This document shows, in pieces, positions 1 to 64,000 of a stretch of 64,000 nucleotides of DNA. How positions within the stretch are numbered: position 1 is the first letter of the stretch; each line of letters begins with the position of its first letter. The stretch is from positions 8,597 through 72,596 of the forward strand of contig MHOO01000008.1 of NCBI GenBank assembly GCA_001820095.1, read 5' to 3'. The position numbers and the translations under genes are program-made. The DNA is from Candidatus Staskawiczbacteria bacterium RIFCSPHIGHO2_01_FULL_39_25. Its GTDB lineage: Bacteria > Patescibacteriota > Minisyncoccia > Minisyncoccales > Staskawiczbacteraceae. The notes under the pieces are model-generated. The model was not told the origin of the DNA and searched no databases. It worked only from the letters and a program-made list of their open reading frames with translations.

Positions 1-809
1 TGCAATTCAATGCTTTTAAAGGAGATGCGGGCGAAGTCATTAAAAAATCGCTGGCAGAAAATATCTGGATGATAAACGTCGGCACTAAATATGAAACAAG
101 CAAAAGCGCCGTTGAGTTTGCAGAAAAATATGAGCAAGGCGTGTATGCTGCCATCGGTCTGCATCCTATATATGCGGCAGCTGAATTTATCAAATTAAAA
201 ACCGATGCCAATGAGGGGGAGTTTTTAATTAAAGAACAGAGCTTTGATAGAGAAAAGTATAAGGAACTTGCTCTGCATGCAATCGCTTCAAAAAAATTAG
301 TGGCAATAGGTGAAATCGGGCTAGATTATTATTACAAGCCAAAAACTACGGAAAAATTAGCCCAATTTAAAGCAAAGCAAAAAGAGGTTTTCTTGCAGCA
401 GCTTGATTTGGCAAAAGAACTAAATCTGCCCGTAATATTGCATTGTCGAATGGCGCACGATGATGTTATTGAAATATTGCAATCACAAAAGGGTATAACT
501 GGCGTCATTCATTGTTTTACGGGTACCTTAGAACAAGCCAAAAAATATATAGAAATGGGATTTTATATCGGCATTAATGGAATAATATTTAAATTTAACA
601 TTGATGAGGTAATAAAAAGTATTTCTTTGGATAATATCGTAGTTGAAACCGATTGTCCGTATTTAACGCCACCCATGGCAGAAAGCACAAGGAACGAGCC
701 CATTTTTATCAAACATACTATCCAAAAAATAGCGGATTTAAAGGGCTTGAGTTTTCAGGAAGTATGCGACAGAACCACCCAAAACGCCCGCACATTATTC
801 AATATTTAA
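1..809 (+). CDS. tatD: TatD-family metal-dependent hydrolase/DNase (5' partial; frame is open to the window edge)
   Basis: The frame of ORF 69..809 has no stop back to nt 3. Motifs seen: IGEIGLDYY, VILHCR, VIHCFTG, ETDCPYLTP. Confidence 0.8.
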   Translation, partial: QFNAFKGDAGEVIKKSLAENIWMINVGTKYETSKSAVEFAEKYEQGVYAAIGLHPIYAAAEFIKLKTDANEGEFLIKEQSFDREKYKELALHAIASKKLVAIGEIGLDYYYKPKTTEKLAQFKAKQKEVFLQQLDLAKELNLPVILHCRMAHDDVIEILQSQKGITGVIHCFTGTLEQAKKYIEMGFYIGINGIIFKFNIDEVIKSISLDNIVVETDCPYLTPPMAESTRNEPIFIKHTIQKIADLKGLSFQEVCDRTTQNARTLFNI

Positions 810-816
810 AAGTATA

Positions 817-841
817 AAGCGGTTAGCGCCGCTTTTTTTTA
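817..841 (+). terminator. Rho-independent terminator after tatD
   Basis: AAGCGG-ttagcg-CCGCTT stem followed by a T8 run. Confidence 0.55.
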
Positions 842-871
842 TGCAAGAATTATGATAACATTATTGCAAAT

Positions 872-3247
872 ATGGTTAAATATAATCCGGCCAAAATTGA
901 AAAAAAATGGCAGAAGAAGTGGTATAATTCCACTCTTTTTAAGGCAAAAAATGGTTCAAAGGCCAAGAAATTTTACCTTTTGGTTGAATTTCCGTATCCA
1001 TCAGGCGATGGGCTGCATGTGGGCCACTGCCGCAGCTATACTGCACTGGATATTATTGCCCGCAAACGCCGGATGCAGGGCCAGAATGTGTTATTTCCCA
1101 TGGGGTGGGATGCTTTTGGCTTGCCTACGGAAAATTACGCCATAAAAAAAGGTGTGCACCCTTCGGTGGTAACCAAAAAAAATACCGAAAACTTTAAGAA
1201 GCAGATGAAAAATTTGGGGCTGTCGTTTGATTGGTCACGCGAAATAAATACTACGGACCCTGCCTATTATGCATGGACCCAGTGGATTTTTATTAAATTA
1301 TTTGAAAAAGGCTTGGCCTATAAAGATAACATTAATATTAACTGGTGCCCCAGTTGTAAAATAGGATTAGCTAACGAAGAAGTAGTAGACGGTAAGTGCG
1401 AAAGGTGCGGCACTAAGGTTGAAAAACGGGAAAAAAAGCAATGGCTGATAAAAATCACCAAGTATGCCGATAGATTAATTAAAGATTTGGATTTGGTGGA
1501 TTATCCGGAACGGGTCAAAGACCAGCAAAAAAATTGGATTGGGAAATCAGAGGGCGCAGAAATTGATTTTTTGCTTAACTTCAAAAAAGATCCAAAGCTC
1601 AATGAAAACCGCGGATCTCGCGGTGAACGGGCAGCCATCAAGGTATTTACCACGCGGCCTGATACTATTTTCGGCGCTACTTACTTGGTGCTTTCACCTG
1701 AACATTTATGGGTACAGCTGGCAACCGATGATAACCACAATGTACTGGAAAATAAAGAAGAGGTAAAAGCTTATGTGCAGAGTGTAAAGCATAAACCGGA
1801 GATAGAGCGCATTGCTGAGGGAAAAGAAAAATCCGGTGTTGAAATTAAGGGAGTGGTGGCTATTAATCCGGCGACAGGCAAAGAAATTCCCCTTTTTGTG
1901 GCTGATTACGTGTTAGCGCAATATGGTACCGGCGCGATTATGGCCGTTCCCGCTGATGACAAGCGGGATAAGGAGTTTGCTGAAACATACCGTTTACCGA
2001 TTATAGAAAATTACCAGAAGGCGGGTTTTGAAGATTTTGGTAAAAAGACCGTAAATTATAAATTACGTGATTGGGTATTTTCCAGGCAGCACTATTGGGG
2101 CGAACCCATACCGATGATTTTTTGCGGGCAGTGTGGGTGGCAACCTGTTCCTGAAAAAGATTTACCCGTAGAACTGCCCAAGGTAAAGAAATATCAGCCA
2201 ACGGATACCGGCGAATCTCCATTGTCGGCCATGACAGTATGGGTAAAAGCAAAATGCCCTACCTGCAAAGGGCCAGCAGTACGGGAAACCGACACTATGC
2301 CAAATTGGGCAGGGTCTAATTGGTATTACTTGGCGTATGTAATGCGGGGGGTTTCTAATTTGCAGTTTCCCATGGCCAAATACCGCGAGGCATTAAAATA
2401 TTGGATGCCCGTGGATTGGTATAACGGAGGGATGGAACACACCACCTTGCATTTACTGTACTCCAGGTTTATTTTTAAATTTTTATGGGATATTGGGGCA
2501 GTTCCGCAATCTATTGGGAGCGAACCCTATAAAAAGAGGACTTCCCATGGGGTTATTTTAGGCCCGGGAGGGGTTAAAATGTCCAAGTCAAAAGGAAATG
2601 TGATAAACCCTGATGATGTTGTAAAACAATACGGCGCTGATACCTTAAGACTATATGAAATGTTTATGGGTCCGTTTGACCAAATGATCCCCTGGGACCC
2701 AAAGGGAATTATAGGCGCCAGGAGGTTTATAGAGAAAGTATATGTTATAGCCCATAAAAAAACATTTGCTAAAAAAGGCAATGCTCATGTAAATACATTA
2801 CTTAATAAAACCATCAAGAAAGTTTCAGAAGATATTGAGGCGATGAAATTCAATACAGCAATATCTTCGCTCATGGTTTTGGTGAACAGTTTTTCGGAAA
2901 ATCTAGAACAGGTGACTAAAGAACATATTAAAAATTTGTTATTATTGATATCTCCTTTTGCTCCGCATATTACTGAAGAACTTTGGCAAAATTTAAAATA
3001 TAAAGGATTATGCAGCGCTCAAAAGTGGCCTGTATTTGACAAGGCTGTGGCAAAAGAAGAAAGAGTAGTGCTTATCGTACAAATTAATGGAAAAGTAAGG
3101 GATAAACAAGTGATGAATGCAGGCAGCAGCCAGCAAGACGTTGAGAAAATAGTACTGCAAAGTGAAAAAATTAAAGCATGGATTGCCGGAAAAGAAATTA
3201 AAAAGGTCATTTTTGTGCCGGGCAAATTAATTAATATTGTTATATAG
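872..3247 (+). CDS. leuS: Leucyl-tRNA synthetase
   Basis: HVGH (HIGH) and KMSKS class-I signatures, a TTRPDT editing-domain motif, and a length of 791 aa. Confidence 0.95.
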   Translation: MVKYNPAKIEKKWQKKWYNSTLFKAKNGSKAKKFYLLVEFPYPSGDGLHVGHCRSYTALDIIARKRRMQGQNVLFPMGWDAFGLPTENYAIKKGVHPSVVTKKNTENFKKQMKNLGLSFDWSREINTTDPAYYAWTQWIFIKLFEKGLAYKDNININWCPSCKIGLANEEVVDGKCERCGTKVEKREKKQWLIKITKYADRLIKDLDLVDYPERVKDQQKNWIGKSEGAEIDFLLNFKKDPKLNENRGSRGERAAIKVFTTRPDTIFGATYLVLSPEHLWVQLATDDNHNVLENKEEVKAYVQSVKHKPEIERIAEGKEKSGVEIKGVVAINPATGKEIPLFVADYVLAQYGTGAIMAVPADDKRDKEFAETYRLPIIENYQKAGFEDFGKKTVNYKLRDWVFSRQHYWGEPIPMIFCGQCGWQPVPEKDLPVELPKVKKYQPTDTGESPLSAMTVWVKAKCPTCKGPAVRETDTMPNWAGSNWYYLAYVMRGVSNLQFPMAKYREALKYWMPVDWYNGGMEHTTLHLLYSRFIFKFLWDIGAVPQSIGSEPYKKRTSHGVILGPGGVKMSKSKGNVINPDDVVKQYGADTLRLYEMFMGPFDQMIPWDPKGIIGARRFIEKVYVIAHKKTFAKKGNAHVNTLLNKTIKKVSEDIEAMKFNTAISSLMVLVNSFSENLEQVTKEHIKNLLLLISPFAPHITEELWQNLKYKGLCSAQKWPVFDKAVAKEERVVLIVQINGKVRDKQVMNAGSSQQDVEKIVLQSEKIKAWIAGKEIKKVIFVPGKLINIVI

Positions 3248-3248
3248 C

Positions 3249-4013
3249 ATGCCCATAAAAAAAGTAGTTATTTCAGCGGCAGGACAGGGGACCCGCATGC
3301 TGGAGCTCACTAAAGATAAATCAAAGCATCTTATTACTGTTGAAAATAAGCCCTTTTTGGCATACTTGCTGGATAACATTCTAAAGGCTGGCTACAAGGA
3401 AATTATTATGGTGGTTGGGTTCCGCGAAGATATGATACGGGAATTTTTAAAAACGTATACGTTTGACGGCAAAGCTCCAAATATTAAACTGGTAAACCAA
3501 TTTGAACTATTGGGCCCAAAAGAAAAAGAATATGGAACTGCCTGCCCCTTAAAATGCGTGAAAGATTTAGTAAAAAATGAAAATTTTATTTCCCTGGTGG
3601 GGGATAATTTTTACACGGTTGAAGATTTAAAGCTTATGAATATTGACGATGAATATACCTATGTAGCAGGGCTTGAACATGACCATCCTGAAAAGTTCGG
3701 GGTATTGATTAAAGACGGGGAATTTTTGAAAGAAATTATTGAAAAACCCAAGGAATTTGTGGGAAATTTGATTAACACTAGCCTTTATAAATTTACCCCC
3801 GAAGTGTTTGAAAAGTTACTATTAATTCAAAAGTCCGAAAGAGGAGAATATGAAATTACGGATGTAATTTCCCTATTAGCCAAAGAAAGGAAAGTAAAAA
3901 TAAAAAGAACGAAAAATTATTGGATGGATTTCGGCCGGCCCGAAGATATAGAAAAGTTTTCTAAGTTTATAAAAAATGGAAACGATAGCTCTGTCTCAAA
4001 AAGCACTCGATAA
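3249..4013 (+). CDS. Sugar-phosphate nucleotidyltransferase (GlmU/RmlA-like N-terminal fold)
   Basis: SAAGQGTRM (GxGTR) motif. I chose the ATG at 3249, 2 nt after the leuS stop, over the ORF-track start at 3237. Confidence 0.7.
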   Translation: MPIKKVVISAAGQGTRMLELTKDKSKHLITVENKPFLAYLLDNILKAGYKEIIMVVGFREDMIREFLKTYTFDGKAPNIKLVNQFELLGPKEKEYGTACPLKCVKDLVKNENFISLVGDNFYTVEDLKLMNIDDEYTYVAGLEHDHPEKFGVLIKDGEFLKEIIEKPKEFVGNLINTSLYKFTPEVFEKLLLIQKSERGEYEITDVISLLAKERKVKIKRTKNYWMDFGRPEDIEKFSKFIKNGNDSSVSKSTR

Positions 4014-4578
4014 AGCAATAACCGCTTTACGCGATGGCGATGTAATCATTTTTCCTACTGATACGGTATATGGATTTTTGGCGGATGCAAGCAATAAAAA
4101 AGCGGTTGATAAAATTTACAAAATAAAAAAGAGGCCGAAGTCAAAACCGCTTTCTGTGTTTGTGAAGGATTTAAAAATGGCAGAATCATTGGTTAAAGTA
4201 GATGAACGCCAGGCCAAAATTTTGAAAAAATTTTGGCCTGGCCAATATACGTTTATATTAAAAAGAAAAAAAACCAGTCTTACAAATCCGACGGCCGTAG
4301 GATTTGTAAGACTATATGGACTTAATAAAAAAACTATTGCCATACGCATTCCCAAACACACATTCTTGCAAAAATTGCTCAAAAAAGTAAACAGGCCTTT
4401 AGCGCAAACTTCAGTGAATATTTCAGGCGAGCTGCCATTAATAAACATAGGAGATATTATAGAAAAGTTCGGTAGTGATAAGAATATTCTCATCATTAGC
4501 GCTGGAGACTTAAAAAAGAGCAAACCCTCAAAAATTACTGATTTAACAAATAATACTATTAAAACTCTAAGAAAATGA
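3976..4578 (+). CDS. tsaC: L-threonylcarbamoyladenylate synthase, TsaC/YrdC/Sua5 family, carrying an in-frame palindromic insertion
   Basis: Motifs FPTDTVYGF, KKRPKSKPL, FWPG, IAIRIP and AQTSVNISG. Confidence 0.8.
   Translation: METIALSQKALDKAITALRDGDVIIFPTDTVYGFLADASNKKAVDKIYKIKKRPKSKPLSVFVKDLKMAESLVKVDERQAKILKKFWPGQYTFILKRKKTSLTNPTAVGFVRLYGLNKKTIAIRIPKHTFLQKLLKKVNRPLAQTSVNISGELPLINIGDIIEKFGSDKNILIISAGDLKKSKPSKITDLTNNTIKTLRK
4276..4313. repeat. Family-A palindromic element, copy 1 (inside tsaC)
   Basis: AGTCTTACAAATCCGACGG/CCGTAGGATTTGTAAGACT, 19+19 nt with one mismatch. Related copies lie at 11365 and 11944. Confidence 0.9.
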
Positions 4579-5819
4579 AGCTTAAACAAGGGGATTCTCA
4601 AATATCAAAATTAATTGCATTGGAAACCGAGCGGCAAAAAAATACCCTGCAGATGATTCCATCTGAAAACCATTGTTCGCCGGCGGTGCGCGAAGCTTTA
4701 GGGTCTATTTTGACTGACAAATACGCCGAAGGCTATCCGGGAAAGCGATACTACGGTGGAAACCAGTTTATAGACAAAGTGGAAAGCCTTTGCATTGAGC
4801 GCGCTAAAGAGTTATTTAACACTGAGCATGTGAATGTCCAACCCCATTCGGGAAGCCCGGCAAATGCGGCTGTGTATGTGGCAACCTGCCAGCCAGGCGA
4901 TACCATTATGGGGCTGGCTTTGCCCATGGGCGGGCATTTAACCCATGGAACGAAAGTAAGCTTTTCGGGCAAATTTTTTAATTCCGTGCAGTATGGCGTT
5001 GATGAAAAAACGCATTTGATCAATTATGATGAGCTGGCCAAACTGGTTCAATCGCATAAGCCAAAGCTGATGTGGGTTGGGGCAACGGCCTATCCGCGTA
5101 TTTTTGATTGGGCTAAGCTGGGCGAGATTGCTGATTCTGTTGGCGCATATCTAGCTGCTGATATTGCTCATATTGCAGGATTAGTGGCTGGGAAAGCCCA
5201 CCCAAACCCCGTGCCGTTTGTGCATATCGTAACAACAACAACTCATAAAACATTGCGCGGGCCGCGGGGAGGCATGATTATGGTTACCAAAAAAGGAATT
5301 GAAAAAGATCCCGAATTGCCCAAGAAAATTGATAAAGCAGTGTTTCCCGGACTCCAAGGCGGGCCGCACGAAAATGCCATTGCTGCCATTGCAGTTTGCT
5401 TGAAAGAAGCGGCAACGCCGGCATTTAAAAAATATGCGGCGCAGATTGTGAAAAATGCTAAAGCATTGGCCAGCGAACTGAAAAAATATGATTTTAACCT
5501 GGTTTCCGGTGGAACCGATAACCATTTGCTGCTGGTTGACTTGCGTAATAAAAATATTACCGGGGCCGAAGCGCAAGATTTATTGGAAAGCGCGGGAATT
5601 ACGATAAATAAAAATAGCATTCCTTATGACCCGGCTGGGCCATTTAAGCCATCGGGCATGAGGCTTGGGACCCCTGCCATTACTACGCGGAGCATGAAAG
5701 AAAGTGAAATGAAAAAAATTGCAGGGTGGATTAATCAGGTTATTTTAAACCCGAATTCCGCAGGGAGGGTTAGCGCGGAAATTAGGAAATTTTGTAAAAA
5801 ATTCCCACTTCCAAAATGA
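4575..5819 (+). CDS. glyA: Serine hydroxymethyltransferase
   Basis: TTTTHKTLRGPRGG PLP-lysine motif and YPGKRYYGG. There is an ATGA overlap with tsaC. Confidence 0.95.
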   Translation: MKLKQGDSQISKLIALETERQKNTLQMIPSENHCSPAVREALGSILTDKYAEGYPGKRYYGGNQFIDKVESLCIERAKELFNTEHVNVQPHSGSPANAAVYVATCQPGDTIMGLALPMGGHLTHGTKVSFSGKFFNSVQYGVDEKTHLINYDELAKLVQSHKPKLMWVGATAYPRIFDWAKLGEIADSVGAYLAADIAHIAGLVAGKAHPNPVPFVHIVTTTTHKTLRGPRGGMIMVTKKGIEKDPELPKKIDKAVFPGLQGGPHENAIAAIAVCLKEAATPAFKKYAAQIVKNAKALASELKKYDFNLVSGGTDNHLLLVDLRNKNITGAEAQDLLESAGITINKNSIPYDPAGPFKPSGMRLGTPAITTRSMKESEMKKIAGWINQVILNPNSAGRVSAEIRKFCKKFPLPK

Positions 5820-6412
5820 TTGTTGATGCTGACATATTTTATTTCATCAATGGATTTGCAGGCAAGTGGCAATGGCTGGATTGGCTGGGGATTTTTTTTG
5901 CCCAATACCTCGGCTATATATTGCTTTTTTCTTTGCTGGTATTCCTTCTGATTTACCCGATCAAATTGTCCCGAAAAGCGGGACAACGATTTGCTCTGCA
6001 AATCGTATTTGACCGGGCAGGTTTTAAAAAATATTGGCGCATGGTTGCAGAAGGAGTAGTGGCCGCGCTGTTTGTAAGGTTCGTCTTAGTAGAAATTTTT
6101 TATTGGCTACGTTTTAGAATGAGGCCGTTTGTTGATGGTAATAATAATTTGCTCATATCTTATGATATAAGCAAAACTGCTTTTCCGTCCGGTCATGCGT
6201 CATTTTATTTTGCGCTTTCTACTATTATCTATGGTTATCATAAAAAAGCTGGCATTCTATTTTTCATTGCCAGTTTTTTAATTTCTATAGGCAGGGTTTT
6301 CGTCGGCGTCCACTGGCCATCAGATATTTTAGCGGGAGCTTTGCTGGGGATCATTATGGGTTTGGTTTTAAATAAACTATTCAAAAAAATAAGCATAAAA
6401 AAATCCCAATAG
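5816..6412 (+). CDS. PAP2-family membrane phosphatase (undecaprenyl-diphosphatase-like)
   Basis: PSGHAS and GVHWPSD PAP2 motifs plus multiple hydrophobic helices. Confidence 0.7.
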   Translation: MIVDADIFYFINGFAGKWQWLDWLGIFFAQYLGYILLFSLLVFLLIYPIKLSRKAGQRFALQIVFDRAGFKKYWRMVAEGVVAALFVRFVLVEIFYWLRFRMRPFVDGNNNLLISYDISKTAFPSGHASFYFALSTIIYGYHKKAGILFFIASFLISIGRVFVGVHWPSDILAGALLGIIMGLVLNKLFKKISIKKSQ

Positions 6413-6436
6413 GTATTGGGATTTTTTTAGGATTAG

Positions 6437-6520
6437 TGCCCGAGGTGGGAGTTGAACCCACAATTCTGTAAAGAAACACGATTTTGAGTCGTGCGCGTAT
6501 GCCAATTCCGCCACTCGGGC
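6437..6520 (-). tRNA. tRNA-Leu (anticodon CAA), type II with long variable arm, no encoded CCA
   Basis: The reverse complement reads GCCCGAG-TG-GCGGAATTGGCAT..CACGA-CTCAAAA-TCGTG..long variable arm..GTGGGTTCAACTCCCAC-CTCGGGC-A. The acceptor stem has 7 bp and the loop is CT-CAA-AA. Confidence 0.85.
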
Positions 6521-6553
6521 AATGTCTGATTTTATCATGTTTTGCCCTGTATT

Positions 6554-8272
6554 TCAAGATTGGTGCCACGAGGCATCAATGATTTTTTCGGGGAATTTTC
6601 GGGAAGTTTCTTGGAAAAACTTGCAAGAAGTCTTGTGTACCATGGCGGCATGCTGGCGGGTAAGGTAGGCTTGTATGGAATCCTCTGGCTGTGGCGAACA
6701 GCATTTGGCAAAATTTACCATCATGCCTTTTTGGCCGGCAAGGTACACCTCTTTTGGTTTTCGTATGGGGGCTGCTGGCTCCGGCTTTTTCGGAACACCG
6801 AATATTTTACTCTTTACAAACGAGGGAACGGAAAAAATCGGTGTAATAATTGCGGAAGTCAGTTTTCTAATATGCGACCTCGCAATACTCGTTTTAACAA
6901 ATTTCAGCCAATCATAAGAAGGCTTTTTCTTTTCACTGGTAATAATCTCTACGACATCGCCGTTGGTTAGCGATTGGGAAAGGGGTATGATTTTTCCGCC
7001 AATTTTTGCCGATTCGCAATGGTCTCCGATTTCTGAATGCAAAGCATACGCGAAATCAATGGGTGTTGACCCTTTAGGCAGGGCAATGACGTCGCCCTTG
7101 GGAGTGAAGGTAAAAATCTGGTTCTCAAAGAAATCAATCTTGAAATCTTTGAAAAAATCCGGAACTTCCTTTGACCATGCAAGGTGGGCGATGTCTTTTT
7201 GCAGTTGCAGCTTTTCTTTATAAGCCCAGTGGGCGCAAATGCCATATTCAGCCTCGCGATGCATTTCTTCTGTTTTAATCTGGATTTCAGAAATTTTTCC
7301 AGGTTCTAAAAATACGGTTGTATGCAAAGATTTGTACCCGTTTTCTTTTGGTTTTGCAATGTAATCTTGAATCTGCCCTGAAATTGGCTGGAAGTGCTTA
7401 TGAATAATGCCTAACACCCTGTAACAAGCGGCAACATCTTTGACGATAACTCGCATGGCAACCAGATCATGGAGCTTTTCAAAATTCATGGCATGGCGCT
7501 CTAATTTTTGGTAGGTGCTCCAGTATGATTTTGCCCGATAGTTAATATCAGAAAATTTTATTTTTTCGTGCGATAATATTCTTTTAAATTTGGGAATAAA
7601 TTTTTTAAGGTATTTGGCCCGTTCTTCATATTTTTCTTCTAAGTGCTCTTGCAGCCAGGCAAACTTTTCGGGAAACAGAAATTCAAATGTCGGGTCTTCA
7701 AGCTTCCTTTTTATTTCCCCTAATCCCAAGCGGTTGGCTATAGGCACGAATATTTCAAGCGTTTCTAGGGCGTAAATTCTTTGCCGTTCTTGGGGCAATG
7801 AAGACAACTTTTGCAGTCCGTCAATGCGGGCAGCCAGCTCTATAATAATGACTCGCAAATCTCCGGCTATGGCAAGAAGCATTTTTCGTGCGTTTTCTAC
7901 TTTTTCTTTCTGTAAGAACACTGCTTCATTGGCGTTGCGGTTGAAAAAGTAATATATCTTATTGAGTTCGGCATTCTTGCTTACAATGTTTGCAATATCC
8001 TGCCCGAATTTCTTTTCAATATCATAGAGCACGGCATTTCGCGACTCTGAAATGTTTTGGTTAGCAGTATCATGTAAAAGCCCCGCGGCTACAGTAGTGG
8101 CGTCTAAACCCATATCGCTTAGTATCACAGCAACGTTTACGGCATGCTCAATATATTCCTCTCCTGTAGATCTTTTCTTGTCACCATACGCATTTTTTGC
8201 AAACTCAAAAACCTCCTCCATAAATTGGGGGTCTTTGCTGTGTTTAATTAATTTATTAAACAAGTTCTGCAT
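6554..8272 (-). CDS. rel: Bifunctional (p)ppGpp synthetase/hydrolase, RelA/SpoT homologue (short, ends after the Cys-rich domain)
   Basis: HD domain (LLHDT), synthetase motifs (YKSLHTTV, EIQIKTEEMH), TGS domain (TPKGDVIALPKGSTPIDFAY), and a C-terminal CC..C motif. Confidence 0.9.
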   Translation of the reverse strand: MQNLFNKLIKHSKDPQFMEEVFEFAKNAYGDKKRSTGEEYIEHAVNVAVILSDMGLDATTVAAGLLHDTANQNISESRNAVLYDIEKKFGQDIANIVSKNAELNKIYYFFNRNANEAVFLQKEKVENARKMLLAIAGDLRVIIIELAARIDGLQKLSSLPQERQRIYALETLEIFVPIANRLGLGEIKRKLEDPTFEFLFPEKFAWLQEHLEEKYEERAKYLKKFIPKFKRILSHEKIKFSDINYRAKSYWSTYQKLERHAMNFEKLHDLVAMRVIVKDVAACYRVLGIIHKHFQPISGQIQDYIAKPKENGYKSLHTTVFLEPGKISEIQIKTEEMHREAEYGICAHWAYKEKLQLQKDIAHLAWSKEVPDFFKDFKIDFFENQIFTFTPKGDVIALPKGSTPIDFAYALHSEIGDHCESAKIGGKIIPLSQSLTNGDVVEIITSEKKKPSYDWLKFVKTSIARSHIRKLTSAIITPIFSVPSFVKSKIFGVPKKPEPAAPIRKPKEVYLAGQKGMMVNFAKCCSPQPEDSIQAYLTRQHAAMVHKTSCKFFQETSRKFPEKIIDASWHQS

Positions 8273-10307
8273 AGTCGCAGTCTTTGTTTGAGCATTTTAC
8301 TTTTTTGCTTTTTGTTTCCACTAAGATGGATTTGCATAGTGGGCAGAATTTATTGACCGGCTTATCCCATAGCGCAAAATCACATGTAGGGTAGGTGTCG
8401 CATCCGTAAAATATCTTGCCTTTCCTGGTTTTTTTAGCCCCCATGTGTCCGGTTTTACACTTTGGGCAAGTAATATCCAATTTTTCTGCCTGCATAGAAG
8501 GGTCTTTTATAATTGATTCGGTATGTTTGCATTCAGGGAAACCCGTGCATGCGTAGAATCTGCCGAACCGCCCCATTTTTTCTATCATGGGTTTTTGGCA
8601 CTTAGGGCAGATTTTGTCGGTTTTAATGTCTAGGTTTTCCTTAGGCACATCTTCATATTTTTCTTTCAGGTTTTTTGCAAACGGGCCATAGAAATCTCTA
8701 ACGGTTTTTTCCCAGGTATCTTTTCCTTCTGCAACTTCGTCTAGCTCTTTTTCCATTTTTGCGGTAAATTCAATATCTACAATTTCTGGAAAATTCTTTA
8801 CTAACATCTCGTTTACAATGACACCCATCTCGGTAGGGAAAAATCTTTTTTGCTCATTTTTTTCAATGTAATGTCTATCTTGAATAGTAGAAAGCGTAGG
8901 GGCATAGGTTGAGGGTCTGCCAATGCCGTGTTTCTCAAGCGCTTTAATCAAGCTTGCTTCATTATACCTTGGCGGGGGCTCGGTAAAATGCTGGCTGGGA
9001 TTGATGTTTACTAATTCCACAATTTCCTTTTCTTTCAATTCCGGCATTTCATTTTCAGTGAATTTCATGGGGTATACCTTCAAGAAGCCGTCAAATTTTA
9101 AAATCTGCCCGTTGGCGCCGAAGGTATATTCGTTGGCATTAATTTCAACCGAAGTTGCGTTAAAAACCGCAGAAACCATTTGGCTGGCAATGAACCGCTG
9201 CCATATTAACGTGTACAATTTCAGCTTTGCGGCATCTAAGTTGTTTTTTAATAATTCGGGAGCTTGTTGGGCATAGGTTGGGCGGATGGCCTCGTGGGCT
9301 TCTTGCGCTCCCTTGCCTGCCTTGTACCGTTTTATTTGAGCATAATTTTTTCCAAATGAATCTGTGATGAATTTTTCAGCGTCTGCCAGTGATTGTTGTG
9401 ATAAATTTAATGAATCGGTCCTATGATAGGTGATATGCCCCTCTTCATATAACTTTTGCGCCACTGACATGGTCATTTTTGCGGAATACCCGAATTTATT
9501 GGCTGCGGTCTGCTGAAGCGTGCTGGTAGTAAATGGCGGCAAAGGGTTTTTCCTAGTTTCTTTTTTTTCTACACTCGCTATGTTATATTCTGCCTGTTCT
9601 AAATTTTTTAAAATAGCATCGGCTTCCTCTTTATTTTTAATTGCTAATTTATCAATCGTTTTGCCGTCTTTCTTAATTAAATTTGCTTGAAAGTCTTGGT
9701 TATTGTTTTTTGCTCCTTGTTTTTTCAATAAAGCCATGATTTGCCAATATTCCTGCGCCACGAATTTTTTGATTTCTTCCTCCCGTTCTACCACTAATCT
9801 AACTGCTACTGATTGTACGCGGCCGGCTGAAAGGCCCTTAGCTACCTTTTTCCATAAAAAAGGCGAAATCTTATACCCTACGATTCTATCCAAAATTCTC
9901 CTGGCTTGCTGGGCATCTACCAAACTCATATCAATTTTTCCGGGAGATTGTAACGCATGATCAATGGCTGTTTTCGTTATTTCATGGAATACAATTCTTT
10001 TTGGATTTTTTAGCCCTAAAGCTTCCGCCAAGTGCCATGAAATTGATTCTCCCTCGCGGTCTTGGTCAGTTGCCAAAATCACTTCATCGGCGGCTTTGGC
10101 GTCTTTCTTTAATTCGGCAATCACTTTTTTCGCTTTTGGCGGTATTACATATTTGGGCTCAAAGTTTTTTTCTACGTCAATTCCAAAATCCCTTTTTGGC
10201 AGATCCCTTACATGCCCAAAAGACGCAACTACCTTGTAGTTTTTTCCTAAGAATTTACTGATAGTACGGCTTTTTGTGGGTGACTCAACTATAATTAACG
10301 ACTGCAT
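8256..10307 (-). CDS. topA: DNA topoisomerase I with C-terminal zinc ribbons
   Basis: Toprim N-terminus (IVESPTK), active-site HITYHRTDS, and several CxxC..CxxC fingers. Confidence 0.95.
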   Translation of the reverse strand: MQSLIIVESPTKSRTISKFLGKNYKVVASFGHVRDLPKRDFGIDVEKNFEPKYVIPPKAKKVIAELKKDAKAADEVILATDQDREGESISWHLAEALGLKNPKRIVFHEITKTAIDHALQSPGKIDMSLVDAQQARRILDRIVGYKISPFLWKKVAKGLSAGRVQSVAVRLVVEREEEIKKFVAQEYWQIMALLKKQGAKNNNQDFQANLIKKDGKTIDKLAIKNKEEADAILKNLEQAEYNIASVEKKETRKNPLPPFTTSTLQQTAANKFGYSAKMTMSVAQKLYEEGHITYHRTDSLNLSQQSLADAEKFITDSFGKNYAQIKRYKAGKGAQEAHEAIRPTYAQQAPELLKNNLDAAKLKLYTLIWQRFIASQMVSAVFNATSVEINANEYTFGANGQILKFDGFLKVYPMKFTENEMPELKEKEIVELVNINPSQHFTEPPPRYNEASLIKALEKHGIGRPSTYAPTLSTIQDRHYIEKNEQKRFFPTEMGVIVNEMLVKNFPEIVDIEFTAKMEKELDEVAEGKDTWEKTVRDFYGPFAKNLKEKYEDVPKENLDIKTDKICPKCQKPMIEKMGRFGRFYACTGFPECKHTESIIKDPSMQAEKLDITCPKCKTGHMGAKKTRKGKIFYGCDTYPTCDFALWDKPVNKFCPLCKSILVETKSKKVKCSNKDCDYAELV

Positions 10308-10318
10308 AATTTTTATTT

Positions 10319-11356
10319 TTATTTATCCCTATCCCTTCTTTCAACAAATTTTTTCACCTCTTCATAATTCATCTCCTTTGGCCATAATAAATTTCCCTCG
10401 GCAGAATAAATGGGGATGATATGTTCGGGTTTATTTTTATAAACATCTAATATAGCTTTTTTGGCCATTACCATATACTCCTGTTTTTTAGCTTCTGCAT
10501 CTTCGCTATGGTCAATCATATAAGATACGCTATATTGTTGTTTTTCTTTTTCTGTTGCAATTCTCATGATAGCAGGAATAATAATGCCCAGAAAATACTT
10601 TGCCTTAATGCCAGAGTTTGTTACGAAACCAGTTCCGGGCGCATATGATTCTGTTTCCTGCCCACTTTTCATGGCATCTATAACTACATTAGGATCTTCG
10701 GGCGATGGAGTTACCATATATTGATTACGTTTTAGTCCAGGCGCAGCTATGGAATGAGTTCTTTGATTTTGAGCGTGTTTTAAATAGAAATCTAAATCAA
10801 CTTCTTTTAATAAGAAGGATACATCAAACATAATATTAATTCTACCTGATGAAAAGCGTCCGTAATATACTTGTGGCTTGTCTTTTCCCATTACTGGAAA
10901 GTCGTTAACTTCTTGTTCGTGTATATTTTTAGATCTGCCATTTATATTAAAATAAAGAGTGCCTTTCAATCCATTTTCAAGTATTGATTGTACTGTCTTA
11001 GATCCTTGCTCTATATCTGAAATTTGAGGAGGTAATTGCAAGCCAAATGTCGGCTCGACTCCCGAACGGGCAACTCCTGAATAGGCGAGTCCCTTTTCAT
11101 TAATATCCCGAACTTTTCCCATTATTTTTTCTATAATCTCAGGCGATAATTCTTTTTCATTTGTTTTAGTAGATTTTTCAGGGTAGGGGAATGCCTCTAA
11201 TTCTTTTCGCATTTCTTCTTCTGAAACAATTTGTTCATCAAGAGCTTTTCTCTCCGGGTCTTTGCCAAAATTAATTCCATCTGGAATCTTCTTTTCATTG
11301 ATATCCCTACCTATATTTATTTCATTTGGCACATTCTCCCGTCTTATTTCACTCAT
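10319..11356 (-). CDS. Hypothetical protein (345 aa), no recognisable motif
   Basis: Long ORF with host-like composition and a charged N-terminal third. I see no family signature. Confidence 0.5.
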   Translation of the reverse strand: MSEIRRENVPNEINIGRDINEKKIPDGINFGKDPERKALDEQIVSEEEMRKELEAFPYPEKSTKTNEKELSPEIIEKIMGKVRDINEKGLAYSGVARSGVEPTFGLQLPPQISDIEQGSKTVQSILENGLKGTLYFNINGRSKNIHEQEVNDFPVMGKDKPQVYYGRFSSGRINIMFDVSFLLKEVDLDFYLKHAQNQRTHSIAAPGLKRNQYMVTPSPEDPNVVIDAMKSGQETESYAPGTGFVTNSGIKAKYFLGIIIPAIMRIATEKEKQQYSVSYMIDHSEDAEAKKQEYMVMAKKAILDVYKNKPEHIIPIYSAEGNLLWPKEMNYEEVKKFVERRDRDK

Positions 11357-11364
11357 AAAATTAA

Positions 11365-11402
11365 AGTCTTACAAAACCTACGGCCGTAGGTTTTGTAAGA
11401 CT
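11365..11402. repeat. Family-A palindromic element, copy 2
   Basis: AGTCTTACAAAACCTACGG/CCGTAGGTTTTGTAAGACT, a perfect 19+19 palindrome. Confidence 0.9.
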
Positions 11403-11403
11403 G

Positions 11404-11931
11404 TTACATTTCTTCAATTAAAAATATTTTAACAAATTCATCTAAATTGTACATTTGTAATAATTTTTCTGTTTTATCTGAAACATCGTAAGGGGTTATC
11501 CAGACACTTTGCTGGAACATTTTATATCCCAAATTATGTAACACACTTCTTAATAGGTCTCTTGATTTTCTATATTTTTCTGGAACGTCAAAAATAAGCA
11601 TCGCCCATTTACCATCATCTCGCTTTTTCTTTCCCTCGATAATAAAGCTTGCTTTCAGCACTTTATTTAGTCCTTCCTTGGTGAGCATGACTGCCATATT
11701 GCCTTCCAAATTTTTTATTCTTATATAATTTTTCCTTTTTGCATAATTTACTAAGTTGCTAAATGCTTTTTTGTTTTTGTCTTTTCTATATTTATCAAAA
11801 ACTGGATTTTTAATGCCATGCCAGGAATTATACATAGTTGGTCTTTTAGTTAGAAAAGCCACAATATCGCCTGTTTTATCTAGGATATTGTAAAGATCCC
11901 ATAAAAATTTATCAGTAACGGGAGGCTGCAT
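11404..11931 (-). CDS. PaaX-family winged-helix protein (small, 175 aa)
   Basis: Core W-x-ML-I-FDVPE-x5-R-x-LLR-x2-L-x3-GY-x5-SVWITP matches the PaaX-type W..FDIPE..R..LR..L..GF..WI.P signature. A WH-like segment precedes it. Confidence 0.6.
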   Translation of the reverse strand: MQPPVTDKFLWDLYNILDKTGDIVAFLTKRPTMYNSWHGIKNPVFDKYRKDKNKKAFSNLVNYAKRKNYIRIKNLEGNMAVMLTKEGLNKVLKASFIIEGKKKRDDGKWAMLIFDVPEKYRKSRDLLRSVLHNLGYKMFQQSVWITPYDVSDKTEKLLQMYNLDEFVKIFLIEEM

Positions 11932-11943
11932 AGTCTTGTGATG

Positions 11944-11980
11944 GTCTTACAAAACCGACGGCCGTAGGTTTTGTAAGACT
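11944..11980. repeat. Family-A palindromic element, copy 3
   Basis: GTCTTACAAAACCGACGG/CCGTAGGTTTTGTAAGAC with one mismatch. Confidence 0.9.
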
Positions 11981-12017
11981 GATTTGTATTCTAATTAATT
12001 CTGATTAATTATGATTT

Positions 12018-12896
12018 TTAGTTCAATGAATATACGTTGCCTCCTAAGTTGCGTATCTTACCTGAAATTTCCAGTAAGGCAAGCGTAGTTGCTACCAATG
12101 AAGCCTGCAATTTTGTTTTTTCAATAATATTGTCTATATACATTGCTTCTTCTTTTAAAATATTTAGAATAACCTGTTCTTCGTTGTTTCCGGCTAAAAG
12201 ATCCTTTTGTTCTTTTATTGGCGCTAAATGCAATGCTTCTAAAATATCATTAGCGCTCTCTACAAGCGTTGCCCCGTTTTTTATTAAACCATTGGGCCCT
12301 TTGGAATTTAGAGAGAAAATCGGCCCGGGCATGGCGAATAATTTTTTCTTATGTTGTTTTGCATAATTAGCCGTAATTAACGAGCCGGATTTTTCTTTCG
12401 CTTCAATCACCAAAATTCCCAATGATAAGGCTGAAATAATGCGGTTTCTTCTGGGGAACGTAAATTTTGAACCCTTGGTTCCCGGAGGCAATTCTGAAAT
12501 AAGGCACCCGCCATGTTTGATAATATCCCGTGACAGTTGCATATTAGATTGGGGATAGATGCTTTCTTCGTCTAATCCGCTGCCGAGCACCGCAACCGTT
12601 CTCTTTCCATTTTCAACGCAGGTTCTGTGGGCAAAAGTGTCAATTCCCGGAGCCATTCCTGAAACAATGGTTATATTTGAATCTACTAACCCCTTTGCTA
12701 TGGAAATAGTAGCTTGTTGGCCGTAGGGTGAAGGGCGCCGTGTGCCTACTATCCCCACACAGGCTTCGTTGGCAATAAAATTTCCACGGTAGTACAGCGC
12801 TTTGGGTGCATCGGGAATTTTTTTTAATGATGCCGGATAATTTTTATCGTCTTTTTTTATAATTTTTATTTCTTCCATTAATGCATGATAACACAA
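12018..12896 (-). CDS. dprA: DNA-processing protein DprA/Smf
   Basis: GIVGTRRPSPYG, SGMAPGIDTFAH and a C-terminal WH-like tail. Confidence 0.9.
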   Translation of the reverse strand: MCYHALMEEIKIIKKDDKNYPASLKKIPDAPKALYYRGNFIANEACVGIVGTRRPSPYGQQATISIAKGLVDSNITIVSGMAPGIDTFAHRTCVENGKRTVAVLGSGLDEESIYPQSNMQLSRDIIKHGGCLISELPPGTKGSKFTFPRRNRIISALSLGILVIEAKEKSGSLITANYAKQHKKKLFAMPGPIFSLNSKGPNGLIKNGATLVESANDILEALHLAPIKEQKDLLAGNNEEQVILNILKEEAMYIDNIIEKTKLQASLVATTLALLEISGKIRNLGGNVYSLN

Positions 12897-12969
12897 AACT
12901 TGAATTTTAATAATTTTAAGGTAAGATGTACCCAGCGTTGCTTTTCAGTCCTTTGAAAAGGAGACAGTT

Positions 12970-13293
12970 ATGGAACCCATTGTGTTAACAAAAATTGGCG
13001 AAACCTTAATTGAGGATCCTGTACATCAAGTTAATGAGCAAGATACATTTTCCAAGATGCCAATTGCCGTACTAGGCGTGCATGATATTTGCAAAGGATG
13101 GATTTCTGTAAAAGGTGTTTCAGCAACTCACAATATTATTTATTGCAGGAGTTGCGGCTTGCGGATTCAGTTTCCAAGAGAAATTGATACCTATGGGAAG
13201 TTGCGGCAATGGTGCGCTGATCAGATGAAAGCAGAAAAAAATAGAAACCATGAGATTAATGGATTCTTAACGATGAATCGGCCCATAGGCTAA
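12970..13293 (+). CDS. Hypothetical small protein (107 aa)
   Basis: AAGGAG ribosome-binding site 7 nt upstream, a single CRSC motif, and a downstream terminator. Confidence 0.4.
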   Translation: MEPIVLTKIGETLIEDPVHQVNEQDTFSKMPIAVLGVHDICKGWISVKGVSATHNIIYCRSCGLRIQFPREIDTYGKLRQWCADQMKAEKNRNHEINGFLTMNRPIG

Positions 13294-13304
13294 AAAATAA
13301 TCAT

Positions 13305-13332
13305 AACCAGCGGCTCTCGCCTCTGGTTTTTT
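13305..13332. terminator. Bidirectional terminator between the 107-aa ORF and mfd
   Basis: AACCAGcGGC-tctc-GCCtCTGGTT stem flanked by A-run and T-run. Confidence 0.55.
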
Positions 13333-15271
13333 ATTGTCTCATTTTTTCTACGGCATCCGCCAGCATTTGGCAGTATAAATTTAACCCTATTTTATTGATT
13401 GAGCCAGACTGTTCTTTTCCTAAAATATTGCCAGCTCCCCGTAGTTCCAAGTCTTTGATGGCAATTTGGTACCCAGCTCCTAATTCTTTTGCCTGCGCCA
13501 GCGTTTTTAACCGTTCTTTTGCTAATGGGGTTAGTTTTTTAGGATAAAATAAGTAGGCAAAACTTTTTACGTGGGACCTGCCCACGCGGCCTCGTATTTG
13601 ATAGGCTTGGGAAAGTCCTAATCTTGAAGCATCTTCTATGATAATGGTATTTACATTGGGCAAATCAATTCCATTTTCAATAATCGTGGTTGCCACCAGC
13701 ACTTTTGTTTTTCCTTTCTGGAAATTGTCCATTATGTTTACTATTTCCTTTTCAGGCATTCTTCCGTGAATGCAAGAAAACGTAACATGGGGTATTAATT
13801 TTTTTAATTTTTCTTTGGTTCTTTCTATCGTTTCAACCCGATTATGCAAAAAATAAACCTGGCCTTCTCTTGCTAATTCAGCACGAATTGCTTCTTGAAT
13901 GGCATTTTTATTATAGGGAAGGATTTGTGTATGAATCGCCGTTCTCCCCGTGGGCGGGGTTTGCATCAAGCTTATATTTTTAAAAGAAGAGAGCGCTAAG
14001 TAGATAGTTCTTGGAATTGGGGTTGCCGAAAGGCTTAGCACATCCAATGAAGGCCTTGCCTGCCGTAATTTTTCTTTTTGCTTTACCCCGAAACGCTGTT
14101 CGTCATCAATAATTAAAAGTTGTAAGTTTTTAAATTCAATGTCTTTTGATAAAATCCGATGGGTGCCTATGACTACGTCAATGGTTCCCGTTTGCAGCTG
14201 ATGCAATATTTTTTTCTGTTCTTTTTTTGTTTGCAATCTTGAGATTATTGCTATTTTGACGGGAAGTTTTTCAAACCGTTTTTTAAAATTATTGGAATGC
14301 TGGTTGGCTAAAATGGTGGTAGGGCATATGACGGCAACTTGGTAATTATTTGATACGGCCAACAAAGAACTTCTTATGGCTATTTCTGTTTTTCCAAAAC
14401 CTACATCTCCGCAGACGATTCTATCCATAGGTTTTTCGCCCTGCAAATCCTTTTTTATATCTTCAATGGCTTGTATTTGGTCGGGTGTTTCTTGATGCAT
14501 AAACCCAGAAGCTAACTGGGATTCTAATTCTTTATCAATAGCGTAGGGCTTGCGTGTAACAATTTCTTTTTGACTGTAAAGCGCGAGGAGTTCTTTGGCT
14601 AGCTTTTCTACATTTTCTTTAATGTGCCTTTTTGTCCTTTGCCATAAGGAGGATCCCAGTCGTGAAATAGCAGGGTCGGTAAAGCCCACATACCGTGAAA
14701 GCTTTCTCTCTAATCCAACGGGTACATACAACTTATCTTCTTTTGCATACTCTAACACATAGTATTCTCCGTTATTAATGTTGTTGATTCCAATAAATTT
14801 TCCCACTCCATGGTCCAGGTGAACCAAGTAATCTCCTGATGCGATATTTTTTATGTCAGAAAATAGTTTTTCTGATGTTAACTTTTTCTTTAAAATCTCT
14901 TTTGCTTTTTCCTCATCGGCAACGGTTATATCCAAAAGCACAATGCTTTCAATAATATTCCCTAAAAAATCCAAACGGATTGCTTGATTCATGTTGATAG
15001 GGAACACTTCAATAATGCCTCCTGTTTGCGAGAATTCTCCAGGATCTGAAATCTTGAACACCTTTTCATATCCCATGATGTCAAGTTTCCTTAACAGCTC
15101 TGAACTGCTATAGCGGTCGCTCTGTTTTAAAAATATGATATTATCCTGAAAAAACTGCTGGGTTTTGCTTGATTGTAAAATTTCTTGTAAATTTTCCTGA
15201 AACCAAAAAACCTGCTTTTCTAAAAAGTAGGGAGTGATGCTAGCAATAAGAATATTATCAATTATAGGCAT
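13331..15271 (-). CDS. mfd: Transcription-repair coupling factor, compact form (646 aa)
   Basis: CarD/RID-like LVHLDHGVGKF. Helicase motifs GDVGFGKTE, DDEQRFG and RGRVGR. It lies downstream of pth, as in many bacteria. Confidence 0.85.
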   Translation of the reverse strand: MPIIDNILIASITPYFLEKQVFWFQENLQEILQSSKTQQFFQDNIIFLKQSDRYSSSELLRKLDIMGYEKVFKISDPGEFSQTGGIIEVFPINMNQAIRLDFLGNIIESIVLLDITVADEEKAKEILKKKLTSEKLFSDIKNIASGDYLVHLDHGVGKFIGINNINNGEYYVLEYAKEDKLYVPVGLERKLSRYVGFTDPAISRLGSSLWQRTKRHIKENVEKLAKELLALYSQKEIVTRKPYAIDKELESQLASGFMHQETPDQIQAIEDIKKDLQGEKPMDRIVCGDVGFGKTEIAIRSSLLAVSNNYQVAVICPTTILANQHSNNFKKRFEKLPVKIAIISRLQTKKEQKKILHQLQTGTIDVVIGTHRILSKDIEFKNLQLLIIDDEQRFGVKQKEKLRQARPSLDVLSLSATPIPRTIYLALSSFKNISLMQTPPTGRTAIHTQILPYNKNAIQEAIRAELAREGQVYFLHNRVETIERTKEKLKKLIPHVTFSCIHGRMPEKEIVNIMDNFQKGKTKVLVATTIIENGIDLPNVNTIIIEDASRLGLSQAYQIRGRVGRSHVKSFAYLFYPKKLTPLAKERLKTLAQAKELGAGYQIAIKDLELRGAGNILGKEQSGSINKIGLNLYCQMLADAVEKMRQ

Positions 15272-15809
15272 TCATCGTCTTTTCTAGTCCGTTTTTAATG
15301 AAAAAATCAAGGGCTTCGGCGGTTTTTGCAATAGCGGAATTAATCATTTCCTGTTCCTCATTGGTAAATTTTTTGATGACAAATGTTTCCACTGATTTAG
15401 GTTTGCCTTTTTCCGGGCAGATGCCAATCTTAAATCGTATAAAATCTTTGGTTCCTAATATTTCAATAATAGAATTTACCCCTTTGTGGCCGCCTGATCC
15501 GCTATCTTGTGCAATTTTCAATTTTCCTATTGGCAAATCTATATCATCATGGACGATAACGACATCTGACATTTGACCTTTAACATTTGACACAATTTTT
15601 TTGACGGCGAGTCCAGATTCGTTCATGAAAGTTTGCGGTTTTGCTAAAATAACATTGTTTTTTTCTGAAATCAGCGAGGCATATTTTTTTGATAATTCAA
15701 AATCGGGAAAATTGTTTTTTTGGGCAAAAAAATCAATGGCCGTAAAGCCTGCATTGTGTCGCGTGTTTTTAAATTTTTCTCCGGGATTTCCCATCCCTAC
15801 AATTATCAT
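15258..15809 (-). CDS. pth: Peptidyl-tRNA hydrolase
   Basis: VGMGNPG, TRHNAGF and HDDIDLP motifs. Confidence 0.95.
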   Translation of the reverse strand: MIIVGMGNPGEKFKNTRHNAGFTAIDFFAQKNNFPDFELSKKYASLISEKNNVILAKPQTFMNESGLAVKKIVSNVKGQMSDVVIVHDDIDLPIGKLKIAQDSGSGGHKGVNSIIEILGTKDFIRFKIGICPEKGKPKSVETFVIKKFTNEEQEMINSAIAKTAEALDFFIKNGLEKTMNAYN

Positions 15810-15818
15810 ATTGCAGTT

Positions 15819-15859
15819 ATTACTTTGAATTACGAAAGCATTTCGTAATTCAAAGTAAT
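15819..15859. promoter_or_regulatory. Perfect 19-bp stem / 3-nt loop hairpin abutting the pth start codon
   Basis: ATTACTTTGAATTACGAAA-gca-TTTCGTAATTCAAAGTAAT. Confidence 0.6.
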
Positions 15860-15892
15860 TATACTATTTTTTTGTAATTTTTCCAGAGCGCA

Positions 15893-15920
15893 TTGACATG
15901 TTTTTTTAAAGATATATAAT
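15893..15920 (+). promoter_or_regulatory. Near-consensus sigma-70 promoter (TTGACA-16 nt-TATAAT)
   Basis: TTGACA at 15893-15898 and TATAAT at 15915-15920. Confidence 0.65.
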
Positions 15921-16089
15921 ACACAAAGTGCAAATAGTTCTTTATATGGAAGGGGGTTTTGATGGAGCAATGCTAGGCAGTCTCGTGGGTTCTGGTAATA
16001 GGATCAGAGAAGAGGCACGGAATAGTTAAGAAGCTGTGTCGCTATCCTTTAACCATGGAAATGCATCGGATTGATGCAAAGGAGCGGTT

Positions 16090-16404
16090 ATGAGGGGTTT
16101 CCGCAGGCTGACCAAGTTTGAAGAGGAATATCTCTTTAACGAGATCGACCGCCTCAAAAAAAGCGGTCGCATTCGGGGCAATGTTTCCGACTACGTCGAC
16201 GAATTGAAAAAGCGTCTCGCCGAAAGGTTCGACGCAACCTACGAACCGGTGGCTTTGGCCCGATTCCTAAGGGAATTCAGGCATGTCTTCCAAGAAACCA
16301 ACGGCAATCAGCCGAAAGCTCCCGGAAAGGGTGCGCCACTTTTGACTCGCATCTTTGTGCGTCGCTTCCTGCCGCGTTGCAGGAAAATGGTGTACGTACA
16401 CTAA
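16090..16404 (+). CDS. Hypothetical Arg-rich protein (104 aa) in a GC-rich island; coding status uncertain
   Basis: GGAG 6-9 nt upstream. By my hand count, about 62% of codons end in G/C, versus the roughly 30% I estimate from a short stretch of neighbouring lepB. I recognise no family. Confidence 0.45.
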   Translation: MRGFRRLTKFEEEYLFNEIDRLKKSGRIRGNVSDYVDELKKRLAERFDATYEPVALARFLREFRHVFQETNGNQPKAPGKGAPLLTRIFVRRFLPRCRKMVYVH

Positions 16405-16434
16405 GATCCCTTCTCACATGAACCCACCTAACAA

Positions 16435-16469
16435 AGGATGCGGCAACCGTGCTGCATCCTTCTTTTTTT
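16435..16469 (+). terminator. Rho-independent terminator of the GC-rich unit
   Basis: AGGATGCGGC-aaccgt-GCTGCATCCT followed by TCTTTTTTT. Confidence 0.75.
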
Positions 16470-16574
16470 AGTAGTTTCTAATGATTGGATTAGTATTGAA
16501 CGCCGAGTTGCAATAAATTAAAAAATATGATAAAATGTGCTTATTGAAGTAAGCAACTAAGCTCAATTAAAATT

Positions 16575-17207
16575 ATGGATTATAATTTGTCAAATAACAA
16601 TCAAAAAGAAGAAAATAGAAACACGCCCCCGAATGTCCCAGATAATAAATTTCAGGATTTCATAAAGAAATATCTTCTTGTCGGATGGGACCTTTTAAAA
16701 ATAATACTTATTGCCTTAGTCATAGTGCTGCCTATCCGTTATTTTCTGTTCCAGCCCTTTATTGTAAAAGGCGAATCTATGGTTCCTAATTTCCAATCAG
16801 GAGATTACCTCATTGTAGATGAAATTTCATATAGGATTGGAAACCCCCAACGAGGAGATGTCGTGGTTTTAAAATACCCATTAGACCCTACCCAGCGCTA
16901 TATAAAAAGAATTATTGGCATGCCAGGAGAAACTTTTGAAATCCAGAATGGGAATATCATAATTTCTCGAGATGGTAAAAAATTATTTTTAGAAGAAACA
17001 GGCTACCTGCCGCTTCTTTCAAGTACGGATGGCAACGTGAAAGTTACCCTAGAAGCGGACGAGTATTTTGTGCTAGGTGATAATAGGCAATTTTCTTATG
17101 ATTCAAGGCGATGGGGAGTTTTACCCAGAAAAGATATTATTGGCAAAGCAATTTTCAGAGTTTTCCCTCTATCAATGATGACCTATATTTCTTCTCCTAG
17201 CTACTAA
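16575..17207 (+). CDS. lepB: Signal peptidase I
   Basis: GESMVPN (Ser), IKRIIGMPGE (Lys), GDNRQFSYDSR, and an N-terminal TM segment. Confidence 0.9.
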   Translation: MDYNLSNNNQKEENRNTPPNVPDNKFQDFIKKYLLVGWDLLKIILIALVIVLPIRYFLFQPFIVKGESMVPNFQSGDYLIVDEISYRIGNPQRGDVVVLKYPLDPTQRYIKRIIGMPGETFEIQNGNIIISRDGKKLFLEETGYLPLLSSTDGNVKVTLEADEYFVLGDNRQFSYDSRRWGVLPRKDIIGKAIFRVFPLSMMTYISSPSY

Positions 17208-17299
17208 GTAATCCACGAATACCAACGAATTTTAAAACGAATACCAACGAATTAAATTCGTCGCAATTCGTAAAGCATTCGTTGCCATTAGTGGATTAG

Positions 17300-18619
17300 A
17301 TGATGACTAAACTAAAACTACAAACATTAACCGGAATGCATGATATCTTGCCTGAAGATCAGGTTTATTTTAAAAAGGTTCAAAAATCAGTTGAAAACAT
17401 CACGAACTATTATAGTTTTCAAAGGATAGATGTCCCCATTTTAGAGAATGCCGATGTGTTTTCAAAAGGTACGGGGATAACCACTGATATTGTTGAAAAA
17501 GAAATGTACACCTTTCGCACCAAGGGAGGAGATTTGGTGGCGTTAAGACCTGAATTTACTCCAAGCATTGCAAGAAGCTACATTGAGCATGGCATGCATA
17601 ATATGCCCCAACCGGTGAAATTATGGACATCGGGGCCATGTTTTAGGCACGAAAGGCCTCAAGCAGGAAGGTATCGGCAGCTATTGCAATTTGACATAGA
17701 AGTTCTGGGAGAGCAAAACCCGTCCATAGACGGCCAAATTATCCAGATGAGCTATGATATTTTAAAAGATTTGGCTTTTAAAAATATTGCTATTGAGGTA
17801 AATAGCATTGGGGATTCAGAATGCAAACCATATTTTAAAAAGATTCTTACCAGCTATTTCAGGTCAAAAAGATCTATGCTATGTTCTGATTGCCAGAGAA
17901 GGTTGAAGGAAAACCCCTTAAGGCTTTTAGATTGCAAAGAAGAAAAATGCCAGCGGGTAAAAGCAGGGGCTCCGCAAATTATTGACCATCTTTGCGAAAA
18001 TTGCCACGCTCATTTCAAGCAGGTTCTGGAATTTTTAGATGAGCTAGAACTGCCCTATATTTTAAACCCTTATTTAGTCCGAGGACTAGATTATTATACC
18101 AAAACAGTCTTTGAAATTGTAGAAAAAAGCGATGATGGTGTCAGCCAAGGCAGTTTAGTGGGAGGGGGAAGATATGACGGGCTTGTGAAATTTTTAGGCG
18201 GAAGAGATACCCCTGCGTGCGGGGCTGCAGGAGGCATTGATAGGATTGTAAATCTGATCAAGGCAAGAAATGCAAAGATAGATTCAGCGGGCGGACAAGC
18301 ATCAACTAAGGCCGGCGGTAAACAAGATGACACTAACATATTTTTAGCCCAATTGGGCCAGCTGGCAAAAAGAAAAAGCTTAAAACTTTTTGAAGAATTC
18401 CGCGCCGCAAAAATTCCTGTTGCAGAATCTTTTTCAAAGGATTCTTTAAGAACCCAATTGAAAACGGCAGATAAAATGGGAATACGCTGGGTTTTGATCT
18501 TTGGCCAAAAAGAGGCATTGGAAGATTTTATTACTCTGCGGGATATGAAAAGCGGCGTGCAAAAAGAAATAAAACTTGACAAGGTCGTACAAGAAATGAA
18601 AGCTAAGATTAAATCCTAA
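17300..18619 (+). CDS. hisS: Histidyl-tRNA synthetase
   Basis: LRPEFT, CFRHERPQAGRYRQ and GGGRYDGL motifs, with a C-terminal anticodon-binding domain. Confidence 0.95.
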   Translation: MMTKLKLQTLTGMHDILPEDQVYFKKVQKSVENITNYYSFQRIDVPILENADVFSKGTGITTDIVEKEMYTFRTKGGDLVALRPEFTPSIARSYIEHGMHNMPQPVKLWTSGPCFRHERPQAGRYRQLLQFDIEVLGEQNPSIDGQIIQMSYDILKDLAFKNIAIEVNSIGDSECKPYFKKILTSYFRSKRSMLCSDCQRRLKENPLRLLDCKEEKCQRVKAGAPQIIDHLCENCHAHFKQVLEFLDELELPYILNPYLVRGLDYYTKTVFEIVEKSDDGVSQGSLVGGGRYDGLVKFLGGRDTPACGAAGGIDRIVNLIKARNAKIDSAGGQASTKAGGKQDDTNIFLAQLGQLAKRKSLKLFEEFRAAKIPVAESFSKDSLRTQLKTADKMGIRWVLIFGQKEALEDFITLRDMKSGVQKEIKLDKVVQEMKAKIKS

Positions 18620-18730
18620 TTAACCTAATCAAATCTTAAATCCTAAAATATCAAAATCCCAAAACAAGTTTGAAAATTAGTTATTGATTAGAATAATTAG
18701 AACAATTAGAAATTAGAATAATTCAAAAAC

Positions 18731-18949
18731 ATGACATTAGAAGTAAGAAAAAAAGACAAAGAAAGCTCTCAGAATTTAGTCCATCGTTTTACGAAAGTAG
18801 TTCGTCAATCGGGAATTTTGCTTGAAGTAAGAAGCAAGCAGTTTCGTAAAAGATCTAAATCAATTTTAGCAAAAAAGAGGTCAGCCTTAAGAAGGGTTGA
18901 GATGAGAGCAGAAAAAAAGCGCCAAGAGAAATTGGCAAAACCCAAATAG
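18731..18949 (+). CDS. rpsU: 30S ribosomal protein bS21
   Basis: 72 aa, very basic, with an S21-like RFTKVVRQSGIL..KKRSALRR pattern. Confidence 0.8.
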   Translation: MTLEVRKKDKESSQNLVHRFTKVVRQSGILLEVRSKQFRKRSKSILAKKRSALRRVEMRAEKKRQEKLAKPK

Positions 18950-19030
18950 ACGACATTTAACAATTGACAATTAACAGTTGACAAAGCGAATCGTCGGATG
19001 TCAAAGGTTAAATGTCAATTGTCAATTGTT

Positions 19031-19528
19031 ATGATAAAACAACAAATTCAGCTGGATGCTAACAGTGCTTTAAAATCAGGCGACCAATTCTCTTGCGGAG
19101 TTTTGCGTATGGCTTTGTCGGCAATTAATGCCAAAGAAAAAGAAAAAAGGTATAAAGTTTCCAAGGAAGCGCCGGAATTAGAAGAAGAAGCTTTGCTAAA
19201 AAAATCAGAATTATCCGATGACGAAATTATCGGTGTTATTTCTTCTGAAATAAAAAAGAGAAAAGATGCCATTGCCTTATATGAAAAAGGCAGTCGGCAG
19301 GAATTAGCGGATAAAGAACAAAAAGAGGTTCAAATTTTGCAGAAATACCTGCCAGAACAGTTATCAGAAGAAGAATTAAAAAAGTTAATTGAAGAAAGTA
19401 TTAGTAAAACAGGCGCTCAAGAAATAAAAGACATGGGCAAGATTATGGCGGATCTGATGCCAAAAATAAAAGGAAAAGCAGATAATTCCCAGGTGAGCAG
19501 AGTAATAAAAGAACTTTTGTCTGGATAA
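19031..19528 (+). CDS. GatB/YqeY domain protein
   Basis: MIKQQIQLDANSALKSGD..LRMALSAINAKEKE..LQKYLPEQLSEEEL pattern. I chose the ATG at 19031 because the upstream part of the ORF runs through an intergenic hairpin. Confidence 0.75.
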   Translation: MIKQQIQLDANSALKSGDQFSCGVLRMALSAINAKEKEKRYKVSKEAPELEEEALLKKSELSDDEIIGVISSEIKKRKDAIALYEKGSRQELADKEQKEVQILQKYLPEQLSEEELKKLIEESISKTGAQEIKDMGKIMADLMPKIKGKADNSQVSRVIKELLSG

Positions 19529-19556
19529 ATTGAGAATTCTCTTCTCAATTTTTTGT
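19528..19556 (+). terminator. Rho-independent terminator
   Basis: AATTGAGAA-ttctc-TTCTCAATT followed by TTTT. Confidence 0.65.
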
Positions 19557-19598
19557 TGTATGATAAAATAGATAAAATAATATTAAATCAAAAAACAT

Positions 19599-19874
19599 AT
19601 GCAAGATACCGTAAAATCTATTGAAAAATATTCAGGTAAAATAGCAGGCCAATTGGCCATGTTTGTTAAAAAATATTTTGGAGAGATGCTCACGGTTTCC
19701 GGGTTGGTTATTTTTTTCTATAATATACTTGATTTCAGTTACCGCAGAGTTTCTACTAGTGTGATTGCTTATTACTATAAGCCATCAACATTGCAGTTGA
19801 TAACCATTGGTATTGCATTGCTTACTGTTGGAATTATGATTATGAGGAATAAGGATAAAAATTATGGAAAATAA
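19599..19874 (+). CDS. Hypothetical small membrane protein
   Basis: Two hydrophobic helices and no recognisable motif. Confidence 0.4.
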   Translation: MQDTVKSIEKYSGKIAGQLAMFVKKYFGEMLTVSGLVIFFYNILDFSYRRVSTSVIAYYYKPSTLQLITIGIALLTVGIMIMRNKDKNYGK

Positions 19875-20553
19875 GGCTCTTTTGCTGCCGGTAGGGGATT
19901 TATTTAAAAAAAGCTTTCAAATTTATAAGGAAAAGTACCGGGCCTTTATTGGAATATCTTCTATAAATTTGCCTTTGTTCCTGCTATTCCCCCTATTTTC
20001 TTTTCTTGACTACCATTTTAGGGAACCAATAGTTTCTAACCTAGCCCTGCTTATCATCGCTATTATAGTAATGATCATAGCAGGTTTAACTGGCGCAATA
20101 ATTAAATTATGGTCATTTGCCTCTACGATTTTCTTTATAAGAGAGAGAAATGCAAATGATAATATTAGATATTTTCTGGCGCTAGGATGGTCTAAATTGA
20201 ATGCTTACTTATGGGTTTACCTCTTGATGAGTGTTATTTCAGTGATAGGTTTTATATTATTCATAATACCCGGCATTATATTCAGCGTTTGGTATAGCCT
20301 ATCGTTATATATTTTTGCTAATGAGAATGTAAGGGGAATGGAGGCGTTAAAGAGAAGTAAAGAGTTGGTTGCCGGAAATTGGTGGGCAGTATTCAATAGA
20401 TTTCTTGCTCTGGGGATTATATTGTTAATCATTGCAGTAGTAACCGGGTGGGCTCCCTTAATAGGGTCGTTGGTTAATTTATTTTTTATCATGCCATTCA
20501 GCCTAATTTATGGATACTTGCTCTATGAGGATTTAAAAAGAGTAAAAACTTAA
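19864..20553 (+). CDS. Polytopic membrane protein (DUF975/GDPD-membrane-domain-like)
   Basis: About 5 TM helices. The family assignment is only a resemblance. Confidence 0.45.
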   Translation: MENKALLLPVGDLFKKSFQIYKEKYRAFIGISSINLPLFLLFPLFSFLDYHFREPIVSNLALLIIAIIVMIIAGLTGAIIKLWSFASTIFFIRERNANDNIRYFLALGWSKLNAYLWVYLLMSVISVIGFILFIIPGIIFSVWYSLSLYIFANENVRGMEALKRSKELVAGNWWAVFNRFLALGIILLIIAVVTGWAPLIGSLVNLFFIMPFSLIYGYLLYEDLKRVKT

Positions 20554-20564
20554 TATGACTAATT

Positions 20565-20596
20565 AAAATCCCCGTGGCTAACGGGGATTTTGTTTT
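20565..20596 (+). terminator. Rho-independent terminator
   Basis: AAAATCCCCGT-ggcta-ACGGGGATTTT followed by GTTTTT. Confidence 0.75.
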
Positions 20597-20703
20597 TAAG
20601 CATAATAGGGTATTATAACTCACATAACTCATAACCCATAACATAGAACACATAACAAAAAAACGACTTCGTAGTTTTGTTCCATGTTCCATGTTTGATT
20701 TCC

Positions 20704-21123
20704 ATGAGTAGAATTGAGATCAATAATCTTACTAATTTTGTTGTGGATAAAAAGTTTTTTATAGGGGTTGCAAAAAAAGTCTTAAAAGGCGAAAATAGAG
20801 AAAGAGAAAACTTATCTATTGCTTTTGTCAGTGCTTCAGAAATACATAAGCTGAATAAAAAATATCGGAAAAAAGATAGCCCTACGGATGTGCTTAGTTT
20901 TCAAAGAGTTTCAGCATTTAAAGATGAGTGTTCTGAAGTTATTATCTGTCCTGAAGTGGTAAGAAAGAATGCCCAAGAACCCAAAATGAGTTTAAGGAAA
21001 GAGCTAGCAAGTATTCTCATTCATGGAATACTGCATGCTTTAGGATACGATCATGAGCAGTCAGCAAAAGAAGCAGAGAAAATGTTTGCAAAACAAGATT
21101 ATTATTTTGCAAAGATAAAGTAA
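20704..21123 (+). CDS. ybeY: rRNA maturation RNase YbeY
   Basis: HGILHALGYDH zinc motif. The start at MSRIEINN was chosen over the ORF-track start at 20677. Confidence 0.9.
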   Translation: MSRIEINNLTNFVVDKKFFIGVAKKVLKGENRERENLSIAFVSASEIHKLNKKYRKKDSPTDVLSFQRVSAFKDECSEVIICPEVVRKNAQEPKMSLRKELASILIHGILHALGYDHEQSAKEAEKMFAKQDYYFAKIK

Positions 21124-21248
21124 ATCATAAACTAGAATCTTGAATCTGGTATCTGGTATCTTGAATTGAATTTTGAATTTAGAATCGGCAATTCTTTATT
21201 CTGTATTCTATTCTAGATTCAAGATACGAGATTCTAGATTCAAGCGTA

Positions 21249-22490
21249 ATGGCCAAGGGTCAAATTATTACCGGCTTAGACATTGGAACTCATACGATAA
21301 AAATCCTCGTTGCCCAAAATAATGGGTTGGGATGGGAATTTCTATCTTATTCGCAAATACCTTCCTTTGGCTTGCGAAGAGGAGCAGTGGTAAATGTTGA
21401 AGAAACGGTAAAAAATATACAATTATTGCTGTCGAGTGTTGAAAAAGACTGCGGGCGGAAAATTAATTCTGTTTTCGTGAATATTGGCGGAAGCCATCTC
21501 TATGCCACTCCCTCCGACGGATTAATTTCCGTATCGCGGGCTGACCATATTATTTCCCAAGAGGATATTGAAAGGGTGTTGCAGGCGACACGGGCAATTA
21601 ATATCCCGTTAAATGAAGAGATCCTTGATGTTTTTCCAAGGGAGTTCATTATTGATGACCAAAAGGGCATTAAACAACCCTTAGGTTTGGTGGGCGTCAG
21701 GCTGGAGGCAAAAGTTATTTTACTCTGTTATTTTCAGTCTTATTTTATCAACTTGACGCAGGCAGTGTTAAATGCAAAACTACAGATTGACGATATTATT
21801 CCTTCTTCCTTGGCTGCAGCCCAAGCGGTGCTCACTCCTCAGCAAAAAGAAATTGGAGTTGCGCTCATAGATATAGGATCTGCTACTACCAGCTTGGCGG
21901 TTTTTGAAGAGGGAGATTTGATCCACTTTGCCGTATTCCCCTTGGGGAGCGCAAACATCACTAATGATATTGCTATCGGGCTAAAAACGGAAGTTGCTGT
22001 TGCCGAAGATATTAAAAAACAGCACGGAACCTGCATTATTGCCAAGAACGATAAAGAAAAGAAAGATCAGGCAAAGAAGAAGCTGGAAGTATTTGATAAA
22101 TCGTATCCGCTTTCTTTCACCAAAAAGAACTTAGTGGATATTATAGAGCCAAGAGTTTCTGAAATTTTAGATTTAATGCAGAAAGAATTAAAAAAAATCG
22201 GCCGGAATGAATTGTTGCCGGGAGGCATTGTGTTGACGGGAGGAGGGGCGAAAATCCCCAAGATAAAAGAATTAGCTAAGGAACGGTTAAAACTTACCTG
22301 TGAAATAGGCGTTCCTAGGGGCATTAACGGGCTTGAGCCGGATCCCGCGCTGGCTACGGTCGCAGGATTGGTATTAGGTAGCGCAGATTTTTCCAATTCA
22401 CAAAAAGATGGTATATTGGGTTTGCCATTAGAGTTTATGAAAGGATGGGGCTCAAAAATGAGAAAAATGTTCAGGGTTTTTATACCCTGA
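21249..22490 (+). CDS. ftsA: Cell division protein FtsA
   Basis: Actin-fold motifs GLDIGTHTIK, DIGSATT and LTGGGAKIP. There is a C-terminal amphipathic helix, KMRKMFRVFIP. Confidence 0.9.
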   Translation: MAKGQIITGLDIGTHTIKILVAQNNGLGWEFLSYSQIPSFGLRRGAVVNVEETVKNIQLLLSSVEKDCGRKINSVFVNIGGSHLYATPSDGLISVSRADHIISQEDIERVLQATRAINIPLNEEILDVFPREFIIDDQKGIKQPLGLVGVRLEAKVILLCYFQSYFINLTQAVLNAKLQIDDIIPSSLAAAQAVLTPQQKEIGVALIDIGSATTSLAVFEEGDLIHFAVFPLGSANITNDIAIGLKTEVAVAEDIKKQHGTCIIAKNDKEKKDQAKKKLEVFDKSYPLSFTKKNLVDIIEPRVSEILDLMQKELKKIGRNELLPGGIVLTGGGAKIPKIKELAKERLKLTCEIGVPRGINGLEPDPALATVAGLVLGSADFSNSQKDGILGLPLEFMKGWGSKMRKMFRVFIP

Positions 22491-22501
22491 AAATAATTAC
22501 C

Positions 22502-23422
22502 ATGAATCCAAAAATTAAGGTGGTGGGGGTTGGGGGATCGGGGTCTAATACTATTTCGCGCATTGCGAAATTCAATGTAAGGGGAGTGGATTTAATAGCG
22601 GTTAATACCGATGCCCAGGCATTGCATTTTTGCAAAGTTCCCCAAAAGATTTTAATTGGAAAAAATATTACGAAAGGATTGGGAGCCGGTATGGATGTAT
22701 CGTTAGGAAGGCAGGCAGCTCAAGAAAGTCAAGAAGAAATAACCGAGGCATTACGAGGAGCTGATATGGTTTTTATTACTTGCGGATTAGGAGGGGGAAC
22801 GGGAAGCGGGGCCGGGCCTATTATTGCGGAATTATCCCAAAAAATGGGTATTTTAACCATAGCCGTGGTTACTACTCCTTTTTCATTTGAAGGTGAACAG
22901 AGGAAGCAAGTGGCAAAAAAAGCTATGGAAGATTTAACGGGAAAGGTGGATTCTTTATTAATAATTTCTAATGATAAGCTTCTCAAAATCATTGATGAGA
23001 AGACAACCGTTTCTAACGCTTTTGAAATTTGCGACGATACGTTAAAACAAGCGGTCCAAGGCATCACTGATTTAATTTTAGCTCCGGGAATCATCACTAT
23101 TGATTTTGCTTCAGTTATTTCTATTATGAAGAATTCCGGACAGGCGTTGTTTGGCACCGGAAAGGCTCAAGGAGCAAATCGCGCCGTTGAGGCTGCGACA
23201 AAGGCAATTAATTCCCCATTGTTAGATTTTTCCATAAAAGGCTCTAAGGGCATTTTATTTAATGCATCAGGCAATGATACAACTCTCAACGAAATACAAG
23301 AAGCTGCAAAAGTCATTACCGAGAATGCTGATCCGAGGGCGCAAATTATTTTTGGGGCGGTAAAGGATGATATGTTAAAGAAAGGGGAGTTAAAAATAAC
23401 TGTGATTGCCACAAAATTCTAG
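22502..23422 (+). CDS. ftsZ: Cell division protein FtsZ (306 aa, ends at globular core)
   Basis: GVGGSGSN, GLGGGTGSGAGP and NTDAQAL motifs. The protein ends ..ITVIATKF-stop. The start at 22502 lies after the ftsA stop. Confidence 0.95.
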   Translation: MNPKIKVVGVGGSGSNTISRIAKFNVRGVDLIAVNTDAQALHFCKVPQKILIGKNITKGLGAGMDVSLGRQAAQESQEEITEALRGADMVFITCGLGGGTGSGAGPIIAELSQKMGILTIAVVTTPFSFEGEQRKQVAKKAMEDLTGKVDSLLIISNDKLLKIIDEKTTVSNAFEICDDTLKQAVQGITDLILAPGIITIDFASVISIMKNSGQALFGTGKAQGANRAVEAATKAINSPLLDFSIKGSKGILFNASGNDTTLNEIQEAAKVITENADPRAQIIFGAVKDDMLKKGELKITVIATKF

Positions 23423-23488
23423 AAAAGTATAAATTATTAGGTATCAGGTATGCAAAATACTTAATACCAAATATGAAATACTCGTTGC

Positions 23489-25036
23489 ATGACTCCGTCT
23501 AAAGCGCTCTTTTATTTTTGCCTTTCTTTCATCATAGGAATATTTTTTGCTTCACTTATTGAAATTCCCCAGGTTATTTCTTGGGGTTTTTTGTTGACGG
23601 GAATTCTCATGATTTTTACTCCATTCGTGATTCGTGTAAATTCATCAGCCATTCGTGAAAGTTCGTTAATTACGTTCAACGGCTACCACGCCGTGGTAGC
23701 CGTTGAACGTAAGTTAATTATTGGATTTTGCATATTATTTTTAGTGGTGGGTGTTGCCAGGTTCCAAATTGCTGAATTTGCCATTGCCAATGACCAGTTA
23801 GTTAAACTAAACGATACGCCGGATAATATTGCGCTTACAGGCCGAATCATTGATGCGCCCGATATTCGGGATACATCCCAGAAATTAAAAATTAAAGTTG
23901 ATAGAACTAAGAGCATGGTGCTGGTTACCACTCAACGTTTTCCCGAATACCACTATTTAGATGAGGTAAAATTGACCGGAAAGTTGAAGAAGCCGCCCGA
24001 ATTTGAGGATTTTAATTATAGAAATTATTTATTAAAAGATGGAATCTATTCTATTATGAGTTTTCCAAAGATTGAATTAACTTCACAAGAACATCATTAC
24101 ACAGTGGTTACTTTTTTATATAGCAGGATTTTATTGCTAAAAGAAGTATTCAGAACATCAATCAGCCAAAACTTTTCTCCTCCGCAAAGCGCTCTTTTAG
24201 AGGGCATTATGCTGGGGAACACTTCTGGCATGAGCCGCGAGGTAAAAGATAAAATGTCAGCTACCGGCTTAACCCACCTTACGGCAATTTCCGGTTCTAA
24301 CATCGTAATTCTAAGCTTAATTTTACTTCATGTTTTGCTCTTTTTAGGATTTTGGCGCGGCCAGGCTTTTTATATTACCGTGGCATTCATCTGGATTTAT
24401 ATTATTATGACCGCTCTCCCTCCTTCGGGCATACGGGCTGCTATCATGGCAACTATTTTCTTATTAGGGCAAAAATTAGGAAGGCAAAATACCAATTCAA
24501 GGGTTATTGTGATAGCGGCTGCATTGATGACCGTGCAAAATCCTCTGCTTTTAATATATGATGTGGGTTTTCAGCTTTCTTTTCTGGCTTTATTGGGAAT
24601 TATACATTTAAAACCAATTACCGATGCCTTATTCATTAAAGTTAAGTATAAAGAAGCAAAGAATTTGTTAGCTATAGTTTCTATGACGCTCGCTGCCCAA
24701 ATCTATACCGCTCCTATTATTATGTATAACTTCAAGCAAATTTCTTTGGTCGCCCCTATTACCAATCTTTTAGTGATCCCGGCTATTACCTGGATAATGG
24801 TTACGGGGTTTATTGCAATTGTTTTCGGGATTTTTTCAACTACATTGGGATTCATTTTTTCTCTGCCTTGCTGGATACTGCTGACATACTTTTTAAAAAT
24901 AATGGATGTTTTTTACCAGCCGTGGTCCGTTATAGCCATGCAGAATGTTTCTTGGATTTGGGTTGCCTTTTATTATTTAATCCTCGCATGGCTGGTGTGG
25001 CTTCTTCATAAAAGACAACAGCCGAAATTTTTATAG
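23489..25036 (+). CDS. comEC: ComEC/Rec2 DNA-uptake channel (no metallo-beta-lactamase domain)
   Basis: N-terminal TMs, an OB-like DUF4131 region and a competence domain (GLTHLTAISGSNI), 515 aa in total. Confidence 0.8.
   Translation: MTPSKALFYFCLSFIIGIFFASLIEIPQVISWGFLLTGILMIFTPFVIRVNSSAIRESSLITFNGYHAVVAVERKLIIGFCILFLVVGVARFQIAEFAIANDQLVKLNDTPDNIALTGRIIDAPDIRDTSQKLKIKVDRTKSMVLVTTQRFPEYHYLDEVKLTGKLKKPPEFEDFNYRNYLLKDGIYSIMSFPKIELTSQEHHYTVVTFLYSRILLLKEVFRTSISQNFSPPQSALLEGIMLGNTSGMSREVKDKMSATGLTHLTAISGSNIVILSLILLHVLLFLGFWRGQAFYITVAFIWIYIIMTALPPSGIRAAIMATIFLLGQKLGRQNTNSRVIVIAAALMTVQNPLLLIYDVGFQLSFLALLGIIHLKPITDALFIKVKYKEAKNLLAIVSMTLAAQIYTAPIIMYNFKQISLVAPITNLLVIPAITWIMVTGFIAIVFGIFSTTLGFIFSLPCWILLTYFLKIMDVFYQPWSVIAMQNVSWIWVAFYYLILAWLVWLLHKRQQPKFL
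23670..23712. repeat. Family-B palindromic element, copy 1 (in frame inside comEC), flanked by direct repeat GTTAA
   Basis: TTACGTTCAACGGCTACCACG-c-CGTGGTAGCCGTTGAACGTAA (21+1+21). GTTAA occurs at 23665-23669 and 23713-23717. Confidence 0.9.
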
Positions 25037-25059
25037 TACTGATTTTTAGCAAAAAAAAT

Positions 25060-25081
25060 GCCGTAGGGAAAACCCTGCGGC
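25060..25081. terminator. Bidirectional terminator between comEC and the convergent GC-rich gene
   Basis: GCCGTAGGG-aaaa-CCCTGCGGC with an A8 run before and a T-rich stretch after. Confidence 0.65.
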
Positions 25082-25097
25082 TTGTTTGTTTGAATTG

Positions 25098-25559
25098 CTA
25101 CGCAATGGCAGCAAAGTACTGTGTTGGCAACGATGAAATTTCTCTGGGCATGCAGTGGTCGTTAATCCATAGGAGGATAATTTTTACCTCAAAATTCAGG
25201 CGGAATGACCTGATGATCTTTTCAACAGTTCTGCGCGCGCGCCGCAATTGTTTAATTTGGCGCTTGCGGGTAGTAGGATTTCCCGCACATTGATGATGGG
25301 CGGCAATGGCAACAATCCTAGATCCGTGGTTCTCAATCGAAGTTTTTAGCATATCGGTCACTTCTAGCATCCAGTATAAATGCCTTAAATCTTCCCGGTC
25401 AACTTTTTGCGAAAGCTTTCTGACCGGACCCTTGGCGGTTATTTTATCTACGTGCGTAAGGCCGTACTTCCTTTTCATGAACTTGCGCACAGCGCCCTGA
25501 ACGCTTCCGTCCATACAGTTAATTGCGGTTCCATATCTCCTAGTCATCGCACTGGTCAT
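25098..25559 (-). CDS. Hypothetical protein with beta-carbonic-anhydrase-like Cys/His motifs (CMDGS .. HHQCAG)
   Basis: 153 aa with a strong GAGAGGAG ribosome-binding site. It looks richer in G+C than its neighbours by eye. The spacing of C-x-D and H-x-x-C recalls beta-CA zinc ligands. This is a resemblance only. Confidence 0.4.
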   Translation of the reverse strand: MTSAMTRRYGTAINCMDGSVQGAVRKFMKRKYGLTHVDKITAKGPVRKLSQKVDREDLRHLYWMLEVTDMLKTSIENHGSRIVAIAAHHQCAGNPTTRKRQIKQLRRARRTVEKIIRSFRLNFEVKIILLWINDHCMPREISSLPTQYFAAIA

Positions 25560-25607
25560 CGGTTCTCCTCTCTACGTCTTGTAAAGGTACTGGTGGGTTT
25601 ACGTCCT

Positions 25608-25674
25608 GTTGACACCATGTCAACATCATGCTCGCCCAAGAGTTATCATATCAATAATAAGAACATCTTGTCAA
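25608..25674 (-). promoter_or_regulatory. Promoter (TTGACA-18 nt-TATGAT on minus strand) plus leader inverted repeat GTTGACA-n3-TGTCAAC
   Basis: On the minus strand, the -35 maps to plus-strand 25669-25674 and the -10 to 25645-25650. The IR lies at 25608-25624 in the roughly 85-nt leader. Confidence 0.5.
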
Positions 25675-25718
25675 TATTTTTAATAGTATCTTAATAATTG
25701 CACAGTACTTGAAAAATA

Positions 25719-27062
25719 GTGTATAATTTAATGAATACACTATTTGAATATACCGTTATTATGCTAGAAAAAGATTCTATTCATAAAAAGGCCTGGGTTG
25801 TGGCAGCGGACATGGGCTATGGCCACCAAAGAACCGCGCATCCCTTAATGGGGATTGCTTTTGGCAGAAAGATCATCAATGCCAATAACTACCAAGGCAT
25901 TACGGTAAAAGACAGGAATTTTTGGCAGATGACGAAGTCTTCTTATGAGTTTATTGCAAGATTCAGGCGCATTCCTTTTATCGGGGAAAAAATTTATTTA
26001 TTTTTTGACAGTTTCCAGAAAATCCTAGGATATTATCCCCAGCGCGATTTATCAAAATCAAATTTCGGCGGCAGGATTATTTACTATTTTATAAAACGGG
26101 GGTGGGGCAAAAACCTGGTAGCAAGGTTGCAAAGAACCCCTTTGCCGCTTATCACGACTTTTTTCACTCCTGCGTTTATGGCAGAAGAATTTGGCTACCT
26201 TAACCAGGTTTACTGCGTTATTTGCGATGCCGATATTGCGCGGGCGTGGGTGGCCTTAGATCCCAAAAAAAGCAGGATTAAGTATTTTGCCCCATGCACC
26301 TGGGCGCGGGACCGGTTAAAGCTCTACGGGGTAAAGCCGGAAAATATTATCCTTACGGGGTATCCTTTGCCAAAAGAGAATCTTGGGGGAGAAAATCTTC
26401 AAACGCTAAAAAAAGATTTATCGTATCGCCTTCTAAATCTTGATCCCAATGGCAGGTACCGCAGACTGTATGCCCCCTTAATTAAAGGATACTTTGGAGA
26501 GCTTCCTAAAATTTCCAATCATCCTTTAACGATATTATTTTCTATTGGAGGAGCTGGCGCCCAGAAAGAGATAGGGGTGAAAATAGTAAACAAGCTGGCA
26601 GGTAAAATTAGAGCGGAAAAATTGAGGGTTATCATTTCGGTGGGCATGCGGGAAGAATTAAGGAAATATTTTGCTGACCATATCAAAAATTTAAAATTAG
26701 ATGGGTGGGTGCATATGCTATCTGGAAAAACGGTCACCGAATATTTTGAGAAATTTAACCAAGCGCTAAGAACCACAGATCTCTTATGGACAAAACCTTC
26801 AGAACTTTCTTTTTATGCCGCATTGGGCATACCTATCATTCTTGCCCCTTCCATGGGTTCGCAGGAAGATTTTAATAGGAAATGGCTTTTGCATGTTGGC
26901 GCCGCAGTTCCCGAAGAAGACCTTAATTATGTTGATGAATGGCTGTATGACCTGCTTTTAGCCGGAGATTTTGCGGAAATGGCTATGCAGGGATTCATTG
27001 AAATGGAAAAACTGGGAACTTATAATATTGAGCGGGAAGTAGCCAAAATAAACCATGCATAA
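25719..27062 (+). CDS. Hypothetical protein, possible GT-B-fold glycosyltransferase-like (start uncertain: GTG 25719, ATG 25731 or 25761)
   Basis: N-terminal AADMGYGHQRTAH resembles the G-x-GH motif of the MGDG-synthase/MurG-like gene at 28069. It also has a central IGGAGAQ. Confidence 0.35.
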   Translation: MYNLMNTLFEYTVIMLEKDSIHKKAWVVAADMGYGHQRTAHPLMGIAFGRKIINANNYQGITVKDRNFWQMTKSSYEFIARFRRIPFIGEKIYLFFDSFQKILGYYPQRDLSKSNFGGRIIYYFIKRGWGKNLVARLQRTPLPLITTFFTPAFMAEEFGYLNQVYCVICDADIARAWVALDPKKSRIKYFAPCTWARDRLKLYGVKPENIILTGYPLPKENLGGENLQTLKKDLSYRLLNLDPNGRYRRLYAPLIKGYFGELPKISNHPLTILFSIGGAGAQKEIGVKIVNKLAGKIRAEKLRVIISVGMREELRKYFADHIKNLKLDGWVHMLSGKTVTEYFEKFNQALRTTDLLWTKPSELSFYAALGIPIILAPSMGSQEDFNRKWLLHVGAAVPEEDLNYVDEWLYDLLLAGDFAEMAMQGFIEMEKLGTYNIEREVAKINHA

Positions 27063-28056
27063 CATTTTTAAAATGTTTTTATTAGTTTTTACTCTCATAT
27101 TTTTATTTTTTCTGTACTACTTTTTTATTGCAAAAGCTCCAAAACAGGAAAAAATAATATGGGGGGTTAACTTCTCCCAAATGCAAGCAGAGGCATTAGG
27201 GTTAGATTGGAAAAAAACCTACTTAGCTATATTAAAAGATTTGGGGGCAAAAAATATAAAACTGCTTACCCAGTGGGATTGGGTTGAGGGCAAGAGAGAT
27301 GATTTTTATTTTAACGATATTGATTGGCAGGTAGAGCAGGCAAAAATACATGGGGTTAAATTAATCTATGTGGTGGGAATGAAAACGGGCCGCTGGCCCG
27401 AATGCCATGTGCCCGAATGGGCTGGCAACCTTTCTAAAAACGACCAGCAAGAAGAATTGTTGCAATATATCACAGCAGTGGTAGAAAGATATAAAAATAG
27501 CGATACTATTGTCGCTTGGCAGGCGGAAAACGAACCCTTATTTATTTTTGGAAAATGCCCGTGGTACGACAAGAAGTTTTTAATTAAAGAAGTTGCCCTT
27601 ATAAAATCGCTTGATGCAACGCGCCCGGTTATTGTTTCAGATTCAGGCGAGCAGTCATTATGGATTACCGCCGCAAGAATTGGAGATATTGTGGGAACTA
27701 CTATGTACAGAAAAGCCTGGTTTCATATTATAGATGGGTTGGGATTTTACGGCAGTTTTCCTATTCCGCCGGTTTTCTATTGGCATAAGGCTCAAATGAT
27801 AAAATACTTATTTAATAAAGAGGTAATCAGCGTGGAGCTTCAGGCCGAACCATGGGGTTCAAAACTTATTTATGACATACCCCTTGCAGAACAGGAAAAA
27901 ACGATGGATTTTAACCAATTTAAAAAAAATATTGCTTATGCAAAAGCCACCGGCCTAAAAGAGTTCTATCTATGGGGCGCCGAATGGTGGTATTGGCTCA
28001 AAGAAACCCAAAACAAGCCTGGTATATGGAACGAAGCGAAAAAAATGTTCCAATAA
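27055..28056 (+). CDS. Membrane-anchored clan GH-A (GH5-like) glycoside hydrolase
   Basis: N-terminal TM segment, WQAENEP catalytic-acid motif, and a TIM-barrel-like pattern. Confidence 0.55.
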   Translation: MHNIFKMFLLVFTLIFLFFLYYFFIAKAPKQEKIIWGVNFSQMQAEALGLDWKKTYLAILKDLGAKNIKLLTQWDWVEGKRDDFYFNDIDWQVEQAKIHGVKLIYVVGMKTGRWPECHVPEWAGNLSKNDQQEELLQYITAVVERYKNSDTIVAWQAENEPLFIFGKCPWYDKKFLIKEVALIKSLDATRPVIVSDSGEQSLWITAARIGDIVGTTMYRKAWFHIIDGLGFYGSFPIPPVFYWHKAQMIKYLFNKEVISVELQAEPWGSKLIYDIPLAEQEKTMDFNQFKKNIAYAKATGLKEFYLWGAEWWYWLKETQNKPGIWNEAKKMFQ

Positions 28057-28068
28057 TTCAAAGTAAAT

Positions 28069-29169
28069 ATGATTTCTAAAAAGAAAAAAATCCTTATTAT
28101 TTCCATGACCGGAGGGTTCGGCCACCTGCGGGCCGGCCAAGCCCTCTTTGATTATGCAAAAGAAAATTTGCCTGATATAGAGCCCGAGCATATTGATATT
28201 GCGAGCATTAACCCTTCTCTCAAAAAATTCACCATAAAAGCGTATGATTTTATCAGTAGAAAAATTCCTTTTATCTGGGGAGGGGTATATAACCTCTTTG
28301 ACGTAAAGCCGATTGCCTCGGCCTTTAAAAAAATAGGAATGGTAAACTGGTCGCTTAAAGAGAATGTGGAAAACTACCTCTATAGCAAGAAACCCGATGG
28401 CATTATATTCACCAATGTGGTACCTCTGCCTTTTATAGCTAAAGATTGCCGCAAAATGTTTCCGAATATCAAAATGGGATTAGTGGTTACCGATTACCAT
28501 GGCCATTCTTATTATTATTTTACTTTCATTGATTATTACTTTGTCGCCAATGCCCAAGTGGCAAGCGATTTAGAGAAAGTTGGAATTGCCAAAGAGAAAA
28601 TTGTGGTTACGGGCATTCCCATAGATCCCAAGTTTTATCTAGAACATAATATTCAAGGCTTAAAATTGAAATATGGCATAAAAAATAATTTTCCGGTTGC
28701 ATTATTAATGGCATCGTTTAAAATATCAAAAAAAGACCTAATTGCCCTTGTAAAAAAACTTTTGAGCCATACGCCGGAGATTAATGTAATATTCATTGCC
28801 AATGGAAATAATGAACTTTATGAGTCTGTAAAAAATATATTTTTTGGCGCCGAAAGATTTTTAGCCGTTAAGTGGACGGATGCCATAGAAGAGTATATGA
28901 CAATATCAGACGTAGTCATAAGCAAGGCGGGCGGGTTAACCGTTTCAGAATGCGTAACTTTGAAAAAACCCATGATCATGGTAAATCCCATACCGGGCCA
29001 AGAGGAATACAATGCAGAATATGTTAAAAAAAATAACTTTGGAGTAAAGGTAGAAAAGCTAAGTGAAATTACGGAATTATTGTCTAAAATCCTTTCTGAA
29101 AAAAATAACCAACCAGAGCTTTTGCTAAAAGAAAACCCTTCTAAAAAGATATTCCAATATTTTGAGTAA
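28069..29169 (+). CDS. Diacylglycerol glycosyltransferase (MGDG synthase / UgtP-like, GT28)
   Basis: GGFGHLRAGQAL at the N-terminus and ISKAGGLTVSEC..PIPGQEEYNA at the C-terminus. Confidence 0.75.
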   Translation: MISKKKKILIISMTGGFGHLRAGQALFDYAKENLPDIEPEHIDIASINPSLKKFTIKAYDFISRKIPFIWGGVYNLFDVKPIASAFKKIGMVNWSLKENVENYLYSKKPDGIIFTNVVPLPFIAKDCRKMFPNIKMGLVVTDYHGHSYYYFTFIDYYFVANAQVASDLEKVGIAKEKIVVTGIPIDPKFYLEHNIQGLKLKYGIKNNFPVALLMASFKISKKDLIALVKKLLSHTPEINVIFIANGNNELYESVKNIFFGAERFLAVKWTDAIEEYMTISDVVISKAGGLTVSECVTLKKPMIMVNPIPGQEEYNAEYVKKNNFGVKVEKLSEITELLSKILSEKNNQPELLLKENPSKKIFQYFE

Positions 29170-29180
29170 TTTGAGGCGCA

Positions 29181-29213
29181 TTGAACGGCTACCACGCCGT
29201 GGTAGCCGTTCAA
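29181..29213. repeat. Family-B palindromic element, copy 2 (intergenic)
   Basis: TTGAACGGCTACCACG-c-CGTGGTAGCCGTTCAA. The outer stem is TTGAAC/GTTCAA, versus TTCAAC/GTTGAA in copy 1. Confidence 0.9.
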
Positions 29214-29244
29214 ATTTCAAAATTCAAATTTAAAATTCAGAAAT

Positions 29245-30537
29245 ATGTACGATTTACCGCAATTTAATTTCAATAGTTTTAAGGAAAAAGCTTCTCAAAT
29301 TTTACATAATAAAATTTTACAGGCTCTTGTTTTGGTAGCCATTATTATTATTGCAATCGGTTTTTCCGTAGGAACAATATCGGTAGATCGGGTAAAAAAA
29401 GAAGTGAATGCCCTTTTCTTAAGGATAGAAAAGAATCTGCCATTTGCCGATGAAAAAGGAGTCCAGGATGAAAAATACATTTCACATGTTTCTTATGAGC
29501 AGGCGATCATAGATTCAGTAAGGTCCGCTTCGCCTTCGGTAGTAAGTATTATTATATCCAAAAATCTTCCGGTATACGAAGAACAATTTATAAATCCATT
29601 TGAAGATTTCCCTGGGTTTGGGCCTCCTAATTTTCAAATTCCCCAGTATATTGAAAAAGGCACAAAATTACAGGAAGTAGGAGCTGGTTCTGGGTTTATT
29701 GTTTCAGAAGATGGCTTGATTTTAACCAATAAGCATGTAGTGTCGGATAAAAAGGCAGATTACACCGTTATCACCAATGATAGCCAGAAGTATTCTGCCA
29801 AAGTGTTAGCATTAGATCCGGTCCAAGACCTGGCGATTATAAAAATCCAGAGCGATAAAAAGTTTCCTGCCATAAAAATCGGCGACTCTTCGGGCATCCA
29901 GATTGGCCAGGGCGCTATTGCCATTGGAAACGCCTTGGGCCAATTCAGCAATACGGTTTCGGTGGGAGTGGTTTCCGGCCTTGGGAGAACGGTTAGCGCC
30001 TCTGACCAACTGGGGACATTTTCTGAAACGCTTGAAGGCATTATTCAAACCGATGCGGCTATTAATGCGGGAAATTCAGGGGGGCCGCTTATAAATTTAA
30101 GGGGAGAGGTAATAGGCGTTAATACGGCCATGGCGCAAGGGGCTCAATCAATTGGATTTGCCATACCCATTAATATCGCTAAAAAAGATATAGAGCAGAT
30201 CATAAAAACTAATAAGATAGTGTATCCATTTTTAGGGGTGCGGTATGTGTTAGTAGATTCAAATGTGAAAAGCAAATACAATTTGCCGGTAGATTATGGC
30301 GCACTTATTTTGGCCGGCACTGATGGAGAACCGGCCATTACGCCAGATTCGGCTGCAAAGAAAGCTGGCTTGAAAGAAGAAGATTTAATTTTAGAATTTA
30401 ATTCAGAAAAAATAACTCAAGAGAATTCAATGTCAAAAATCATTGTAAAATATAATCCGGGGGATAAGGTTATCTTAAAAGTATTGCGCGACGGCAAAGA
30501 AATAAACATAGAGGTGATTCTGGGTGAAAGAAGCTAG
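29245..30537 (+). CDS. htrA: HtrA/DegP-family serine protease with PDZ domain
   Basis: The triad context is intact: TNKHV, DLAIIKI, GNSGGPL. It has an N-terminal TM and a C-terminal PDZ-like region. Confidence 0.9.
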   Translation: MYDLPQFNFNSFKEKASQILHNKILQALVLVAIIIIAIGFSVGTISVDRVKKEVNALFLRIEKNLPFADEKGVQDEKYISHVSYEQAIIDSVRSASPSVVSIIISKNLPVYEEQFINPFEDFPGFGPPNFQIPQYIEKGTKLQEVGAGSGFIVSEDGLILTNKHVVSDKKADYTVITNDSQKYSAKVLALDPVQDLAIIKIQSDKKFPAIKIGDSSGIQIGQGAIAIGNALGQFSNTVSVGVVSGLGRTVSASDQLGTFSETLEGIIQTDAAINAGNSGGPLINLRGEVIGVNTAMAQGAQSIGFAIPINIAKKDIEQIIKTNKIVYPFLGVRYVLVDSNVKSKYNLPVDYGALILAGTDGEPAITPDSAAKKAGLKEEDLILEFNSEKITQENSMSKIIVKYNPGDKVILKVLRDGKEINIEVILGERS

Positions 30538-30561
30538 TGCTACTACTCGCTATTATAATAA

Positions 30562-30588
30562 AAAAGCAGATACTAAGTATCTGCTTTT
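30562..30588. terminator. Bidirectional terminator
   Basis: AAAAGCAGATACT-a-AGTATCTGCTTTT. Confidence 0.7.
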
Positions 30589-30591
30589 GAA

Positions 30592-30723
30592 TTAAGGAGC
30601 GTCTTTTTCTTTTTTATGTAAGTCATTTTCTGACCGATTGCTGATCCTGATTAACATATAAATAACAATGGGAATCACTATCTGTGTTAAAAGTAAAAAA
30701 GTGATCAAAAATAATAAAGTCAT
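30592..30723 (-). CDS. Unlisted small hydrophobic protein (43 aa): MTLLFLITFLLLTQIVIPIVIYMLIRISNRSENDLHKKEKDAP
   Basis: Hand translation. GAGGGGGGAA ribosome-binding site directly upstream of the ATG at 30723. One TM helix with a basic/acidic tail. The ORF ends at the terminator. Confidence 0.4.
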   Translation of the reverse strand: MTLLFLITFLLLTQIVIPIVIYMLIRISNRSENDLHKKEKDAP

Positions 30724-30893
30724 TTCCCCCCTCTTTTTGTGAAAGGACTATGAGTGTGTTCAAAGTAATTGTATAAAATAGGCTTAGTAAGTCAAGAATT
30801 TGCCGTGTATTTCGTCATCTATGTTAAATAAAATGCCACTTGATTTATAGTGTCATTTAAGGTAAAGTAAGAGTGTAAAAATTTATTAAATGT

Positions 30894-33608
30894 ATGAACG
30901 GAGGAGGAGCAAATTTTACTAATAAGGCCCAGGATGCAATATTGTCAGCGCAATCCATTGCGCAAGAGAGGGGCCAGCAACAAATAGATGCTTTGCATCT
31001 GCTTTACGCTTTGCTTTCCCAGGAAAACTCGGTGGTTTTGACGATCATGCAGAAGTTGGGGGTTGATGTTGATAACCTGAAAAAGAAGGTAGAGTCTCAA
31101 ATATCAAAAATTGCAACCATCTTAACCCCTACTGCTTTCGGCCAGTTTTATTTAACGCAGGACATGGCCAAGGTATTGGAAAGGGCGCGCCAGGAATCTA
31201 TGAAAATGCAAGATGATTTTATTTCCGTAGAGCATCTGTTTTTGGCATTGCTGGATACCAAATCAATGGCTAAGGATGTGCTGGAAAAAATAAACTTTTT
31301 AAGTTCTGGAGCTGATGCGAACACTTTGAAATCAGCAAAACTGGATTATGAGTCCGTCTTAAAAATTTTATCCCAGATCAGGGGAGGCCAGAAAATTACC
31401 GATCCCGAGCCCGAGTCTAAGTACCAGGTCATTGAAAAATATACCAGGAATTTAACTGATTTAGCTGCGGCAGGAAAAATTGACCCCATTATCGGCAGGG
31501 ATAATGAAATACGAAGGTTAATGCAGATTATTTCCCGCAGGACAAAAAATAATCCGGTGCTTATCGGGGAGGCCGGGGTAGGAAAAACTGCGATTGTTGA
31601 AGGGTTTGCCCAACGGATTGCCAGGGGAAATGTACCTGAATTTTTAAAAAACAAAGAAGTGATTTCTTTGGATTTAGGAGCGATTATTGCCGGCACCAAG
31701 TATCGCGGAGAATTTGAAACAAGAATCAAGGCTTTATTAAAAGAAATAGGCAGGGCTTCAGATAAATACGTACTGTTTATAGACGAACTTCATACGCTGG
31801 TCGGGGCGGGAGCCGCAGAAGGGGCCATTGATGCCTCTAATTTGCTAAAACCCGCGTTGGCCCGCGGCGAACTTCGGGCTGTCGGGGCTACGACACTCAA
31901 AGAATACCAGAAATACATTGAAAAAGATCCTGCCCTTGAAAGGAGGTTCCAGCCCATTTATGTGCAAGAGCCTTCCACTGAAGACGCTACCGCTATTTTA
32001 CGGGGCATTAAAGAAAAGTACGAAGTCCATCATGGGGTAAGGATAAAAGATTCCGCAATTAAGGCAGCCGTTGAATTAAGCTCCCGCTACATTTCTGACC
32101 GGTTTCTGCCTGACAAAGCAGTTGACTTAATGGATGAAGCGGCTTCCGCGCTGCGGCTGGAAATTGAATCAGAGCCCCAGGAACTGGAAAAATACGAGGA
32201 GGAAATCACCAAATTGGAAATTGAAAAACAAGCGCTCAAAAAAGAAAAAGATTCTGAAAGGAGGTTAAAGGCTATTGCAAGGGAATTAGCTGACATTAAA
32301 GAGAAAACCAAAGAGCTTTCGGCAAAATGGAATGCGGAAAAAGAGCTGATTAATAAAATAAAGGGCATCAGGGAAAAAATTAATGCTTTGTCTTACCAGA
32401 CAGAAATTGCCCAACGGGAAGCTGACTTGGAAAAAGTGGCTGAAATAAAGTATGGAAAAATTCCACAGCTTCTCAAAGAGCAGAAACTGGTTGAACAAAA
32501 ACTGATTAAATTGCAAAAGACCCACCATTTCTTAAAGGAAGAAGTTACTGAAGAAGATGTTGCCAGAGTGGTATCGCGCTGGACCGGTATTCCCGTGATG
32601 CGATTAATCACTGAAGAAGCCAAAAAACTGGAAACTATGGAAGGGACATTAAATAGGAGAGTCATAGGCCAGGAAGAAGCCATTAGCGCTATTTCACGGG
32701 CCATACGGCGGGCAAGGGCCGGCATTTCAGAAGAAAATAAGCCGTTGGGGTCATTCTTGTTTTTGGGCCCTACGGGCGTGGGAAAAACAGAAACCGCGCG
32801 GGCTTTAGCAGAGTTTTTATTTGACGATGAAAGGGCCATGATACGGCTGGATATGTCAGAGTACATGGAGCGCCACACTGTTTCTAAAATTATCGGTTCG
32901 CCTCCAGGATATGTGGGCTATGAAGAGGCTGGCCAGCTTACTGAAAAGGTGCGAAGAAGGCCTTATTCGGTGATTTTACTTGATGAAATAGAGAAAGCCC
33001 ATTCGGAGGTGTTTAATATCCTTTTGCAGATTTTTGAAGATGGCAGGCTTACGGATTCAAAAGGCAGAATGGTCTCGTTTAAAAATACCATTATTATTAT
33101 GACGTCCAATGTGGGGTCAGATTATATCAACAAAATGTCTTCCATTGGTTTTAATACCAAATATGAAATTGCCGAACGCGAATCTATGAAAGACAAGATA
33201 ATGGATTCCTTAAAAGACCAATTCAGGCCGGAATTTTTAAATAGAATTGATGAAATTGTGATATTTAATTACTTAAAGAAAGAAGAAATTAAGAGAATTG
33301 TTGACTTGGAGCTGTCAAAAGTGGAAAAGCGGCTGGGCGCAAAAGAAATTAGCATTAATATTACCGAAAAAGCCAAAGATTTCTTGGCAAAAGAGGGTTT
33401 CGATCCAAACTTGGGGGCAAGGCCGTTAAAGCGGGTCATCCAGCGGTTAATTCTTGATCCCTTATCCATTAAAATTGTTACTAATGAAATTGCCGAAGGC
33501 AGCAGAATTATCATTGATGAAAAGAATGGGAAAATAGCGTTTGAAACGCCAAAATTGTTGCCAAAAATCAAAGAGCCGGAAAAAATAGGGGGAAGAAAAA
33601 ATAACTAA
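30894..33608 (+). CDS. clpB: ATP-dependent chaperone ClpB
   Basis: Two AAA+ modules ([18 protein letters not shown]), a long middle coiled coil and a Clp N-domain. Confidence 0.95.
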
Positions 33609-33622
33609 TGATACTTTGAATT

Positions 33623-34336
33623 ATGATAAAATTTATCTTTACTACTATTTGGGCTTTTATTGTCGGAGTTCTTGGAGCTCTGGTGTTTGTGGTATTTTTG
33701 CTGCCATATCTGTTAACAGATTCTTCCTTTGAAAATTTCCAGTTTGTGAAGGATTTTAAAGAAGGTAAAATAGTCGTCAATCAAAAAGAGAGCATATATA
33801 TCCAGGAAAATTTTGCCATAGAGGAAGCTATAAAAAGGGTTGATACATCAGTAGTAACCATCCAAAGCTCGGCTTTTGGATTAAGATCCGGGCTGATTGT
33901 CACTTCAGATGGATTAGTGGTAACGCTGGCGAATGCAATTCCTCTGAATGGCAATTTTAAAGTTTTTTTGGAGGGCGAATCGGTAGCATTTACGGTGGTA
34001 AAGGTAGATTCTAAAAATAATCTGGCGCTGCTGAAAATTGACAAAAATAACCTGCAGACGGTTGGGTTTGCCAATATTGATAAGGTACGTTTAGGCCAAA
34101 AGGTTTTTCTCTTGGCTTCTATGTCAACAGCTCAGGATAATTGGATTGCCAATGAGGGGATTATACGGAAAATGAACGAAAATAGCATACAAACCAGCAT
34201 TACTGAAAGCAAAGTTGTGGTTGGGGGGCCGTTATTTAATGCTTCTGGCGAATTAGTCGGATTAAATTTTATTGATGCAGAAGGAAAAATTTCAGCAATC
34301 CCCATAAATAAAATCCAAAGCTTGCTAGGCCTATAA
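33623..34336 (+). CDS. Membrane-anchored HtrA/trypsin-like protein with all three catalytic residues substituted (pseudoprotease)
   Basis: Aligned by eye to the htrA at 29245: TNKHVV->TLANAI, QDLAIIKI->NNLALLKI, GNSGGPL->VVVGGPL. Confidence 0.6.
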   Translation: MIKFIFTTIWAFIVGVLGALVFVVFLLPYLLTDSSFENFQFVKDFKEGKIVVNQKESIYIQENFAIEEAIKRVDTSVVTIQSSAFGLRSGLIVTSDGLVVTLANAIPLNGNFKVFLEGESVAFTVVKVDSKNNLALLKIDKNNLQTVGFANIDKVRLGQKVFLLASMSTAQDNWIANEGIIRKMNENSIQTSITESKVVVGGPLFNASGELVGLNFIDAEGKISAIPINKIQSLLGL

Positions 34337-34359
34337 TTACAGACTCCCGGAGTCTGTAA
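34337..34359 (+). terminator. Terminator hairpin (first of three consecutive hairpins up to 34460)
   Basis: TTACAGACTCC-c-GGAGTCTGTAA. Next comes ATCCACATA-tt-TATGTGGAT+TTTT (34365-34388), then AACCAATG..CATTGGTT+T-run (34427-34460). Confidence 0.6.
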
Positions 34360-34508
34360 AAGTTATCCACATATTTATGTGGATTTTTGTTGCATGAAAT
34401 TATAAAATAAAATAGTAAGGTTTTTGAACCAATGCGCTTATACGCCATTGGTTTGTTTTTTAAGATTATATAGATCGCTACTGCAATTTATATTATTTAC
34501 TCATAATT

Positions 34509-35138
34509 ATGAAAAAAATATTTACTATAGTGCTTTGGGTAATCATAGGATGTATTATCGTATTTACCGGGTTTGCATTGCTAGGGTTTTGGCGCCAGCA
34601 GGATCTTAAAAAGACAGCTGATGCCGTTGAACGTATAAATTCCAGGAAGATTACATTAGATGATGTAATGGGAAAGAATTTGCCTTCTCCGCCTGATCAA
34701 ACAGTAAATGATTCAACGGTTGCCGGCATTGATGCAAATAATAACGCTATACGAGACGATGTTGAGCTTGAAATTTTCAAACGATATCCCAATTCGGCAA
34801 GAATAAGAGCAGCAATGTTGCAATATGCCCAGGCTTTACAGTTGGAATTAACCGAAGTTTTCAATTCGGAGACGTTAGTTAAAGTTTTGCAAAAAAGAAG
34901 TTATGCTAGGTCTTGTATTGATCAAACTGGTCCAGAAATAAATTTAAAAAGTTCCCATGAAGAAATATTAAATGATATGAACATTGGTGATAATAGAAAA
35001 AAAGAAATTGATAATCTTGTTATAAATATACATATTCGTGAAAAAAAACAATCTGATGGTTTAAATTATATGACTACTTACTCAATACCATCGGATCAGC
35101 TAGATTGTGATATAAAGTTACTTTCCTTACCTAATTAA
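34509..35138 (+). CDS. Hypothetical membrane-anchored protein (209 aa)
   Basis: N-terminal TM segment and no recognisable motif. Confidence 0.45.
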   Translation: MKKIFTIVLWVIIGCIIVFTGFALLGFWRQQDLKKTADAVERINSRKITLDDVMGKNLPSPPDQTVNDSTVAGIDANNNAIRDDVELEIFKRYPNSARIRAAMLQYAQALQLELTEVFNSETLVKVLQKRSYARSCIDQTGPEINLKSSHEEILNDMNIGDNRKKEIDNLVINIHIREKKQSDGLNYMTTYSIPSDQLDCDIKLLSLPN

Positions 35139-35146
35139 TTGAATAA

Positions 35147-38100
35147 ATGAGAAAGTTTAGTTTTATTGTATTTATCACCCTACTTTTGTTGCCTGTTTTT
35201 GCTTTTGCTGATTGTAGTAATAAGGGTTATACGATTATCTATGTTAATGGAATTTTTACAGATAAAAATATAGCAAGATTAGATAAAGATTCTCTTAAAG
35301 AAAAATTTAAAAAAATTACTAAAAATGATACCGTAAATTTTATTAATGGTTATAACTCTTCTCATTTAGGTGGCATCGGTGATCTCTTAAAATCCACCAT
35401 TCAAGCATATAAAGGAGGAGCTTTGGACTATGATCTTGAAAATATACTAACTCAAATACACGGAGAGCTTGCTACCAGGAAAGTGTTGCTGGTAGGGCAC
35501 TCGCAAGGCACGTTCTATACTAATGCGGCATATGACTATTTAATAAACAATGGAGTCCCAAAGGACTCCATTTCTGTTTATAACGTAGCTACTCCCGCAG
35601 ATGAGGTTGCCGGCGATGGGAATTATGTAACCTCAAGCAATGATAAAGTGATTAATTCAATTGTAAAAGAGATTACAGCCCTTGGATTTGCCAGAAAACC
35701 CTTATCGGCAAATATTGATATTCCTCTTTTGCCCGAAGAAGCAAATGATCCTTTTGCCGGCCATTCTTTAAGCGGAGTATATTTGCAAGGCGCTCCGGAA
35801 CGGGTGATTGGCGACATCCAAAAAGGGCTGGAAAATTTAGCCGACAGTAATGATGGCGCACCATCAGAAGGATGTTTTGATAAGCCAAAAACCACCTTAA
35901 TCCATCAATCCAAAGATGTTGTCTTTAAAGTGGCCGATAAGTCTATAGCTACAGCCCAAGCCGCATATAATTTTGGGCAATCTGCCAAAGAAAAAGTATA
36001 TTTGGCAATCAGTAATTTTGGGGAAAATATTGCTGCCAAAGTAGTCAAAATACTGGATAATTATAATCTTTTTGAGGCTTCAATAAGCTTGGCAGGCAAG
36101 CCATCTGGTAACCAAAATTTACCGAGCGTAGATTTAACCAGCACTCAAAATACGCAAAATATTCAAGATAATAATTCAGGCACCCAGATTATCCAAAATG
36201 AAAATTTGGACGAGCTTTTGGATAATTCAAATGAAACACAAGAAGAAATAGACGATATTTTAGAAAGAATTGATATTCTACAAGCGCAATTAATAAAACA
36301 AAATAGCGTAAGCCTGCCAAATACTGGAAACAATGCGTATACTGATAAAAATTCACCAGTTAACGAAGATAATGAAGCTAAAGAAGCAGAACAATCTAGC
36401 GTATCACTTCCAACGCAAAATGTAGTAACAGCAGCATATGTCGCCAGTAGCGCAAGCAGCGCTGCAAATGTCATATACCCTAAAATTTTAATTTCAGAAG
36501 TGCAAATTGAAGGCTTAGATGATGCTAAACAGGAATTTGTGGAATTGTATAATCCCAACAGCCAAGAGGTTAGCTTAACAGATTGGTATTTGCAGAGAAA
36601 GACAAAAACGGGGTCTAGTTATGCAACATTTGCCTCAAATACCTTATTTTCTGGCAAGAAGATACGCGCCAATAGCTACTTTTTAATTGCCCGGGAAGGT
36701 TCAAGTTTTGCAAGCCAGGCGGATATTATCATAGATAACCCGCTGACCGAAGATAATAGTTTAATTTTAAAAAATCCCGGCGGGGAAATTGCTGACAAAG
36801 TAGGCTGGGGCCAAGCCCAAGAGTATGAATTATTACCGTTTCAAAATCCAATTCCCGGAAAAAGCATTGGCAGGCAATTGATTCTGCTTGTAGAGCAGGA
36901 TACTGATAATAATTCAATAGACTTTTTAATTAATAGCCCGACTCCAAAGGCAAATAATACTGCTTATGTGGCTCCGCTTATTATCACTGATAATACTACT
37001 ACTATTGAAGCAAAAGATGAAAAAGCGCCCCAAGCGGTATTTACAGTTGATGAAATCCAAAAGAATATTGCTTTTACCATACATTTTGAAATTACCGATC
37101 CTGTTGGCACCGTAACGCCGTCAGGCATTTATAGCTATATATTTAGATGGAAATTAGAAGGAGGCAGCTGGCAAGAAGAGCCCTCAACGCATGTTAATAA
37201 TAATCCGTCAGTCTTTTCAGGGGCCAGAGATTTCATAGGAGACGATGAAAAAAGTTATTACTTTCAAGTAAAAGCAAAGGACCTAGCCGGAAATGAATCA
37301 GACTGGCAGTCGGAAACGCCAGTAGCAGTAAAAATTAGCATCTCAAAGAAAATTTTAATTAACGAAATTCAAACCGCGGGAGTTACTACCAAGGATGAAT
37401 TTATTGAATTGTATAATCCCAATGGAGTAGATATAAATTTGGCAGGTTTTAGTTTAAAAAAGAAAACTTCCGGCGGCGCGGAAAGCAATTTGGTAAGCGT
37501 AAGCGCCTTTTTAGGCACAATAAAAGCTTTTGGATATTTTCTGGTTGCTCCAGAGGCAGATGATAACGGCACTGAAAATTATACGGGTTTGGCAGCCCCT
37601 GATATATACTATTCTGGAAAAACTTTTTCCATAGCTGCAAATAATACGGTTTTGCTTTATGATAATGCTGGCGCTCTCTTAGATAAAGTTGGTTTTGGAA
37701 CAGCAAAAGACTTTGAAACAATTGCCGCCCCAAACCCTGAAACTGGCAAAAGTATTGAGAGGAAAAAACTGGGAGCAGATACCGACAATAACCAGAACGA
37801 CTTTAAAATTTCTGATGAAATTACTCCCAAGGGAACTTTTCCAAAATCTGTTATAGAAGATGCCACTGATTATGCCAATAATCCAAGCAGCAATGTGCCG
37901 GGGGCTCCTGCGTATAGTTTCTTAATTAAGTGGAAAAGCGCAGCTGCTAACATAGATTTTTTCCAGGTTCAATATAAATTAGGCGAGACAGACTGGAAAG
38001 ACTGGCTGCCATCAACGCCAAAAACAGAAGAATATTTTCAGGGAAATTACTCGCTATTTAATGATAATGTTTACTATTTTAGGGTGGCAGCTACCGATAC

Positions 38101-40288
38101 CGATGGCAATAAAGGGCCGTGGGCAGAAATTAAAATTGATGTTACAAATCCCGTGGTCATTAATGAAGTTGGCTATGCGGGCACTAACGCTGATGAAAAA
38201 GACCAATGGATAGAGCTTTATAATAAGTCAGATAAAGATATTGACTTAACAAATTGGAAAATTGTTTCTGGTTCGCTCAACATTAATCTTAAAGGCACTA
38301 TTCTATCTAAGGGATATTTTATTTTGGAAGCAAGCGATGACGATGCATTATCTGATGTGTTAGCTGATCAAATTTTTATAGAACCCTTAGGTAAAAACCG
38401 TTTATATTTACGCGATAAAAACAATAGATATGTGGATGAATTTTACACGCCGCCAACCGGCTTGGAGGTCAGCAGTTTTATTAAAGACAGCAATCATTAT
38501 TCAATAGAAAGAGTCAGCGCTTATTCTTTTGGCATGCATGAGAAAAATTGGAAAATTAATAATGGCAATATTATGAACGGAAAAGATAGGGACGAAGGCC
38601 AGGTTTATGGAACTCCGGGAAGCAAAAACAGCGTTAACCAACTATATACCTACTACGCTTCAAGTTTTATTCAGGACACGGTTTTAAAAAAAGATTTAAG
38701 CCCGTATCTATTTGAAGGAATGAACGCGCATGTATTTACAGATATTACGTTGTCAATTGAGCCGGGAGTTATAATCAAGTTTTACCATAACCAGTCAAAC
38801 CTAACTATCCAGGGGACTTTAAAAGCCGTAGGCACCGAAACAGAAAAAATTGTTTTTACCTCTTTTCATGATGATGAATACGGCGGAGACAGCGATAAAA
38901 CCGCGGATCCCTTATTGCCTAAACCCGCCGATTGGCTGGGGTTGCGCTTTACCAAAGATGGCAACAATTCGGAACTAGAAAATGTTATGGTACGCTATGG
39001 AGGGGCGGTAATAGGTTCTTCTCCTATTGAATGGGGCAACGCAGTATGGGTTGAGCATACTTCTATTACCCTGAAAGATTCTATTATTGAAAACAATAAA
39101 AACAGGGGACTGCGGCTTATTAATTCTAATTCTATAGTGGATTCTATATCATTTTTAAACCAAAATACGCATGATTATCCCCCTGGACTTAATGAATCAA
39201 AAGCAATATACATTCAAGGCGGAAGCCCGGAAATCAAAAATTCTTACTTTGAAAATAATTCTTTTGGCATGTATGTGGCCTCTTTCTTTGATGAGATAAA
39301 CAATAAAGATATTTTGTCTCTCCCTTCATTAGAGGGCAATAACTTTGTTAAGAATGAATACCCTATTTGGTTTGAAAAGTTTTCATATGCTTCGCTTGCA
39401 AACAATACGGCAACAGACAATACCTTTAATGCCATTGTTCTCCCATCTGAATTTTCCCAGGATACAACCCTAAAGCCAGACTTGCCCTATCTGGTAAAGA
39501 ATATCACTAAAATTCCAGAGAATGTAACGCTTATTTTAGATCCTGGCGCCATCATCAGCTTCCAGAGCAATTTTTCAGGGTTGCAAATTGAGGGGACATT
39601 ACAGTCGATTGGCTTGCCGGATAACAAAATTATTTTCAGGCCATACTATTATGATAAAGATTCCATACTTCCTGGCAGCTGGCTGGGTTTGCGTTTTACA
39701 AAAAGCAGCAAAAATTCAGTGTTAGATAACGTAGATATTTCTTATGGGGGCGCTTTTCATGGCAATCCAGGCAATGAAGATTTTACCGCGGCGATAAAAG
39801 TTGAAGAATCTGCTATTTCATTAAAAAACGCTACCCTGCGTAATAATGCCAATAATGGAATTTGGCTGGTTAATTCAGCATCAGTGATAGATTCAGTAAC
39901 ATTTTTAGAAAACTCGCAATCGGCTCTTGCTCTTGAAGCTAAAGCACTCTATGTCCAAGGTGGAAACCCAGTCATTAAAAATTCTCATTTTAGAAATAAT
40001 ACCTACGGAATTTACATGGCTGACTTGAGCGGCCCGAATGGCAACATACCGGCTTTGCCGGATTATTCAGACAATAACCAATTTGACGGAAGCATCGCCG
40101 CAGATATTTTCCCGCTTCCTCTTCCTCTGCCTCCAGCCATAGAACCAGAGCCTGAATCCTTACTAGAACCCGATGCTGAATTGCCACCGGAACCTGTTCT
40201 TGATCCTGCTCTGGAACCAACCCCGGAACCAGAACCGGAACCAGAACCGGAACCGGAACCGGAACCAGACTTTCTCAATGTACCTTAA
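35147..40288 (+). CDS. Giant secreted multidomain protein (1713 aa): alpha/beta-hydrolase (GHSQG) + 3x lamin-tail domain + FN3-like modules + 2x parallel beta-helix module + Pro/Glu tail
   Basis: Signal peptide. LLVGHSQGT nucleophile elbow. LTD signatures ILISEVQ..EFVELYNP (nt ~36482), ILINEIQ..EFIELYNP (~37350) and VVINEVG..QWIELYN (~38151). A duplicated WLGLRFTK..YGG beta-helix module (~38640-39420 and ~39420-40080). (CCRGAA)n encodes PEPEPE at 40223-40264. Confidence 0.8.
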   Translation: MRKFSFIVFITLLLLPVFAFADCSNKGYTIIYVNGIFTDKNIARLDKDSLKEKFKKITKNDTVNFINGYNSSHLGGIGDLLKSTIQAYKGGALDYDLENILTQIHGELATRKVLLVGHSQGTFYTNAAYDYLINNGVPKDSISVYNVATPADEVAGDGNYVTSSNDKVINSIVKEITALGFARKPLSANIDIPLLPEEANDPFAGHSLSGVYLQGAPERVIGDIQKGLENLADSNDGAPSEGCFDKPKTTLIHQSKDVVFKVADKSIATAQAAYNFGQSAKEKVYLAISNFGENIAAKVVKILDNYNLFEASISLAGKPSGNQNLPSVDLTSTQNTQNIQDNNSGTQIIQNENLDELLDNSNETQEEIDDILERIDILQAQLIKQNSVSLPNTGNNAYTDKNSPVNEDNEAKEAEQSSVSLPTQNVVTAAYVASSASSAANVIYPKILISEVQIEGLDDAKQEFVELYNPNSQEVSLTDWYLQRKTKTGSSYATFASNTLFSGKKIRANSYFLIAREGSSFASQADIIIDNPLTEDNSLILKNPGGEIADKVGWGQAQEYELLPFQNPIPGKSIGRQLILLVEQDTDNNSIDFLINSPTPKANNTAYVAPLIITDNTTTIEAKDEKAPQAVFTVDEIQKNIAFTIHFEITDPVGTVTPSGIYSYIFRWKLEGGSWQEEPSTHVNNNPSVFSGARDFIGDDEKSYYFQVKAKDLAGNESDWQSETPVAVKISISKKILINEIQTAGVTTKDEFIELYNPNGVDINLAGFSLKKKTSGGAESNLVSVSAFLGTIKAFGYFLVAPEADDNGTENYTGLAAPDIYYSGKTFSIAANNTVLLYDNAGALLDKVGFGTAKDFETIAAPNPETGKSIERKKLGADTDNNQNDFKISDEITPKGTFPKSVIEDATDYANNPSSNVPGAPAYSFLIKWKSAAANIDFFQVQYKLGETDWKDWLPSTPKTEEYFQGNYSLFNDNVYYFRVAATDTDGNKGPWAEIKIDVTNPVVINEVGYAGTNADEKDQWIELYNKSDKDIDLTNWKIVSGSLNINLKGTILSKGYFILEASDDDALSDVLADQIFIEPLGKNRLYLRDKNNRYVDEFYTPPTGLEVSSFIKDSNHYSIERVSAYSFGMHEKNWKINNGNIMNGKDRDEGQVYGTPGSKNSVNQLYTYYASSFIQDTVLKKDLSPYLFEGMNAHVFTDITLSIEPGVIIKFYHNQSNLTIQGTLKAVGTETEKIVFTSFHDDEYGGDSDKTADPLLPKPADWLGLRFTKDGNNSELENVMVRYGGAVIGSSPIEWGNAVWVEHTSITLKDSIIENNKNRGLRLINSNSIVDSISFLNQNTHDYPPGLNESKAIYIQGGSPEIKNSYFENNSFGMYVASFFDEINNKDILSLPSLEGNNFVKNEYPIWFEKFSYASLANNTATDNTFNAIVLPSEFSQDTTLKPDLPYLVKNITKIPENVTLILDPGAIISFQSNFSGLQIEGTLQSIGLPDNKIIFRPYYYDKDSILPGSWLGLRFTKSSKNSVLDNVDISYGGAFHGNPGNEDFTAAIKVEESAISLKNATLRNNANNGIWLVNSASVIDSVTFLENSQSALALEAKALYVQGGNPVIKNSHFRNNTYGIYMADLSGPNGNIPALPDYSDNNQFDGSIAADIFPLPLPLPPAIEPEPESLLEPDAELPPEPVLDPALEPTPEPEPEPEPEPEPEPDFLNVP

Positions 40289-40318
40289 ACTATTATTACG
40301 ATATTAACTCTAAAAAAA

Positions 40319-40352
40319 GTACCTTGAAACAACGATCGTTGTTTCAAGGTAC
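40319..40352. terminator. Family-C perfect 34-nt palindrome; bidirectional terminator
   Basis: GTACCTTGAAACAACGA/TCGTTGTTTCAAGGTAC with A7 before and T5 after. Confidence 0.8.
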
Positions 40353-40372
40353 TTTTTGCTATAGATTATACG

Positions 40373-40939
40373 TTATAAATTAAAGTGCCTTTTTAGTCTA
40401 AGGTCATCATGTATTGTATCTGCAATAATAATATTAATAAAAGAACTTATATTAAAAAATTCACATAAAAACTGAATTTCTTTCTCGCAAGGATAAGGAC
40501 AAACCAAAACACTTTTTTGTAATTGATAAAAATTTAATTTTTGTAATTTTTGTCTTAATGCATCCCTGCCATATCTTCTTCTTTCTGGGATATCGAAGGT
40601 TATAATACGCCATTTTTTATCCCAAGTGTTTTGTTTTTTGATCTCTAGCCTTTCGATGTTAATTTCTTTAACTTTCCTTTTCCCCTTTTCTGTAATTTGA
40701 ACTAAACAATCTCCATTTTCTTTTTCCTTTAAGATAATAAAATTATTTCTTTTTAATCCCCTCAAAGATCTGGCTATTTTTTCTTCATTGATTTTATTTT
40801 TATTATATCTCTTATTTTTTATAATTGCTTTTGCTATGTTTGTTAAAAAATACGGAGACGTAGAAGCAACAATAACGATTCCGGTTAAAGCAATAGTTAA
40901 AAGAATTTCTTTAGTTATGCTATTGTATTGCCCTTTCAT
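40373..40939 (-). CDS. PaaX-family winged-helix protein, second paralogue (188 aa, N-terminal hydrophobic helix)
   Basis: W-x-K-K-W-RIITFDIPE-x5-R-DALRQKL-x3-NF-x5-SVLVCPYP matches the same signature as 11404..11931. Confidence 0.55.
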   Translation of the reverse strand: MKGQYNSITKEILLTIALTGIVIVASTSPYFLTNIAKAIIKNKRYNKNKINEEKIARSLRGLKRNNFIILKEKENGDCLVQITEKGKRKVKEINIERLEIKKQNTWDKKWRIITFDIPERRRYGRDALRQKLQKLNFYQLQKSVLVCPYPCEKEIQFLCEFFNISSFINIIIADTIHDDLRLKRHFNL

Positions 40940-40961
40940 TCATATAGCATATACCAAAAAT

Positions 40962-40995
40962 GACGCTTGAACAAACGATTGTGGTTTAAAGGTAT
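40962..40995. repeat. Family-C element, degenerate copy (25/34 identical to 40319-40352 by hand alignment)
   Basis: GACGCTTGAACAAACGATTGTGGTTTAAAGGTAT. Confidence 0.6.
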
Positions 40996-41000
40996 ATTTT

Positions 41001-41080
41001 ATATCTACATAGGTCTATATATGTCTCCATATGTTTCTATGTGCTCATATGCGCCTATACAGATATCCACAGGTGATATT
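41001..41080. repeat. Array of ~8 degenerate 10-bp tandem repeats in helical phase
   Basis: atatctacat aggtctatat atgtctccat atgtttctat gtgctcatat gcgcctatac agatatccac aggtgatatt. Confidence 0.7.
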
Positions 41081-41108
41081 TGAAAATAATTATGTTAAAA
41101 TAAAAAAA

Positions 41109-41156
41109 TTGACTTCTAAAATATTTTTTGTTAATTTAACCCATTAGGTTAAATTA
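41109..41156 (+). promoter_or_regulatory. Promoter (TTGACT-17 nt-TGtTAATTT) overlapped by a 10-bp inverted repeat TAATTTAACC-n5-GGTTAAATTA that ends at the ATG
   Basis: -35 at 41109-41114, extended -10 at 41129-41137, IR at 41132-41156, start codon at 41156. Confidence 0.55.
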
Positions 41157-41764
41157 TGGAAGACAATTTTGTAAAAATAACCAATGCGGTTTATAAGCTT
41201 TTAGATTTCTTTCCGGATTCAGATCCGTTGAAAAACAAGGCAAAAGAAAAAGCATTGGCAATATTGGATAACTTGACGTTGATTTCCAATAATCATGGGT
41301 GGGTTTCTTTGCAAAAAGAGAAAGCTTCAGCACAATTACTAGACGACATAGGGATGCTGGAAAATTACCTTGCTATTGGCAAGCATCAAGGTTGGATAGG
41401 CCATATAAATTTTCTTATCATTGTCAAAGAGTATCGCCAGATTATGAATGAGATTAGCCCTCCAAAAGGATCCCTAAGAAGAAATATCCAGATTGCCTCC
41501 GCTATTGCAAAAGACGTTCCAGAAGTTCTTAACAATGCTCCAAAAAGCATTGAAATTAAAGATGATGCATCGGGGTATTCAGAAAGGCAAACAAAAATAT
41601 TGAAAATACTCTCTGAAAGAGAGAAAGCCCAGGTTTCAGACTTTATAAAAGAGCTACCAGATATTACTAAAAGAACAATTAGGAGAGACTTAGATGATCT
41701 GCTAAAAAGGGGCAAAGTAATAAGGATAGGAGAATGGAACCAAGTTTTCTACAAAACTAGATAG
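41156..41764 (+). CDS. Transcription regulator with C-terminal DeoR-type HTH, helical N-terminal domain
   Basis: C-terminus RQTKILKILSEREKAQVSDFIKELPDITKRTIRRDLDDLLKRGKV fits the DeoR HTH pattern (..TIRRDL..L). Confidence 0.6.
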   Translation: MEDNFVKITNAVYKLLDFFPDSDPLKNKAKEKALAILDNLTLISNNHGWVSLQKEKASAQLLDDIGMLENYLAIGKHQGWIGHINFLIIVKEYRQIMNEISPPKGSLRRNIQIASAIAKDVPEVLNNAPKSIEIKDDASGYSERQTKILKILSEREKAQVSDFIKELPDITKRTIRRDLDDLLKRGKVIRIGEWNQVFYKTR

Positions 41765-41837
41765 GACATTTCAAATGTCCTATCAATACGAACAATTGTC
41801 CTATCACTTAAGCTTGTTCCCTTGATTTTGTCCTATC
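41760..41837. promoter_or_regulatory. TGTCCTATC motif x3 direct plus one inverted (GATAGGACAT-n5-ATGTCCTATC palindrome) upstream of the ECF sigma gene
   Basis: Palindrome at 41760-41784. Direct copies at 41776-41784, 41797-41805 and 41829-41837. Confidence 0.7.
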
Positions 41838-41862
41838 TTTGTGATAAAATTTAACCTTATAG

Positions 41863-42372
41863 ATGAATAATTTAAACGAACAATTTAGCCTTATTTACGA
41901 CCAATATATTGAAAAAATATATAGGTACGTTTACATCAAGGTAAATTCTCAAGAAATAGCCGAAGATATCTCATCTAAAGTCTTTCTAAAAACGTGGGAA
42001 GCCTATCAAAAAGATCAGGGCAAAATTGATAATCCCAAAGCATTTTTATACCAGGTGGCTAGGAACATGGTTGTAGACCACTATAGGGAAAAGGGTAGGA
42101 CACAGATAGTATCCGCCGATCATATTGGCCAAATTCAAGACCATAAGACAAATTTGTACGAGAAAGCCGCATTACATTCAGATATTGAAGTGGTAAAATC
42201 AGCCATTCAGAACATAAAAAAAGAGTACCAGGATGTTCTTATTTGGCATTACTTAGAAGATATGCCCGCGGACCAAATAGCCGCTATCTTGGATAAGCCA
42301 ACGAGTACGGTACGGGTAATGATACACAGAGGCCTTAAAGCTCTTAAGGGGGAATTATCTCAAGAATCATGA
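41863..42372 (+). CDS. ECF-type sigma-70 family factor
   Basis: 169 aa with region 2 (IYRYVYIKV..EDISSKVFLK) and region 4 HTH (PTSTVRVMIHRGLKALK). Confidence 0.85.
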   Translation: MNNLNEQFSLIYDQYIEKIYRYVYIKVNSQEIAEDISSKVFLKTWEAYQKDQGKIDNPKAFLYQVARNMVVDHYREKGRTQIVSADHIGQIQDHKTNLYEKAALHSDIEVVKSAIQNIKKEYQDVLIWHYLEDMPADQIAAILDKPTSTVRVMIHRGLKALKGELSQES

Positions 42373-42410
42373 GGAGTTAGGCTATTAGAGTTAGGCTTAG
42401 CCTAACTCTA
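42373..42410 (+). promoter_or_regulatory. GAGTTAGGCT 10-mer x2 direct + 1 inverted (alternative hairpins) between sigma and downstream gene
   Basis: gGAGTTAGGCTattaGAGTTAGGCTtAGCCTAACTC followed by the AAAGGGGG ribosome-binding site. Confidence 0.6.
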
Positions 42411-42452
42411 AAAGGGGGTGTAACAAAAAACGGCATTTTGCGTCATCATTGT

Positions 42453-43265
42453 ATGACAGAAAAGGAACTCATTTCTAAGCTAAAGGACTTGAATAGCATA
42501 AAACCCAGAAAAGAATGGGTGTTTTCGGTTAAGATGCAGATCCTAGGTTCCGGAGGAAATGTAGTACCAGATAAGGCAACCTATAAAGAAAGATTATTCG
42601 ATGGATTTAAAAGCCTGTATCCTTTAAGCTACCAAAGAAAGTTAGCATACTCATTTTCAGTGCTTATGCTGACATTTGTAGGGGTTCTTGGGTTTGCCCA
42701 GTATACGGTTCCGGGCGATGTGCTTTTTTCAGTCAAAAAAATTACCGAGCAGGGCCAGGCATCTTTGACCGGGGAAAGTGAAATAAAGGCCAGCGTGGAG
42801 AACTTTAAGAAAAGATCGCAAGATTTGGCAGAAATAGTGAAAAACAAAAAAGAAACCAATATCCCTTCAGCCGTACAAGAAGTTAAAGACGCCGCAAAAA
42901 GTTTAACTGACGCTTTGCAAAAAGATCCCAAGCTAGCCAAAGAAATTGCCTTGGAAATCAAAGAAAATAAAACATTCTTGGATCTTTCTGGCGAAGCAAA
43001 TATAGAAGCAGATATAAAGGAAGCTTCAGATATCCTTTATAAAACCATTGACGCCCAAATGATTGCAGACCTGGAAGCAACAACGCTGACAGAAGAACAG
43101 CAAGTGCTATTGGAGGAAATTAAAGATTTATACAGCCAGGATAAATATTCTGATGCATTGGAAAAAATACTTTTGATTAGTGTGAACAGCGAGGCAAAGG
43201 TTGATGTGGGAAGTAATGTGCAGAGCGAACCAGAAAACACTACACAAAACGAGGTAAAAGAATAA
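42453..43265 (+). CDS. Single-pass membrane protein downstream of ECF sigma (putative anti-sigma / DUF5667-like)
   Basis: Its position, one TM (LAYSFSVLMLTFVGVLGFA) and a helical extracytoplasmic domain. The ATG at 42453 was chosen over the TTG at 42438. Confidence 0.45.
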   Translation: MTEKELISKLKDLNSIKPRKEWVFSVKMQILGSGGNVVPDKATYKERLFDGFKSLYPLSYQRKLAYSFSVLMLTFVGVLGFAQYTVPGDVLFSVKKITEQGQASLTGESEIKASVENFKKRSQDLAEIVKNKKETNIPSAVQEVKDAAKSLTDALQKDPKLAKEIALEIKENKTFLDLSGEANIEADIKEASDILYKTIDAQMIADLEATTLTEEQQVLLEEIKDLYSQDKYSDALEKILLISVNSEAKVDVGSNVQSEPENTTQNEVKE

Positions 43266-43290
43266 ATAATTAAACTAATAAATTTACGTA

Positions 43291-43339
43291 CCCGCCCTCT
43301 AAACTGCTTCAAAAATATTGGAACAGCTTAGAGGGCGGG
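43291..43339 (+). other. GC-rich 16-bp hairpin (possible terminator, no U-tail)
   Basis: CCCGCCCTCTAAaCTG..17 nt..CAGcTTAGAGGGCGGG. Confidence 0.5.
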
Positions 43340-43452
43340 ATTCACATTAAAAATTTGATAAGTCGCTTTTCGTGCCTACTACGTAAAGTCGCGAAAGAAA
43401 TGGTCGACCGATGGTAATAAAAAAAACAAACAATTAACTTACTAATAAAAAA

Positions 43453-46400
43453 ATGAATATAAGAAAAACAATTATCACAGCCGCTGTTGCGTTAACAACG
43501 GTTGCAATGATTGCTCCTATGTCTGCTGGCGCATTAACCGCTGCGGAATTACAGGCTCAGATCAATGCCTTGATGGCCCAATTACAAGCTTTGCAAGGGC
43601 AAAGCTCTGGCTCTCCTGCAGTCTGCGCTGGCATTGTATTTTCAAGAAATTTGACCGTTGGCTCAACAGGTTCAGATGTAAAGTGCTTGCAAGCGCTTTT
43701 GAACACTTCAGCCACAACTCAAGTTTCATTGACAGGAGCAGGCTCGCCCGGTAACGAAACAACTTACTTTGGTTCAAGAACCTTAGCAGCTGTTAGAGTT
43801 TACCAGGCACAGCAAGGATGGACGCCTGCAAACCAGGTAGGTCCTTTGACACGAGCAAAATTAAATGCGTGGTTGGCTGGGACAACCCCAACACCAACCC
43901 CAACCCCGACCCCAACACCTACTCCAACCGGAGCGGGACTTTCAGTAATGCTGGCTTCAGATAATCCAGCCGCTGGGACCATTGTTGACGGTCAGGCATT
44001 AGCCCCATTGGCAAAATTCACCTTTACCAACGGCGATAACGCTGAAGTTAAGGTTACCGGATTAAAGTTAAAGAGAATTGGCGTTTCAGCCGATGCTTCT
44101 TTGACGAACGTCTATTTGTTTAATGGAGCGATAAGAATAAGCGATGGAGCGGCAGTTTCAAGCACTATGGTTAATTTCACCAATAGCGCGGGAATCTTTA
44201 CCGTACCTTCAATGGGTTCAGTAACCATTTCCGTATTATCTGATATTAACGGAACGTCTGGAGAAACCGTCGGCATGCAGCTTGTTGCATCAACCGATGT
44301 TTCAACCAATGCCAGCTCTGTAAAAGGAACATATCCAATTACCGGAAACTTGATGACATTGGCAACCGGCACGTTGGCAGGAGTAGAGTGGAATGCTACG
44401 ACACAGCCTTCATCAGCTTCCGATGTTGACCCTCAAGATGCTTTCAGGGTTTTCGAAAACAGCATTATTGTCACAACCCGCGCGGTTGATATGACAAGAA
44501 TCAGCTTTAAGAAAACCGGAAGCGCTTCCAATACCGATTTGCAAAACTTCAAACTTTATGTTGATGGAGTGCAAGTTGGCTCAACAATGCAATTGTCCAC
44601 ATCTACCGTATTAGATGCGGGAAGCTATGTAACTTTTGACTTAACCGGAGCTCCAAAAAGGTTGGAGGCTGGAACAAGGGTTATTAAATTGTTAGCCGAC
44701 ATTGTTGGAGGCTCAAGCTTGAACTTCACCATGCATTTGTGGAATTCAGCTGATGTTACCTTTGTTGATACTCAATATGGGGCAAATGTATTGTCTGACT
44801 TAATTGCAGACGCCTCATTTACCAAGAGGTCAACCGCAGAACAGACTATTAGCTCCGGAACTCTGACTATCACCAAGATGTCAGATTCTCCATCAGGAGA
44901 TATTGTTGACGCAGCCTCAAACGCTTTATTGGCTAAATTCCAATTAAAAGCGGCCGGCGAGAAAGTAAAGGTTGAAACTCTTTACATTTCAGCAAACGTT
45001 AACACAGCGAGTGTCAGCGGATTAAGGAATGGCGCAATTTATGCTAACGGAATTCAAATCGGAAGCACCACTACGCTATATGACCCAGCTGACTCAAGCT
45101 TTGACTACACGACGTTCAATTTGGGTTCATCTTTGATAGTTGAACCGGGAAGCCCGGTAATATTGACTGTTAGAGCCGATATTTACGACACAGGAACTTC
45201 AGATACCACCAATAACATTGTTTCAGGCAGCACCATTCAAGTTACGCTTGAAGGCGCCAGCACTAACAATAATGCTACGGGATTGGTTTCTGCGACAACT
45301 CTAGATGTCCCAGCAGCTGACGTAAGCGGAAATTCTTTGACGGTTGCCCAGGGTACCTTGGCATTGTCATTAGACCCTGCTTACACGGCTCATTCAGTGG
45401 TTGCTCCTTTAACTGCTTACAAGGTGGCTGATTACAATTTGTTTGCCAGCACATCAGAAGCGGTTAATATTTCAACCATCAACGTTGTGCTTGACGAAGT
45501 AAGCTCATACGCAACGAACTTGTATGTTAAGTACGGCACGCAGATGACAACGGTAAAACCGACTGTTGCCGCTACCAACACCTGGTCAATTAACTACATG
45601 CTTGCAGCGGGAGTGACTATCCCTGTAGAAGTTTACATGGACGTTTCAAACTTGATGACAAGCGGCACCGGAACTGTTGTAACAGACTTTGACAGCACAA
45701 CTGCTTCTTCAGCGGTTGCTGCCAACTCTGCGGAAGTTACCGGCCAGGCGTTAACCTACACTACTGGTACGCTTGCAAAGTCATTTGCCAGCACGCCTCA
45801 AAACCAGGTGGTTTCAGGAAACCAGGAAATTGAAATTGGACGATGGAAGCTCACTTCTTCTTACCAGGCGTTTAAGGTAACAGAATTGAAGCTTGACCCA
45901 GATGTTTCTTCTTCGTCTTCCGATAACGCTGAAGACGCTATTAGCAGCGTTACGCTTTGGGATGGAAGCACCCAGGTTGGTGTTGCAGAAAGCTTCAACA
46001 ACATCAATACCGACGGTTCTACCGGAGGATACTTCTTCACCGGTTTGAGCCTGATGGTTCCTGCCAGCACGACAAAAACGCTGACGGCTAAAGCCACCCT
46101 TGCTATTCCATCAGCAACCAACGGTACTTCAGGGTTGAGAACTGTTCCATCTTTGACATGGGTTCAGTACGAGGATCCAGATGGAGCCGTATCAACCATT
46201 GATGCAGATACCGACGGAAACAGCACGTATGTGTACAAGACAGTTCCAAAGCTTGAAAAAGTTGAGATCACTACTAACACCTTTATCAACGGTGAAGTTG
46301 TTGACTTGTATAAGTTTAAGCTTACCGCTCCGGCTCAAGGAGAGGTAAATGTTAAGCAGTTCAAGCTTGACTTGTCCTGGTCTGACATCAATACGGTAGC

Positions 46401-46917
46401 CCTTGAATTAGAGTCATTGAAGCTCTTAAAGGATGGAGTTGATATTACTGACTCAGTAACCATCAGGGAAAACATTGTTGGCGCTTCAGTTGAAGGTACG
46501 AATGGAGTAACCGAAGATACTACTAAGATTGTAGTAACTTGGGATGGCGATACTGAAGACACCATTTCGGCAGGAGGTTCAACCACTTACACGGTAAGAG
46601 GTACACCTCAGGCCTTTGGTTCTAGTTCCACCGGAAAAGACAGTGTTGCCTTGGCGTTCAATGCAGATACTGCTGATGTAGCATTTGGCAGTACTACCGT
46701 TGACTTCATTGGCTACCTGAACGTTGGCACATCGTTAACCAGCATTATGAAGCTGTACAGCGCTGCAGCAGCTAATGCTTCAGCTGACGATGCTAATCTG
46801 ATCTGGTCAGACAATTCAGCAGTTGCTCACTCTGCTTCAACAACGGCCAGCACCGGAGACTGGACAAACAGCTATCTTATAAAAGATACGCTGACCTCTG
46901 AAGCCTGGTCAAGATAA
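43453..46917 (+). CDS. Large secreted cell-surface protein (1154 aa): signal peptide, coiled coil, PG_binding_1-like domain, (TP)n linker, ~1000-aa Thr/Ser/Ala/Val-rich beta region; S-layer-like
   Basis: AELQAQINALMAQLQALQ. LTVGSTGSDVKCLQALLN..RTLAAVRVYQAQQGW. TPTPTPTPTPTPTPT at nt 43882-43929. Long 5' leader and double terminator. Confidence 0.6.
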   Translation: MNIRKTIITAAVALTTVAMIAPMSAGALTAAELQAQINALMAQLQALQGQSSGSPAVCAGIVFSRNLTVGSTGSDVKCLQALLNTSATTQVSLTGAGSPGNETTYFGSRTLAAVRVYQAQQGWTPANQVGPLTRAKLNAWLAGTTPTPTPTPTPTPTPTGAGLSVMLASDNPAAGTIVDGQALAPLAKFTFTNGDNAEVKVTGLKLKRIGVSADASLTNVYLFNGAIRISDGAAVSSTMVNFTNSAGIFTVPSMGSVTISVLSDINGTSGETVGMQLVASTDVSTNASSVKGTYPITGNLMTLATGTLAGVEWNATTQPSSASDVDPQDAFRVFENSIIVTTRAVDMTRISFKKTGSASNTDLQNFKLYVDGVQVGSTMQLSTSTVLDAGSYVTFDLTGAPKRLEAGTRVIKLLADIVGGSSLNFTMHLWNSADVTFVDTQYGANVLSDLIADASFTKRSTAEQTISSGTLTITKMSDSPSGDIVDAASNALLAKFQLKAAGEKVKVETLYISANVNTASVSGLRNGAIYANGIQIGSTTTLYDPADSSFDYTTFNLGSSLIVEPGSPVILTVRADIYDTGTSDTTNNIVSGSTIQVTLEGASTNNNATGLVSATTLDVPAADVSGNSLTVAQGTLALSLDPAYTAHSVVAPLTAYKVADYNLFASTSEAVNISTINVVLDEVSSYATNLYVKYGTQMTTVKPTVAATNTWSINYMLAAGVTIPVEVYMDVSNLMTSGTGTVVTDFDSTTASSAVAANSAEVTGQALTYTTGTLAKSFASTPQNQVVSGNQEIEIGRWKLTSSYQAFKVTELKLDPDVSSSSSDNAEDAISSVTLWDGSTQVGVAESFNNINTDGSTGGYFFTGLSLMVPASTTKTLTAKATLAIPSATNGTSGLRTVPSLTWVQYEDPDGAVSTIDADTDGNSTYVYKTVPKLEKVEITTNTFINGEVVDLYKFKLTAPAQGEVNVKQFKLDLSWSDINTVALELESLKLLKDGVDITDSVTIRENIVGASVEGTNGVTEDTTKIVVTWDGDTEDTISAGGSTTYTVRGTPQAFGSSSTGKDSVALAFNADTADVAFGSTTVDFIGYLNVGTSLTSIMKLYSAAAANASADDANLIWSDNSAVAHSASTTASTGDWTNSYLIKDTLTSEAWSR

Positions 46918-46970
46918 TTCCTGAATGACGCCCTTGTTCGTTTGGTAAACGAACTTAAGGGAAAAACAAA

Positions 46971-47000
46971 AAACCCGCTTTCGCGGGTTTTTTGTTTTTT
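46971..47000 (+). terminator. Strong rho-independent terminator (preceded by a second hairpin at 46931-46961)
   Basis: AAACCCGC-tttc-GCGGGTTT followed by TTTGTTTTTT. Confidence 0.8.
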
Positions 47001-47074
47001 ATGTTTTACGTTATGTTATAATACAACCGTAAGGGTCGATATTATAATTAAATAATTAAAAATTAAAAAATCTT

Positions 47075-48295
47075 ATGAAAATAAAAAATCTTTTATTAGT
47101 AACACTCTCACTTTTAATTGGTAGTTTAGTAAGCGGCGGCGTTGCTTTTGCAGTGCCTGGCTTCTTTGCTCAAGGTGGTAGCTCTTTTTTAGAAAACGCA
47201 TTTTTGGGCACCAACGACAATTTCCCATTAATTATTGAAACCAATAATATAGAAAGGGCGCGCTTTGATACTAATGGCAATCTTGGCATTGGCACAAGTT
47301 CTCCATCTTCACTGTTATCTTTAGGGTCTGCCTCAACAACTACCGGAAGTTTATCTTTAGCTAATTCATCAAGCGCAAGTTTATTAACTTTAATTTCTGG
47401 CAACAATAGTTCTCCCTGGACATTAACATTCCCAATTTCAGACGGCAATAGCGGAGAAGTTTTAAAAACAGATGGCTCTGGAAATACTTCATGGGGATCA
47501 GTAGCAGATAGTGAACTATCTCTTTCCGATATTACTACCAACAACGTTTCAACCTCAAAGCATGGTTTTGCCCCAAAAGCTCCCAATGATGCGACTAAAT
47601 TTTTTGATGGAACAGCTAATTACGATACGGTTAAAGATTCTGACCTTTCCCTTTCAGATATCACCACGAATGATGTATCAACTACCAAGCACGGATTTGC
47701 TCCTAAAGCTCCCAATAATACTACTAGATTTTTGAGAGGAGATGCTACATGGTCAGCATTGCCATCACCTCATACTACGGTATCAACCTATATTCCAAAA
47801 CCAGCTGGGCTAGAAGGTGTTGCTACAAATGCTCTTAATAGTAATACCACGATGCTTGTTGGTCAAATTTATATTCCCTTTAAAATTATCGCTAACAAAA
47901 TTTCTTTTAGAAACGAAGGTGCAGCCACCTCTGGGACAGCTGACATTACAATGTATTCAGAAGACGGACAAAATCAAATTTTTACAGTCACAACAGGAAC
48001 GATAAATGCGGAGTCCATCATTACTACTTCTTTATCATCAGAAACCACTATTAATCCAGGAGTTTACTACATAGCTATTAACCCCAATAGTACTACAGAT
48101 GTTCAACCTTGGCTTTGGACGGCAGGATCAGGTCCCTTTATATGGACAGGGAGTATCTTGTCTGATGTAGCATCTGAACCAGTTTTAGCAGGAACACTTA
48201 CAATTACTGCAGGAACTCCTCCATCAACAATTACACCAAATTCAATTACCGAATCAAGTGGCCCCGCAACATTAATATTTAGATTAGATAATTAA
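47075..48295 (+). CDS. Secreted tail-fibre-like protein (406 aa) with a 43-aa tandem repeat
   Basis: Signal peptide. ERARFDTNGNLGIGTSSP motif, as I recall from phage tail-fibre-type proteins. D-S-[ED]-LSLSDITTN-x-VST-x-KHGFAPKAPN occurs twice. Confidence 0.5.
   Translation: MKIKNLLLVTLSLLIGSLVSGGVAFAVPGFFAQGGSSFLENAFLGTNDNFPLIIETNNIERARFDTNGNLGIGTSSPSSLLSLGSASTTTGSLSLANSSSASLLTLISGNNSSPWTLTFPISDGNSGEVLKTDGSGNTSWGSVADSELSLSDITTNNVSTSKHGFAPKAPNDATKFFDGTANYDTVKDSDLSLSDITTNDVSTTKHGFAPKAPNNTTRFLRGDATWSALPSPHTTVSTYIPKPAGLEGVATNALNSNTTMLVGQIYIPFKIIANKISFRNEGAATSGTADITMYSEDGQNQIFTVTTGTINAESIITTSLSSETTINPGVYYIAINPNSTTDVQPWLWTAGSGPFIWTGSILSDVASEPVLAGTLTITAGTPPSTITPNSITESSGPATLIFRLDN
47507..47750 (+). 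repeat. 129-nt tandem duplication inside the 406-aa gene
   Basis: Repeat units start at 47507 and 47636. Confidence 0.75.
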
Positions 48296-48319
48296 TAGTA
48301 TTTAGCGAAAAATGCTTTA

Positions 48320-48354
48320 AATCAAAAGCCCGCAATTTTTGCGGGCTTTTGATT
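48320..48354. terminator. Bidirectional terminator, perfect 16-bp stem
   Basis: AATCAAAAGCCCGCAA-ttt-TTGCGGGCTTTTGATT. Confidence 0.8.
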
Positions 48355-48374
48355 CGCATTCTACATTCTTAAGC

Positions 48375-51017
48375 TTATTTCTTATCTCGTATCGTTTCTA
48401 CGTACCTAGGCCAATAGTTTCCTGGGAATGTGCTGATAAACTCTTCTACCTGTTTTTCTAAATCAGGCTTCAATCGTATCGTGGCAAGGGCTTCTTGGTA
48501 AGCGCTTTCATATTCTTTTAGCTCGTAGTAAATGTTGGCTAGACCCCAATGATAATCCCAATTATTGTAATCATTGCGGAGCAGTTGCACATAAATATTT
48601 TTGACAATTAAAATTTCCTTCAGCGCTTTTTCTTCCTGACCAACTTGCCGGTAAATATAGGCTAACGATGAATGAATGGCTGGATTATTTGGGCTTAACC
48701 CAAGCAATGCTTGAATAAATGGTACGATTTCCGGGTTTTCAGGCTGGGCTTTAAACACTTTTAATGCTTCTTGGCTGGCGCTGGTGTAATCTCCGGCTTG
48801 CCGGTATAAAAAGGCAAGCGTAGCATGGTGGCTGGCTGCCGAAGCCGGATTGGTTGGTATATCAATTCTTTCATAGGCTTTTACGGCTTCCTGCCAATTT
48901 TTTTGGCTCATGTAGGCCACGGCCAGCTGTTTGTAGACGGGGTTTAAGTAGCCGTTTTCCCGTGATAATGCTATATTTTTGGCGCCTTCTTTCTGCTCTC
49001 CTAAAAATATTTGGGCAATTCCCAAATACCAGTAGCACTCTCCAAGGCTTGGGTCAATGGCAACACAATCTTTGCCTATTTTTTCCATCATGATATAGTC
49101 TTCAGCCACCATATAATTCTTTTCCATTTCCATAAGCATTTCTTGCCGTTTCGGACTTAGTTTTATTGCTTCATTCAAATAACCTCTGGCTTCTGCTAAG
49201 AGAGCATCTTTTCTTTCAGGGTTTTTCTCTCTCGCCGCTAATACATTGGCGAATGATCCCTTAAAGAGCCAGGTTCTTGAGTGTTTTGGCTGTACCTTGG
49301 AGGCAAATTCCAGCAAAGAAAGGGATTTTTTTGAATACTCTACCTCTTTTTCCGGTTCAGCGAATGTGCACTTTCTTATAACATCAGAATGTTTTAATGC
49401 CGCGTATGATATTAATATCCCTGATTTCTCCCAATTTGATCCATTAGTAACCTCTAACGCCTTTTTGCATTTTTTTGCATCCGCAAGGTTATCGGCAAGC
49501 ACAATTTTTTCATTGAGGTAGAGCGGCTTTACCCCCCAGAACCAAAAGAAGATGACAACCAATGCCAAAAAGGCGATTGACGCAGGTTTTATGAAGGGCA
49601 TTGCTTTTGGAAGGGGCGCAATTTCTAATGTTTCGCTGTCTAAAGATATTAAGTGCAAAGCGTATCCTATGAAGAAAAAAGAAATCAGGTAAGTTGAAAA
49701 ATAATCAAAATTAAAGGAAAGGACGACTAAGTATCCAATGAACATTGCCTGCAGTCCATGGGCTGTATGGGAATTTTTGCTGTTGTCGGGGCGATATTTT
49801 ACTCTTTGAAGCTGCCAGAGGAGAATAACCCAGAATGCCACATATGATAAAAGCGCAAAAATGCCCGAGTTTGCCCAAATTTCCAAAAAGATATTATGGG
49901 GCCTGTCCCACCACAATTTTTGAAGGCTTGGGGGAAGGGTAGGGTCAAAGTATTTTTCAAAGCCGATATAAAAATTTTCCGGCCCCCAGCCCAGCCAGGG
50001 TTTTTCTTTAATGGCCTGCCATGTGATTTTCCATGCTGAAAGCCTGGTTCCTGCCAGGTCTTCAGCTACCAAATCAAAGGAAAGCCTGTTATTAATAAAG
50101 TAAGAAAGCTGCTGGTTGTTTTCAATGAAGCCAGGGAGTTTTGGGGTGGTGTTTACGTATACTAATGCAATCAAAAATAGTAGTATGAAAAGCGCTGACA
50201 CTATCTTAAATACCTTTAATCTTTTTGGATTAATAAATGTTATAAATCTATCTTCAGTTTTTGCGAATTTTGCGGGATAAAATAAGAAGTAAAAGGCAAA
50301 TGCAATGAATATTCCAAGATAAGCGGCTCGGGACCCCGTAATAAGCGCCGTAAGGAGGAAAAAAAGCGCCAAAGCCCCGTAAAATATCCTTCTATTTTTA
50401 TCTTTTTGTTCAAGGAAAACGGTAAAGCAAGAAAAGACCATAAAAACCAGGTAAATGGCTAGCGCCGTGGAGTTGCCGAAAAATGATGGGGGGCCTCCGG
50501 CTTCCCATCCTAAAAATATATCCTTAAAAAGGCCGAGATATTGGACTATGGCAAATACGCCGGCCAATACTCCAACGATGAAGTTTGTTTTAATAAGCCT
50601 ATCCCATGTACTTCCTTTAAGGAAAATAGTAATGATGGCCGTAAAGATAAGGTAAAAAAGCATATTGAGCATGCCTCCTGCCCTTGACGGCGACCCAAAA
50701 ATGCTGAACCGGATGTCTTCTGAGGTTATGGTTGAAATAATTAAGACAACAAAAAAGCCAAAAAAAGCGATAATAGGCAAATAAAAATACCAGTTTTTTT
50801 TCGGCAACGAAAAAGAAATGTCTCTTTTATAGAAAAATCTAAAAAGAGTATAACAGGTTAAAACGGTGATAATACCCCTGAATAAAATTGTTCTCGTCCA
50901 ATCAGAGGGCTGGAAGTTTGGCAGGAGAAGCGTTATGGGTAAAAATAAGGCAATACAGACTCCCCAATAAATCCAAGAGGGCATTTTTTCTAGGTAGGAA
51001 GCATTATTGTTTTTCAT
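48375..51017 (-). CDS. O-antigen-ligase/Wzy_C-domain polytopic membrane protein fused to C-terminal TPR repeats (880 aa)
   Basis: About 12 TM helices with ITGSRAAYLG (Wzy_C-like). The C-terminal ~350 aa contain repeated TPR-like A..Y......A....Y..A units. Confidence 0.75.
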   Translation of the reverse strand: MKNNNASYLEKMPSWIYWGVCIALFLPITLLLPNFQPSDWTRTILFRGIITVLTCYTLFRFFYKRDISFSLPKKNWYFYLPIIAFFGFFVVLIISTITSEDIRFSIFGSPSRAGGMLNMLFYLIFTAIITIFLKGSTWDRLIKTNFIVGVLAGVFAIVQYLGLFKDIFLGWEAGGPPSFFGNSTALAIYLVFMVFSCFTVFLEQKDKNRRIFYGALALFFLLTALITGSRAAYLGIFIAFAFYFLFYPAKFAKTEDRFITFINPKRLKVFKIVSALFILLFLIALVYVNTTPKLPGFIENNQQLSYFINNRLSFDLVAEDLAGTRLSAWKITWQAIKEKPWLGWGPENFYIGFEKYFDPTLPPSLQKLWWDRPHNIFLEIWANSGIFALLSYVAFWVILLWQLQRVKYRPDNSKNSHTAHGLQAMFIGYLVVLSFNFDYFSTYLISFFFIGYALHLISLDSETLEIAPLPKAMPFIKPASIAFLALVVIFFWFWGVKPLYLNEKIVLADNLADAKKCKKALEVTNGSNWEKSGILISYAALKHSDVIRKCTFAEPEKEVEYSKKSLSLLEFASKVQPKHSRTWLFKGSFANVLAAREKNPERKDALLAEARGYLNEAIKLSPKRQEMLMEMEKNYMVAEDYIMMEKIGKDCVAIDPSLGECYWYLGIAQIFLGEQKEGAKNIALSRENGYLNPVYKQLAVAYMSQKNWQEAVKAYERIDIPTNPASAASHHATLAFLYRQAGDYTSASQEALKVFKAQPENPEIVPFIQALLGLSPNNPAIHSSLAYIYRQVGQEEKALKEILIVKNIYVQLLRNDYNNWDYHWGLANIYYELKEYESAYQEALATIRLKPDLEKQVEEFISTFPGNYWPRYVETIRDKK

Positions 51018-51083
51018 GTGTTTTTGTGATATGTTGTAATAGACCTGTTGCTTAATATATAAAAATACAATTTTTTTTAACGA

Positions 51084-51524
51084 ATGTCAAAAAAAGTAGT
51101 TATTACATCTGGATATTTTAACCCAATCCATATCGGCCATATTAATTTAATAAAAGAAGCTAAGAAATTGGGCGATTTTTTAGTAGTGATTGTCAATAAT
51201 GATGAGCAGGTGAAAATCAAGAATTCCGTTAATTTTATGCCCCAGCAAGAAAGGATGGAAATAGTAAAGGCGCTAAAGTACGCCGACCACGTTTTTTTAT
51301 CGGTTGATAAGGATAAGAGCGTTGCCGAAAGCCTAAAGGCTGTGGCAAAATTATACCCGGGAGAATTATTTTTTGCGAAAGGAGGGGACAGGAACATAGA
51401 TAATATTCCCGACCAGGAAAAGAAGGTGTGTGAAGAATTTTCCATAAAAGTAATCAGCGGAGTGGGCGGAGATAAGATACAAAGCTCTTCTTGGCTTTTA
51501 AATAAGATAAAATCATCCTCATGA
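51084..51524 (+). CDS. Cytidylyl/adenylyl-transferase of the HIGH-motif family (TagD / RfaE-domain-II-like)
   Basis: SGYFNPIHIGHINL motif in a 146-aa protein. Confidence 0.7.
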   Translation: MSKKVVITSGYFNPIHIGHINLIKEAKKLGDFLVVIVNNDEQVKIKNSVNFMPQQERMEIVKALKYADHVFLSVDKDKSVAESLKAVAKLYPGELFFAKGGDRNIDNIPDQEKKVCEEFSIKVISGVGGDKIQSSSWLLNKIKSSS

Positions 51525-52273
51525 AAAAAAAGAAAGCTCTACAACACAGGGCGGGAATTTTAGGGCACGGAGAAGTTGGCCAGGCAATTGCCAAATTTTA
51601 TAGAAAGCCTTTGATTAAGGATTTGCAGCGGGATGACGGCTTGCAAGGCGTTGATATTTTGCATGTATGCATACCGTGGAGCGATAGCTTTATAAATACC
51701 GTAGAAGAGCAAATACAGCATATTCAGCCGAAATTAACCATTATCCATTCTACGGTGCCTCCCGGCACTACTAAAAAAATTGCGGACAAATTTTTGGGCA
51801 TGGCAGTTCATAGCCCTATACGAGGAGTGCATCCAAATTTATATGAAGGAGTAAAAACATTTGTTAAATATATTGGGGCCGATGATAAAAAAGCAGGCCT
51901 TCTGGCAAAAAAGCATTTGGAGAGTTTAGGTATTGCAACAAAACTTTTCCCTTCTTCGGCAACTACTGAAATAGGAAAACTTCTTGATACAACGTATTAT
52001 GGGCTTGCCATAGCTTGGCACGGCGAAATGAAAAAAATTACCGATGCCTTGGGAGTTGATTTTGACCACGCAGTAACTGATTTTAATAAAACTTATAATG
52101 AAGGGTATAAAAAATTAGGCAAGCACCATGTGGTAAGGCCCGTGCTTTCCGCCCCGAAAGGCCATATTGGCGGCCATTGCATTATTTCAAACACAAAATT
52201 ACTAAAGAAACATTTAGATAGCAAGGCTATTGATTTTATTTTAGATTATGAGCGCAAAGTACAGGAAAGTTAA
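51521..52273 (+). CDS. NAD(P)-binding protein, short nucleotide-sugar-dehydrogenase-like
   Basis: GILGHGEVGQAI Rossmann loop. The TEIGKLLDTTYYGLAIAW..GVDF central-domain-like segment and GGHCI give only a moderate resemblance. Confidence 0.4.
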   Translation: MKKKKALQHRAGILGHGEVGQAIAKFYRKPLIKDLQRDDGLQGVDILHVCIPWSDSFINTVEEQIQHIQPKLTIIHSTVPPGTTKKIADKFLGMAVHSPIRGVHPNLYEGVKTFVKYIGADDKKAGLLAKKHLESLGIATKLFPSSATTEIGKLLDTTYYGLAIAWHGEMKKITDALGVDFDHAVTDFNKTYNEGYKKLGKHHVVRPVLSAPKGHIGGHCIISNTKLLKKHLDSKAIDFILDYERKVQES

Positions 52274-52280
52274 AAATGTT

Positions 52281-52922
52281 ATGGCAAAGATTACCTCTAA
52301 AGATTACCATGATTACGTTATCAAAAATGGTAAGTTCATAGGTGAATTTGAGCAGATGTATCAAAACGTAAAAGACCCATGGAACCATGGCGCTGCCGAT
52401 ATTTCTTCTTATGATATGGCACTGTACTTAATGGATAAATATAATATTTGCAAAAAAGGCGGCGCCATATTTGACATTGGATGCGGAAAAGGAGCTTTTA
52501 CCCATAGGATAAAAAAAGCGTGCCCGAAAGCTAAAATCCTAGCGGTAGATATTTCTGAAACTGCAGTAAAAAAAGCAAAATCCCAGCATGGTAACAGCAG
52601 CATCGATTTTAGGGTAATGGATATACAAAAAGAATATAAAAGTATTGCCGGTAAATTTGACTTGATCGTAGTATCAAATGTCATGTGGTACATTCTCCCT
52701 GATTTTTCAAAAATAATGAACTACCTGAAGGGTAGTTTGAAAAATAATGGGTATGTATTGATACGGCAAACATTTTATAAAAAAGGAGAGCAAAAATATG
52801 GTAATAACATCATTTCATCGCCAGAAGATATGGTTTCTTTGCTGTCCTATAACCTTGTTGAGTTAATTGAATTAAATAGGACGACTGTCTATGAGGCAGT
52901 CGTTCTTTTGCAAAAAAATTAA
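52281..52922 (+). CDS. Class I SAM-dependent methyltransferase
   Basis: IFDIGCGKGAFT motif I. The start at 52281 lies after the upstream stop. Confidence 0.75.
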   Translation: MAKITSKDYHDYVIKNGKFIGEFEQMYQNVKDPWNHGAADISSYDMALYLMDKYNICKKGGAIFDIGCGKGAFTHRIKKACPKAKILAVDISETAVKKAKSQHGNSSIDFRVMDIQKEYKSIAGKFDLIVVSNVMWYILPDFSKIMNYLKGSLKNNGYVLIRQTFYKKGEQKYGNNIISSPEDMVSLLSYNLVELIELNRTTVYEAVVLLQKN

Positions 52923-52923
52923 T

Positions 52924-53808
52924 ATGAAGTGCACCCTTTGCGGCAGGGAAAAATTCAATATAGTAAAAAAGAGGATTAGGGATTCTCACGTACACAGCGT
53001 AGTAACCTGTAAAAAATGCGGCCTTGTACAATTATCACCCCGGCCTTCTTTAAAAAAAGAGCAAGAATTTTATGACAAGAATTTACAGTCAAAAAATATT
53101 CTCTCTCCCACCGATATAAAAACAATTACCTTAAATTCGCTGCATGATACCAACAGGCGCGCAGATTTTGTTGGCAAACATTGCAATAAAAAAAGCCATA
53201 TTTTAGACATAGGATCAGGCGATGGTTTGTTTTTAAAGGAAATGGAGGGCAGGGGATATAACATTACAGGACTGGAAGTATCAAAGGAAAGGCGGGAAAC
53301 TTCAAAAAAGGTTGCAAAAGCAAAAGTATTAGATATTAATCTTTTAAAAGACCAGCCGCCGGCAGATTTTAAAAAATTTGATGGTGTAACCTTAATTCAT
53401 GTTTTAGAGCATATTATTGACCCCGTATTATTTTTACAAAATATCGCAAAGAATTTTCTTAAAAAAGATGGCAGCATTATTATAGAGGTTCCAAATCTAG
53501 ATGATTTACTCGTTGTTGAAAATAAACAGTATGATGCATTTTATTGGCAAAGGGGGCATGTATTTTATTTCAATAAAAAAACTTTAACCCAAGTAGTCAA
53601 AAAAGGCGGGTTCTTAATAAAAAGCTTTGAATATGTCCAGCGGTATGGCTTAGAAAATTTTATGCATTGGCAGGTAAAAGGCAAGCCACAAATTGACAAG
53701 CCGACGTTTCAAATTGAAGGTGAATATAAATGGCTGGAAGATTACTATAAAAGTTACCTTTGCAAAATCGGCAAATCCGATACCATGATCATAGTGATAA
53801 AACCTTAA
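52924..53808 (+). CDS. Class I SAM-dependent methyltransferase with N-terminal zinc ribbon
   Basis: CTLCG..CKKCG ribbon, ILDIGSGDGLFL, and GSIIIEVPN. Confidence 0.75.
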   Translation: MKCTLCGREKFNIVKKRIRDSHVHSVVTCKKCGLVQLSPRPSLKKEQEFYDKNLQSKNILSPTDIKTITLNSLHDTNRRADFVGKHCNKKSHILDIGSGDGLFLKEMEGRGYNITGLEVSKERRETSKKVAKAKVLDINLLKDQPPADFKKFDGVTLIHVLEHIIDPVLFLQNIAKNFLKKDGSIIIEVPNLDDLLVVENKQYDAFYWQRGHVFYFNKKTLTQVVKKGGFLIKSFEYVQRYGLENFMHWQVKGKPQIDKPTFQIEGEYKWLEDYYKSYLCKIGKSDTMIIVIKP

Positions 53809-53911
53809 GGGTTAAGTAACTATAAAAGGCATAACTCTTTTTAAAAAACACCAATAACGGTGTTTTTACGGTATTGCTAAATAGTAAAAATATAGTAGTA
53901 TAATAGCAACT

Positions 53912-56173
53912 ATGCAAGAGCCTAATCCATACAAAATTCCTTGGTCAGGCAGGTCGGTAGAATATACTTCCGCAGAAATTGATGCGGTAGTAAATGCCAT
54001 GAAAACGGCCGACCCTTTGACGCAAGGGAAATACTTAAAGGAATTTGAAAGCAAATTTTCAGAGTATCTAGGCGTTAAAAATTCTTTTGCGGTATCTTCG
54101 GCTACCGCGGCTTTAGAATTGGCGGCTATTTTAACCAGGGTTGGCAAAGGCGATGAAGTGATTATTCCTGCCCATACCTTCTGCGCTACAGCCATTCCTT
54201 TTGCCAGAACGGGAGCCAAAGTTGTATGGGCTGATATAGATAGGGATACCAGAATCGTAACCGCTAAAACTTTGGAAAAATGCATCACGAAAAACACAAA
54301 GGTAATAGTAGTAGTGCACTTATACGGATTAGTGGCTAATATGCCAGAAATTATGGCATTGGCGCAAAAGTATAACATTTTAGTGGTTGAAGACTGCGCC
54401 CAAGCCATCGGAGCAGAATATCAAGGAAAAAAAGCCGGTGCTTATGGGGACTTTGCCTGTTTTAGTTTCCATTGCCAAAAAAGCATAAATACGTTAGGGG
54501 AAGGGGGCATGCTGGTGGTTAAGTCAGATGAGAAAGCAAAACTAGTCCCCGGGCTTCGCCATAATGGGGTAAAGCCGTACCCAGCTGGCAGGGACAGGTA
54601 TTGGGTGCCGGCCATGAGCAATGTTGATTTTGATATTGAAGGGTTTTTCCCCTACAACTTTTGCATTGGAGAGGTGCAGTGCGCCTTGGGCATAGAAATT
54701 TTAAAGACCATTGACGCCCAAAACCAAAAAAGAAAAGAACGGGCTAAAAAATTAATAGATGCTTTGAAAGAGTACCCGGAATTATCTTTTCAGAAGGCAG
54801 AAGACGGGCAGGGGAAAATGCATGTATATCATTTGCTGTCAGCGCAGTATGACGGGAAAAAATTCGGCAAAACAAGAAATGATCTTATTGAATTGCTTGC
54901 CGTAAAATACCAGATAAAAACGGTAGTGCAATATTATCCGTTATATAGATATCCGCTTTTCCAAAAAACCGGATTTGGAACTGCCGATTGCCCGAATACC
55001 GATGAATTTTTTGATAATATGATCTCTTTCCCGTTTCATATTTGGATGCCAGATGCCGATTTTGAATATCTCATTGACTCAACCAAAAAATCCCTTGAAG
55101 AGCTAAGAGCCCAGAAAATAATGAAAATGGTGCCAAAAATTGTCTTTGGCGAAGGAAAATTTGATGCGTTGCATCCCATAGCTGAAGAAATATTCAGCCT
55201 AGGGCAGGGATATATAGTGTACCTTATTGATTCAGTGCACCAAAAAACAGGGCTAAAAAATAGGTTAGTTCCAAGAAACCAGGATATGGTTATTGATATT
55301 GATGTTTCTTTGCACGAGCCGAAAACGGAACAGGTAGACCAGATAAAAGACCAGATTTTAGCTAAAAAAAATGCCTTGCCTCACCTTGTTGTTGGCATTG
55401 GCGGGGGATCAGTCATGGATATTGCCAAAGGAGTATCTATTATGCTGACTAACAATAGCTCCTCGGCTGATTACCAGGGCTGGGACCTTCCCAAAAATAA
55501 GGCCATTTTTAAAATGGCGGTTCCCACGCTTTCTGGTACTGGTTCTGAAGCTACCAGGACGGCGGTGCTAACCAGCTTAACCAAGAAACAAGGCATTAAC
55601 AGCGACCAAAGTATTTTTGATGCTGTAGTGATGGACCCTGAATTAATCAAAACGGTTGACCTCGAGCAGGAATTTTTTACCGGCATGGATTGCTTTATCC
55701 ATTGCGTGGAATCACTGCGGGGCACGTTTATCAATGAATTTGCAAGAAGCTTTGCCAAAACTTCAAAACAGGATATTGAAGACTTTTTCCTGAAAGAGAA
55801 AAATTATGGCAAGCTGATGATGGCTTCTTACTTTGGTGGGTCTTCCATTGCAAGCTCGGAAGTGGGCGTCTGCCATGCCTTGAGCTACGGATTAAGCCTG
55901 GTATTAGGATTCAGGCACGGCATAGCCAACTGCATTGTATTTAATCAACTGGACGAATTTTATGATACCGATGTTGTCAAAATGCGCGAGATGATGAAAA
56001 AAAATAACATTGAATTGCCAAAAAATGTAACTAAAGGATTAACTCCAGAAGACATGGAAAAAATGGTTCACATGGCCTTTAAGATGGAAAAACCTTTGAT
56101 CAATGCTTTGGGAAGCAATTGGAGGAATATATTAACCAAAGAAAAAGTGATAGAATTGTATAAGAAGATGTAA
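53912..56173 (+). CDS. Fusion protein: DegT/DnrJ/EryC1-type PLP aminotransferase (N, ~390 aa) + iron-containing alcohol dehydrogenase family (C, ~350 aa)
   Basis: N-terminal half: SSATAALE, DCAQAIG, FSFHCQKSI (PLP Lys). C-terminal half: GIGGGSVMDIAKG, PTLSGTGSEATR, and His-rich metal-site segments FIHCVESL and CHALSYG. Confidence 0.8.
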   Translation: MQEPNPYKIPWSGRSVEYTSAEIDAVVNAMKTADPLTQGKYLKEFESKFSEYLGVKNSFAVSSATAALELAAILTRVGKGDEVIIPAHTFCATAIPFARTGAKVVWADIDRDTRIVTAKTLEKCITKNTKVIVVVHLYGLVANMPEIMALAQKYNILVVEDCAQAIGAEYQGKKAGAYGDFACFSFHCQKSINTLGEGGMLVVKSDEKAKLVPGLRHNGVKPYPAGRDRYWVPAMSNVDFDIEGFFPYNFCIGEVQCALGIEILKTIDAQNQKRKERAKKLIDALKEYPELSFQKAEDGQGKMHVYHLLSAQYDGKKFGKTRNDLIELLAVKYQIKTVVQYYPLYRYPLFQKTGFGTADCPNTDEFFDNMISFPFHIWMPDADFEYLIDSTKKSLEELRAQKIMKMVPKIVFGEGKFDALHPIAEEIFSLGQGYIVYLIDSVHQKTGLKNRLVPRNQDMVIDIDVSLHEPKTEQVDQIKDQILAKKNALPHLVVGIGGGSVMDIAKGVSIMLTNNSSSADYQGWDLPKNKAIFKMAVPTLSGTGSEATRTAVLTSLTKKQGINSDQSIFDAVVMDPELIKTVDLEQEFFTGMDCFIHCVESLRGTFINEFARSFAKTSKQDIEDFFLKEKNYGKLMMASYFGGSSIASSEVGVCHALSYGLSLVLGFRHGIANCIVFNQLDEFYDTDVVKMREMMKKNNIELPKNVTKGLTPEDMEKMVHMAFKMEKPLINALGSNWRNILTKEKVIELYKKM

Positions 56174-56182
56174 TATTTTGGT

Positions 56183-56818
56183 ATGATAAAAAGCAAAAAA
56201 ATATTAGCGGTGATCCCAGCCAGAGGAGGCAGCAAAACAATTCCCAGAAAAAATATCAAATTAATTCATGGCAAGCCGCTAGTGGTGTGGAGTATTTTAG
56301 CAGCAAAGAATTCAAAATATCTAGATAAGATTATTGTTTCCACAGATGACAAGGAAATCGCAAAGATTGCCATAAAGGCAGGAGCCGAAGTGTTGGATAG
56401 GCCTAAAAAATATGCTACTGACAAGGCAACTACGATTTCTGTTTTGCAGCATGCAATAAAAGAAGTTCCAGGGTATGATGCTATTGTGCTATTGCAGCCA
56501 ACTTCTCCCTTAAGGACAGGAAAGTTGATTGATAAAGCCGTAGAACGGTTTATCAAGAGCAAGGCAGATACCTTAGCTACGGGCTACATTTGCAAAGAAT
56601 ACGAATGGGGGACTACCAATAATATCCCCCGCCAAAAATTGAAAGGGTGGTTCTATGACGATGGTAATATTTATGTCCAAAGCGCAGAACATCTCAAAAA
56701 AGGCCAATGGACTGGAAAAAAATTAGAAAAGATGGTCATAGAGAAGCATTATAATTTTGAAATTGATGACGAAAATGATTTTTATATCGTAGAACAATTA
56801 ATGAAAAGGTACCTATGA
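56183..56818 (+). CDS. CMP-ulosonic acid synthetase (acylneuraminate cytidylyltransferase / NeuA-KdsB family)
   Basis: IPARGGSKTIPRKN and LLQPTSPLR motifs. Confidence 0.85.
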   Translation: MIKSKKILAVIPARGGSKTIPRKNIKLIHGKPLVVWSILAAKNSKYLDKIIVSTDDKEIAKIAIKAGAEVLDRPKKYATDKATTISVLQHAIKEVPGYDAIVLLQPTSPLRTGKLIDKAVERFIKSKADTLATGYICKEYEWGTTNNIPRQKLKGWFYDDGNIYVQSAEHLKKGQWTGKKLEKMVIEKHYNFEIDDENDFYIVEQLMKRYL

Positions 56819-57381
56819 TACCAGGAAACATACAAGATAAATTAAAAGAAGTTAAGGCGGTAGTTTTTGATGGCGACGGAGTCTTCTTCACCGGCAGAGT
56901 TTTCGTACATCCTGAAACCGGTGAAATGCTAAAAGAAAGAAGCCATGTGGATGGCCAGGGAATTTCCCTGTTAAGGGCCATTGGCATCAAAGTTGCGTTT
57001 GTAACGGGAGAAAAAACTGGATTTCTGGAAGCGATATGCAAAAAATTAAATTCCTTGCCTTCTGTTCAAAACGGGGGATGGCCTGCCATTGCGCTGTTTA
57101 CTGGCCAGCAGGGAGATAATAAGGTAAAGGCAATAGATAGCTGGCTTTCACAAAATAATATTAGCTGGAGCCAAACCGTGGCCATGGGTGATGATATTAC
57201 TGACTATCAGCTATTGCAAAAAGCCGGCATTGTAGCAGCTCCGGCCCAAGCAGAAGAAGTTATCAAGAATATTGCAGACTATGTAACTTTGCGCAAAGGG
57301 GGAGACGGGGCAATACGGGATCTTTGCAATACAATTTTAGAGGCAAGGAATATAGATTTAATTTCTTTAAAAAAGCGGTAA
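56815..57381 (+). CDS. HAD-IIIA KdsC-family ulosonate-phosphate phosphatase
   Basis: VVFDGDGVFF (DxD), VTGEKT, MGDDITD and GGDGAIRDL motifs. Confidence 0.8.
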   Translation: MIPGNIQDKLKEVKAVVFDGDGVFFTGRVFVHPETGEMLKERSHVDGQGISLLRAIGIKVAFVTGEKTGFLEAICKKLNSLPSVQNGGWPAIALFTGQQGDNKVKAIDSWLSQNNISWSQTVAMGDDITDYQLLQKAGIVAAPAQAEEVIKNIADYVTLRKGGDGAIRDLCNTILEARNIDLISLKKR

Positions 57382-57390
57382 TTTGAAACC

Positions 57391-58242
57391 ATGATAGATT
57401 TTAATAAACTGGAAAAACCTTATTTGATTGCTGAAGTGGGAATTAACCATAATGGCGATATGCAAATCGCCAAGCGTTTGATTTCAGCGGCGTTTGGCAG
57501 CCAGTGGGATTGCGTGAAATTCCAGAAAAGGGTTCCTGAAATAGCCACTCCGGAAGCCCAAAAAAACATTATGCGCGATACGCCATGGGGCAGGATGACC
57601 TATTTGGAATATAAGAAAAAATTAGAATTTGGCAAACCAGAATACGACTACATTGACAAGTATTGCAAGGAAAAACCTATTGATTGGACGGCCTCGGTGT
57701 GGGATGTGCCAAGCCTGGAGTTTATCATGCAGTATGATGTGCCGTTCTTAAAAATCCCTTCAGCTAAAATTACTGAGAAAGAACTGATTGCTGCAGTAGC
57801 GAAAACAGGCAAACCAATTATCCTTTCAACAGGCATGAGCACCTTGGAAGAAATTGACGAAGCCGTAAAAATATTAAGAGATTATAACGCCAACTTTTTG
57901 CTGCTTCACTGTAATTCCGCCTATCCTTCTAAAAAAGAGGACTTGAATATAAGGGCTATGCATACGTTAAAAGAACGATATGGGTGCCCGGTAGGATATA
58001 GCGGCCATGAATATGACTTGGAGCCTTCAGTATACGCAGCTGTTTTGGGGGCTAAAGTAATTGAGCGCCACATTACCATTGACCATAACCTTTGGGGCAC
58101 TGACCAGGCGGCCAGTTTAGAGGTAAGCGCCATGGATATGTTAAGAAAAAGGCTTCAAGACGTGAATATCGTATTAGGGGACGGGGTGAAAAAAATTGCA
58201 GAATCGGAAAAAGCAATCAGGGAAAAATTACGAGGATACTAA
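57391..58242 (+). CDS. NeuB-family (sialic/KDN/legionaminic-type) ulosonic acid synthase, short form without SAF domain
   Basis: LIAEVGINHNGD, VKFQKR, KIPSA and YSGHE motifs in a 283-aa protein. Confidence 0.85.
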   Translation: MIDFNKLEKPYLIAEVGINHNGDMQIAKRLISAAFGSQWDCVKFQKRVPEIATPEAQKNIMRDTPWGRMTYLEYKKKLEFGKPEYDYIDKYCKEKPIDWTASVWDVPSLEFIMQYDVPFLKIPSAKITEKELIAAVAKTGKPIILSTGMSTLEEIDEAVKILRDYNANFLLLHCNSAYPSKKEDLNIRAMHTLKERYGCPVGYSGHEYDLEPSVYAAVLGAKVIERHITIDHNLWGTDQAASLEVSAMDMLRKRLQDVNIVLGDGVKKIAESEKAIREKLRGY

Positions 58243-58247
58243 AACCA

Positions 58248-59705
58248 TTATAGAACTTGTTCAGCCTTAAAAAGATTCTTAAAAAATAATAATTCTTTTT
58301 TTCCAAAGCCCTTAAATAAGATAATGAGAATACCGTAAATAATGACTCCAGCTGCAATGGCAATAAGGGTGGACATCAATCCTTCTGGGTTAAGCCATGC
58401 AAGCGCCATAGCCATTATTGCAGAGGCCAATATGCTTTTGAGGATAAACATTACATCAATTTCAAAGGGCAGGTATTTTAAAGAAAAATAGCTGCATACG
58501 ATAATGACAAATAAATATGAGGCAAGGGTATTAATTGCGGCAGCTATAATTCCAAAATGAGGGATTAAAGCAAGATTTAAGGCCAAATTTAAGCAGGTGG
58601 CGCCAATCCATATTTTCCCTAAGATTAAGGTCTTTTTTACCAGCACTAACCCTTGCAGCATTACTCCGTAGAGCCCGTACAATATCATGCTTAAGGCCAT
58701 AAAGGGAATCAGCATGTGCCCCTTTTCTACAATTTCCTGGGTAGAGAAAATGGTCAGCAACTGCTTTGATAATATTGATAGCCCGAAAAAAGCAGGGATC
58801 GTTACCATTAAAAGATATTTAAGAGAATATTTTAAATATCTTTTTACTTGGCCTAGGTTGTTTTCGTCATACAGCTTTGAGAGCACCGGAGGAAGAAGGA
58901 AAGAAAGGGGAGTTTCAAAAAATGCGATGACTCCGGCAATGGTGTAAGCCGGGACATAGTATCCTACAAACAGGGCCCCAAAAAAATAACCGATCAAAAA
59001 CCGGTCATTAAAGTGCACTAGCCAATTGGATATGTTTTCTGGTATGGTGGGCAGGCCAAACCGCAAATAATTTTTTGTTTTAGAAAACACAGGAATTGTT
59101 ATGCCAATTTTTCTGATGATAATACATGCGGTAATCAGAAAATTAATAACCCGTATAGCCAAGAGTCCCGCCATTGCTCCGAAAAGCCCTAACCCCAGCC
59201 AAATAAAAAATACGATTAATGCTATTTCTCCTAACCCTTGAAAGATGATGAAGAAAGAATACTGCTTAATTTTCCTAAATGCGCGCAATGTATTAAGGCA
59301 AACCTGGTTTAAGCATTCAAAAATGATGATAATGGCTAACATTTGAATAAGAATGGCTTGGCATTGCAGGAAATTGGCAATTGGCGCTGCAAGAAAAAAT
59401 AGAAGAAAAGAAATAACCAGGCTGAAGGCAAAAACCAAAATTGCTACCGAATAAATGCCATCCTGTATTTCCTTTTGGTCTTTCTCTCCTGATATGAATC
59501 TTACTAAGGCATAGGGAAGCCCTAATACAATAATGGGGCTTACCAATGAAACAATGACTACTAATTGCGCCCAAATGCCGTATTCTCGTGCCCCTAGGAT
59601 TTTAGTTATAATAGGCAGCAAAATAATGGCCCGTAAGGCCATTATTGAGTTTGTACCTGCCACTAAGGCAACTTCTTTGGTGAATTTCTTATATGACATA
59701 GGCAA
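58248..59705 (-). CDS. Wzx-type (MOP superfamily) oligosaccharide flippase
   Basis: 485 aa with about 12-14 TM helices and a typical polysaccharide-biosynthesis-protein layout. Confidence 0.75.
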   Translation of the reverse strand: MPMSYKKFTKEVALVAGTNSIMALRAIILLPIITKILGAREYGIWAQLVVIVSLVSPIIVLGLPYALVRFISGEKDQKEIQDGIYSVAILVFAFSLVISFLLFFLAAPIANFLQCQAILIQMLAIIIIFECLNQVCLNTLRAFRKIKQYSFFIIFQGLGEIALIVFFIWLGLGLFGAMAGLLAIRVINFLITACIIIRKIGITIPVFSKTKNYLRFGLPTIPENISNWLVHFNDRFLIGYFFGALFVGYYVPAYTIAGVIAFFETPLSFLLPPVLSKLYDENNLGQVKRYLKYSLKYLLMVTIPAFFGLSILSKQLLTIFSTQEIVEKGHMLIPFMALSMILYGLYGVMLQGLVLVKKTLILGKIWIGATCLNLALNLALIPHFGIIAAAINTLASYLFVIIVCSYFSLKYLPFEIDVMFILKSILASAIMAMALAWLNPEGLMSTLIAIAAGVIIYGILIILFKGFGKKELLFFKNLFKAEQVL

Positions 59706-59760
59706 AATACCGATTATTTGGCTCCCTTTACGGAATCGTTATTTTATATTAAACTAAAAT

Positions 59761-61191
59761 ATGCAAAAAAGGAAAGAGGTAAGAGTAAATTTCAAAGAAG
59801 GTTTCAAAAAATTGGCGGATTTAGAGGTGCAGTATGATCTTTTTTCCATATTCTATGAAGGGATTCCCTTATGGTTATACGCTCGCGATAGAGCCCTTAA
59901 TATTATCAGCGGGATTACTTCCTACGAAGGCCAATCAATTTCTTCCCACGCCATACGTCCCGTAAATCTTGTAAAAAGGGTTTTTTACTGCATCCTCAAT
60001 TTTTATAAGATATTCAATAACGATATCATTATTTTCACCAATGAAAGGCACCTTGAAAAAGATTTGCAGACGGGAGAATATTATAACCCCTTTGCAGAAT
60101 TGGCAGTAAGGCAAAACCCTAATGCCAAGAAATTTTTGATATTTGAGTTTCCCATACCCATGACGGTAAAATATCAAAAAGTAAACTATCAGAATTACAT
60201 GCTCTTGGATGTATTCCTTTTTTTCAGGCAAATTTTTTCTCCGCTCTCATTATTCTACTATAGGAAGATAAAGAAAGTATTTGAACCAAAATTCAAAGCG
60301 TCTGGCTTATTTACAGAATCAGAAATTAAAGAACTTTTAAGGCGTTGTTATTATTCTGCGTATAGCATGGTATGCTATGGTATTTTTTTAAAATTCATCA
60401 AGGCAACAAATCCTCATGCTAAGTTAATTTACAGCTGTATGGGGGGGTATGACAAGTTTCCCGGGGTCATAGAAATACAACCAGCCCTAATCATTGATAA
60501 CCAGTCGGTATATATCTATCCTGAGACAAAATATACGCAAAACTATTTAAAAACTAAGAAAATGATTGTTTTTTCAGAGCATGCCAAAGATCTTTTAGCT
60601 AAAAATGGCTATACGCAGGAAAATATTTCCGTACAGGGCAATTCGAAAATTAAATTTTATTTTATTAAAAATATAAATGATACTATACTAAAAAAGGTAG
60701 AAAAAGTTGATAATAAAATTGTCATTATAGGAAACTGGGGCGGAAGTTTTTTAAAAATTATTAAGAATCTTGTATTGGATATAGAAAAAAATAATGAGCT
60801 ATTTAAAAATTGGGACATATCATTGGTATTGCACCCGGCCGAGGATAATACATATAAAAAACTGCATTTAACCAAGGTTAAGGTATTTGAAAATCACCAG
60901 GTGTCCCTATGGGGGATGCTATCAGAGGCGGTCGCCACCATTAACATTGCGTCTACGGTTCTTGAAGAGTCAACCTATTTTGGATGTTACAATATTATAT
61001 TGAAAGATATAAAATTCAGCGATCAAACGGATTTTGTTAATGCCTTATGCGGATCGTATCCTTATAAAGCAATAGTTGATCCTGAAAAATTTATCCATTG
61101 GTTTGAAGAAAACCAAAGCAATATCAAAAACCATGCTATTCAGAAAAATAAAATCATTAAAGAAAATTACGAATATTTCTTAAAAAATTAA
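59761..61191 (+). CDS. Hypothetical protein, possible GT-B glycosyltransferase (candidate ulosonic-acid transferase)
   Basis: The C-terminal pattern LVLHPAED..(40 aa)..AVATINIASTVLEESTYFG recalls the x-HP ... V-x-TinS-x-x-lEA pattern I associate with capsule Kdo-transferase-type enzymes. The evidence is weak. Confidence 0.3.
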   Translation: MQKRKEVRVNFKEGFKKLADLEVQYDLFSIFYEGIPLWLYARDRALNIISGITSYEGQSISSHAIRPVNLVKRVFYCILNFYKIFNNDIIIFTNERHLEKDLQTGEYYNPFAELAVRQNPNAKKFLIFEFPIPMTVKYQKVNYQNYMLLDVFLFFRQIFSPLSLFYYRKIKKVFEPKFKASGLFTESEIKELLRRCYYSAYSMVCYGIFLKFIKATNPHAKLIYSCMGGYDKFPGVIEIQPALIIDNQSVYIYPETKYTQNYLKTKKMIVFSEHAKDLLAKNGYTQENISVQGNSKIKFYFIKNINDTILKKVEKVDNKIVIIGNWGGSFLKIIKNLVLDIEKNNELFKNWDISLVLHPAEDNTYKKLHLTKVKVFENHQVSLWGMLSEAVATINIASTVLEESTYFGCYNIILKDIKFSDQTDFVNALCGSYPYKAIVDPEKFIHWFEENQSNIKNHAIQKNKIIKENYEYFLKN

Positions 61192-61201
61192 ATAAAAAAC
61201 C

Positions 61202-61921
61202 ATGGCAGCAACAGAACAAGAAATCAAACAGTGGTATAACGAAAGGCATATAAGGACTAAAGAGCATTCATGGCGCCTGCCAGAGGCTTATTCGCTTATT
61301 TTGGATTACTTTAAAGAATTTGGCATCAAGCCAGGCCAAAAAATATTGGATATTGGCTATGGGTCGGGATATTTTTTAAAGGCGGCCGATGAAGCGGGGC
61401 TTGATACGTATGGCATTGATATTTCAGAAGAAGGCATGAAAATTGCCCAAAAAAGTTCACCAAATTCCAAGCTATATGTGGGCAAGGGGGAAGATTTGCC
61501 ATTTGAAGATAATTTTTTTGACCATGTAGCCTGCATTGGGGTGCTGGAGCATTTTATGGATATAGAAAAGGGAATTAAAGAAATGAAAAGAGTTATCAAG
61601 CCTGGGGGAACACTTTTAATACTGGTGCCAAACATTAATTTTATCTATTGGAAATTCCAGAAAAGCAAGGGAACTGAACAGAAGGATATCAGCGAAGCAT
61701 TAATGTCACTGGAGCAGTGGAGGGATAAATTCATTAAAGAAGGGCTGGAAGTCATAAAAATAGACAAAGATGATTGGTTTTCTAAGGAACCTATTGTATT
61801 TACGCCTTTTTCTTTGCCGGTACTGTTAAGGGGCATCAAGAGAATGATTTACAAGGTGATTTGGGTTTTTGTCCCTCTAAGATATACCTACCAATTTATT
61901 TATATCTTGAAGAAAAATTAA
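61202..61921 (+). CDS. Class I SAM-dependent methyltransferase
   Basis: ILDIGYGSGYF and PGGTLLILVPN motifs. Confidence 0.75.
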   Translation: MAATEQEIKQWYNERHIRTKEHSWRLPEAYSLILDYFKEFGIKPGQKILDIGYGSGYFLKAADEAGLDTYGIDISEEGMKIAQKSSPNSKLYVGKGEDLPFEDNFFDHVACIGVLEHFMDIEKGIKEMKRVIKPGGTLLILVPNINFIYWKFQKSKGTEQKDISEALMSLEQWRDKFIKEGLEVIKIDKDDWFSKEPIVFTPFSLPVLLRGIKRMIYKVIWVFVPLRYTYQFIYILKKN

Positions 61922-61939
61922 TCGGTTGTTTCAGTAAAA

Positions 61940-63403
61940 ATGGAAAAATACGAAAAAATTTTAGTAATTATCATTTCTGCAATCCTTGCATTGGGAGTAG
62001 TATCTTTTTTAGATAAAACTTTAATGGCTGGCATGCTGTTCTCTCTGCTGCTGGGAACTGCGACACTATTATTTTTATCTAAACTAGGAATTGAAGATAA
62101 AAAAATAACCACATTTTTTGTGGTTGTTTTTATTATTCATACCGCCGTGGTGGTGGCTATGCACTATTCTAATTTCCAGCCATTTGCAAATGGAGCAGGA
62201 GATTTTGTTGAATACCATAAAAATGCCATAGAGATCTATACAAGGCTCCAGCACGGAAATTTCTCAGTTATGGGTTTAGAGCGGGCAAGCCATTACTATC
62301 CTGTTTTAATAGGATATATTTATACTTTTACAGTGCCTAATATGCTCATGGGGCAATTATTAAACGCCTGGTTAATGTCGCTGACTGCTTTGGTATCTTA
62401 CTTTATCGTTACTGCAATTAAAGGATCCAAAAAGGGGGCATTGCTGGTTGCAACCATGGTAGCTTTCTATCCTAGCCTGCTATTTTTTGGGGGATTAATG
62501 CTCAAAGATGCCCTTATTGTCTTTTTAAGCTTACTAGGAATATTAATTACCATTCAATTAATTCAAAAATTCCAATGGGGATTATTTGCGCTTTTATATT
62601 TAATACTTGGGTTTACCATCCATTTTAGGTTTTACATAGGTTTTGCCGTTTTGCTTACCTTTATTATTTCCTGGTTATTATTCTCAAATATATATTTTAA
62701 AAAGCGCGCTATGTATTTCTTAGTGATGGTAGCGCTTTTTGGTTTTTTGCCCCAGCTATTTATGGTTGATGATGCCGGATATTGGGGGGCTAAATTATTT
62801 AAACAATATCTAAATCAGAAAACTATTTCTTATTATCGGGAATCAGCTTATGTAGCCGAACCGCAGTATGCAAAAAACGTTACAACTCCGGTTGTTACTA
62901 CTTCTGTTGCTAACCAAAAAGAGCCTGTTATAATTCCTGCCGCTCTTGAAGAAGAAGATACTGCCGGCTCTACGTTTGCGGTGAAAACAGAATTTAATAA
63001 TTTTTTTAAGTTTATTGGGAACTATATAGTATCTTTTATTTATACTATTTTTGGGCCGTTTGTATGGCAAATAAAGTATAAGCGCCAACTTCTTTCTTTG
63101 ATAGAAGTAATACCTTGGTACTTTTTGCTGTTTTTTATCGTAAAAGGAGCCATAAAAGAATTTGGCCGTTATTACAAAAATAATTATAAAATATATGCTC
63201 CGCTTTTGATATTTACCGTATTAGTGCTTAGCAGTATCGCCCTTTTTTTCAATAATTTTGGGATTATTACCCGAATTCGCATCCCAGCCATTATATGTCT
63301 GCTATGCTTCTTGCCTTTTAGCTTAAAAGAGGATAGTGTAATATATCAATATTTTGAGAAAATATATTCTAAAATATCCTTGAAATGGAATCAAAAAAGG
63401 TAG
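61940..63403 (+). CDS. Polytopic membrane protein (GT-C-like glycosyltransferase or polymerase candidate)
   Basis: About 11 TM helices with a central soluble loop. No diagnostic motif seen. Confidence 0.45.
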   Translation: MEKYEKILVIIISAILALGVVSFLDKTLMAGMLFSLLLGTATLLFLSKLGIEDKKITTFFVVVFIIHTAVVVAMHYSNFQPFANGAGDFVEYHKNAIEIYTRLQHGNFSVMGLERASHYYPVLIGYIYTFTVPNMLMGQLLNAWLMSLTALVSYFIVTAIKGSKKGALLVATMVAFYPSLLFFGGLMLKDALIVFLSLLGILITIQLIQKFQWGLFALLYLILGFTIHFRFYIGFAVLLTFIISWLLFSNIYFKKRAMYFLVMVALFGFLPQLFMVDDAGYWGAKLFKQYLNQKTISYYRESAYVAEPQYAKNVTTPVVTTSVANQKEPVIIPAALEEEDTAGSTFAVKTEFNNFFKFIGNYIVSFIYTIFGPFVWQIKYKRQLLSLIEVIPWYFLLFFIVKGAIKEFGRYYKNNYKIYAPLLIFTVLVLSSIALFFNNFGIITRIRIPAIICLLCFLPFSLKEDSVIYQYFEKIYSKISLKWNQKR

Positions 63404-64000
63404 ACAACGTGTGTGTTATTGGATTGGGATACGTGGGGCTCACGCTGGCGGTAACTTTAGCTGAAAAGGGGCTTACGGTTTTTGGCATAGAAAAGAATGA
63501 AAAAATACTCGGCGATCTGAAAAAGGGCAAGTCGCATTTCCATGAAAAAGGCCTTAATGAATTGATCCAAAAGACTAAAGGAACTACGTTATTACTTTCA
63601 AAAGAAATTCCAGCAGGCAAAGCCATAAACTGTTTTATTATCGCCGTTTCCACCCCCATAGATGCCATAACTAAACTGCCTAGAATAGATTACATTGAAA
63701 AAGCGACCCAAGAAATCGTGCCTCACTTGCAGCCCGGCCAGCTTGTGGTACTGCGCAGCACCATTCCGGTGGGGGCTACCAGAAATGTGGTACTGCCCAT
63801 ACTGCAAAAAAAGTGCAGCGGATTTTATTTAAGTTTCTGTCCGGAAAGGACTGCAGAAGGAAAGGCATTAGAGGAATTAAAAACATTGCCCCAGGTAGTA
63901 GGAGGCCTAGATGAAGCAAGCACCGATGCCGCTGTTGAATTATTTTCTAAAATAAGTCCATTGATTGTAAGAACAGAATCTTTGGAAGTTGCTGAAATTG
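63385..64000 (+). CDS. Nucleotide-sugar dehydrogenase (UDP-glucose/GDP-mannose dehydrogenase family), 3' partial
   Basis: Hand translation: MESKKVDNVCVIGLGYVGLTLAVTLAEKG..FCPERTAEG... The frame is open to the window end. It is absent from the ORF track because it has no stop. Confidence 0.85.
   Translation, partial: MESKKVDNVCVIGLGYVGLTLAVTLAEKGLTVFGIEKNEKILGDLKKGKSHFHEKGLNELIQKTKGTTLLLSKEIPAGKAINCFIIAVSTPIDAITKLPRIDYIEKATQEIVPHLQPGQLVVLRSTIPVGATRNVVLPILQKKCSGFYLSFCPERTAEGKALEELKTLPQVVGGLDEASTDAAVELFSKISPLIVRTESLEVAEI

What the first reader, a model, noticed from the sequence alone, without database searches (positions are those of the whole stretch)
4276..4313. 38-nt palindromic element read through in frame inside tsaC (RPE-like behaviour)
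AGTCTTACAAATCCGACGGCCGTAGGATTTGTAAGACT lies inside the TsaC/YrdC ORF and is translated as SLTNPTAVGFVRL. The antisense shadow ORF 4116..4601 encodes the same peptide because of the symmetry.

The element sits between the FWPG and IAIRIP motifs, where I recall homologues having only a short loop. Two more copies are intergenic (11365-11402, 11944-11980). They differ by a compensatory change in both arms (AAAACC/GGTTTT versus AAATCC/GGATTT), so the stem is conserved rather than the sequence.

In-frame colonisation of genes by palindromic repeats is known for Rickettsia palindromic elements. I do not know of it being described for this kind of genome.
Basis: partly seen in the sequence, partly recalled or inferred. 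Interest (0 to 1): 0.6.

Follow-up and report, generated by a model that had tools for sequence, protein, structure and literature searches.

The report
Gene-invading palindromic repeat in a CPR bacterium
A 38-base DNA palindrome sits in frame inside an essential tRNA-modification gene of a tiny groundwater bacterium; it is a stray copy of the repeats that bracket a small Cas2-like regulator gene, so this little-known bacterial group has gene-colonising repeats like those of Rickettsia.

Summary
A near-perfect 38-nt palindrome (4276-4313) lies in frame in TsaC of a Candidatus Staskawiczbacteria genome (Patescibacteria/CPR). Two more copies lie at 11365-11402 and 11943-11980.

The palindrome is an insertion. 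Of 110 homologues, 50 have a 14-residue loop or shorter at this position, solved structures are 8-9 residues shorter, and the AlphaFold model puts the segment in a low-confidence loop.

The same palindrome core (ACGGCCGT) occupies the same codons of TsaC in four other genomes, with compensatory arm changes and unusually conserved synonymous sites. It is also in frame in unrelated genes; one carries the identical peptide SLTNPTAVGFVR. In other lineages, three unrelated palindromes occupy the same TsaC loop.

The two "intergenic" copies exactly bracket a 175-aa wHTH + Cas2-like (PaaX_M) gene. All 10 such genes examined, in 8 genomes, are bracketed this way. The cassette changes position between syntenic genomes, and in two genomes a duplicated dprA 3' end flanks it. 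Copies within one genome resemble each other more than TsaC copies do across genomes.

Best reading: a REP/RPE-like repeat tied to a mobile PaaX_M cassette, carried in TsaC as a tolerated passenger. The mobilisation mechanism is inferred, not shown. I found no description of this for CPR.

The parts
4276..4313 (.). Solo copy of the 38-nt palindromic repeat (centre ACGGCCGT). It is read in frame inside TsaC as SLTNPTAVGFVRL, residues 101-113.
   Evidence: establish the palindrome. The same core is at the same codons in L005, L006, L007 and L015. The AlphaFold model places it in a loop.
3976..4578 (+). tsaC (threonylcarbamoyl-AMP synthase), the host gene. It is intact: all family-invariant residues are present, and its stop overlaps the start of glyA at 4575.
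   Evidence: ORF. Pfam PF01300 match at 1.7e-51 over residues 17-200. Alignment A1. 100% identical to P0001 from Ca. Staskawiczbacteria.
11943..11980 (.). Upstream boundary palindrome (U site) of the PaaX_M cassette. It lies 12 nt before the ATG of the cassette gene and after the stop of dprA.
   Evidence: It matches the TsaC copy at 35 of 38 positions.
11404..11931 (-). 175-aa winged-helix + Cas2-like (PaaX_M) gene bracketed by the two palindromes.
   Evidence: Pfam PF20803 at 3e-21. Weak Cas2 and PaaX hits. The AlphaFold model matches E. coli PaaX (8a39), Cas2 and VapD by fold. More than 380 homologues, with up to 79% identity to ours among the 120 listed.
11365..11402 (.). Downstream boundary palindrome (D site), perfect 19+19 nt. 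It starts 1 nt after the stop of the cassette gene and ends 8 nt before the start of the next gene (10319..11356, minus strand).
   Evidence: Flagged terminator-like on both strands by a loose scan.
12018..12896 (-). dprA, the gene after which this cassette sits. In the relatives L013 and L006, the last 65-70 nt of dprA are duplicated on the far side of the cassette.
   Evidence: Pfam DNA_processg_A. Synteny. Duplication; it is not detectable in the window itself.
40373..40939 (-). Second PaaX_M paralogue in the window (188 aa, 28% identical to the first). It has its own bracketing palindromes.
   Evidence: phmmer E = 1.3e-18. ORF. Alignment A2.
40314..40357 (.). Perfect 44-nt palindrome (centre ACGATCGT) immediately downstream of the second PaaX_M gene.
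40956..41000 (.). Degenerate copy of the 44-nt palindrome, immediately upstream of the second PaaX_M gene.
   Evidence: Read from the sequence: AAAAATGACGCTTGAACAAACGATTGTGGTTTAAAGGTATATTTT, compared with AAAAAGTACCTTGAAACAACGATCGTTGTTTCAAGGTACTTTTT.

Best explanation
The 38-mer in tsaC is a solo copy of a short palindromic DNA repeat. The resident copies of that repeat form the two boundaries of a small cassette, about 580-650 bp between site centres, that encodes a winged-helix + Cas2-like (PaaX_M) protein. The cassette is an insertional, mobile unit in Staskawiczbacteria and related Patescibacteria.

Its boundary palindromes are copied or converted to other places at the DNA level. Copies that land in frame in a permissive surface loop of a protein survive and are translated as a harmless loop extension, as with Rickettsia palindromic elements and intragenic REPs. 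In TsaC the element does nothing for the enzyme. The loop after strand 91-97 simply tolerates insertions, which is why unrelated palindromes occupy it in other lineages.

Shown here:
- the palindrome is an in-frame insertion in a loop;
- the same element occurs in unrelated genes;
- the flanked-gene architecture holds for all 10 PaaX_M genes examined;
- the cassette position varies between genomes, and a duplicated dprA 3' end flanks it in two of them;
- copies are homogenised within a genome, and their arms covary.

Inferred:
- the PaaX_M protein, or a host recombination or gene-conversion process acting on extruded hairpins, is what spreads the sites and keeps them perfect;
- the TsaC copy is selectively neutral for TsaC.
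For: Insertion in a loop.
- 50 of 110 TsaC homologues have the 14-residue loop or shorter; ours has 24 residues.
- PDB homologues show a gap there.
- In the AlphaFold model the segment is a coil with pLDDT around 60 in an otherwise confident model.

Constraint at the DNA level, not the peptide level.
- Third-codon identity inside the palindrome is 0.69-0.85, against 0.36-0.53 in the rest of tsaC, across six pairwise comparisons.
- 14 of 17 stem pairs show double compensatory changes, and G.U pairs are not enriched.

Same element in unrelated proteins.
- The L004 ORF carries the identical SLTNPTAVGFVR.
- L011 Pth has a 16-aa insert encoded by an ACGGCCGT palindrome that is absent from the window's Pth.

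Hot spot.
- All 9 TsaC genes with a loop insert whose DNA I could read have a palindrome there, from 4 unrelated families.

Cassette link.
- All 10 PaaX_M genes, in 8 genomes, are bracketed within about 70 nt by a pair of such sites.
- The cassette sits after dprA, between tatD and leuS, between leuS and the NTP-transferase gene, after ligA, or between the GDPD and lactamase genes in otherwise syntenic genomes.
- A 65-70-nt duplicate of the dprA 3' end lies beyond the cassette in L013 and L006.

Homogenisation within genomes.
- The window's TsaC copy matches both cassette flanks at 35 of 38 positions, but TsaC copies in other genomes at 22-33 of 38.
- The L006 TsaC copy matches same-genome copies at 32-34 of 38, and other TsaC copies at 26-29 of 38.
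Against: - Copy number is low: 3 full copies in about 70 kb of this genome. Exact-pattern scans of the genome and metagenome collections gave only 4 further loci.
- No transposition event, empty site or circular junction was observed.
- No target-site duplication flanks the solo copies (sequence).
- The TsaC copy sits at the same codons in five genomes. This also fits one old insertion that has since been conserved, so ongoing mobility of solo copies is not shown.
- In L010 and L011 the two flanks of one cassette have different arms, so within-genome homogeneity is not universal.
- The PaaX_M protein looks like a transcription regulator, and nothing shows that it cuts or joins DNA.
- The sample of loci is small and partly ascertained through the motif itself.
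Confidence: 0.6

Rival explanations
1. Operator model. The palindromes are binding sites of the adjacent PaaX-like winged-helix repressor, giving autoregulation plus a small regulon. On this view the TsaC copy is an intragenic operator or roadblock controlling tsaC-glyA, kept by selection for binding.
For: - The flanked gene has the PaaX architecture: a winged helix followed by a Cas2-like domain.
- The site centre is self-complementary, as expected for a dimeric DNA-binding protein.
- The U site lies 12-45 nt upstream of the start codon of the gene.
- Sites within a genome share sequence, and synonymous sites in TsaC are conserved.
Against: - Arms drift freely with compensatory changes, and differ between the two flanks of one cassette in L010 and L011. 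Structure is conserved rather than half-site sequence.
- Close orthologues of the protein (63-64% identical to ours) have different centres: ACGGCCGT, ACGATCGT or GCGCAATTGCGC.
- Sites also lie downstream of genes, between convergent genes (L002) and inside Pth and another ORF.
- In L012 and L008 the flanks are not self-symmetric but are reverse complements of each other.
- The model does not explain cassette relocation or the dprA-end duplication.
Confidence: 0.15
2. RNA-level element. The palindromes act as hairpins in transcripts, as terminators, 3'-end stabilisers or RNase III processing stems that insulate the cassette mRNA, as proposed for many REPs. The TsaC copy is a by-product, or attenuates tsaC-glyA expression.
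For: - The hairpins are very stable, at -19 to -26 kcal/mol with z-scores down to -7.8.
- The D site is flagged terminator-like and is usually the better preserved of the two flanks.
- Strong covariation preserves pairing.
- In L012 and L008 the two flanks could pair with each other across the transcript.
Against: - Zero-spacer palindromes with a fully self-complementary 8-nt centre are not needed for an RNA hairpin.
- G.U pairs are not enriched: 7 G.U cells against 24 unpaired cells out of 323.
- Ordinary terminators in this genome look different, with a GC-rich stem and a T run, for example 46961-47000 and 48319-48355.
- The TsaC copy has no T tract.
- There is no Rfam match.
- The model does not explain the concerted arm sequences across loci or the cassette relocation.
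Confidence: 0.15
3. Functional peptide. The 13-residue segment is an adaptive extension of the TsaC loop, selected at the protein level, and the DNA palindrome is incidental.
For: The peptide pattern TNxTAVxFV recurs in several TsaC homologues, and the gene is intact.
Against: - Synonymous positions are more conserved inside the segment than outside.
- The identical peptide occurs in an unrelated protein, the L004 ORF.
- Variable residues change only through paired arm substitutions.
- About half of the homologues lack any insert, and others carry unrelated palindromes at the same place.
- The segment has low pLDDT and is predicted as coil.
Confidence: 0.03

Closest known systems
Rickettsia palindromic elements (RPE; Ogata et al. 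2000 and 2002, as summarised in PMC10969869)
   Same: Both are repeated palindromic DNA found in intergenic regions and inserted in frame in unrelated housekeeping genes. Both are translated as an extra peptide located in loops compatible with the fold, the same peptide appears in different proteins, and the host has a reduced genome and a symbiotic or parasitic lifestyle.
   Different: RPEs are about 100-150 bp, form ten families restricted to Rickettsia, and have no associated gene. This element is 28-48 nt, is a zero-spacer palindrome with a self-complementary centre, occurs in Patescibacteria, and its resident copies bracket a PaaX_M gene.
REPs and REPtrons (REP sequences flanking a RAYT transposase gene; PMC3733652)
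   Same: Both are 20-40-nt palindromes. In both, two copies flank a dedicated gene and further copies are dispersed. Sequences are specific to a species or genome, and intragenic in-frame copies are known in several bacteria, sometimes at the same site in orthologous genes.
   Different: The flanked gene is not an HUH/Y1 transposase but a winged-helix + Cas2-like protein. There is no terminal GTAG or CGTC tag, the stems are perfect with no loop, and the copy number seen here is low.
PaaX (phenylacetate catabolon repressor, E. coli; PDB 8a39)
   Same: The cassette protein shares the winged-helix domain followed by the Cas2-like middle domain. It is the best whole-length fold match and matches Pfam PaaX_M.
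   Different: The cassette protein has 175 aa against about 305 and lacks the C-terminal PaaX domain. There is no paa operon nearby. It scores far below the PaaX equivalog cut-off (28 bits against 264.55).
Integrative elements that target the 3' end of a gene and carry a replacement end
   Same: A duplicated 65-70-nt dprA 3' end lies on both sides of the cassette in L013 and L006.
   Different: No integrase is present. The unit is only about 0.7 kb, and the duplication is not seen at the other insertion places.

Membership tests
Rickettsia palindromic elements (RPE) | Repeated palindromic DNA inserted in frame in unrelated protein-coding genes and translated | tested here: met
   In-frame copies in TsaC in five genomes, in L011 Pth, and in the L004 ORF with the identical peptide.
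Rickettsia palindromic elements (RPE) | Insert lies in a surface loop compatible with the fold of the host protein | tested here: met
   The AlphaFold model shows a coil between strands 91-97 and 120-124 with pLDDT around 60. Solved homologues have a gap there.
Rickettsia palindromic elements (RPE) | Element length of about 100-150 bp and membership of one of the RPE-1 to RPE-10 sequence families of Rickettsia | tested here: not met
   The element is 38 nt (28-48 nt across the family) and the host is Patescibacteria. Sequence similarity to RPE consensus sequences was not computed.
REP / REPtron | Short (20-40 nt) palindromic repeat present in several copies per genome | tested here: met
   3 copies in the window and 4 in assembly GCA_964650025.1 (L006 + L001).
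REP / REPtron | Conserved GTAG or CGTC tetranucleotide tag at one end of the element | tested here: not met
   The ends are AGTC.../...GACT. The only invariant block is the central ACGGCCGT (alignment A4).
REP / REPtron | Copies flank a RAYT (HUH/Y1 tyrosine transposase) gene | tested here: not met
   The flanked gene matches only PaaX_M and Cas2-like models. Whether a RAYT exists elsewhere in the genome was not tested.
MITE | Terminal inverted repeats plus a target-site duplication, derived from a parent IS | tested here: not met
   No direct repeat flanks the solo copies: AAAAAAAACC|element|ATATGGACTT in TsaC. No IS is present nearby.
CRISPR array | Three or more regularly spaced repeats separated by 25-50-nt unique spacers, with cas1 and cas2 | tested here: not met
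   Two repeats lie 578 nt apart and enclose a gene, and the third is 7 kb away. The gene has only a Cas2-like domain fused to a winged helix.
PaaX-family transcription regulator (the flanked gene) | N-terminal winged helix, Cas2-like middle domain and C-terminal PaaX_C domain | tested here: inconclusive
   The first two domains are present. The C-terminal domain is absent (175 aa), and the TIGR02277 score is 28 bits against a cut-off of 264.55.
Intrinsic terminator | GC-rich stem followed by a T tract | tested here: inconclusive
   The D site passes a loose scan on both strands. The U site and the TsaC copy do not. Typical terminators of this genome differ.

The most novel reading that the evidence does not exclude
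The winged-helix + Cas2-like protein may itself be the nuclease or recombinase that moves its own 0.6-kb cassette. The site centre is self-complementary and therefore has no polarity. Resolving the two flanking sites as a deletion would leave a perfect solo palindrome in the chromosome and release a circle. That would make this a previously unknown class of minimal mobile element driven by a Cas2-fold protein. It would seed in-frame palindromes across CPR proteomes, and it could bear on how Cas2 was recruited into CRISPR adaptation.
Probability: 0.15. Interest if true: 0.9.

Novelty: new variant of a known kind. Interest (0 to 1): 0.66.

Why it matters
In-frame colonisation of genes by palindromic repeats is classically a Rickettsia curiosity, with scattered intragenic REPs elsewhere. 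This finding shows the same behaviour in Patescibacteria/CPR, a very large and almost uncultured part of bacterial diversity with tiny genomes, and at a much smaller element size.

Several unrelated palindrome families hit the same TsaC loop. The same window holds a second case, in ComEC. This implies that part of the unexplained length variation of CPR proteins is repeat-derived, which matters for annotation, for structure prediction and for phylogenetic markers.

Each wHTH + Cas2-like (PaaX_M) gene is paired with its own bracketing palindromes. This gives a concrete, testable handle on a family that appears repeatedly in the loci sampled here (two copies in this window, two in L010) and has no known function. 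It also defines a candidate new kind of gene cassette.

Tried and rejected
- **Collection scans.** Exact-pattern scans (ACAAANCCNACGGCCGTNGGNTTTGT) of genome contigs and metagenome contigs gave only two loci each, none from the source genome. A scan of viral contigs gave none.
- **Rfam.** At gathering threshold, Rfam found only a tRNA in the window.
- **TsaC tree.** A neighbour-joining tree of 110 TsaC proteins with the loop masked was star-like. It could not decide between one ancient insertion and several independent ones.
- **Missing DNA.** The locus of P0005, where dprA and topA are adjacent without a cassette and which was the best candidate for an empty site, came back without DNA.
- **Other TsaC insert families.** Searches of the fetched loci for the palindromes GTGTGAG-N7-CTCACAC and GGGACGTCNGACGTCCC, and for the ComEC family, found only the copies already known.
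- **Recognition helix versus centre.** I found no obvious correlation between the presumed recognition helix of the PaaX_M proteins and the sequence of the site centre. This was by eye on alignment A2, with too few cases to test.
- **Defence systems.** PADLOC matched only generic Cas2 models. PDB sequence search found nothing for the PaaX_M protein.
- **Literature.** Six full-text searches found no report of palindromic in-frame insertions, or of PaaX_M/Cas2-like cassettes, in CPR.
- **Rejected readings.** CRISPR mini-array, MITE and plain intrinsic terminator (see membership tests).
- It was repeated without them.

Full report
**Observation.** The 38-nt sequence AGTCTTACAAATCCGACGGCCGTAGGATTTGTAAGACT is at 4276-4313. 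It is a zero-spacer palindrome with one G/A mismatch. It lies in frame in ORF 3976..4578(+), which matches Pfam Sua5_yciO_yrdC at 1.7e-51. The ORF is 100% identical to the threonylcarbamoyl-AMP synthase of a Candidatus Staskawiczbacteria MAG from the Rifle aquifer. Two further copies with at most 3 mismatches are at 11365-11402 and 11943-11980, whereas no shuffle gave any match. The centre ACGGCCGT occurs only three times in 64 kb, always in these palindromes. Two independent assemblies are identical to the window over 14.6 kb that includes all three copies.

**Is it an insertion?** I parsed the segment between the FWPG strand and the (T/S)IA(I/L)R strand in 110 of the 120 closest TsaC homologues (55-66% identity).
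- It is 14 residues or fewer in 50 homologues (46 have exactly 14, consensus KRKPxxKLYGVxKx).
- It is 15-17 residues in 8 homologues and 18-38 in 52. Ours is 24.

Solved TsaC/Sua5 structures align with an 8-9-residue gap at this place. An AlphaFold model built on the alignment is confident overall (pLDDT 89.4). It places residues 101-113 in a coil between strands 91-97 and 120-124, in the only 10-residue block of the model with a mean pLDDT of 60. All family-invariant residues are present. The palindrome is therefore a lineage-specific, in-frame extension of a loop in an intact gene. The net gain is 10 codons (30 nt) for a 38-nt palindrome, so its outermost bases overlap pre-existing codons.

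**The same element at the same place in other genomes.** Three homologues with a similar peptide were fetched as DNA: L005, L006 and L007. A fourth, with a decayed peptide, was L015. All four carry a palindrome with the same centre at the same codons and in the same frame (ACG GCC GTn = T-A-V), but with different arms that remain self-complementary. Codon by codon, identity at third positions is 0.69-0.85 inside the palindrome against 0.36-0.53 in the rest of the gene, across all six pairs. Identical amino acids use the same codon in 75-100% of cases inside, against 42-56% outside. The residues that vary (P/L/S and G/K/D) change through paired arm substitutions. What is conserved is the DNA, not the peptide.

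**The same element in other genes.**
- In L004 an unrelated 308-aa ORF contains the near-identical palindrome and the identical peptide SLTNPTAVGFVR.
- In L011 the peptidyl-tRNA hydrolase has a 16-residue insert (IEKKYPNSDGRQNQSI) encoded by an ACGGCCGT-centred palindrome in another frame. The window's own Pth (15258..15809) lacks it.

Over 19 sites, 14 of 17 stem pairs show changes on both sides. 92.6% of cells are Watson-Crick or wobble paired, against 67.5% after shuffling and 31-38% when partners are slid. G.U pairs are rare (7 cells), so nothing points specifically to RNA.

**A hot spot for unrelated palindromes.** All nine TsaC genes with a loop insert whose DNA I could read have a palindrome there, from four unrelated families:
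- the ACGGCCGT type (five genes);
- CGTGTGAG-N7-CTCACACG in L008 and L012 (peptide CE[LI]GSHT);
- a perfect 57-nt palindrome in L009 (10299-10355);
- TGTGGGACGTCCGACGTCCCACA in L011 (peptide WDVRRPT).

By peptide pattern these types account for at least 30 of the 52 insert-bearing homologues. The L011 TsaC carries a second palindromic insert near its C-terminus.

**What the 'intergenic' copies are.** The copies at 11943-11980 and 11365-11402 lie 12 nt upstream of the start and 1 nt downstream of the stop of one gene, 11404..11931(-). This gene encodes a 175-aa protein that matches Pfam PaaX_M, the 'PaaX central Cas2-like domain' (3e-21). It also matches Cas2 models weakly. Its AlphaFold model (pLDDT 72) shows a winged helix followed by a ferredoxin-like beta-alpha-beta-beta-alpha-beta domain. 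The best whole-length structural match is E. coli PaaX (8a39). The C-terminal domain superposes on Cas2 and VapD at 2.4-3.1 A. An Asp at the position of the Cas2 catalytic Asp (D115) is invariant.

The family is large and well conserved, with more than 380 hits and up to 79% identity among the 120 listed. I examined every PaaX_M gene in the window and in the fetched loci: 10 genes in 8 genomes. Each is bracketed within about 70 nt on both sides by a pair of such sites. The centre is ACGGCCGT for six of them, ACGATCGT for two (including the second paralogue in this window, 40373..40939, with 40314-40357 and a degenerate copy at about 40956-41000), GCGATCGC for one and GCGCAATTGCGC for one. In L012 and L008 the two sites are not self-palindromes beyond the centre and outer ends. 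Instead they are reverse complements of each other (A-centre-B ... B'-centre-A').

**The cassette behaves as an insertion.** In otherwise syntenic genomes it sits in several different places:
- after dprA (window, L006, L011, L013);
- between tatD and leuS (L008);
- between leuS and the NTP-transferase gene (the P0005 contig);
- after ligA (L010);
- between the GDPD and lactamase genes (L012).

In L013 and L006 the last 65-70 nt of dprA, stop codon included, are present twice. One copy is attached to dprA and the other lies just beyond the far palindrome, at 71% and 86% identity. This arrangement is what results when a circular element carrying a copy of the gene end integrates. L009 has a solo palindrome between tatD and leuS, where L008 has a cassette.

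**Homogenisation.** The window's TsaC copy matches both cassette flanks at 35 of 38 positions, but TsaC copies in other genomes at only 33, 29, 28 and 22 of 38. The L006 TsaC copy matches the three other copies in its own assembly at 32-34 of 38, and other TsaC copies at 26-29 of 38. So either the TsaC site is repeatedly rewritten from the resident copies, by gene conversion or re-insertion, or all copies track one trans-acting factor. The Pth solo of L011 has a left arm like the U site and a right arm like the D site of the L010 cassette; NCBI locus tags (A3C58_) suggest L010 and L011 are the same organism.

**Interpretation.** It is not an RPE. It is four times shorter, in a different phylum, and tied to a gene. 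The closest architecture is the REPtron, in which REPs flank a RAYT gene and further REPs are dispersed and occasionally intragenic (PMC3733652). Here, however, the flanked gene is a winged-helix + Cas2-like protein, there is no GTAG/CGTC tag, and the palindromes are perfect with a self-complementary centre.

I commit to the following at confidence 0.6. The 38-mer is a solo copy of the boundary repeat of a mobile PaaX_M cassette. It is spread and kept perfect at the DNA level, and it is a neutral passenger in TsaC.

The rivals explain part of the data but not all of it.
- The operator model does not account for arm drift, the different centres among close orthologues, the sites between convergent genes and inside genes, or the cassette relocation.
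- The RNA-hairpin model does not account for the self-complementary centre, the lack of G.U enrichment, or the concerted arm sequences.
- A functional TsaC peptide is excluded for practical purposes.

**What is not shown.** Four things remain unshown: any actual movement, any activity of the protein, the genome-wide copy number, and whether the shared TsaC position reflects one old insertion or a preferred target. The neighbour-joining tree was unresolved. The locus sample is small and partly ascertained through the motif or the genes of interest.

**Novelty.** Full-text searches found RPEs and intragenic REPs (PMC10969869, PMC3733652). They found nothing on palindromic in-frame inserts or PaaX_M cassettes in CPR/Patescibacteria. 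I rate this a new variant of a known kind, with interest 0.66. The most novel reading not excluded is a minimal mobile element driven by a Cas2-fold protein (probability about 0.15).

Noticed in passing
window 23668-23714 (in ORF 23489..25036, ComEC) and window 29180-29214 (intergenic): A second palindrome family (TTGAACGGCTACCACG-C-CGTGGTAGCCGTTCAA). One copy is in frame in ComEC and encodes ...ITFNGYHAVVAVE... between transmembrane helices. This roughly 20-residue stretch is matched by none of 34 aligned representatives; most have nothing there and a few have short unrelated residues. The other copy lies between a glycosyltransferase gene and htrA.
   Followed up: yes
window 4207-4243: A 17+17-nt hairpin with a 3-nt loop lies inside tsaC. 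It is built from the conserved codons for QAKIL and KFWPG, and is also present in L005 (564-594). In at least six other homologues an 8-9-residue insert, TLR(L/H/F)(R/G)SGQ, sits exactly at the apex of this hairpin. That insert's DNA (L008, L012) is not palindromic.
   Followed up: partly
L017 3738-3778 (same genome, about 2.3 kb upstream of the window start): The intergenic palindrome ATAATTTTTAGTCTTACCCTACAGGTAAGACTAAAAATTCT shares the outer arm AGTCTTAC/GTAAGACT with the 38-mer but lacks its inner part and its ACGGCCGT centre. It may be a deletion derivative.
   Followed up: no
L013 9881-9950 vs 10600-10669; L006 17948-18012 vs 17187-17251: The 3' end of dprA, including the stop codon, is duplicated on the far side of the PaaX_M cassette, at 71% and 86% identity. 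This duplication is not detectable in the window itself.
   Followed up: partly
L011 19610-19649 (in tsaC, minus strand): A second palindromic insert in the same TsaC gene (TATTGCGGGGTCAGACTCTGCAGGGTCTGACCCCGCAATA), encoding DIAGSDPAESDPA in the C-terminal part. Most homologues lack it.
   Followed up: no
L012 753 region (in leuS): ATTACCGTTCAACGAACGATCGTGTGTTCAACGGTAAT is an ACGATCGT-centred imperfect palindrome inside the leucyl-tRNA synthetase gene. Its arms resemble the window's ComEC family. It may be another in-frame insert.
   Followed up: no
L010 11906-11955: A solo 50-nt ACGGCCGT palindrome lies downstream of ftsW, so ftsW is itself bracketed by the cassette's D site and this solo copy. 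Palindromes may delimit more than the PaaX_M gene.
   Followed up: no
window 15817-15861: A 21+21-nt AT-rich palindrome with a 3-nt loop (TTATTACTTTGAATTACGAAA-GCA-TTTCGTAATTCAAAGTAATTA) lies immediately upstream of pth. It is unrelated in sequence to the 38-mer family.
   Followed up: no
L010 9834-9950: A run of 7-nt tandem repeats (CAACCTT/CAATCTT) lies directly upstream of the U site of the L010 cassette.
   Followed up: no

Follow-up and report, generated by a model that had tools for sequence, protein, structure and literature searches.

A perfect palindrome in comEC of a Candidatus Staskawiczbacteria genome, at the TM2-TM3 loop: a probable in-frame insertion of a short palindromic repeat

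The comEC gene and its variable loop

The window, a 64,000-nt stretch of a Candidatus Staskawiczbacteria genome, carries a comEC gene on its forward strand (23489-25036). The 515-aa product contains Competence and DUF4131 domains (Pfam matches at 8.8e-51 and 6.4e-14, respectively) and is without a beta-lactamase domain; it is identical to P0001 of Candidatus Staskawiczbacteria RIFCSPLOWO2_01_FULL. An AlphaFold2 model of the protein (mean pLDDT 84.5, pTM 0.81) contains helices at residues 28-52 and 63-100, and the sole weak internal stretch, residues 51-70 (pLDDT 49-55), falls between them. This places the insert described below in or at the TM2-TM3 loop, in agreement with the initial annotation of this DNA, which had put it between predicted TM2 and TM3. 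While the distance between W32 and C81 is 48 aa in the window protein, it is only 24-26 aa in 68 of 120 ComEC homologues. These data show the TM2-TM3 loop to be a region of variable length and low model confidence within a ComEC that is otherwise intact.

Sequence comparison revealed a 21-nt tandem duplication in the loop (23630-23671, forward strand), in which ATTCGTGTAAATTCATCAGCC is followed by ATTCGTGAAAGTTCGTTAATT and the encoded peptides are IRVNSSA and IRESSLI; an extra ATTCGTG unit lies ahead of it at 23623. The duplication is also present in P0037 (L002), P0004 (L020) and P0120 and is missing from most homologues. Judging by the sequences compared, it is the older part of the ComEC loop expansion.

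Two copies of a palindrome and an orthologue with an empty site

At 23670-23712 lies a 43-nt palindrome (family B, copy 1; no strand assigned) that reads TTACGTTCAACGGCTACCACG-c-CGTGGTAGCCGTTGAACGTAA, with 21-nt arms that are 100% complementary around a 1-nt centre (21+1+21). The bases and the full arm pairing given in the initial annotation were recovered on re-reading. Translated in the comEC frame, the palindrome and its flanks read ..SLI-TFNGYHAVVAVERK-LI.., with TFNGYHAVVAVER(K) as the peptide of the palindrome. Frame 3 alone is open through the element in either orientation, with frames 1 and 2 stopped by TAG or TGA, and this open frame is the one used by comEC. As an RNA hairpin, copy 1 would fold at -39.4 kcal/mol (z = -8.6). 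The GC content of the 21-nt core of the family is 71%, as compared to ∼39% in the surroundings.

Both junctions carry the pentamer GTTAA (23665-23669 and 23713-23717), in each case as the start of the 8-nt direct repeat GTTAATTA (23665-23672 and 23713-23720, forward strand), so that the repeat is present in both the shorter and the longer form reported earlier. The final 3 nt of the left repeat fall within the palindrome. In hairpin folding, the nearly self-complementary GTTAATTA pairs as an outward stem extension with one bulged G, and it is therefore equally readable as an imperfect extension of the palindrome. The palindrome plus one repeat amounts to 48 nt, and the confirmed ComEC has indeed gained 16 codons with its frame kept, as had been calculated.

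The orthologue L002 (P0037) matches the loop flanks of the window protein (VIRVHSLSIRENSL-VIGFC). Its gene reads ...GAA AAT TCG TTA GTA ATA GGG TTC TGC, as compared to ...GAA AGT TCG TTA ATT [48 nt] ATT GGA TTT TGC in the window. Since L002 has the same flanks and is without exactly these 48 nt, the alignment shows them to be an insertion in the window comEC relative to this loop-sharing, though distant, orthologue, and the earlier view that the element was a true insertion as opposed to an ancestral peptide stands on this comparison. With the closest other relative of the window ComEC only 59% identical to it, the orthologue that provides the empty site is a distant one. The annotation had also suggested that close relatives be compared for an empty site with a single GTTAA. 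L002 carries a single related GTTAGTAA at the position of the right-hand repeat, and no empty-site allele of a closer relative is on record, the 90% cluster of P0001 having one member.

Copy 2, a perfect 33-nt palindrome (16+1+16; TTGAACGGCTACCACG-c-CGTGGTAGCCGTTCAA; no strand assigned), is intergenic at 29181-29213. It begins 12 nt past the stop codon (29169) of a gene for an MGDG-synthase-like glycosyltransferase and is followed, 31 nt downstream, by an htrA-like start (29245); its RNA hairpin would fold at -28.6 kcal/mol (z = -5.7). The two copies, separated by 5.5 kb, have a 27-nt core in common and differ at the 14th base on each side of the centre, where C and G are swapped symmetrically; this is the outer-stem exchange in both arms that the first reading had noticed. 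Shuffled sequences gave an expectation of 0.00 for the 21-nt core, of which the window contains two occurrences. These observations support the two copies as members of a repeat family with one compensatory double change. Solo copies of the 16-nt half-site were not found within the window, nor was a third copy in the next 9.4 kb to the right, for a total of two in 73 kb. While library artefacts can yield perfect palindromes, the two copies recur without a single base difference in at least eight independently assembled contigs (JGI, NCBI, ENA) from different samples and assemblers, which rules out an assembly artefact. Given also the in-frame position of copy 1 and the existence of copy 2, a fold-back chimera or other sequencing error is next to inconceivable.

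For searches outside the window, the 19-21-nt core of family B was scanned as GGCTACCACGNCGTGGTAGCC against genome contigs and as GCTACCACGNCGTGGTAGC against metagenome and viral contigs. Matches were obtained in one Methanomicrobiales MAG (L001) and seven metagenome contigs, six of these at 65-74% GC and the seventh, L018 (ERZ842401, 49% GC, 2400 bp), identical to the MAG around the match. All were rejected as family members, being coding-like chance matches in mainly high-GC DNA. The scans are silent on copy number in the source genome, since they did not return even the JGI and NCBI contigs that are known to carry it. A search with the peptide TFNGYH[A/G]VVAVERK, repeated to 40 aa, gave 13 word-sharing candidates of which 0 scored, showing only that no widespread peptide exists, and blastn against phage records returned nothing.

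Palindromes in other comEC genes and elsewhere in the window

The TM2-TM3 loop of four other ComEC orthologues likewise contains a perfect palindrome, in each case an unrelated one: 30 nt in L021 (CCTCAGTCCAAGCGA-TCGCTTGGACTGAGG, the hyphen here and below marking the centre), 42 nt in L022, 46 nt in L025 (TGGTGTGCTTGAATAATAGACGG-CCGTC....) and 38 nt in L026. Between lineages the arms are unshared, with at most a short GC-rich centre (ACGG-CCGT or CGA-TCG) in common. More palindromes are present around ComEC residues ∼196-219 in L002, L021 and L026, and an AGACGG-CCGTCT core, which encodes NRRPS, is found at differing ComEC sites in differing genomes. Per 10 kb, comEC genes contained 7.2 palindromes, non-coding DNA 13.6 and other long open frames no more than 0.47; the comEC value carries an ascertainment bias in that the orthologues compared at the DNA level were selected for long loops. 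At the protein level, a codon-register screen of the 120 homologues found 15 runs of at least five pairs, five of at least six and three of at least seven, as compared to 7.8, 1.2 and 0.18 in shuffles; this screen helped in the choice of loci but is low-powered because out-of-register palindromes are invisible to it. A preference of the palindromes for codon register (six of about 11, as compared to one third expected) was not significant and was dropped. The recurrence of palindromes in the same loop of ComEC orthologues would appear to be a newly noticed, wider pattern.

The window as a whole contains 18 perfect palindromes with arms of at least 10 nt, as compared to 1.05 in simulations, and eight of the 18 have a spacer of 0-1 nt. 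Thirteen of 20 palindromes lie within 45 nt downstream of a stop codon. A second family (family A) has three copies, one of them in frame in tsaC (4276-4313), and is found on both sides of a small gene that encodes a PaaX_M/Cas2-like wHTH protein; PaaX-like regulator genes are bracketed by cognate palindromes, and a 175-aa PaaX-like protein is encoded at 11404-11931 of the window. A PaaX-like identity was ruled out by Pfam for the palindrome-adjacent genes downstream of comEC in L022 and L026. CTAC/GTAG, considered as a RAYT-type signal, occurs in families A and B and one other palindrome, at about the chance rate, and was rejected.

Not every palindrome is an insertion, as two cases illustrate. 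The palindrome at 4208-4242 in tsaC involves no length change relative to homologues; its right arm encodes the conserved KFWPG, and several changes in its left arm (RQAKIL) make an exact complement of the KFWPG arm. At 2879-2910 in L022, a native quasi-palindrome encoding KIPQTFVWGIL has been made perfect while still encoding the conserved KIPQ..WGIL. To judge from these patterns, palindromes clearly also form in situ in the window genome and its relatives.

Origin and meaning of the comEC palindrome

Short mobile palindromes are known from several bacterial and organellar genomes. REPs are short palindromes, mostly extragenic near gene 3' ends, with several families per genome. Mobile repeats that are only some tens of nucleotides long and able to form hairpins include the very small dispersed repeats (SDR) of heterocystous cyanobacteria and the GC-rich palindromic clusters of yeast mitochondria, both of which reside in intergenic DNA, and occasionally in genes, of AT-rich genomes; no enzyme is known to move either. 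The latter two are high-copy families with sequences and hosts unrelated to those described here. The window palindromes resemble REPs and REPINs in their length of 20-40 nt, their position near gene 3' ends and the presence of several families in one genome, and family A resembles a REPtron in lying on both sides of a small gene, as REPs flank RAYT genes. Unlike REPs, which occur in hundreds of imperfect, loop-containing copies with GTAG on the 5' side, the palindromes here are spacer-less and perfect, with CTAC/GTAG inside the family-B arms (GGCTACC...GGTAGCC) and not at the 5' edge. The flanked gene also differs, being PaaX_M/Cas2-like, and no RAYT/Y1 transposase was seen among 41 window ORFs with Pfam evidence. 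In Rickettsia conorii, 44 integrations of RPEs from ten families are found within genes (PMC10969869). Like these, the present elements are palindromic repeats of a reduced-genome bacterium that lie both between genes and in frame in unrelated, conserved housekeeping genes (comEC and, for family A, tsaC), where the added peptide falls on a surface or loop that tolerates it. They depart from the ∼100-150 bp imperfect consensus, conserved peptide and Rickettsiales host of RPEs: family B is 33-43 nt long and perfectly symmetric around a single central nucleotide, is known from two copies, and has a host of another phylum, a member of the Parcubacteria.

The initial annotation had proposed a MITE-like element with a target-site duplication. 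In this reading a DDE transposase would have mobilized the element, the 21-nt arms would be its terminal inverted repeats, and the duplicated target site would be GTTAA (5 bp) or GTTAATTA (8 bp). Bacterial MITEs such as Correia and ERIC do combine terminal inverted repeats, flanking direct repeats and occasional in-frame gene fusions (PMC10969869), an exact 8-bp match at the junctions would arise by chance with a probability of only ∼0.002 as estimated from base frequencies, copy 1 is the sole palindrome among 31 with such a repeat, and L002 has a single related GTTAGTAA. However, inverted repeats are trivially present in any palindrome, and the near self-complementarity of GTTAATTA lets it pair as part of the stem. 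The expected duplication is also absent at copy 2, where the flanks match over 1 nt, and at the other perfect, presumably young, palindromes of the window and related genomes: across all 30, copy 2 included, the strict match is at most 3 nt, as compared to 5 nt (8 nt with slack) at copy 1. At 33-43 nt, with no spacer or internal sequence between its ends, family B falls well below known MITEs of ∼100-235 bp (PMC10969869), below the ∼100-300 bp of Correia, ERIC and other bacterial MITEs and below the broader range of ∼50-500 bp, and no parent IS was found in the window. A search for a mobilizing enzyme elsewhere in the genome had been suggested as well; none of the transposase, Y1/HUH or RAYT type was detected in the 41 window ORFs for which Pfam evidence exists (29 Pfam-scanned and 12 with precomputed Pfam hits at the right end of the window; 47075-51524, with three ORFs, lay outside the scan, and 51521-52273 has no Pfam hit). 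The case for a transposon footprint at copy 1 is thus weak, and movement as a MITE is rather improbable.

Formation in place is somewhat less improbable, but still unlikely. It would involve template switching (snap-back or quasi-palindrome correction) and ectopic templated copying to or from 29181-29213, and would need no mobile element. The palindromes made in place in tsaC and L022 provide a precedent, the failure of same-loop palindromes to share arms between lineages is in keeping with it, and the same loop has also grown by the 21-nt duplication, a slippage-type event. Both arms are absent from L002, however, so a single snap-back cannot account for 48 new nucleotides; the identical core 5.5 kb away would require a copying step between loci, and the GC-rich core stands out from its AT-rich surroundings. 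Very improbable, in turn, is a cis-acting element kept by selection, whether as a protein-binding site (e.g. an operator recognized by a wHTH regulator acting as a dimer) or as an RNA hairpin through which comEC expression would be attenuated or terminated. Copy 1 is the top terminator-like match in 22400-30700, with a 20-bp stem followed by GTTAATTATT, yet it lies inside an ORF. Copy 2 is placed as a terminator or operator would be, and its right end overlaps a -35-like TTCAAA in a promoter-like site ahead of htrA; because of its tail, ATTTCAAAATT, the same scan passed it over. Copy 2 and most window palindromes lie 1-45 nt after stop codons, as do intrinsic bidirectional terminators, and several have A-tracts and T-tracts (e.g. 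46962-46999 and 40314-40357); families A and B, by contrast, are without a T-tract and have fully self-complementary centres, which an RNA loop does not require. The recurrence of differing palindromes at the same place in orthologues, the bracketed PaaX-like genes and a base swap that keeps pairing would all suit a cis-element. Against this, the short loop of 68 of the 120 homologues leaves no room for a hairpin, indicating that ComEC does not need one, and the palindromes at two further variable ComEC sites and in tsaC are more readily explained by tolerance than by a conserved regulatory position. No Rfam family came near threshold either: with Rfam 15 at the gathering threshold, the only hit in the window was a tRNA-Leu, and in a search at a permissive threshold the best score at the palindrome site was 21.6 bits as compared to a gathering threshold of 97.

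Copy 1 is therefore probably best explained as a short, spacer-less palindromic repeat, functionally of the REP/RPE kind, that entered the permissive cytoplasmic TM2-TM3 loop of ComEC in a Candidatus Staskawiczbacteria lineage (Parcubacteria, CPR), along with GTTAATTA as a duplication or micro-homology. The other palindromes in the same loop of related bacteria point to a lengthening of this protein loop by palindromic DNA similar to that by RPEs in Rickettsia. Such an element would have spread in hairpin form, through a single-strand or hairpin-specific enzyme or through template switching during replication, as opposed to cut-and-paste by a DDE transposase; REPINs are likewise thought to move as single-strand hairpins without target duplication (PMC3116915). 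Correction from arm to arm in a hairpin or cruciform may keep the two arms matched and would thereby account for the C/G swap being symmetric. The insert itself would be a tolerated passenger that adds 16 residues to the loop, not a functional module, with selection presumably acting as a filter for frame and place alone, and the same process has probably occurred repeatedly, as judged by the unrelated perfect palindromes in the orthologous loops of other Parcubacteria.

A broader, speculative and rather doubtful extension is that the spacer-less perfect palindromes of Parcubacteria, centred on e.g. ACGG-CCGT or CGA-TCG, form a system as yet undescribed, in which autonomous REPtron-like cassettes of ∼0.6 kb, each a PaaX_M/Cas2-like wHTH gene bracketed by cognate palindromes, gave rise to solo copies that spread to gene ends and in frame into ComEC and TsaC loops. 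The comEC copy would then be a solo copy with its cognate gene outside the window, and palindromes would rank among the main causes of varying loop length in CPR proteins. The PaaX/Cas2-like genes are testable candidates for palindrome-binding proteins.

In CPR bacteria, ComEC is believed to have a central role in the scavenging of DNA and nucleotides. If the preferred reading of copy 1 as an inserted palindromic repeat is correct, much of the length variation of this protein is traceable to palindromic DNA and not to peptide selection. For annotation, unusual loop peptides rich in R, K and S, among them NRRPS, PQSKRSLGLR and TFNGYHAVVAVER, are translated hairpins. The occurrence of inserted family copies alongside palindromes made in place would provide tractable comparative data on how bacterial palindromes originate and persist. 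The reduced genomes of CPR bacteria, usually called mobile-DNA-poor, harbor families of very short perfect palindromes that are able to enter reading frames.

An in-frame palindrome in the ComEC TM2-TM3 loop

The window originates from a Candidatus Staskawiczbacteria genome (Parcubacteria, candidate phyla radiation (CPR)) from the Rifle aquifer and has a GC content of ~39%. The host gene of the palindrome, ORF 23489-25036, is a genuine comEC with Pfam DUF4131 and Competence domains, and its product is 100% identical to the ComEC protein P0001 (GCA_001820275.1, contig MHPB01000003). Nearby are ftsA, ftsZ, a putative carbonic anhydrase gene, a DUF6938 gene, genes for a glycoside hydrolase and an MGDG-synthase-like glycosyltransferase, htrA, and clpB. 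As described in the initial annotation, positions 23670-23712 form a perfect palindrome of 21+1+21 nt with GTTAA on either side or, counting the palindrome's first three bases, the 8-bp repeat GTTAATTA at 23665-23672 and 23713-23720; together with one repeat copy, it adds 16 codons to comEC and preserves the frame. The proposed insertion is borne out by L002, a locus of another genome, which reads TCG TTA GTA ATA GGG as compared to TCG TTA ATT + 48 nt + ATT GGA in the window, and which has one GTTAGTAA where the window has two GTTAATTA. The TM2-TM3 loop of the protein encoded at L002 (P0037) is recognisably the same, with F-VIRVHSLSIRENSL-VIGFC corresponding to F-VIRVNSSAIRESSLI-[TFNGYHAVVAVERKLI]-IGFC in the window. 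The closest ComEC homologues are just 50-59% identical, so an empty site is not available from any close relative. The upstream part of the loop common to the window and P0037 is itself a 21-nt tandem duplication (IRVNSSA-IRESSLI), also present in ComEC proteins P0004 and P0120, and the loop thus grew in at least two steps.

The loop is a permissive site. Of 120 homologues, 68 have a spacing of 24-26 residues between the invariant W32 and C81 and 48 have one of at least 28; the spacing in the window is 48 residues, and control segments were invariant. Residues 51-70 are the sole weak internal stretch of an otherwise confident AlphaFold2 model built on 39 homologues (pLDDT 84.5, pTM 0.81). The domain that follows TM3, an OB-fold (DUF4131), is commonly taken to lie outside the membrane, so the TM2-TM3 loop is probably cytoplasmic; the R/K-rich inserted peptides of the orthologues fit this topology. 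A frame filter is also seen: in either orientation only one frame of the comEC palindrome is open, the other two meeting TAG and TGA. It is this frame that comEC uses, in line with a selection that merely purges disruptive insertions.

A second member of this family (family B) lies between genes at 29181-29213, shares a 27-nt core with the comEC copy, and is palindromic out to 33 nt. It carries the compensatory change noted initially, a left-arm C to G matched by a right-arm G to C. Shuffled sequences gave 0.00 matches to the core. Both copies are identical across at least 8 independently assembled contigs from different samples, which excludes an assembly artefact.

Palindromes in ComEC orthologues and across the window

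DNA was obtained for six ComEC orthologues, picked for long loops. In four of them the TM2-TM3 loop contains a perfect palindrome, and the four are unrelated in sequence: 30 nt in L021 (6169-6198; CCTCAGTCCAAGCGA-TCGCTTGGACTGAGG; peptide PQSKRSLGLR), 42 nt in L022 (2948-2989; ATATCCCCAAAAAAGAGA-CGATCA-TCTCTTTTTTGGGGATAT), 46 nt in L025 (7412-7457; ...AATAGACGG-CCGTCTATT...; peptide LNNRRPSII), and 38 nt in L026 (1192-1229). L002 (1900-1931), L021 (6627-6655) and L026 have others at a further variable site (residues ~196-219), and L025 has one at residues 115-121 (7568-7587); in-frame palindromes occupy three variable sites in all. The core AGACGG-CCGTCT (peptide NRRPS) occupies ComEC sites that differ between genomes, a distribution that speaks for independent acquisition on repeated occasions. 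Per 10 kb, ComEC genes contain 7.2 perfect palindromes (arms of at least 12 nt), a density biased upward by the choice of long loops and ~15 times that of the remaining long open frames in these loci (at most 0.47), as compared to 13.6 in non-coding DNA; despite this bias, the genes neighbouring comEC are virtually free of them. In the glycosyltransferase-htrA spacer, which in the window carries the second family-B copy, L025 has no palindrome. The orthologous spacer of L021 also contains a 44-nt zero-spacer palindrome of different sequence, 3 nt past the stop codon (11424-11467); the same locus, from Parcubacteria Licking1014_1, encodes an anaerobic ribonucleotide reductase (NrdD) with a LAGLIDADG-domain intein (1-3095; precomputed Pfam hits). 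L025 carries the identical 20-nt palindrome TGTTGTAATGCATTACAACA at 620-639 and 955-974, on either side of a conserved gene for a 72-aa protein that lies upstream of yqeY.

The window itself contains 18 perfect palindromes with arms of at least 10 nt, as compared to 1.05 in Markov simulations; in 8 the spacer measures 0-1 nt. When two imperfect copies of a second family (family A) are included, 13 of 20 lie 1-45 nt past a stop codon, 2 shortly before starts, and 5 within genes. Some (46962-46999, 48320-48354, and 40314-40357) carry A-tracts and T-tracts and are bidirectional terminators of the ordinary type, the last of them probably so. This last palindrome is perfect, 44 nt long and without a spacer; it has A5/T5 ends and separates two convergent genes, one encoding a 1713-aa LTD/beta-helix protein and the other being a second PaaX-like gene (40373-40939). 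Families A and B lack a T-tract. The full self-complementarity of their centres is not required of an RNA loop and thus suggests that the symmetry matters in the DNA. Family A (AGTCTTACAAAACCKACGG-CCGTAGG...) has three copies, one of which, with one mismatch, lies in frame in tsaC (threonylcarbamoyl-AMP synthase, 3976-4578) at 4276-4313 and encodes SLTNPTAVGFVRL; the closest solved homologue has a 7-residue gap at this position, and the tsaC orthologue of L028 has a different small palindrome in the same loop. This orthologue (5259-5876) also has an extra 'TLRLRSGQA' directly before the (K)YWPG motif, where the window has a palindrome apparently made in place (4208-4242). AT-rich intergenic arrays of 6-7-nt motifs every ~7-11 nt (ACGAAT/ATTCGT; TTGACA/TGTCAA; TTGAAT/ATTCAA; CTTCAAY in tandem) form large imperfect inverted repeats at 17211-17283, 18952-19031, and 21139-21244, and in L027 at 9830-9940; the comEC-loop motif ATTCGTG is similar to one of these.

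Origin of the comEC palindrome

The flanking repeat had been taken as a target-site-duplication footprint of a MITE-like element. An 8-bp junction repeat has a chance probability of ~0.002 as estimated from composition, but it does not recur elsewhere: among 31 perfect palindromes (arms of at least 12 nt) in the window and related loci, the comEC copy alone has a flanking direct repeat, and none flanks the second family-B copy. In addition, GTTAATTA differs little from its reverse complement and, with one bulged G, lengthens the stem by four pairs, so that a direct repeat and an imperfect outer stem are inseparable here. The repeat is probably a real trace of the comEC insertion event, left by a staggered cut or microhomology; it is not a family hallmark. 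Because it does not generalise, the element measures only 33-43 nt, and the 41 ORFs of the window that have Pfam evidence include no transposase, membership of the MITE class is unsupported.

The main rival explanation is an in-situ or ectopic-template origin, retained because palindromes are also made in place here. In tsaC, the 16+3+16 perfect palindrome GCCAGGCCAAAATTTT-GAA-AAAATTTTGGCCTGGC (4208-4242) encodes RQAKILKKFWPG at the same length as in homologues. Its right arm encodes the conserved KFWPG motif, and its left arm departs from relatives (EQEKIL in L028, PHLDFL in PDB 9d3h) at exactly the bases required for perfect complementarity, apparently through templated (strand-switch) mutation. 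A native quasi-palindrome in L022 ComEC (2879-2910; conserved KIPQ..WGIL) has likewise been made perfect, and the sequences of both sites bear the signature of this process. In-place making alone cannot account for 48 new nt with a core recurring 5.5 kb away.

Candidate recogniser and relation to known elements

The best candidate for a recogniser of these palindromes is encoded by a conserved clade of 175-aa PaaX_M/Cas2-like wHTH genes (NCBI name 'Cas2'). A zero-spacer palindrome lies directly downstream of all five available members and a matching one upstream of four, with the centre ACGG-CCGT in four and ACGA-TCGT in the fifth (L027 gene 3724-4257, unit 3651-4305). The window unit (11365-11979; gene 11404-11931, minus strand) is bracketed by both intergenic family-A copies; the remaining units are at L027 9956-10622, L028 ~9941-10565, and L029 4036-4623. 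Paired palindromes of one gene are more alike than those of different genes, and gene neighbourhoods differ save for ligA-X-ftsW, seen twice. Such a unit may represent either a repressor under autoregulation, together with its operators, or a REPtron-like arrangement. Nothing so far ties the gene to family B.

Such palindromes were not described for CPR bacteria in the literature searched. The family-B element resembles REP/REPIN sequences, which are short hairpin repeats close to gene ends (PMC3116915), but it lacks the defining features of MITEs, of Rickettsia palindromic elements and, within what could be tested, of REP-RAYT systems. Functionally, its closest counterparts are the Rickettsia palindromic elements, which are inserted in frame into housekeeping genes (PMC10969869). 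We infer that the comEC element is a passenger that would spread via its hairpin form, through a hairpin- or single-strand-specific enzyme or template switching. Arm-to-arm correction would keep the palindrome perfect, which would explain the compensatory swap without selection on RNA. About two-thirds of ComEC homologues have no such hairpin, and it is therefore not needed for ComEC. In the comEC mRNA, the predicted hairpin is very stable (-39 kcal/mol) and has a terminator-like score, and it may thus influence comEC expression.

Follow-up and report, generated by a model that had tools for sequence, protein, structure and literature searches.

In Escherichia coli, the PaaX repressor binds the 39-bp inverted site TGATTC-N27-GAATCA and shuts down its own promoter by keeping RNA polymerase away from it, and an inverted site of about 39 bp with distant half-sites is a known trait of PaaX (PMC9493321). 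In REPIN-RAYT systems, each gene has a private repeat family and is flanked by its own repeats, and the association is inherited vertically (PMC3116915; PMC3337134; 10.1101/2021.07.10.451892). The stretch of DNA analyzed here (the window; 64 kb, G+C content 38.6%) contains a gene for a 188-aa PaaX-like protein, hereafter mini-PaaX, which is bracketed by one perfect palindrome and one decayed homologous copy of it (Table 1). The layout of palindrome, mini-PaaX gene and palindrome is a general module of this family in Patescibacteria. The bracketed architecture is apparently undescribed so far in this group; no description of it was found in the searchable literature, a body of text that leaves most subscription journals outside its coverage.

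Table 1. Features of the two bracketed loci and of the solo palindrome in the window (positions counted from the first nucleotide of the window)
Feature	Position	Strand	Remarks
Solo family-A palindrome	4276..4313		In frame in Sua5/YrdC gene 3976-4578
Family-A palindrome downstream of the 175-aa paralogue	11365..11402		Centre CGGCCG
175-aa paralogue A	11404..11931	-	32% identical to the 188-aa protein; PaaX_M (PF20803) 75.7 bits
Family-A palindrome upstream of the 175-aa paralogue	11944..11979		Bracket partner of 11365..11402
Downstream copy, perfect palindrome	40319..40352		34 nt, GTACCTTGAAACAACGATCGTTGTTTCAAGGTAC, centre CGATCG
Mini-PaaX gene	40373..40939	-	188 aa; PF20803 PaaX_M 76.2 bits (cut-off 24)
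Predicted -10 hexamer	40946..40951	-	TATGCT; 17-nt spacer from the -35; ends 6-7 nt before the ATG at 40939
Predicted -35 hexamer	40969..40974	-	TTGTTC; within the arm of the upstream copy that faces the gene; read from sequence
Upstream copy, decayed palindrome homologue	40962..40995		25/34 versus the downstream copy; core CGATTG

The downstream palindrome lies between convergent open reading frames, 30 nt from the stop codon (40288) of a 1713-aa LTD/beta-helix ORF and on the other side next to the stop codon of the mini-PaaX ORF (40373). Its A7 and T5 flanks lengthen the inverted repeat to 22+22 nt (40314-40357), and its RNA fold has an energy of -27.4 kcal/mol, with z = -9.6 on both strands. 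The upstream copy is located 22 nt 5' of the start codon and constitutes the top non-self match to the downstream palindrome within the 64-kb window (25/34, the runner-up reaching 21), with the half-sites of both copies in one register. The match to the downstream palindrome never exceeded 23 in 300 Markov-1 simulations of 64 kb, nor 22 when the AT-rich spacer of 216 nt on the upstream side was shuffled 20,000 times. An earlier note on this DNA, made from the sequence alone, had claimed a perfect 34-nt palindrome on one side of the gene and a degenerate copy with 25/34 identities on the other, and had named the comparison of the latter with random AT-rich sequence as a check; the perfect palindrome is confirmed, and the score of the degenerate copy beats every simulation and every shuffle. 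The upstream copy has nevertheless lost its self-complementarity, forming 9/18 pairs, and its sense-strand RNA fold is no better than that of shuffled sequence (z = -0.35), so that the bracket consists of a perfect palindrome plus a relic. No further copy of this palindrome type (family C) was found elsewhere in the window nor, by core scan, in metagenome contigs. The same note placed a phased repeat array and HTH and ECF-sigma genes beside the paralogue; phased repeats of 10 nt are present at 41000-41051, and Pfam identifies a DeoR-HTH protein and an ECF sigma factor near the mini-PaaX gene, together with the LTD/beta-helix surface protein.

A bracket of the same layout surrounds paralogue A, with palindrome arms unrelated in sequence to those of family C, and the claim that the arrangement seen at 11365-11980 is repeated at 40319-40995 with an unrelated palindrome is therefore borne out in the window. 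The proposed pairing of every paralogue with a palindrome family of its own is supported, both within the window and well outside it, with the exception that family A has a third copy, its only solo copy in the 64-kb window, which resides in the YrdC gene and is 89% identical to the copy at 11366. The YrdC protein encoded there (3976-4578) is 100% identical to one from the Candidatus Staskawiczbacteria RIFCSPLOWO2_01_FULL assembly, which places the window in a genome of that lineage. As for the wording of a private hairpin family, the private palindromes stand, and the word hairpin says more than the sequence supports, the upstream copy lying in promoter DNA and being unfoldable in the window.

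The C-terminal part of the 188-aa protein is a Cas2-like ferredoxin domain, which keeps the FDIPE...QKSV motifs that are missing from E. coli PaaX and is modeled by AlphaFold with a pLDDT of 83-90 at residues 100-188; the model of the N-terminal domain is poor (about 50). The N-terminal third to half of the protein is probably a winged helix, with a modeled H-H-H-beta-beta order, and the profile of the PaaX N-terminal winged helix (PF07848) gave no match to the protein at E <= 1. The NCBIfam PaaX equivalog TIGR02277 aligns residues 52-175 onto PaaX positions 34-153 with 32.4 bits, against a cut-off of 264.55, while PF09827 CRISPR_Cas2 (21.2 bits) and TIGR01573 (17.4 bits) also stay under their respective cut-offs of 23.8 and 24.5; paralogue A passes the NCBIfam cas2 cut-off (27.1 vs 24.5). 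The top Foldseek matches in the PDB are the Cas2 structures 5zyf, 8ia4, 2ivy and 9h6t (E about 0.01, probability about 1), with E. coli PaaX (8a39) at rank 27, and a search of the PDB by sequence returned nothing significant. The protein ends about 40 aa beyond the Cas2-like domain and PaaX_C is missing, the C-terminal 140 aa of E. coli PaaX having no counterpart in the alignment. With the effector-binding PaaX C-terminal domain missing from the family, no signal input is evident. The hydrophobic N-terminal segment to which the earlier note had drawn attention is present in the sequence and aligns with the first helix region of the family, and could be either a membrane anchor or a core helix.

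Relatives of mini-PaaX form 5,936 clusters at 50% identity (E <= 1e-3), 3,371 of them with E <= 1e-10. More than 588 are found among species-representative genomes, where the best 80 belong nearly all to Patescibacteria lineages, often with several per genome, and the database labels on family members read 'Cas2', 'PaaX-related' or 'hypothetical'. The homologues adjoin ribosomal protein, tRNA synthetase and other housekeeping genes, and no paa genes are found nearby. Among 81 homologous genes identified by HMM in other Patescibacteria, 63 have a palindrome with at least 12/18 pairs on both flanks (background 12.6% per 180-nt window) and 48 have one with at least 13/18 pairs (background 3.9% per 180-nt window); bracketing repeats at other PaaX-like genes, another check set by the earlier note, are thus widespread. 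A comparison of one flank with the other, which covered 80 loci and every crude longest-ORF gene call, gave a median best 30-nt match of 25/30 for mini-PaaX genes (n = 72) and of 19/30 for control genes (n = 578), with matches of at least 24/30 at 54/72 mini-PaaX genes versus 12/578 control genes. In 796 kb, about 81 of about 100 strong zero-loop palindromes flank mini-PaaX genes, a specificity that is overstated because the loci, most of them picked through the protein, were chosen for containing the gene.

The two palindromes of a locus have arms in common, and the arms change from one locus to the next and, in a single genome, from one paralogue to the next. Three homologues that are 53-73% identical have unrelated surroundings (rplJ/rplL, PGM/TrpRS and EF-Ts), and each possesses a palindrome pair of about 36 nt. 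Synteny is mixed: some orthologues, 67-89% identical, have common neighbours on both sides, and syntenic orthologues in some cases span genera, while other pairs are non-syntenic, including a same-genome pair that is 79% identical. A third palindrome copy is present in 5/51 loci, where it encloses the neighbouring operon, frequently one for large secreted proteins. The arms are about 17-19 nt long and, in the 78 palindromes compared, enclose the core RCGA|TCGY, with C at position 3 in 97% of half-sites; CGATCG is the dominant centre, and CTATCG, CTATAG, CGGTCG, CCATGG and CGGCCG occur as variants. Pairing dips at positions 5-7 and positions 5-8 are less constrained; the upstream and downstream copies of one locus likewise differ most at positions 5-8 and least at positions 1-4 and in the outer arms. 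The changes between copies of one locus comprise 40 compensated double, 22 other double and 103 single changes, the compensated ones keeping each copy self-complementary. A median of 26 nt separates the end of the upstream stem from the start codon, and a median of 16 nt the stop codon from the downstream stem, which overlaps the stop codon in some loci. Across the family, the 8 nt that follow the stem contain a mean of 2.9 T, with at least 5 T in 6/39 downstream copies, and the palindromes are hence not canonical terminators in general; the downstream copy of the window departs from this in having terminator form, with its 17-bp stem, T5 on the plus strand and T7 on the minus strand.

With moderate confidence, we favor a reading in which the protein binds the palindromes that flank its own gene; the upstream copy would act as an autorepressing operator and the downstream copy as a second site that would double as a bidirectional terminator in the window. 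In this operator model, the protein would recognize as its cognate sites the two copies between which its gene lies, and would dimerize via its Cas2-like domain, as PaaX does via its middle domain. The winged-helix domains would read the outer arms, some 9-17 bp on each side of the dyad, and the CGATCG centre would represent the feature common to the whole family. Binding to the upstream copy would lead to repression of the gene's own, probably leaderless, transcription, and at its 3' end the gene would have a further site, the downstream copy, which also takes the form of a bidirectional intrinsic terminator between the convergent genes of the window. Binding, dimerization, repression and termination are all steps that we infer from sequence, as is any catalytic role of the Cas2-like domain.

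Several observations bear on the operator model. It is supported by the generality of the bracket and the common anatomy of the palindromes, by the Cas2-like fold with its helix-helix-helix-wing N-terminus, by the strong fold and A7/T5 flanks of the window's downstream copy, and by E. coli PaaX, whose operator agrees with the palindromes in size and in logic. The predicted -35 box falls within the upstream copy, which would make that copy promoter DNA at the position expected of an autoregulatory operator, and with a -10 box that ends 6 nt before the ATG, binding there would repress the gene's own transcription. The same short distance predicts a leaderless mRNA and suggests that the promoter of the gene is leaderless. 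Upstream copies of many loci have a TTGACA-like hexamer in the arm nearer the gene; in L012, L014 and L016 this hexamer is a perfect TTGACA, and the downstream copy has the symmetric sequence in its place. Of 24 loci with a good promoter match, 10 have a -10 box that stops 5-7 nt short of the start codon, a spacing that points to leaderless mRNAs. Between loci, the similarity of the outer arms goes with the identity of the N-terminal domain (standardized beta 0.265) and not with that of the Cas2-like domain (0.011), a co-variation that amounts to support, not proof, because locus pairs are not phylogenetically independent. Arm similarity also climbs with protein identity in non-syntenic pairs, which disfavors the notion that the arms are set by the insertion site through target duplication; L029 has arms in common with L021 although the two loci are non-syntenic, and the arms of the syntenic L027 differ. 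Furthermore, the downstream copy is kept with co-directional (33/43) as well as with convergent (24/37) next genes, and is therefore a part of the module, not simply the operator of the neighbour. A pure operator model does not explain this retention, however, nor does it explain the compensated double changes or the solo copies found between convergent genes and, in frame, in housekeeping genes, and the missing symmetry and partial core of the window's upstream copy are a further point against it, as are the absence of an evident signal input and the poor model of the N-terminal domain.

An alternative that we regard as possible, though rather doubtful, is a system like that of REPs and RAYTs, in which the palindromes would be dispersed and mobile or formerly mobile, and mini-PaaX, as their cognate protein, would process or mobilize them, its winged helix recognizing the arms and its Cas2-like domain cutting as a nuclease at the conserved CGATCG centre. 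This alternative overlaps the operator model and is compatible with autoregulation through the upstream copy. It draws support from three traits that agree with the descriptions of REPIN-RAYT systems, namely that every paralogue has a palindrome family to itself, that a genome often holds several divergent paralogues and that inheritance is vertical and partly syntenic, and from the existence of solo copies. At the YrdC loop that harbors the solo family-A palindrome, many homologues lack an insert and others have perfect palindromes of a different kind, as seen at 10299-10355 of L088 and at 2455-2486 of L089, centre CTATAG, and other solo palindromes occur inside MnmA-like and UvrC-like ORFs. 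A scan of metagenome contigs by motif alone (CCTTG-N5-ACGATCGT-N5-CAAGG) yielded 38 matches in AT-rich contigs, of which 12 adjoin a mini-PaaX gene and 26 do not. The solo matches fall between co-directional genes in 11 cases, between convergent genes in 6, inside an ORF in 1 and at contig ends in 7, and only 1 of the 26 lies between divergently transcribed genes. The family of GACCTTGTGACTACGATCGTAGTCACAAGGTC forms the bracket in L127/L134 and recurs as perfect solo copies 3' of rpsP, 3' of mreB and elsewhere, with at least 5 solo loci across metagenomes.

The REP/RAYT-like alternative is also favored by the Cas2 catalytic-Asp motif FD[IV]PE, which is kept in the mini-PaaX family, unlike in E. 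coli PaaX, and by the compensated changes that keep every copy self-complementary. On the other hand, no catalytic activity is, to our knowledge, known for any PaaX_M domain, and the mini-PaaX protein has no HUH or tyrosine-transposase motif; a search for the RAYT transposase signature returned only PaaX_M and Cas2 matches, and the family alignment contains no conserved His-x-His. Copy number appears low, at about 1 solo copy per 100 kb in the examined sequence versus hundreds for REPs, no additional copy of family C was found in the window or, by core scan, in the metagenome contigs, and no relatives of the mini-PaaX family were found in viral contigs (IMG/VR). Lastly, the solo palindromes could equally be regulatory or terminator sites. 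We tentatively suggest that Patescibacteria may possess a hitherto unrecognized class of repeat-protein systems in which a winged-helix and Cas2-like protein maintains, spreads or cuts its own family of CGATCG-centred palindromes, which are of CRISPR-repeat size.

An action at the RNA level appears improbable. Both copies would here be transcribed as 5' and 3' stem-loops of the mRNA, with a role in stability, processing or translational autoregulation, and an RNA-binding, RRM-like Cas2-like domain would serve as the autoregulator. Arm mismatches on the sense strand are G:T more often than A:C (53 vs 23, p = 0.0008; 33 vs 13 in downstream copies), compensated changes are frequent, and the downstream copies, which begin 0-20 nt past the stop codon or overlap it, are in consequence at least partly transcribed. 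The mismatch asymmetry is nonetheless a hint and not proof of an RNA hairpin, since strand-biased mutation and the -35 box are confounding factors, and a C-to-T bias of the non-template strand or the constraint on that box could likewise account for it. In addition, the predicted promoter begins within the upstream copy and continues past it, which would leave this copy outside the mRNA, the upstream copy of the window has no fold, and no Rfam family matches the palindromes.

A site-specific recombination cassette of the Hin/hix or integron kind, in which the two palindromes would be crossover sites and the gene segment would invert or be excised, seems less probable still. The hin gene is located between two near-palindromic hix sites. 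The inverted arms around a 6-bp centre resemble recombinase sites, and the third copies around the adjacent operon of some loci would fit such a cassette, but neither Pfam nor Foldseek detects a recombinase fold or motif, the orientation of the gene relative to its neighbours is unchanged in 11/12 syntenic locus pairs, and the mostly symmetric core implies a site without polarity. The idea that the palindromes are ordinary intrinsic terminators, alike by chance or local duplication and unlinked to the gene, is scarcely credible and already contradicted by the family-level data: it suits the window's downstream copy, with A7/T5 flanks and convergent genes on either side, but not a 25/34 match that shuffles never reach, a bracket at 63/81 homologous genes in unrelated neighbourhoods, or the low T content after the stems.

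Three other leads were followed and discarded. The Thermus TTHA0973 site (CNAACGNNCGTTNG) was rejected as a PaaX-type operator, TTHA0973 being a TetR-family protein according to its paper. Helical phasing or DNA looping was rejected as well, the centres of a locus's two palindromes lying 578-821 bp apart (median 650), a distance at which phasing is uninformative, with no periodicity at 10-11.3 bp. A DnaA-box-like TTATCCACAGG follows two palindrome copies in L066, and a DnaA-box-like ATATCCACAGG is found at 41063-41073 of the window; DnaA boxes are not enriched in the window, where 15 were found against 17.5 expected, and 84/87 loci lack the motif.

The tiny genomes of Patescibacteria encode few DNA-binding proteins, and members of the mini-PaaX family account for a visible part of them. 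Each member appears to be paired with its own 36-40-bp site, present on either side of its gene, and the dozens of cognate pairs that nature thus supplies may amount to a code that links protein directly to DNA specificity. The annotation of family members as Cas2 is corrected, and a first handle on gene regulation in these unculturable organisms is provided. If the dispersed copies belong to the same system, they would represent a second, independent invention of a REP/RAYT-like partnership, on a Cas2-like fold, with relevance to mobile DNA and to the origin of CRISPR adaptation proteins. Such a REPIN-RAYT analogue on the Cas2 fold, if true, would possibly be informative on Cas2-like proteins before or outside CRISPR.

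Compared with known systems, the mini-PaaX module shows partial likeness to several. With CRISPR Cas2 it has in common the predicted fold of the C-terminal domain and Cas2-like motifs; paralogue A scores above the NCBIfam cas2 cut-off and the 188-aa protein below it, and the flanking repeats are palindromic and of CRISPR-repeat size. It differs in the fusion of the Cas2-like domain to a DNA-binding domain and in the number and placing of its repeats, of which there are just two, separated by about 650 bp and on opposite sides of the gene; Pfam finds no cas genes among three ORFs upstream and one ORF downstream, and the 64-kb window contains no regularly spaced direct-repeat array. In insertion sequences of the IS200/IS605 kind, a short gene (about 600-700 bp) lies between two subterminal hairpins of similar make. 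A short gene bounded by similar palindromes is likewise seen here, but mini-PaaX has no HUH transposase, and its same-genome paralogues are highly divergent, not identical copies. Rickettsia palindromic elements are about 100-150 nt long. They resemble the present palindromes in their in-frame insertion in surface loops of housekeeping proteins, YrdC in this case (PMC10969869), whereas the present palindromes are about 36-57 nt long, belong to another phylum and come with a protein that is a candidate for their cognate partner.

The likeness to REP/REPIN-RAYT systems lies in the architecture: a single-copy gene is flanked by its own palindromic repeat of about 35 nt, there is one repeat family per paralogue, further copies of some families are dispersed, often at the 3' ends of genes, and inheritance is largely vertical (PMC3116915; PMC3337134). 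The protein, however, combines a probable winged helix with a Cas2-like domain, where RAYTs are HUH/Y1 transposases, and the repeat is conserved at its palindrome centre, not at a GTAG/CGTC foot (PMC3733652); its copies appear low in number, and some lie in frame inside genes. The PaaX of E. coli and Pseudomonas, for its part, has the same PaaX_M (Cas2-like) middle domain and a winged-helix-type N-terminus such as mini-PaaX probably also has, and its operator is an inverted target of about 36-40 bp with spaced half-sites, situated at its own promoter in an arrangement that implies autorepression (PMC9493321). Mini-PaaX departs from this model in its length, 188 aa versus 316 aa, without the PaaX_C effector domain, and in the absence of paa genes from its surroundings. 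Its site is palindromic throughout, is conserved at its CGATCG centre and recurs as a second copy downstream of the gene, and each of its many paralogues per genome has arms of its own.

Within Sua5/YrdC of the Patescibacteria, a single surface loop forms a hot spot at which perfect palindromes occur in frame. The family-A copy, a member of the palindrome family of the window's other mini-PaaX paralogue, adds approximately 13 amino acids to the Sua5/YrdC protein encoded in the window relative to insert-free homologues, and the loop is free of any palindrome in many homologues. Palindromes unrelated to family A occupy the same loop in two loci from other Patescibacteria (table).

Palindromes without an adjoining mini-PaaX gene are also found at other genes in related loci, where they lie within MnmA-like and UvrC-like ORFs, in the intergenic region 3' of fusA and in that between holA-like and rpsT genes, with arms that differ from those of the palindromes bracketing the mini-PaaX gene of the same locus. 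Two unlike CGATCG-centred palindromes, spaced 104-108 nt apart, were observed in L098 (4259 and 4363) and L116 (9657 and 9765); no mini-PaaX gene separates them, and the double layout is kept in both of these related contigs. In L127, two mini-PaaX paralogues, each with its own bracket, lie 4 kb apart.

Features of the window and of loci from other Patescibacteria (prefix L)
Feature	Locus	Position	Context
Family-A palindrome	window	4276-4313	Sua5/YrdC ORF 3976-4578, in frame
Perfect palindrome	L088	10299-10355	same Sua5/YrdC loop
Perfect palindrome	L089	2455-2486	same Sua5/YrdC loop
Solo palindromes, centre CGATCG or CGGCCG	L017; L033; L047; L042	9421; 3600; 4831; 8793	
Mini-PaaX paralogue	L127	3445-4065	bracket 3468/4092
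Mini-PaaX paralogue	L127	7850-8422	bracket 7786/8436
TTGAACGGCTACCACG-C-CGTGGTAGCCGTTCAA palindromes	window	23670-23712; 29181-29213	
Long imperfect inverted repeats	window	18953-19031; 21139-21244	intergenic
Perfect inverted repeat, 19 nt, 3-nt loop	window	15819-15859	directly 3' of Pth-like ORF 15258-15809
10-nt phased array, consensus TATGTCTACA	window	41000-41051	
DnaA-box-like TTATCCACAGG	L066	5570-5579; 9764-9773	immediately after two palindrome copies
ATATCCACAGG (cf. TTATCCACAGG)	window	41063-41073	
Predicted secreted protein, 1713 aa	window	35147-40288	convergent with mini-PaaX gene

Other inverted repeats occur in the window. An additional palindrome family, TTGAACGGCTACCACG-C-CGTGGTAGCCGTTCAA, has an odd centre rather than CGATCG, with one copy within the ComEC ORF (23489-25036) and the other intergenic, and no mini-PaaX gene adjoins either copy. 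The long imperfect inverted repeats, in which TTGACAATT-like and GAATCTGGTATC-like units abound, fall outside the CGATCG class and are unrelated to it, and the perfect repeat next to the Pth-like ORF is present only once in the window.

Upstream of the window's mini-PaaX gene, the phased array (about 3.5 copies, 76% identity) is flanked on one side by the upstream palindrome copy and on the other by the promoter region of a divergent DeoR-HTH gene (41156-41764); no counterpart was seen among the related loci inspected. Because the DnaA-box-like motif is not enriched and is missing from most loci, its occurrences in L066 probably belong to a longer repeat unit there. On its other side, the mini-PaaX gene faces the gene of the large predicted secreted protein, whose architecture combines beta-helix repeats with three lamin-tail domains and closes with a C-terminal (PE)n tail, and the module of mini-PaaX gene and palindromes likewise adjoins large secreted proteins in L066 and L072.
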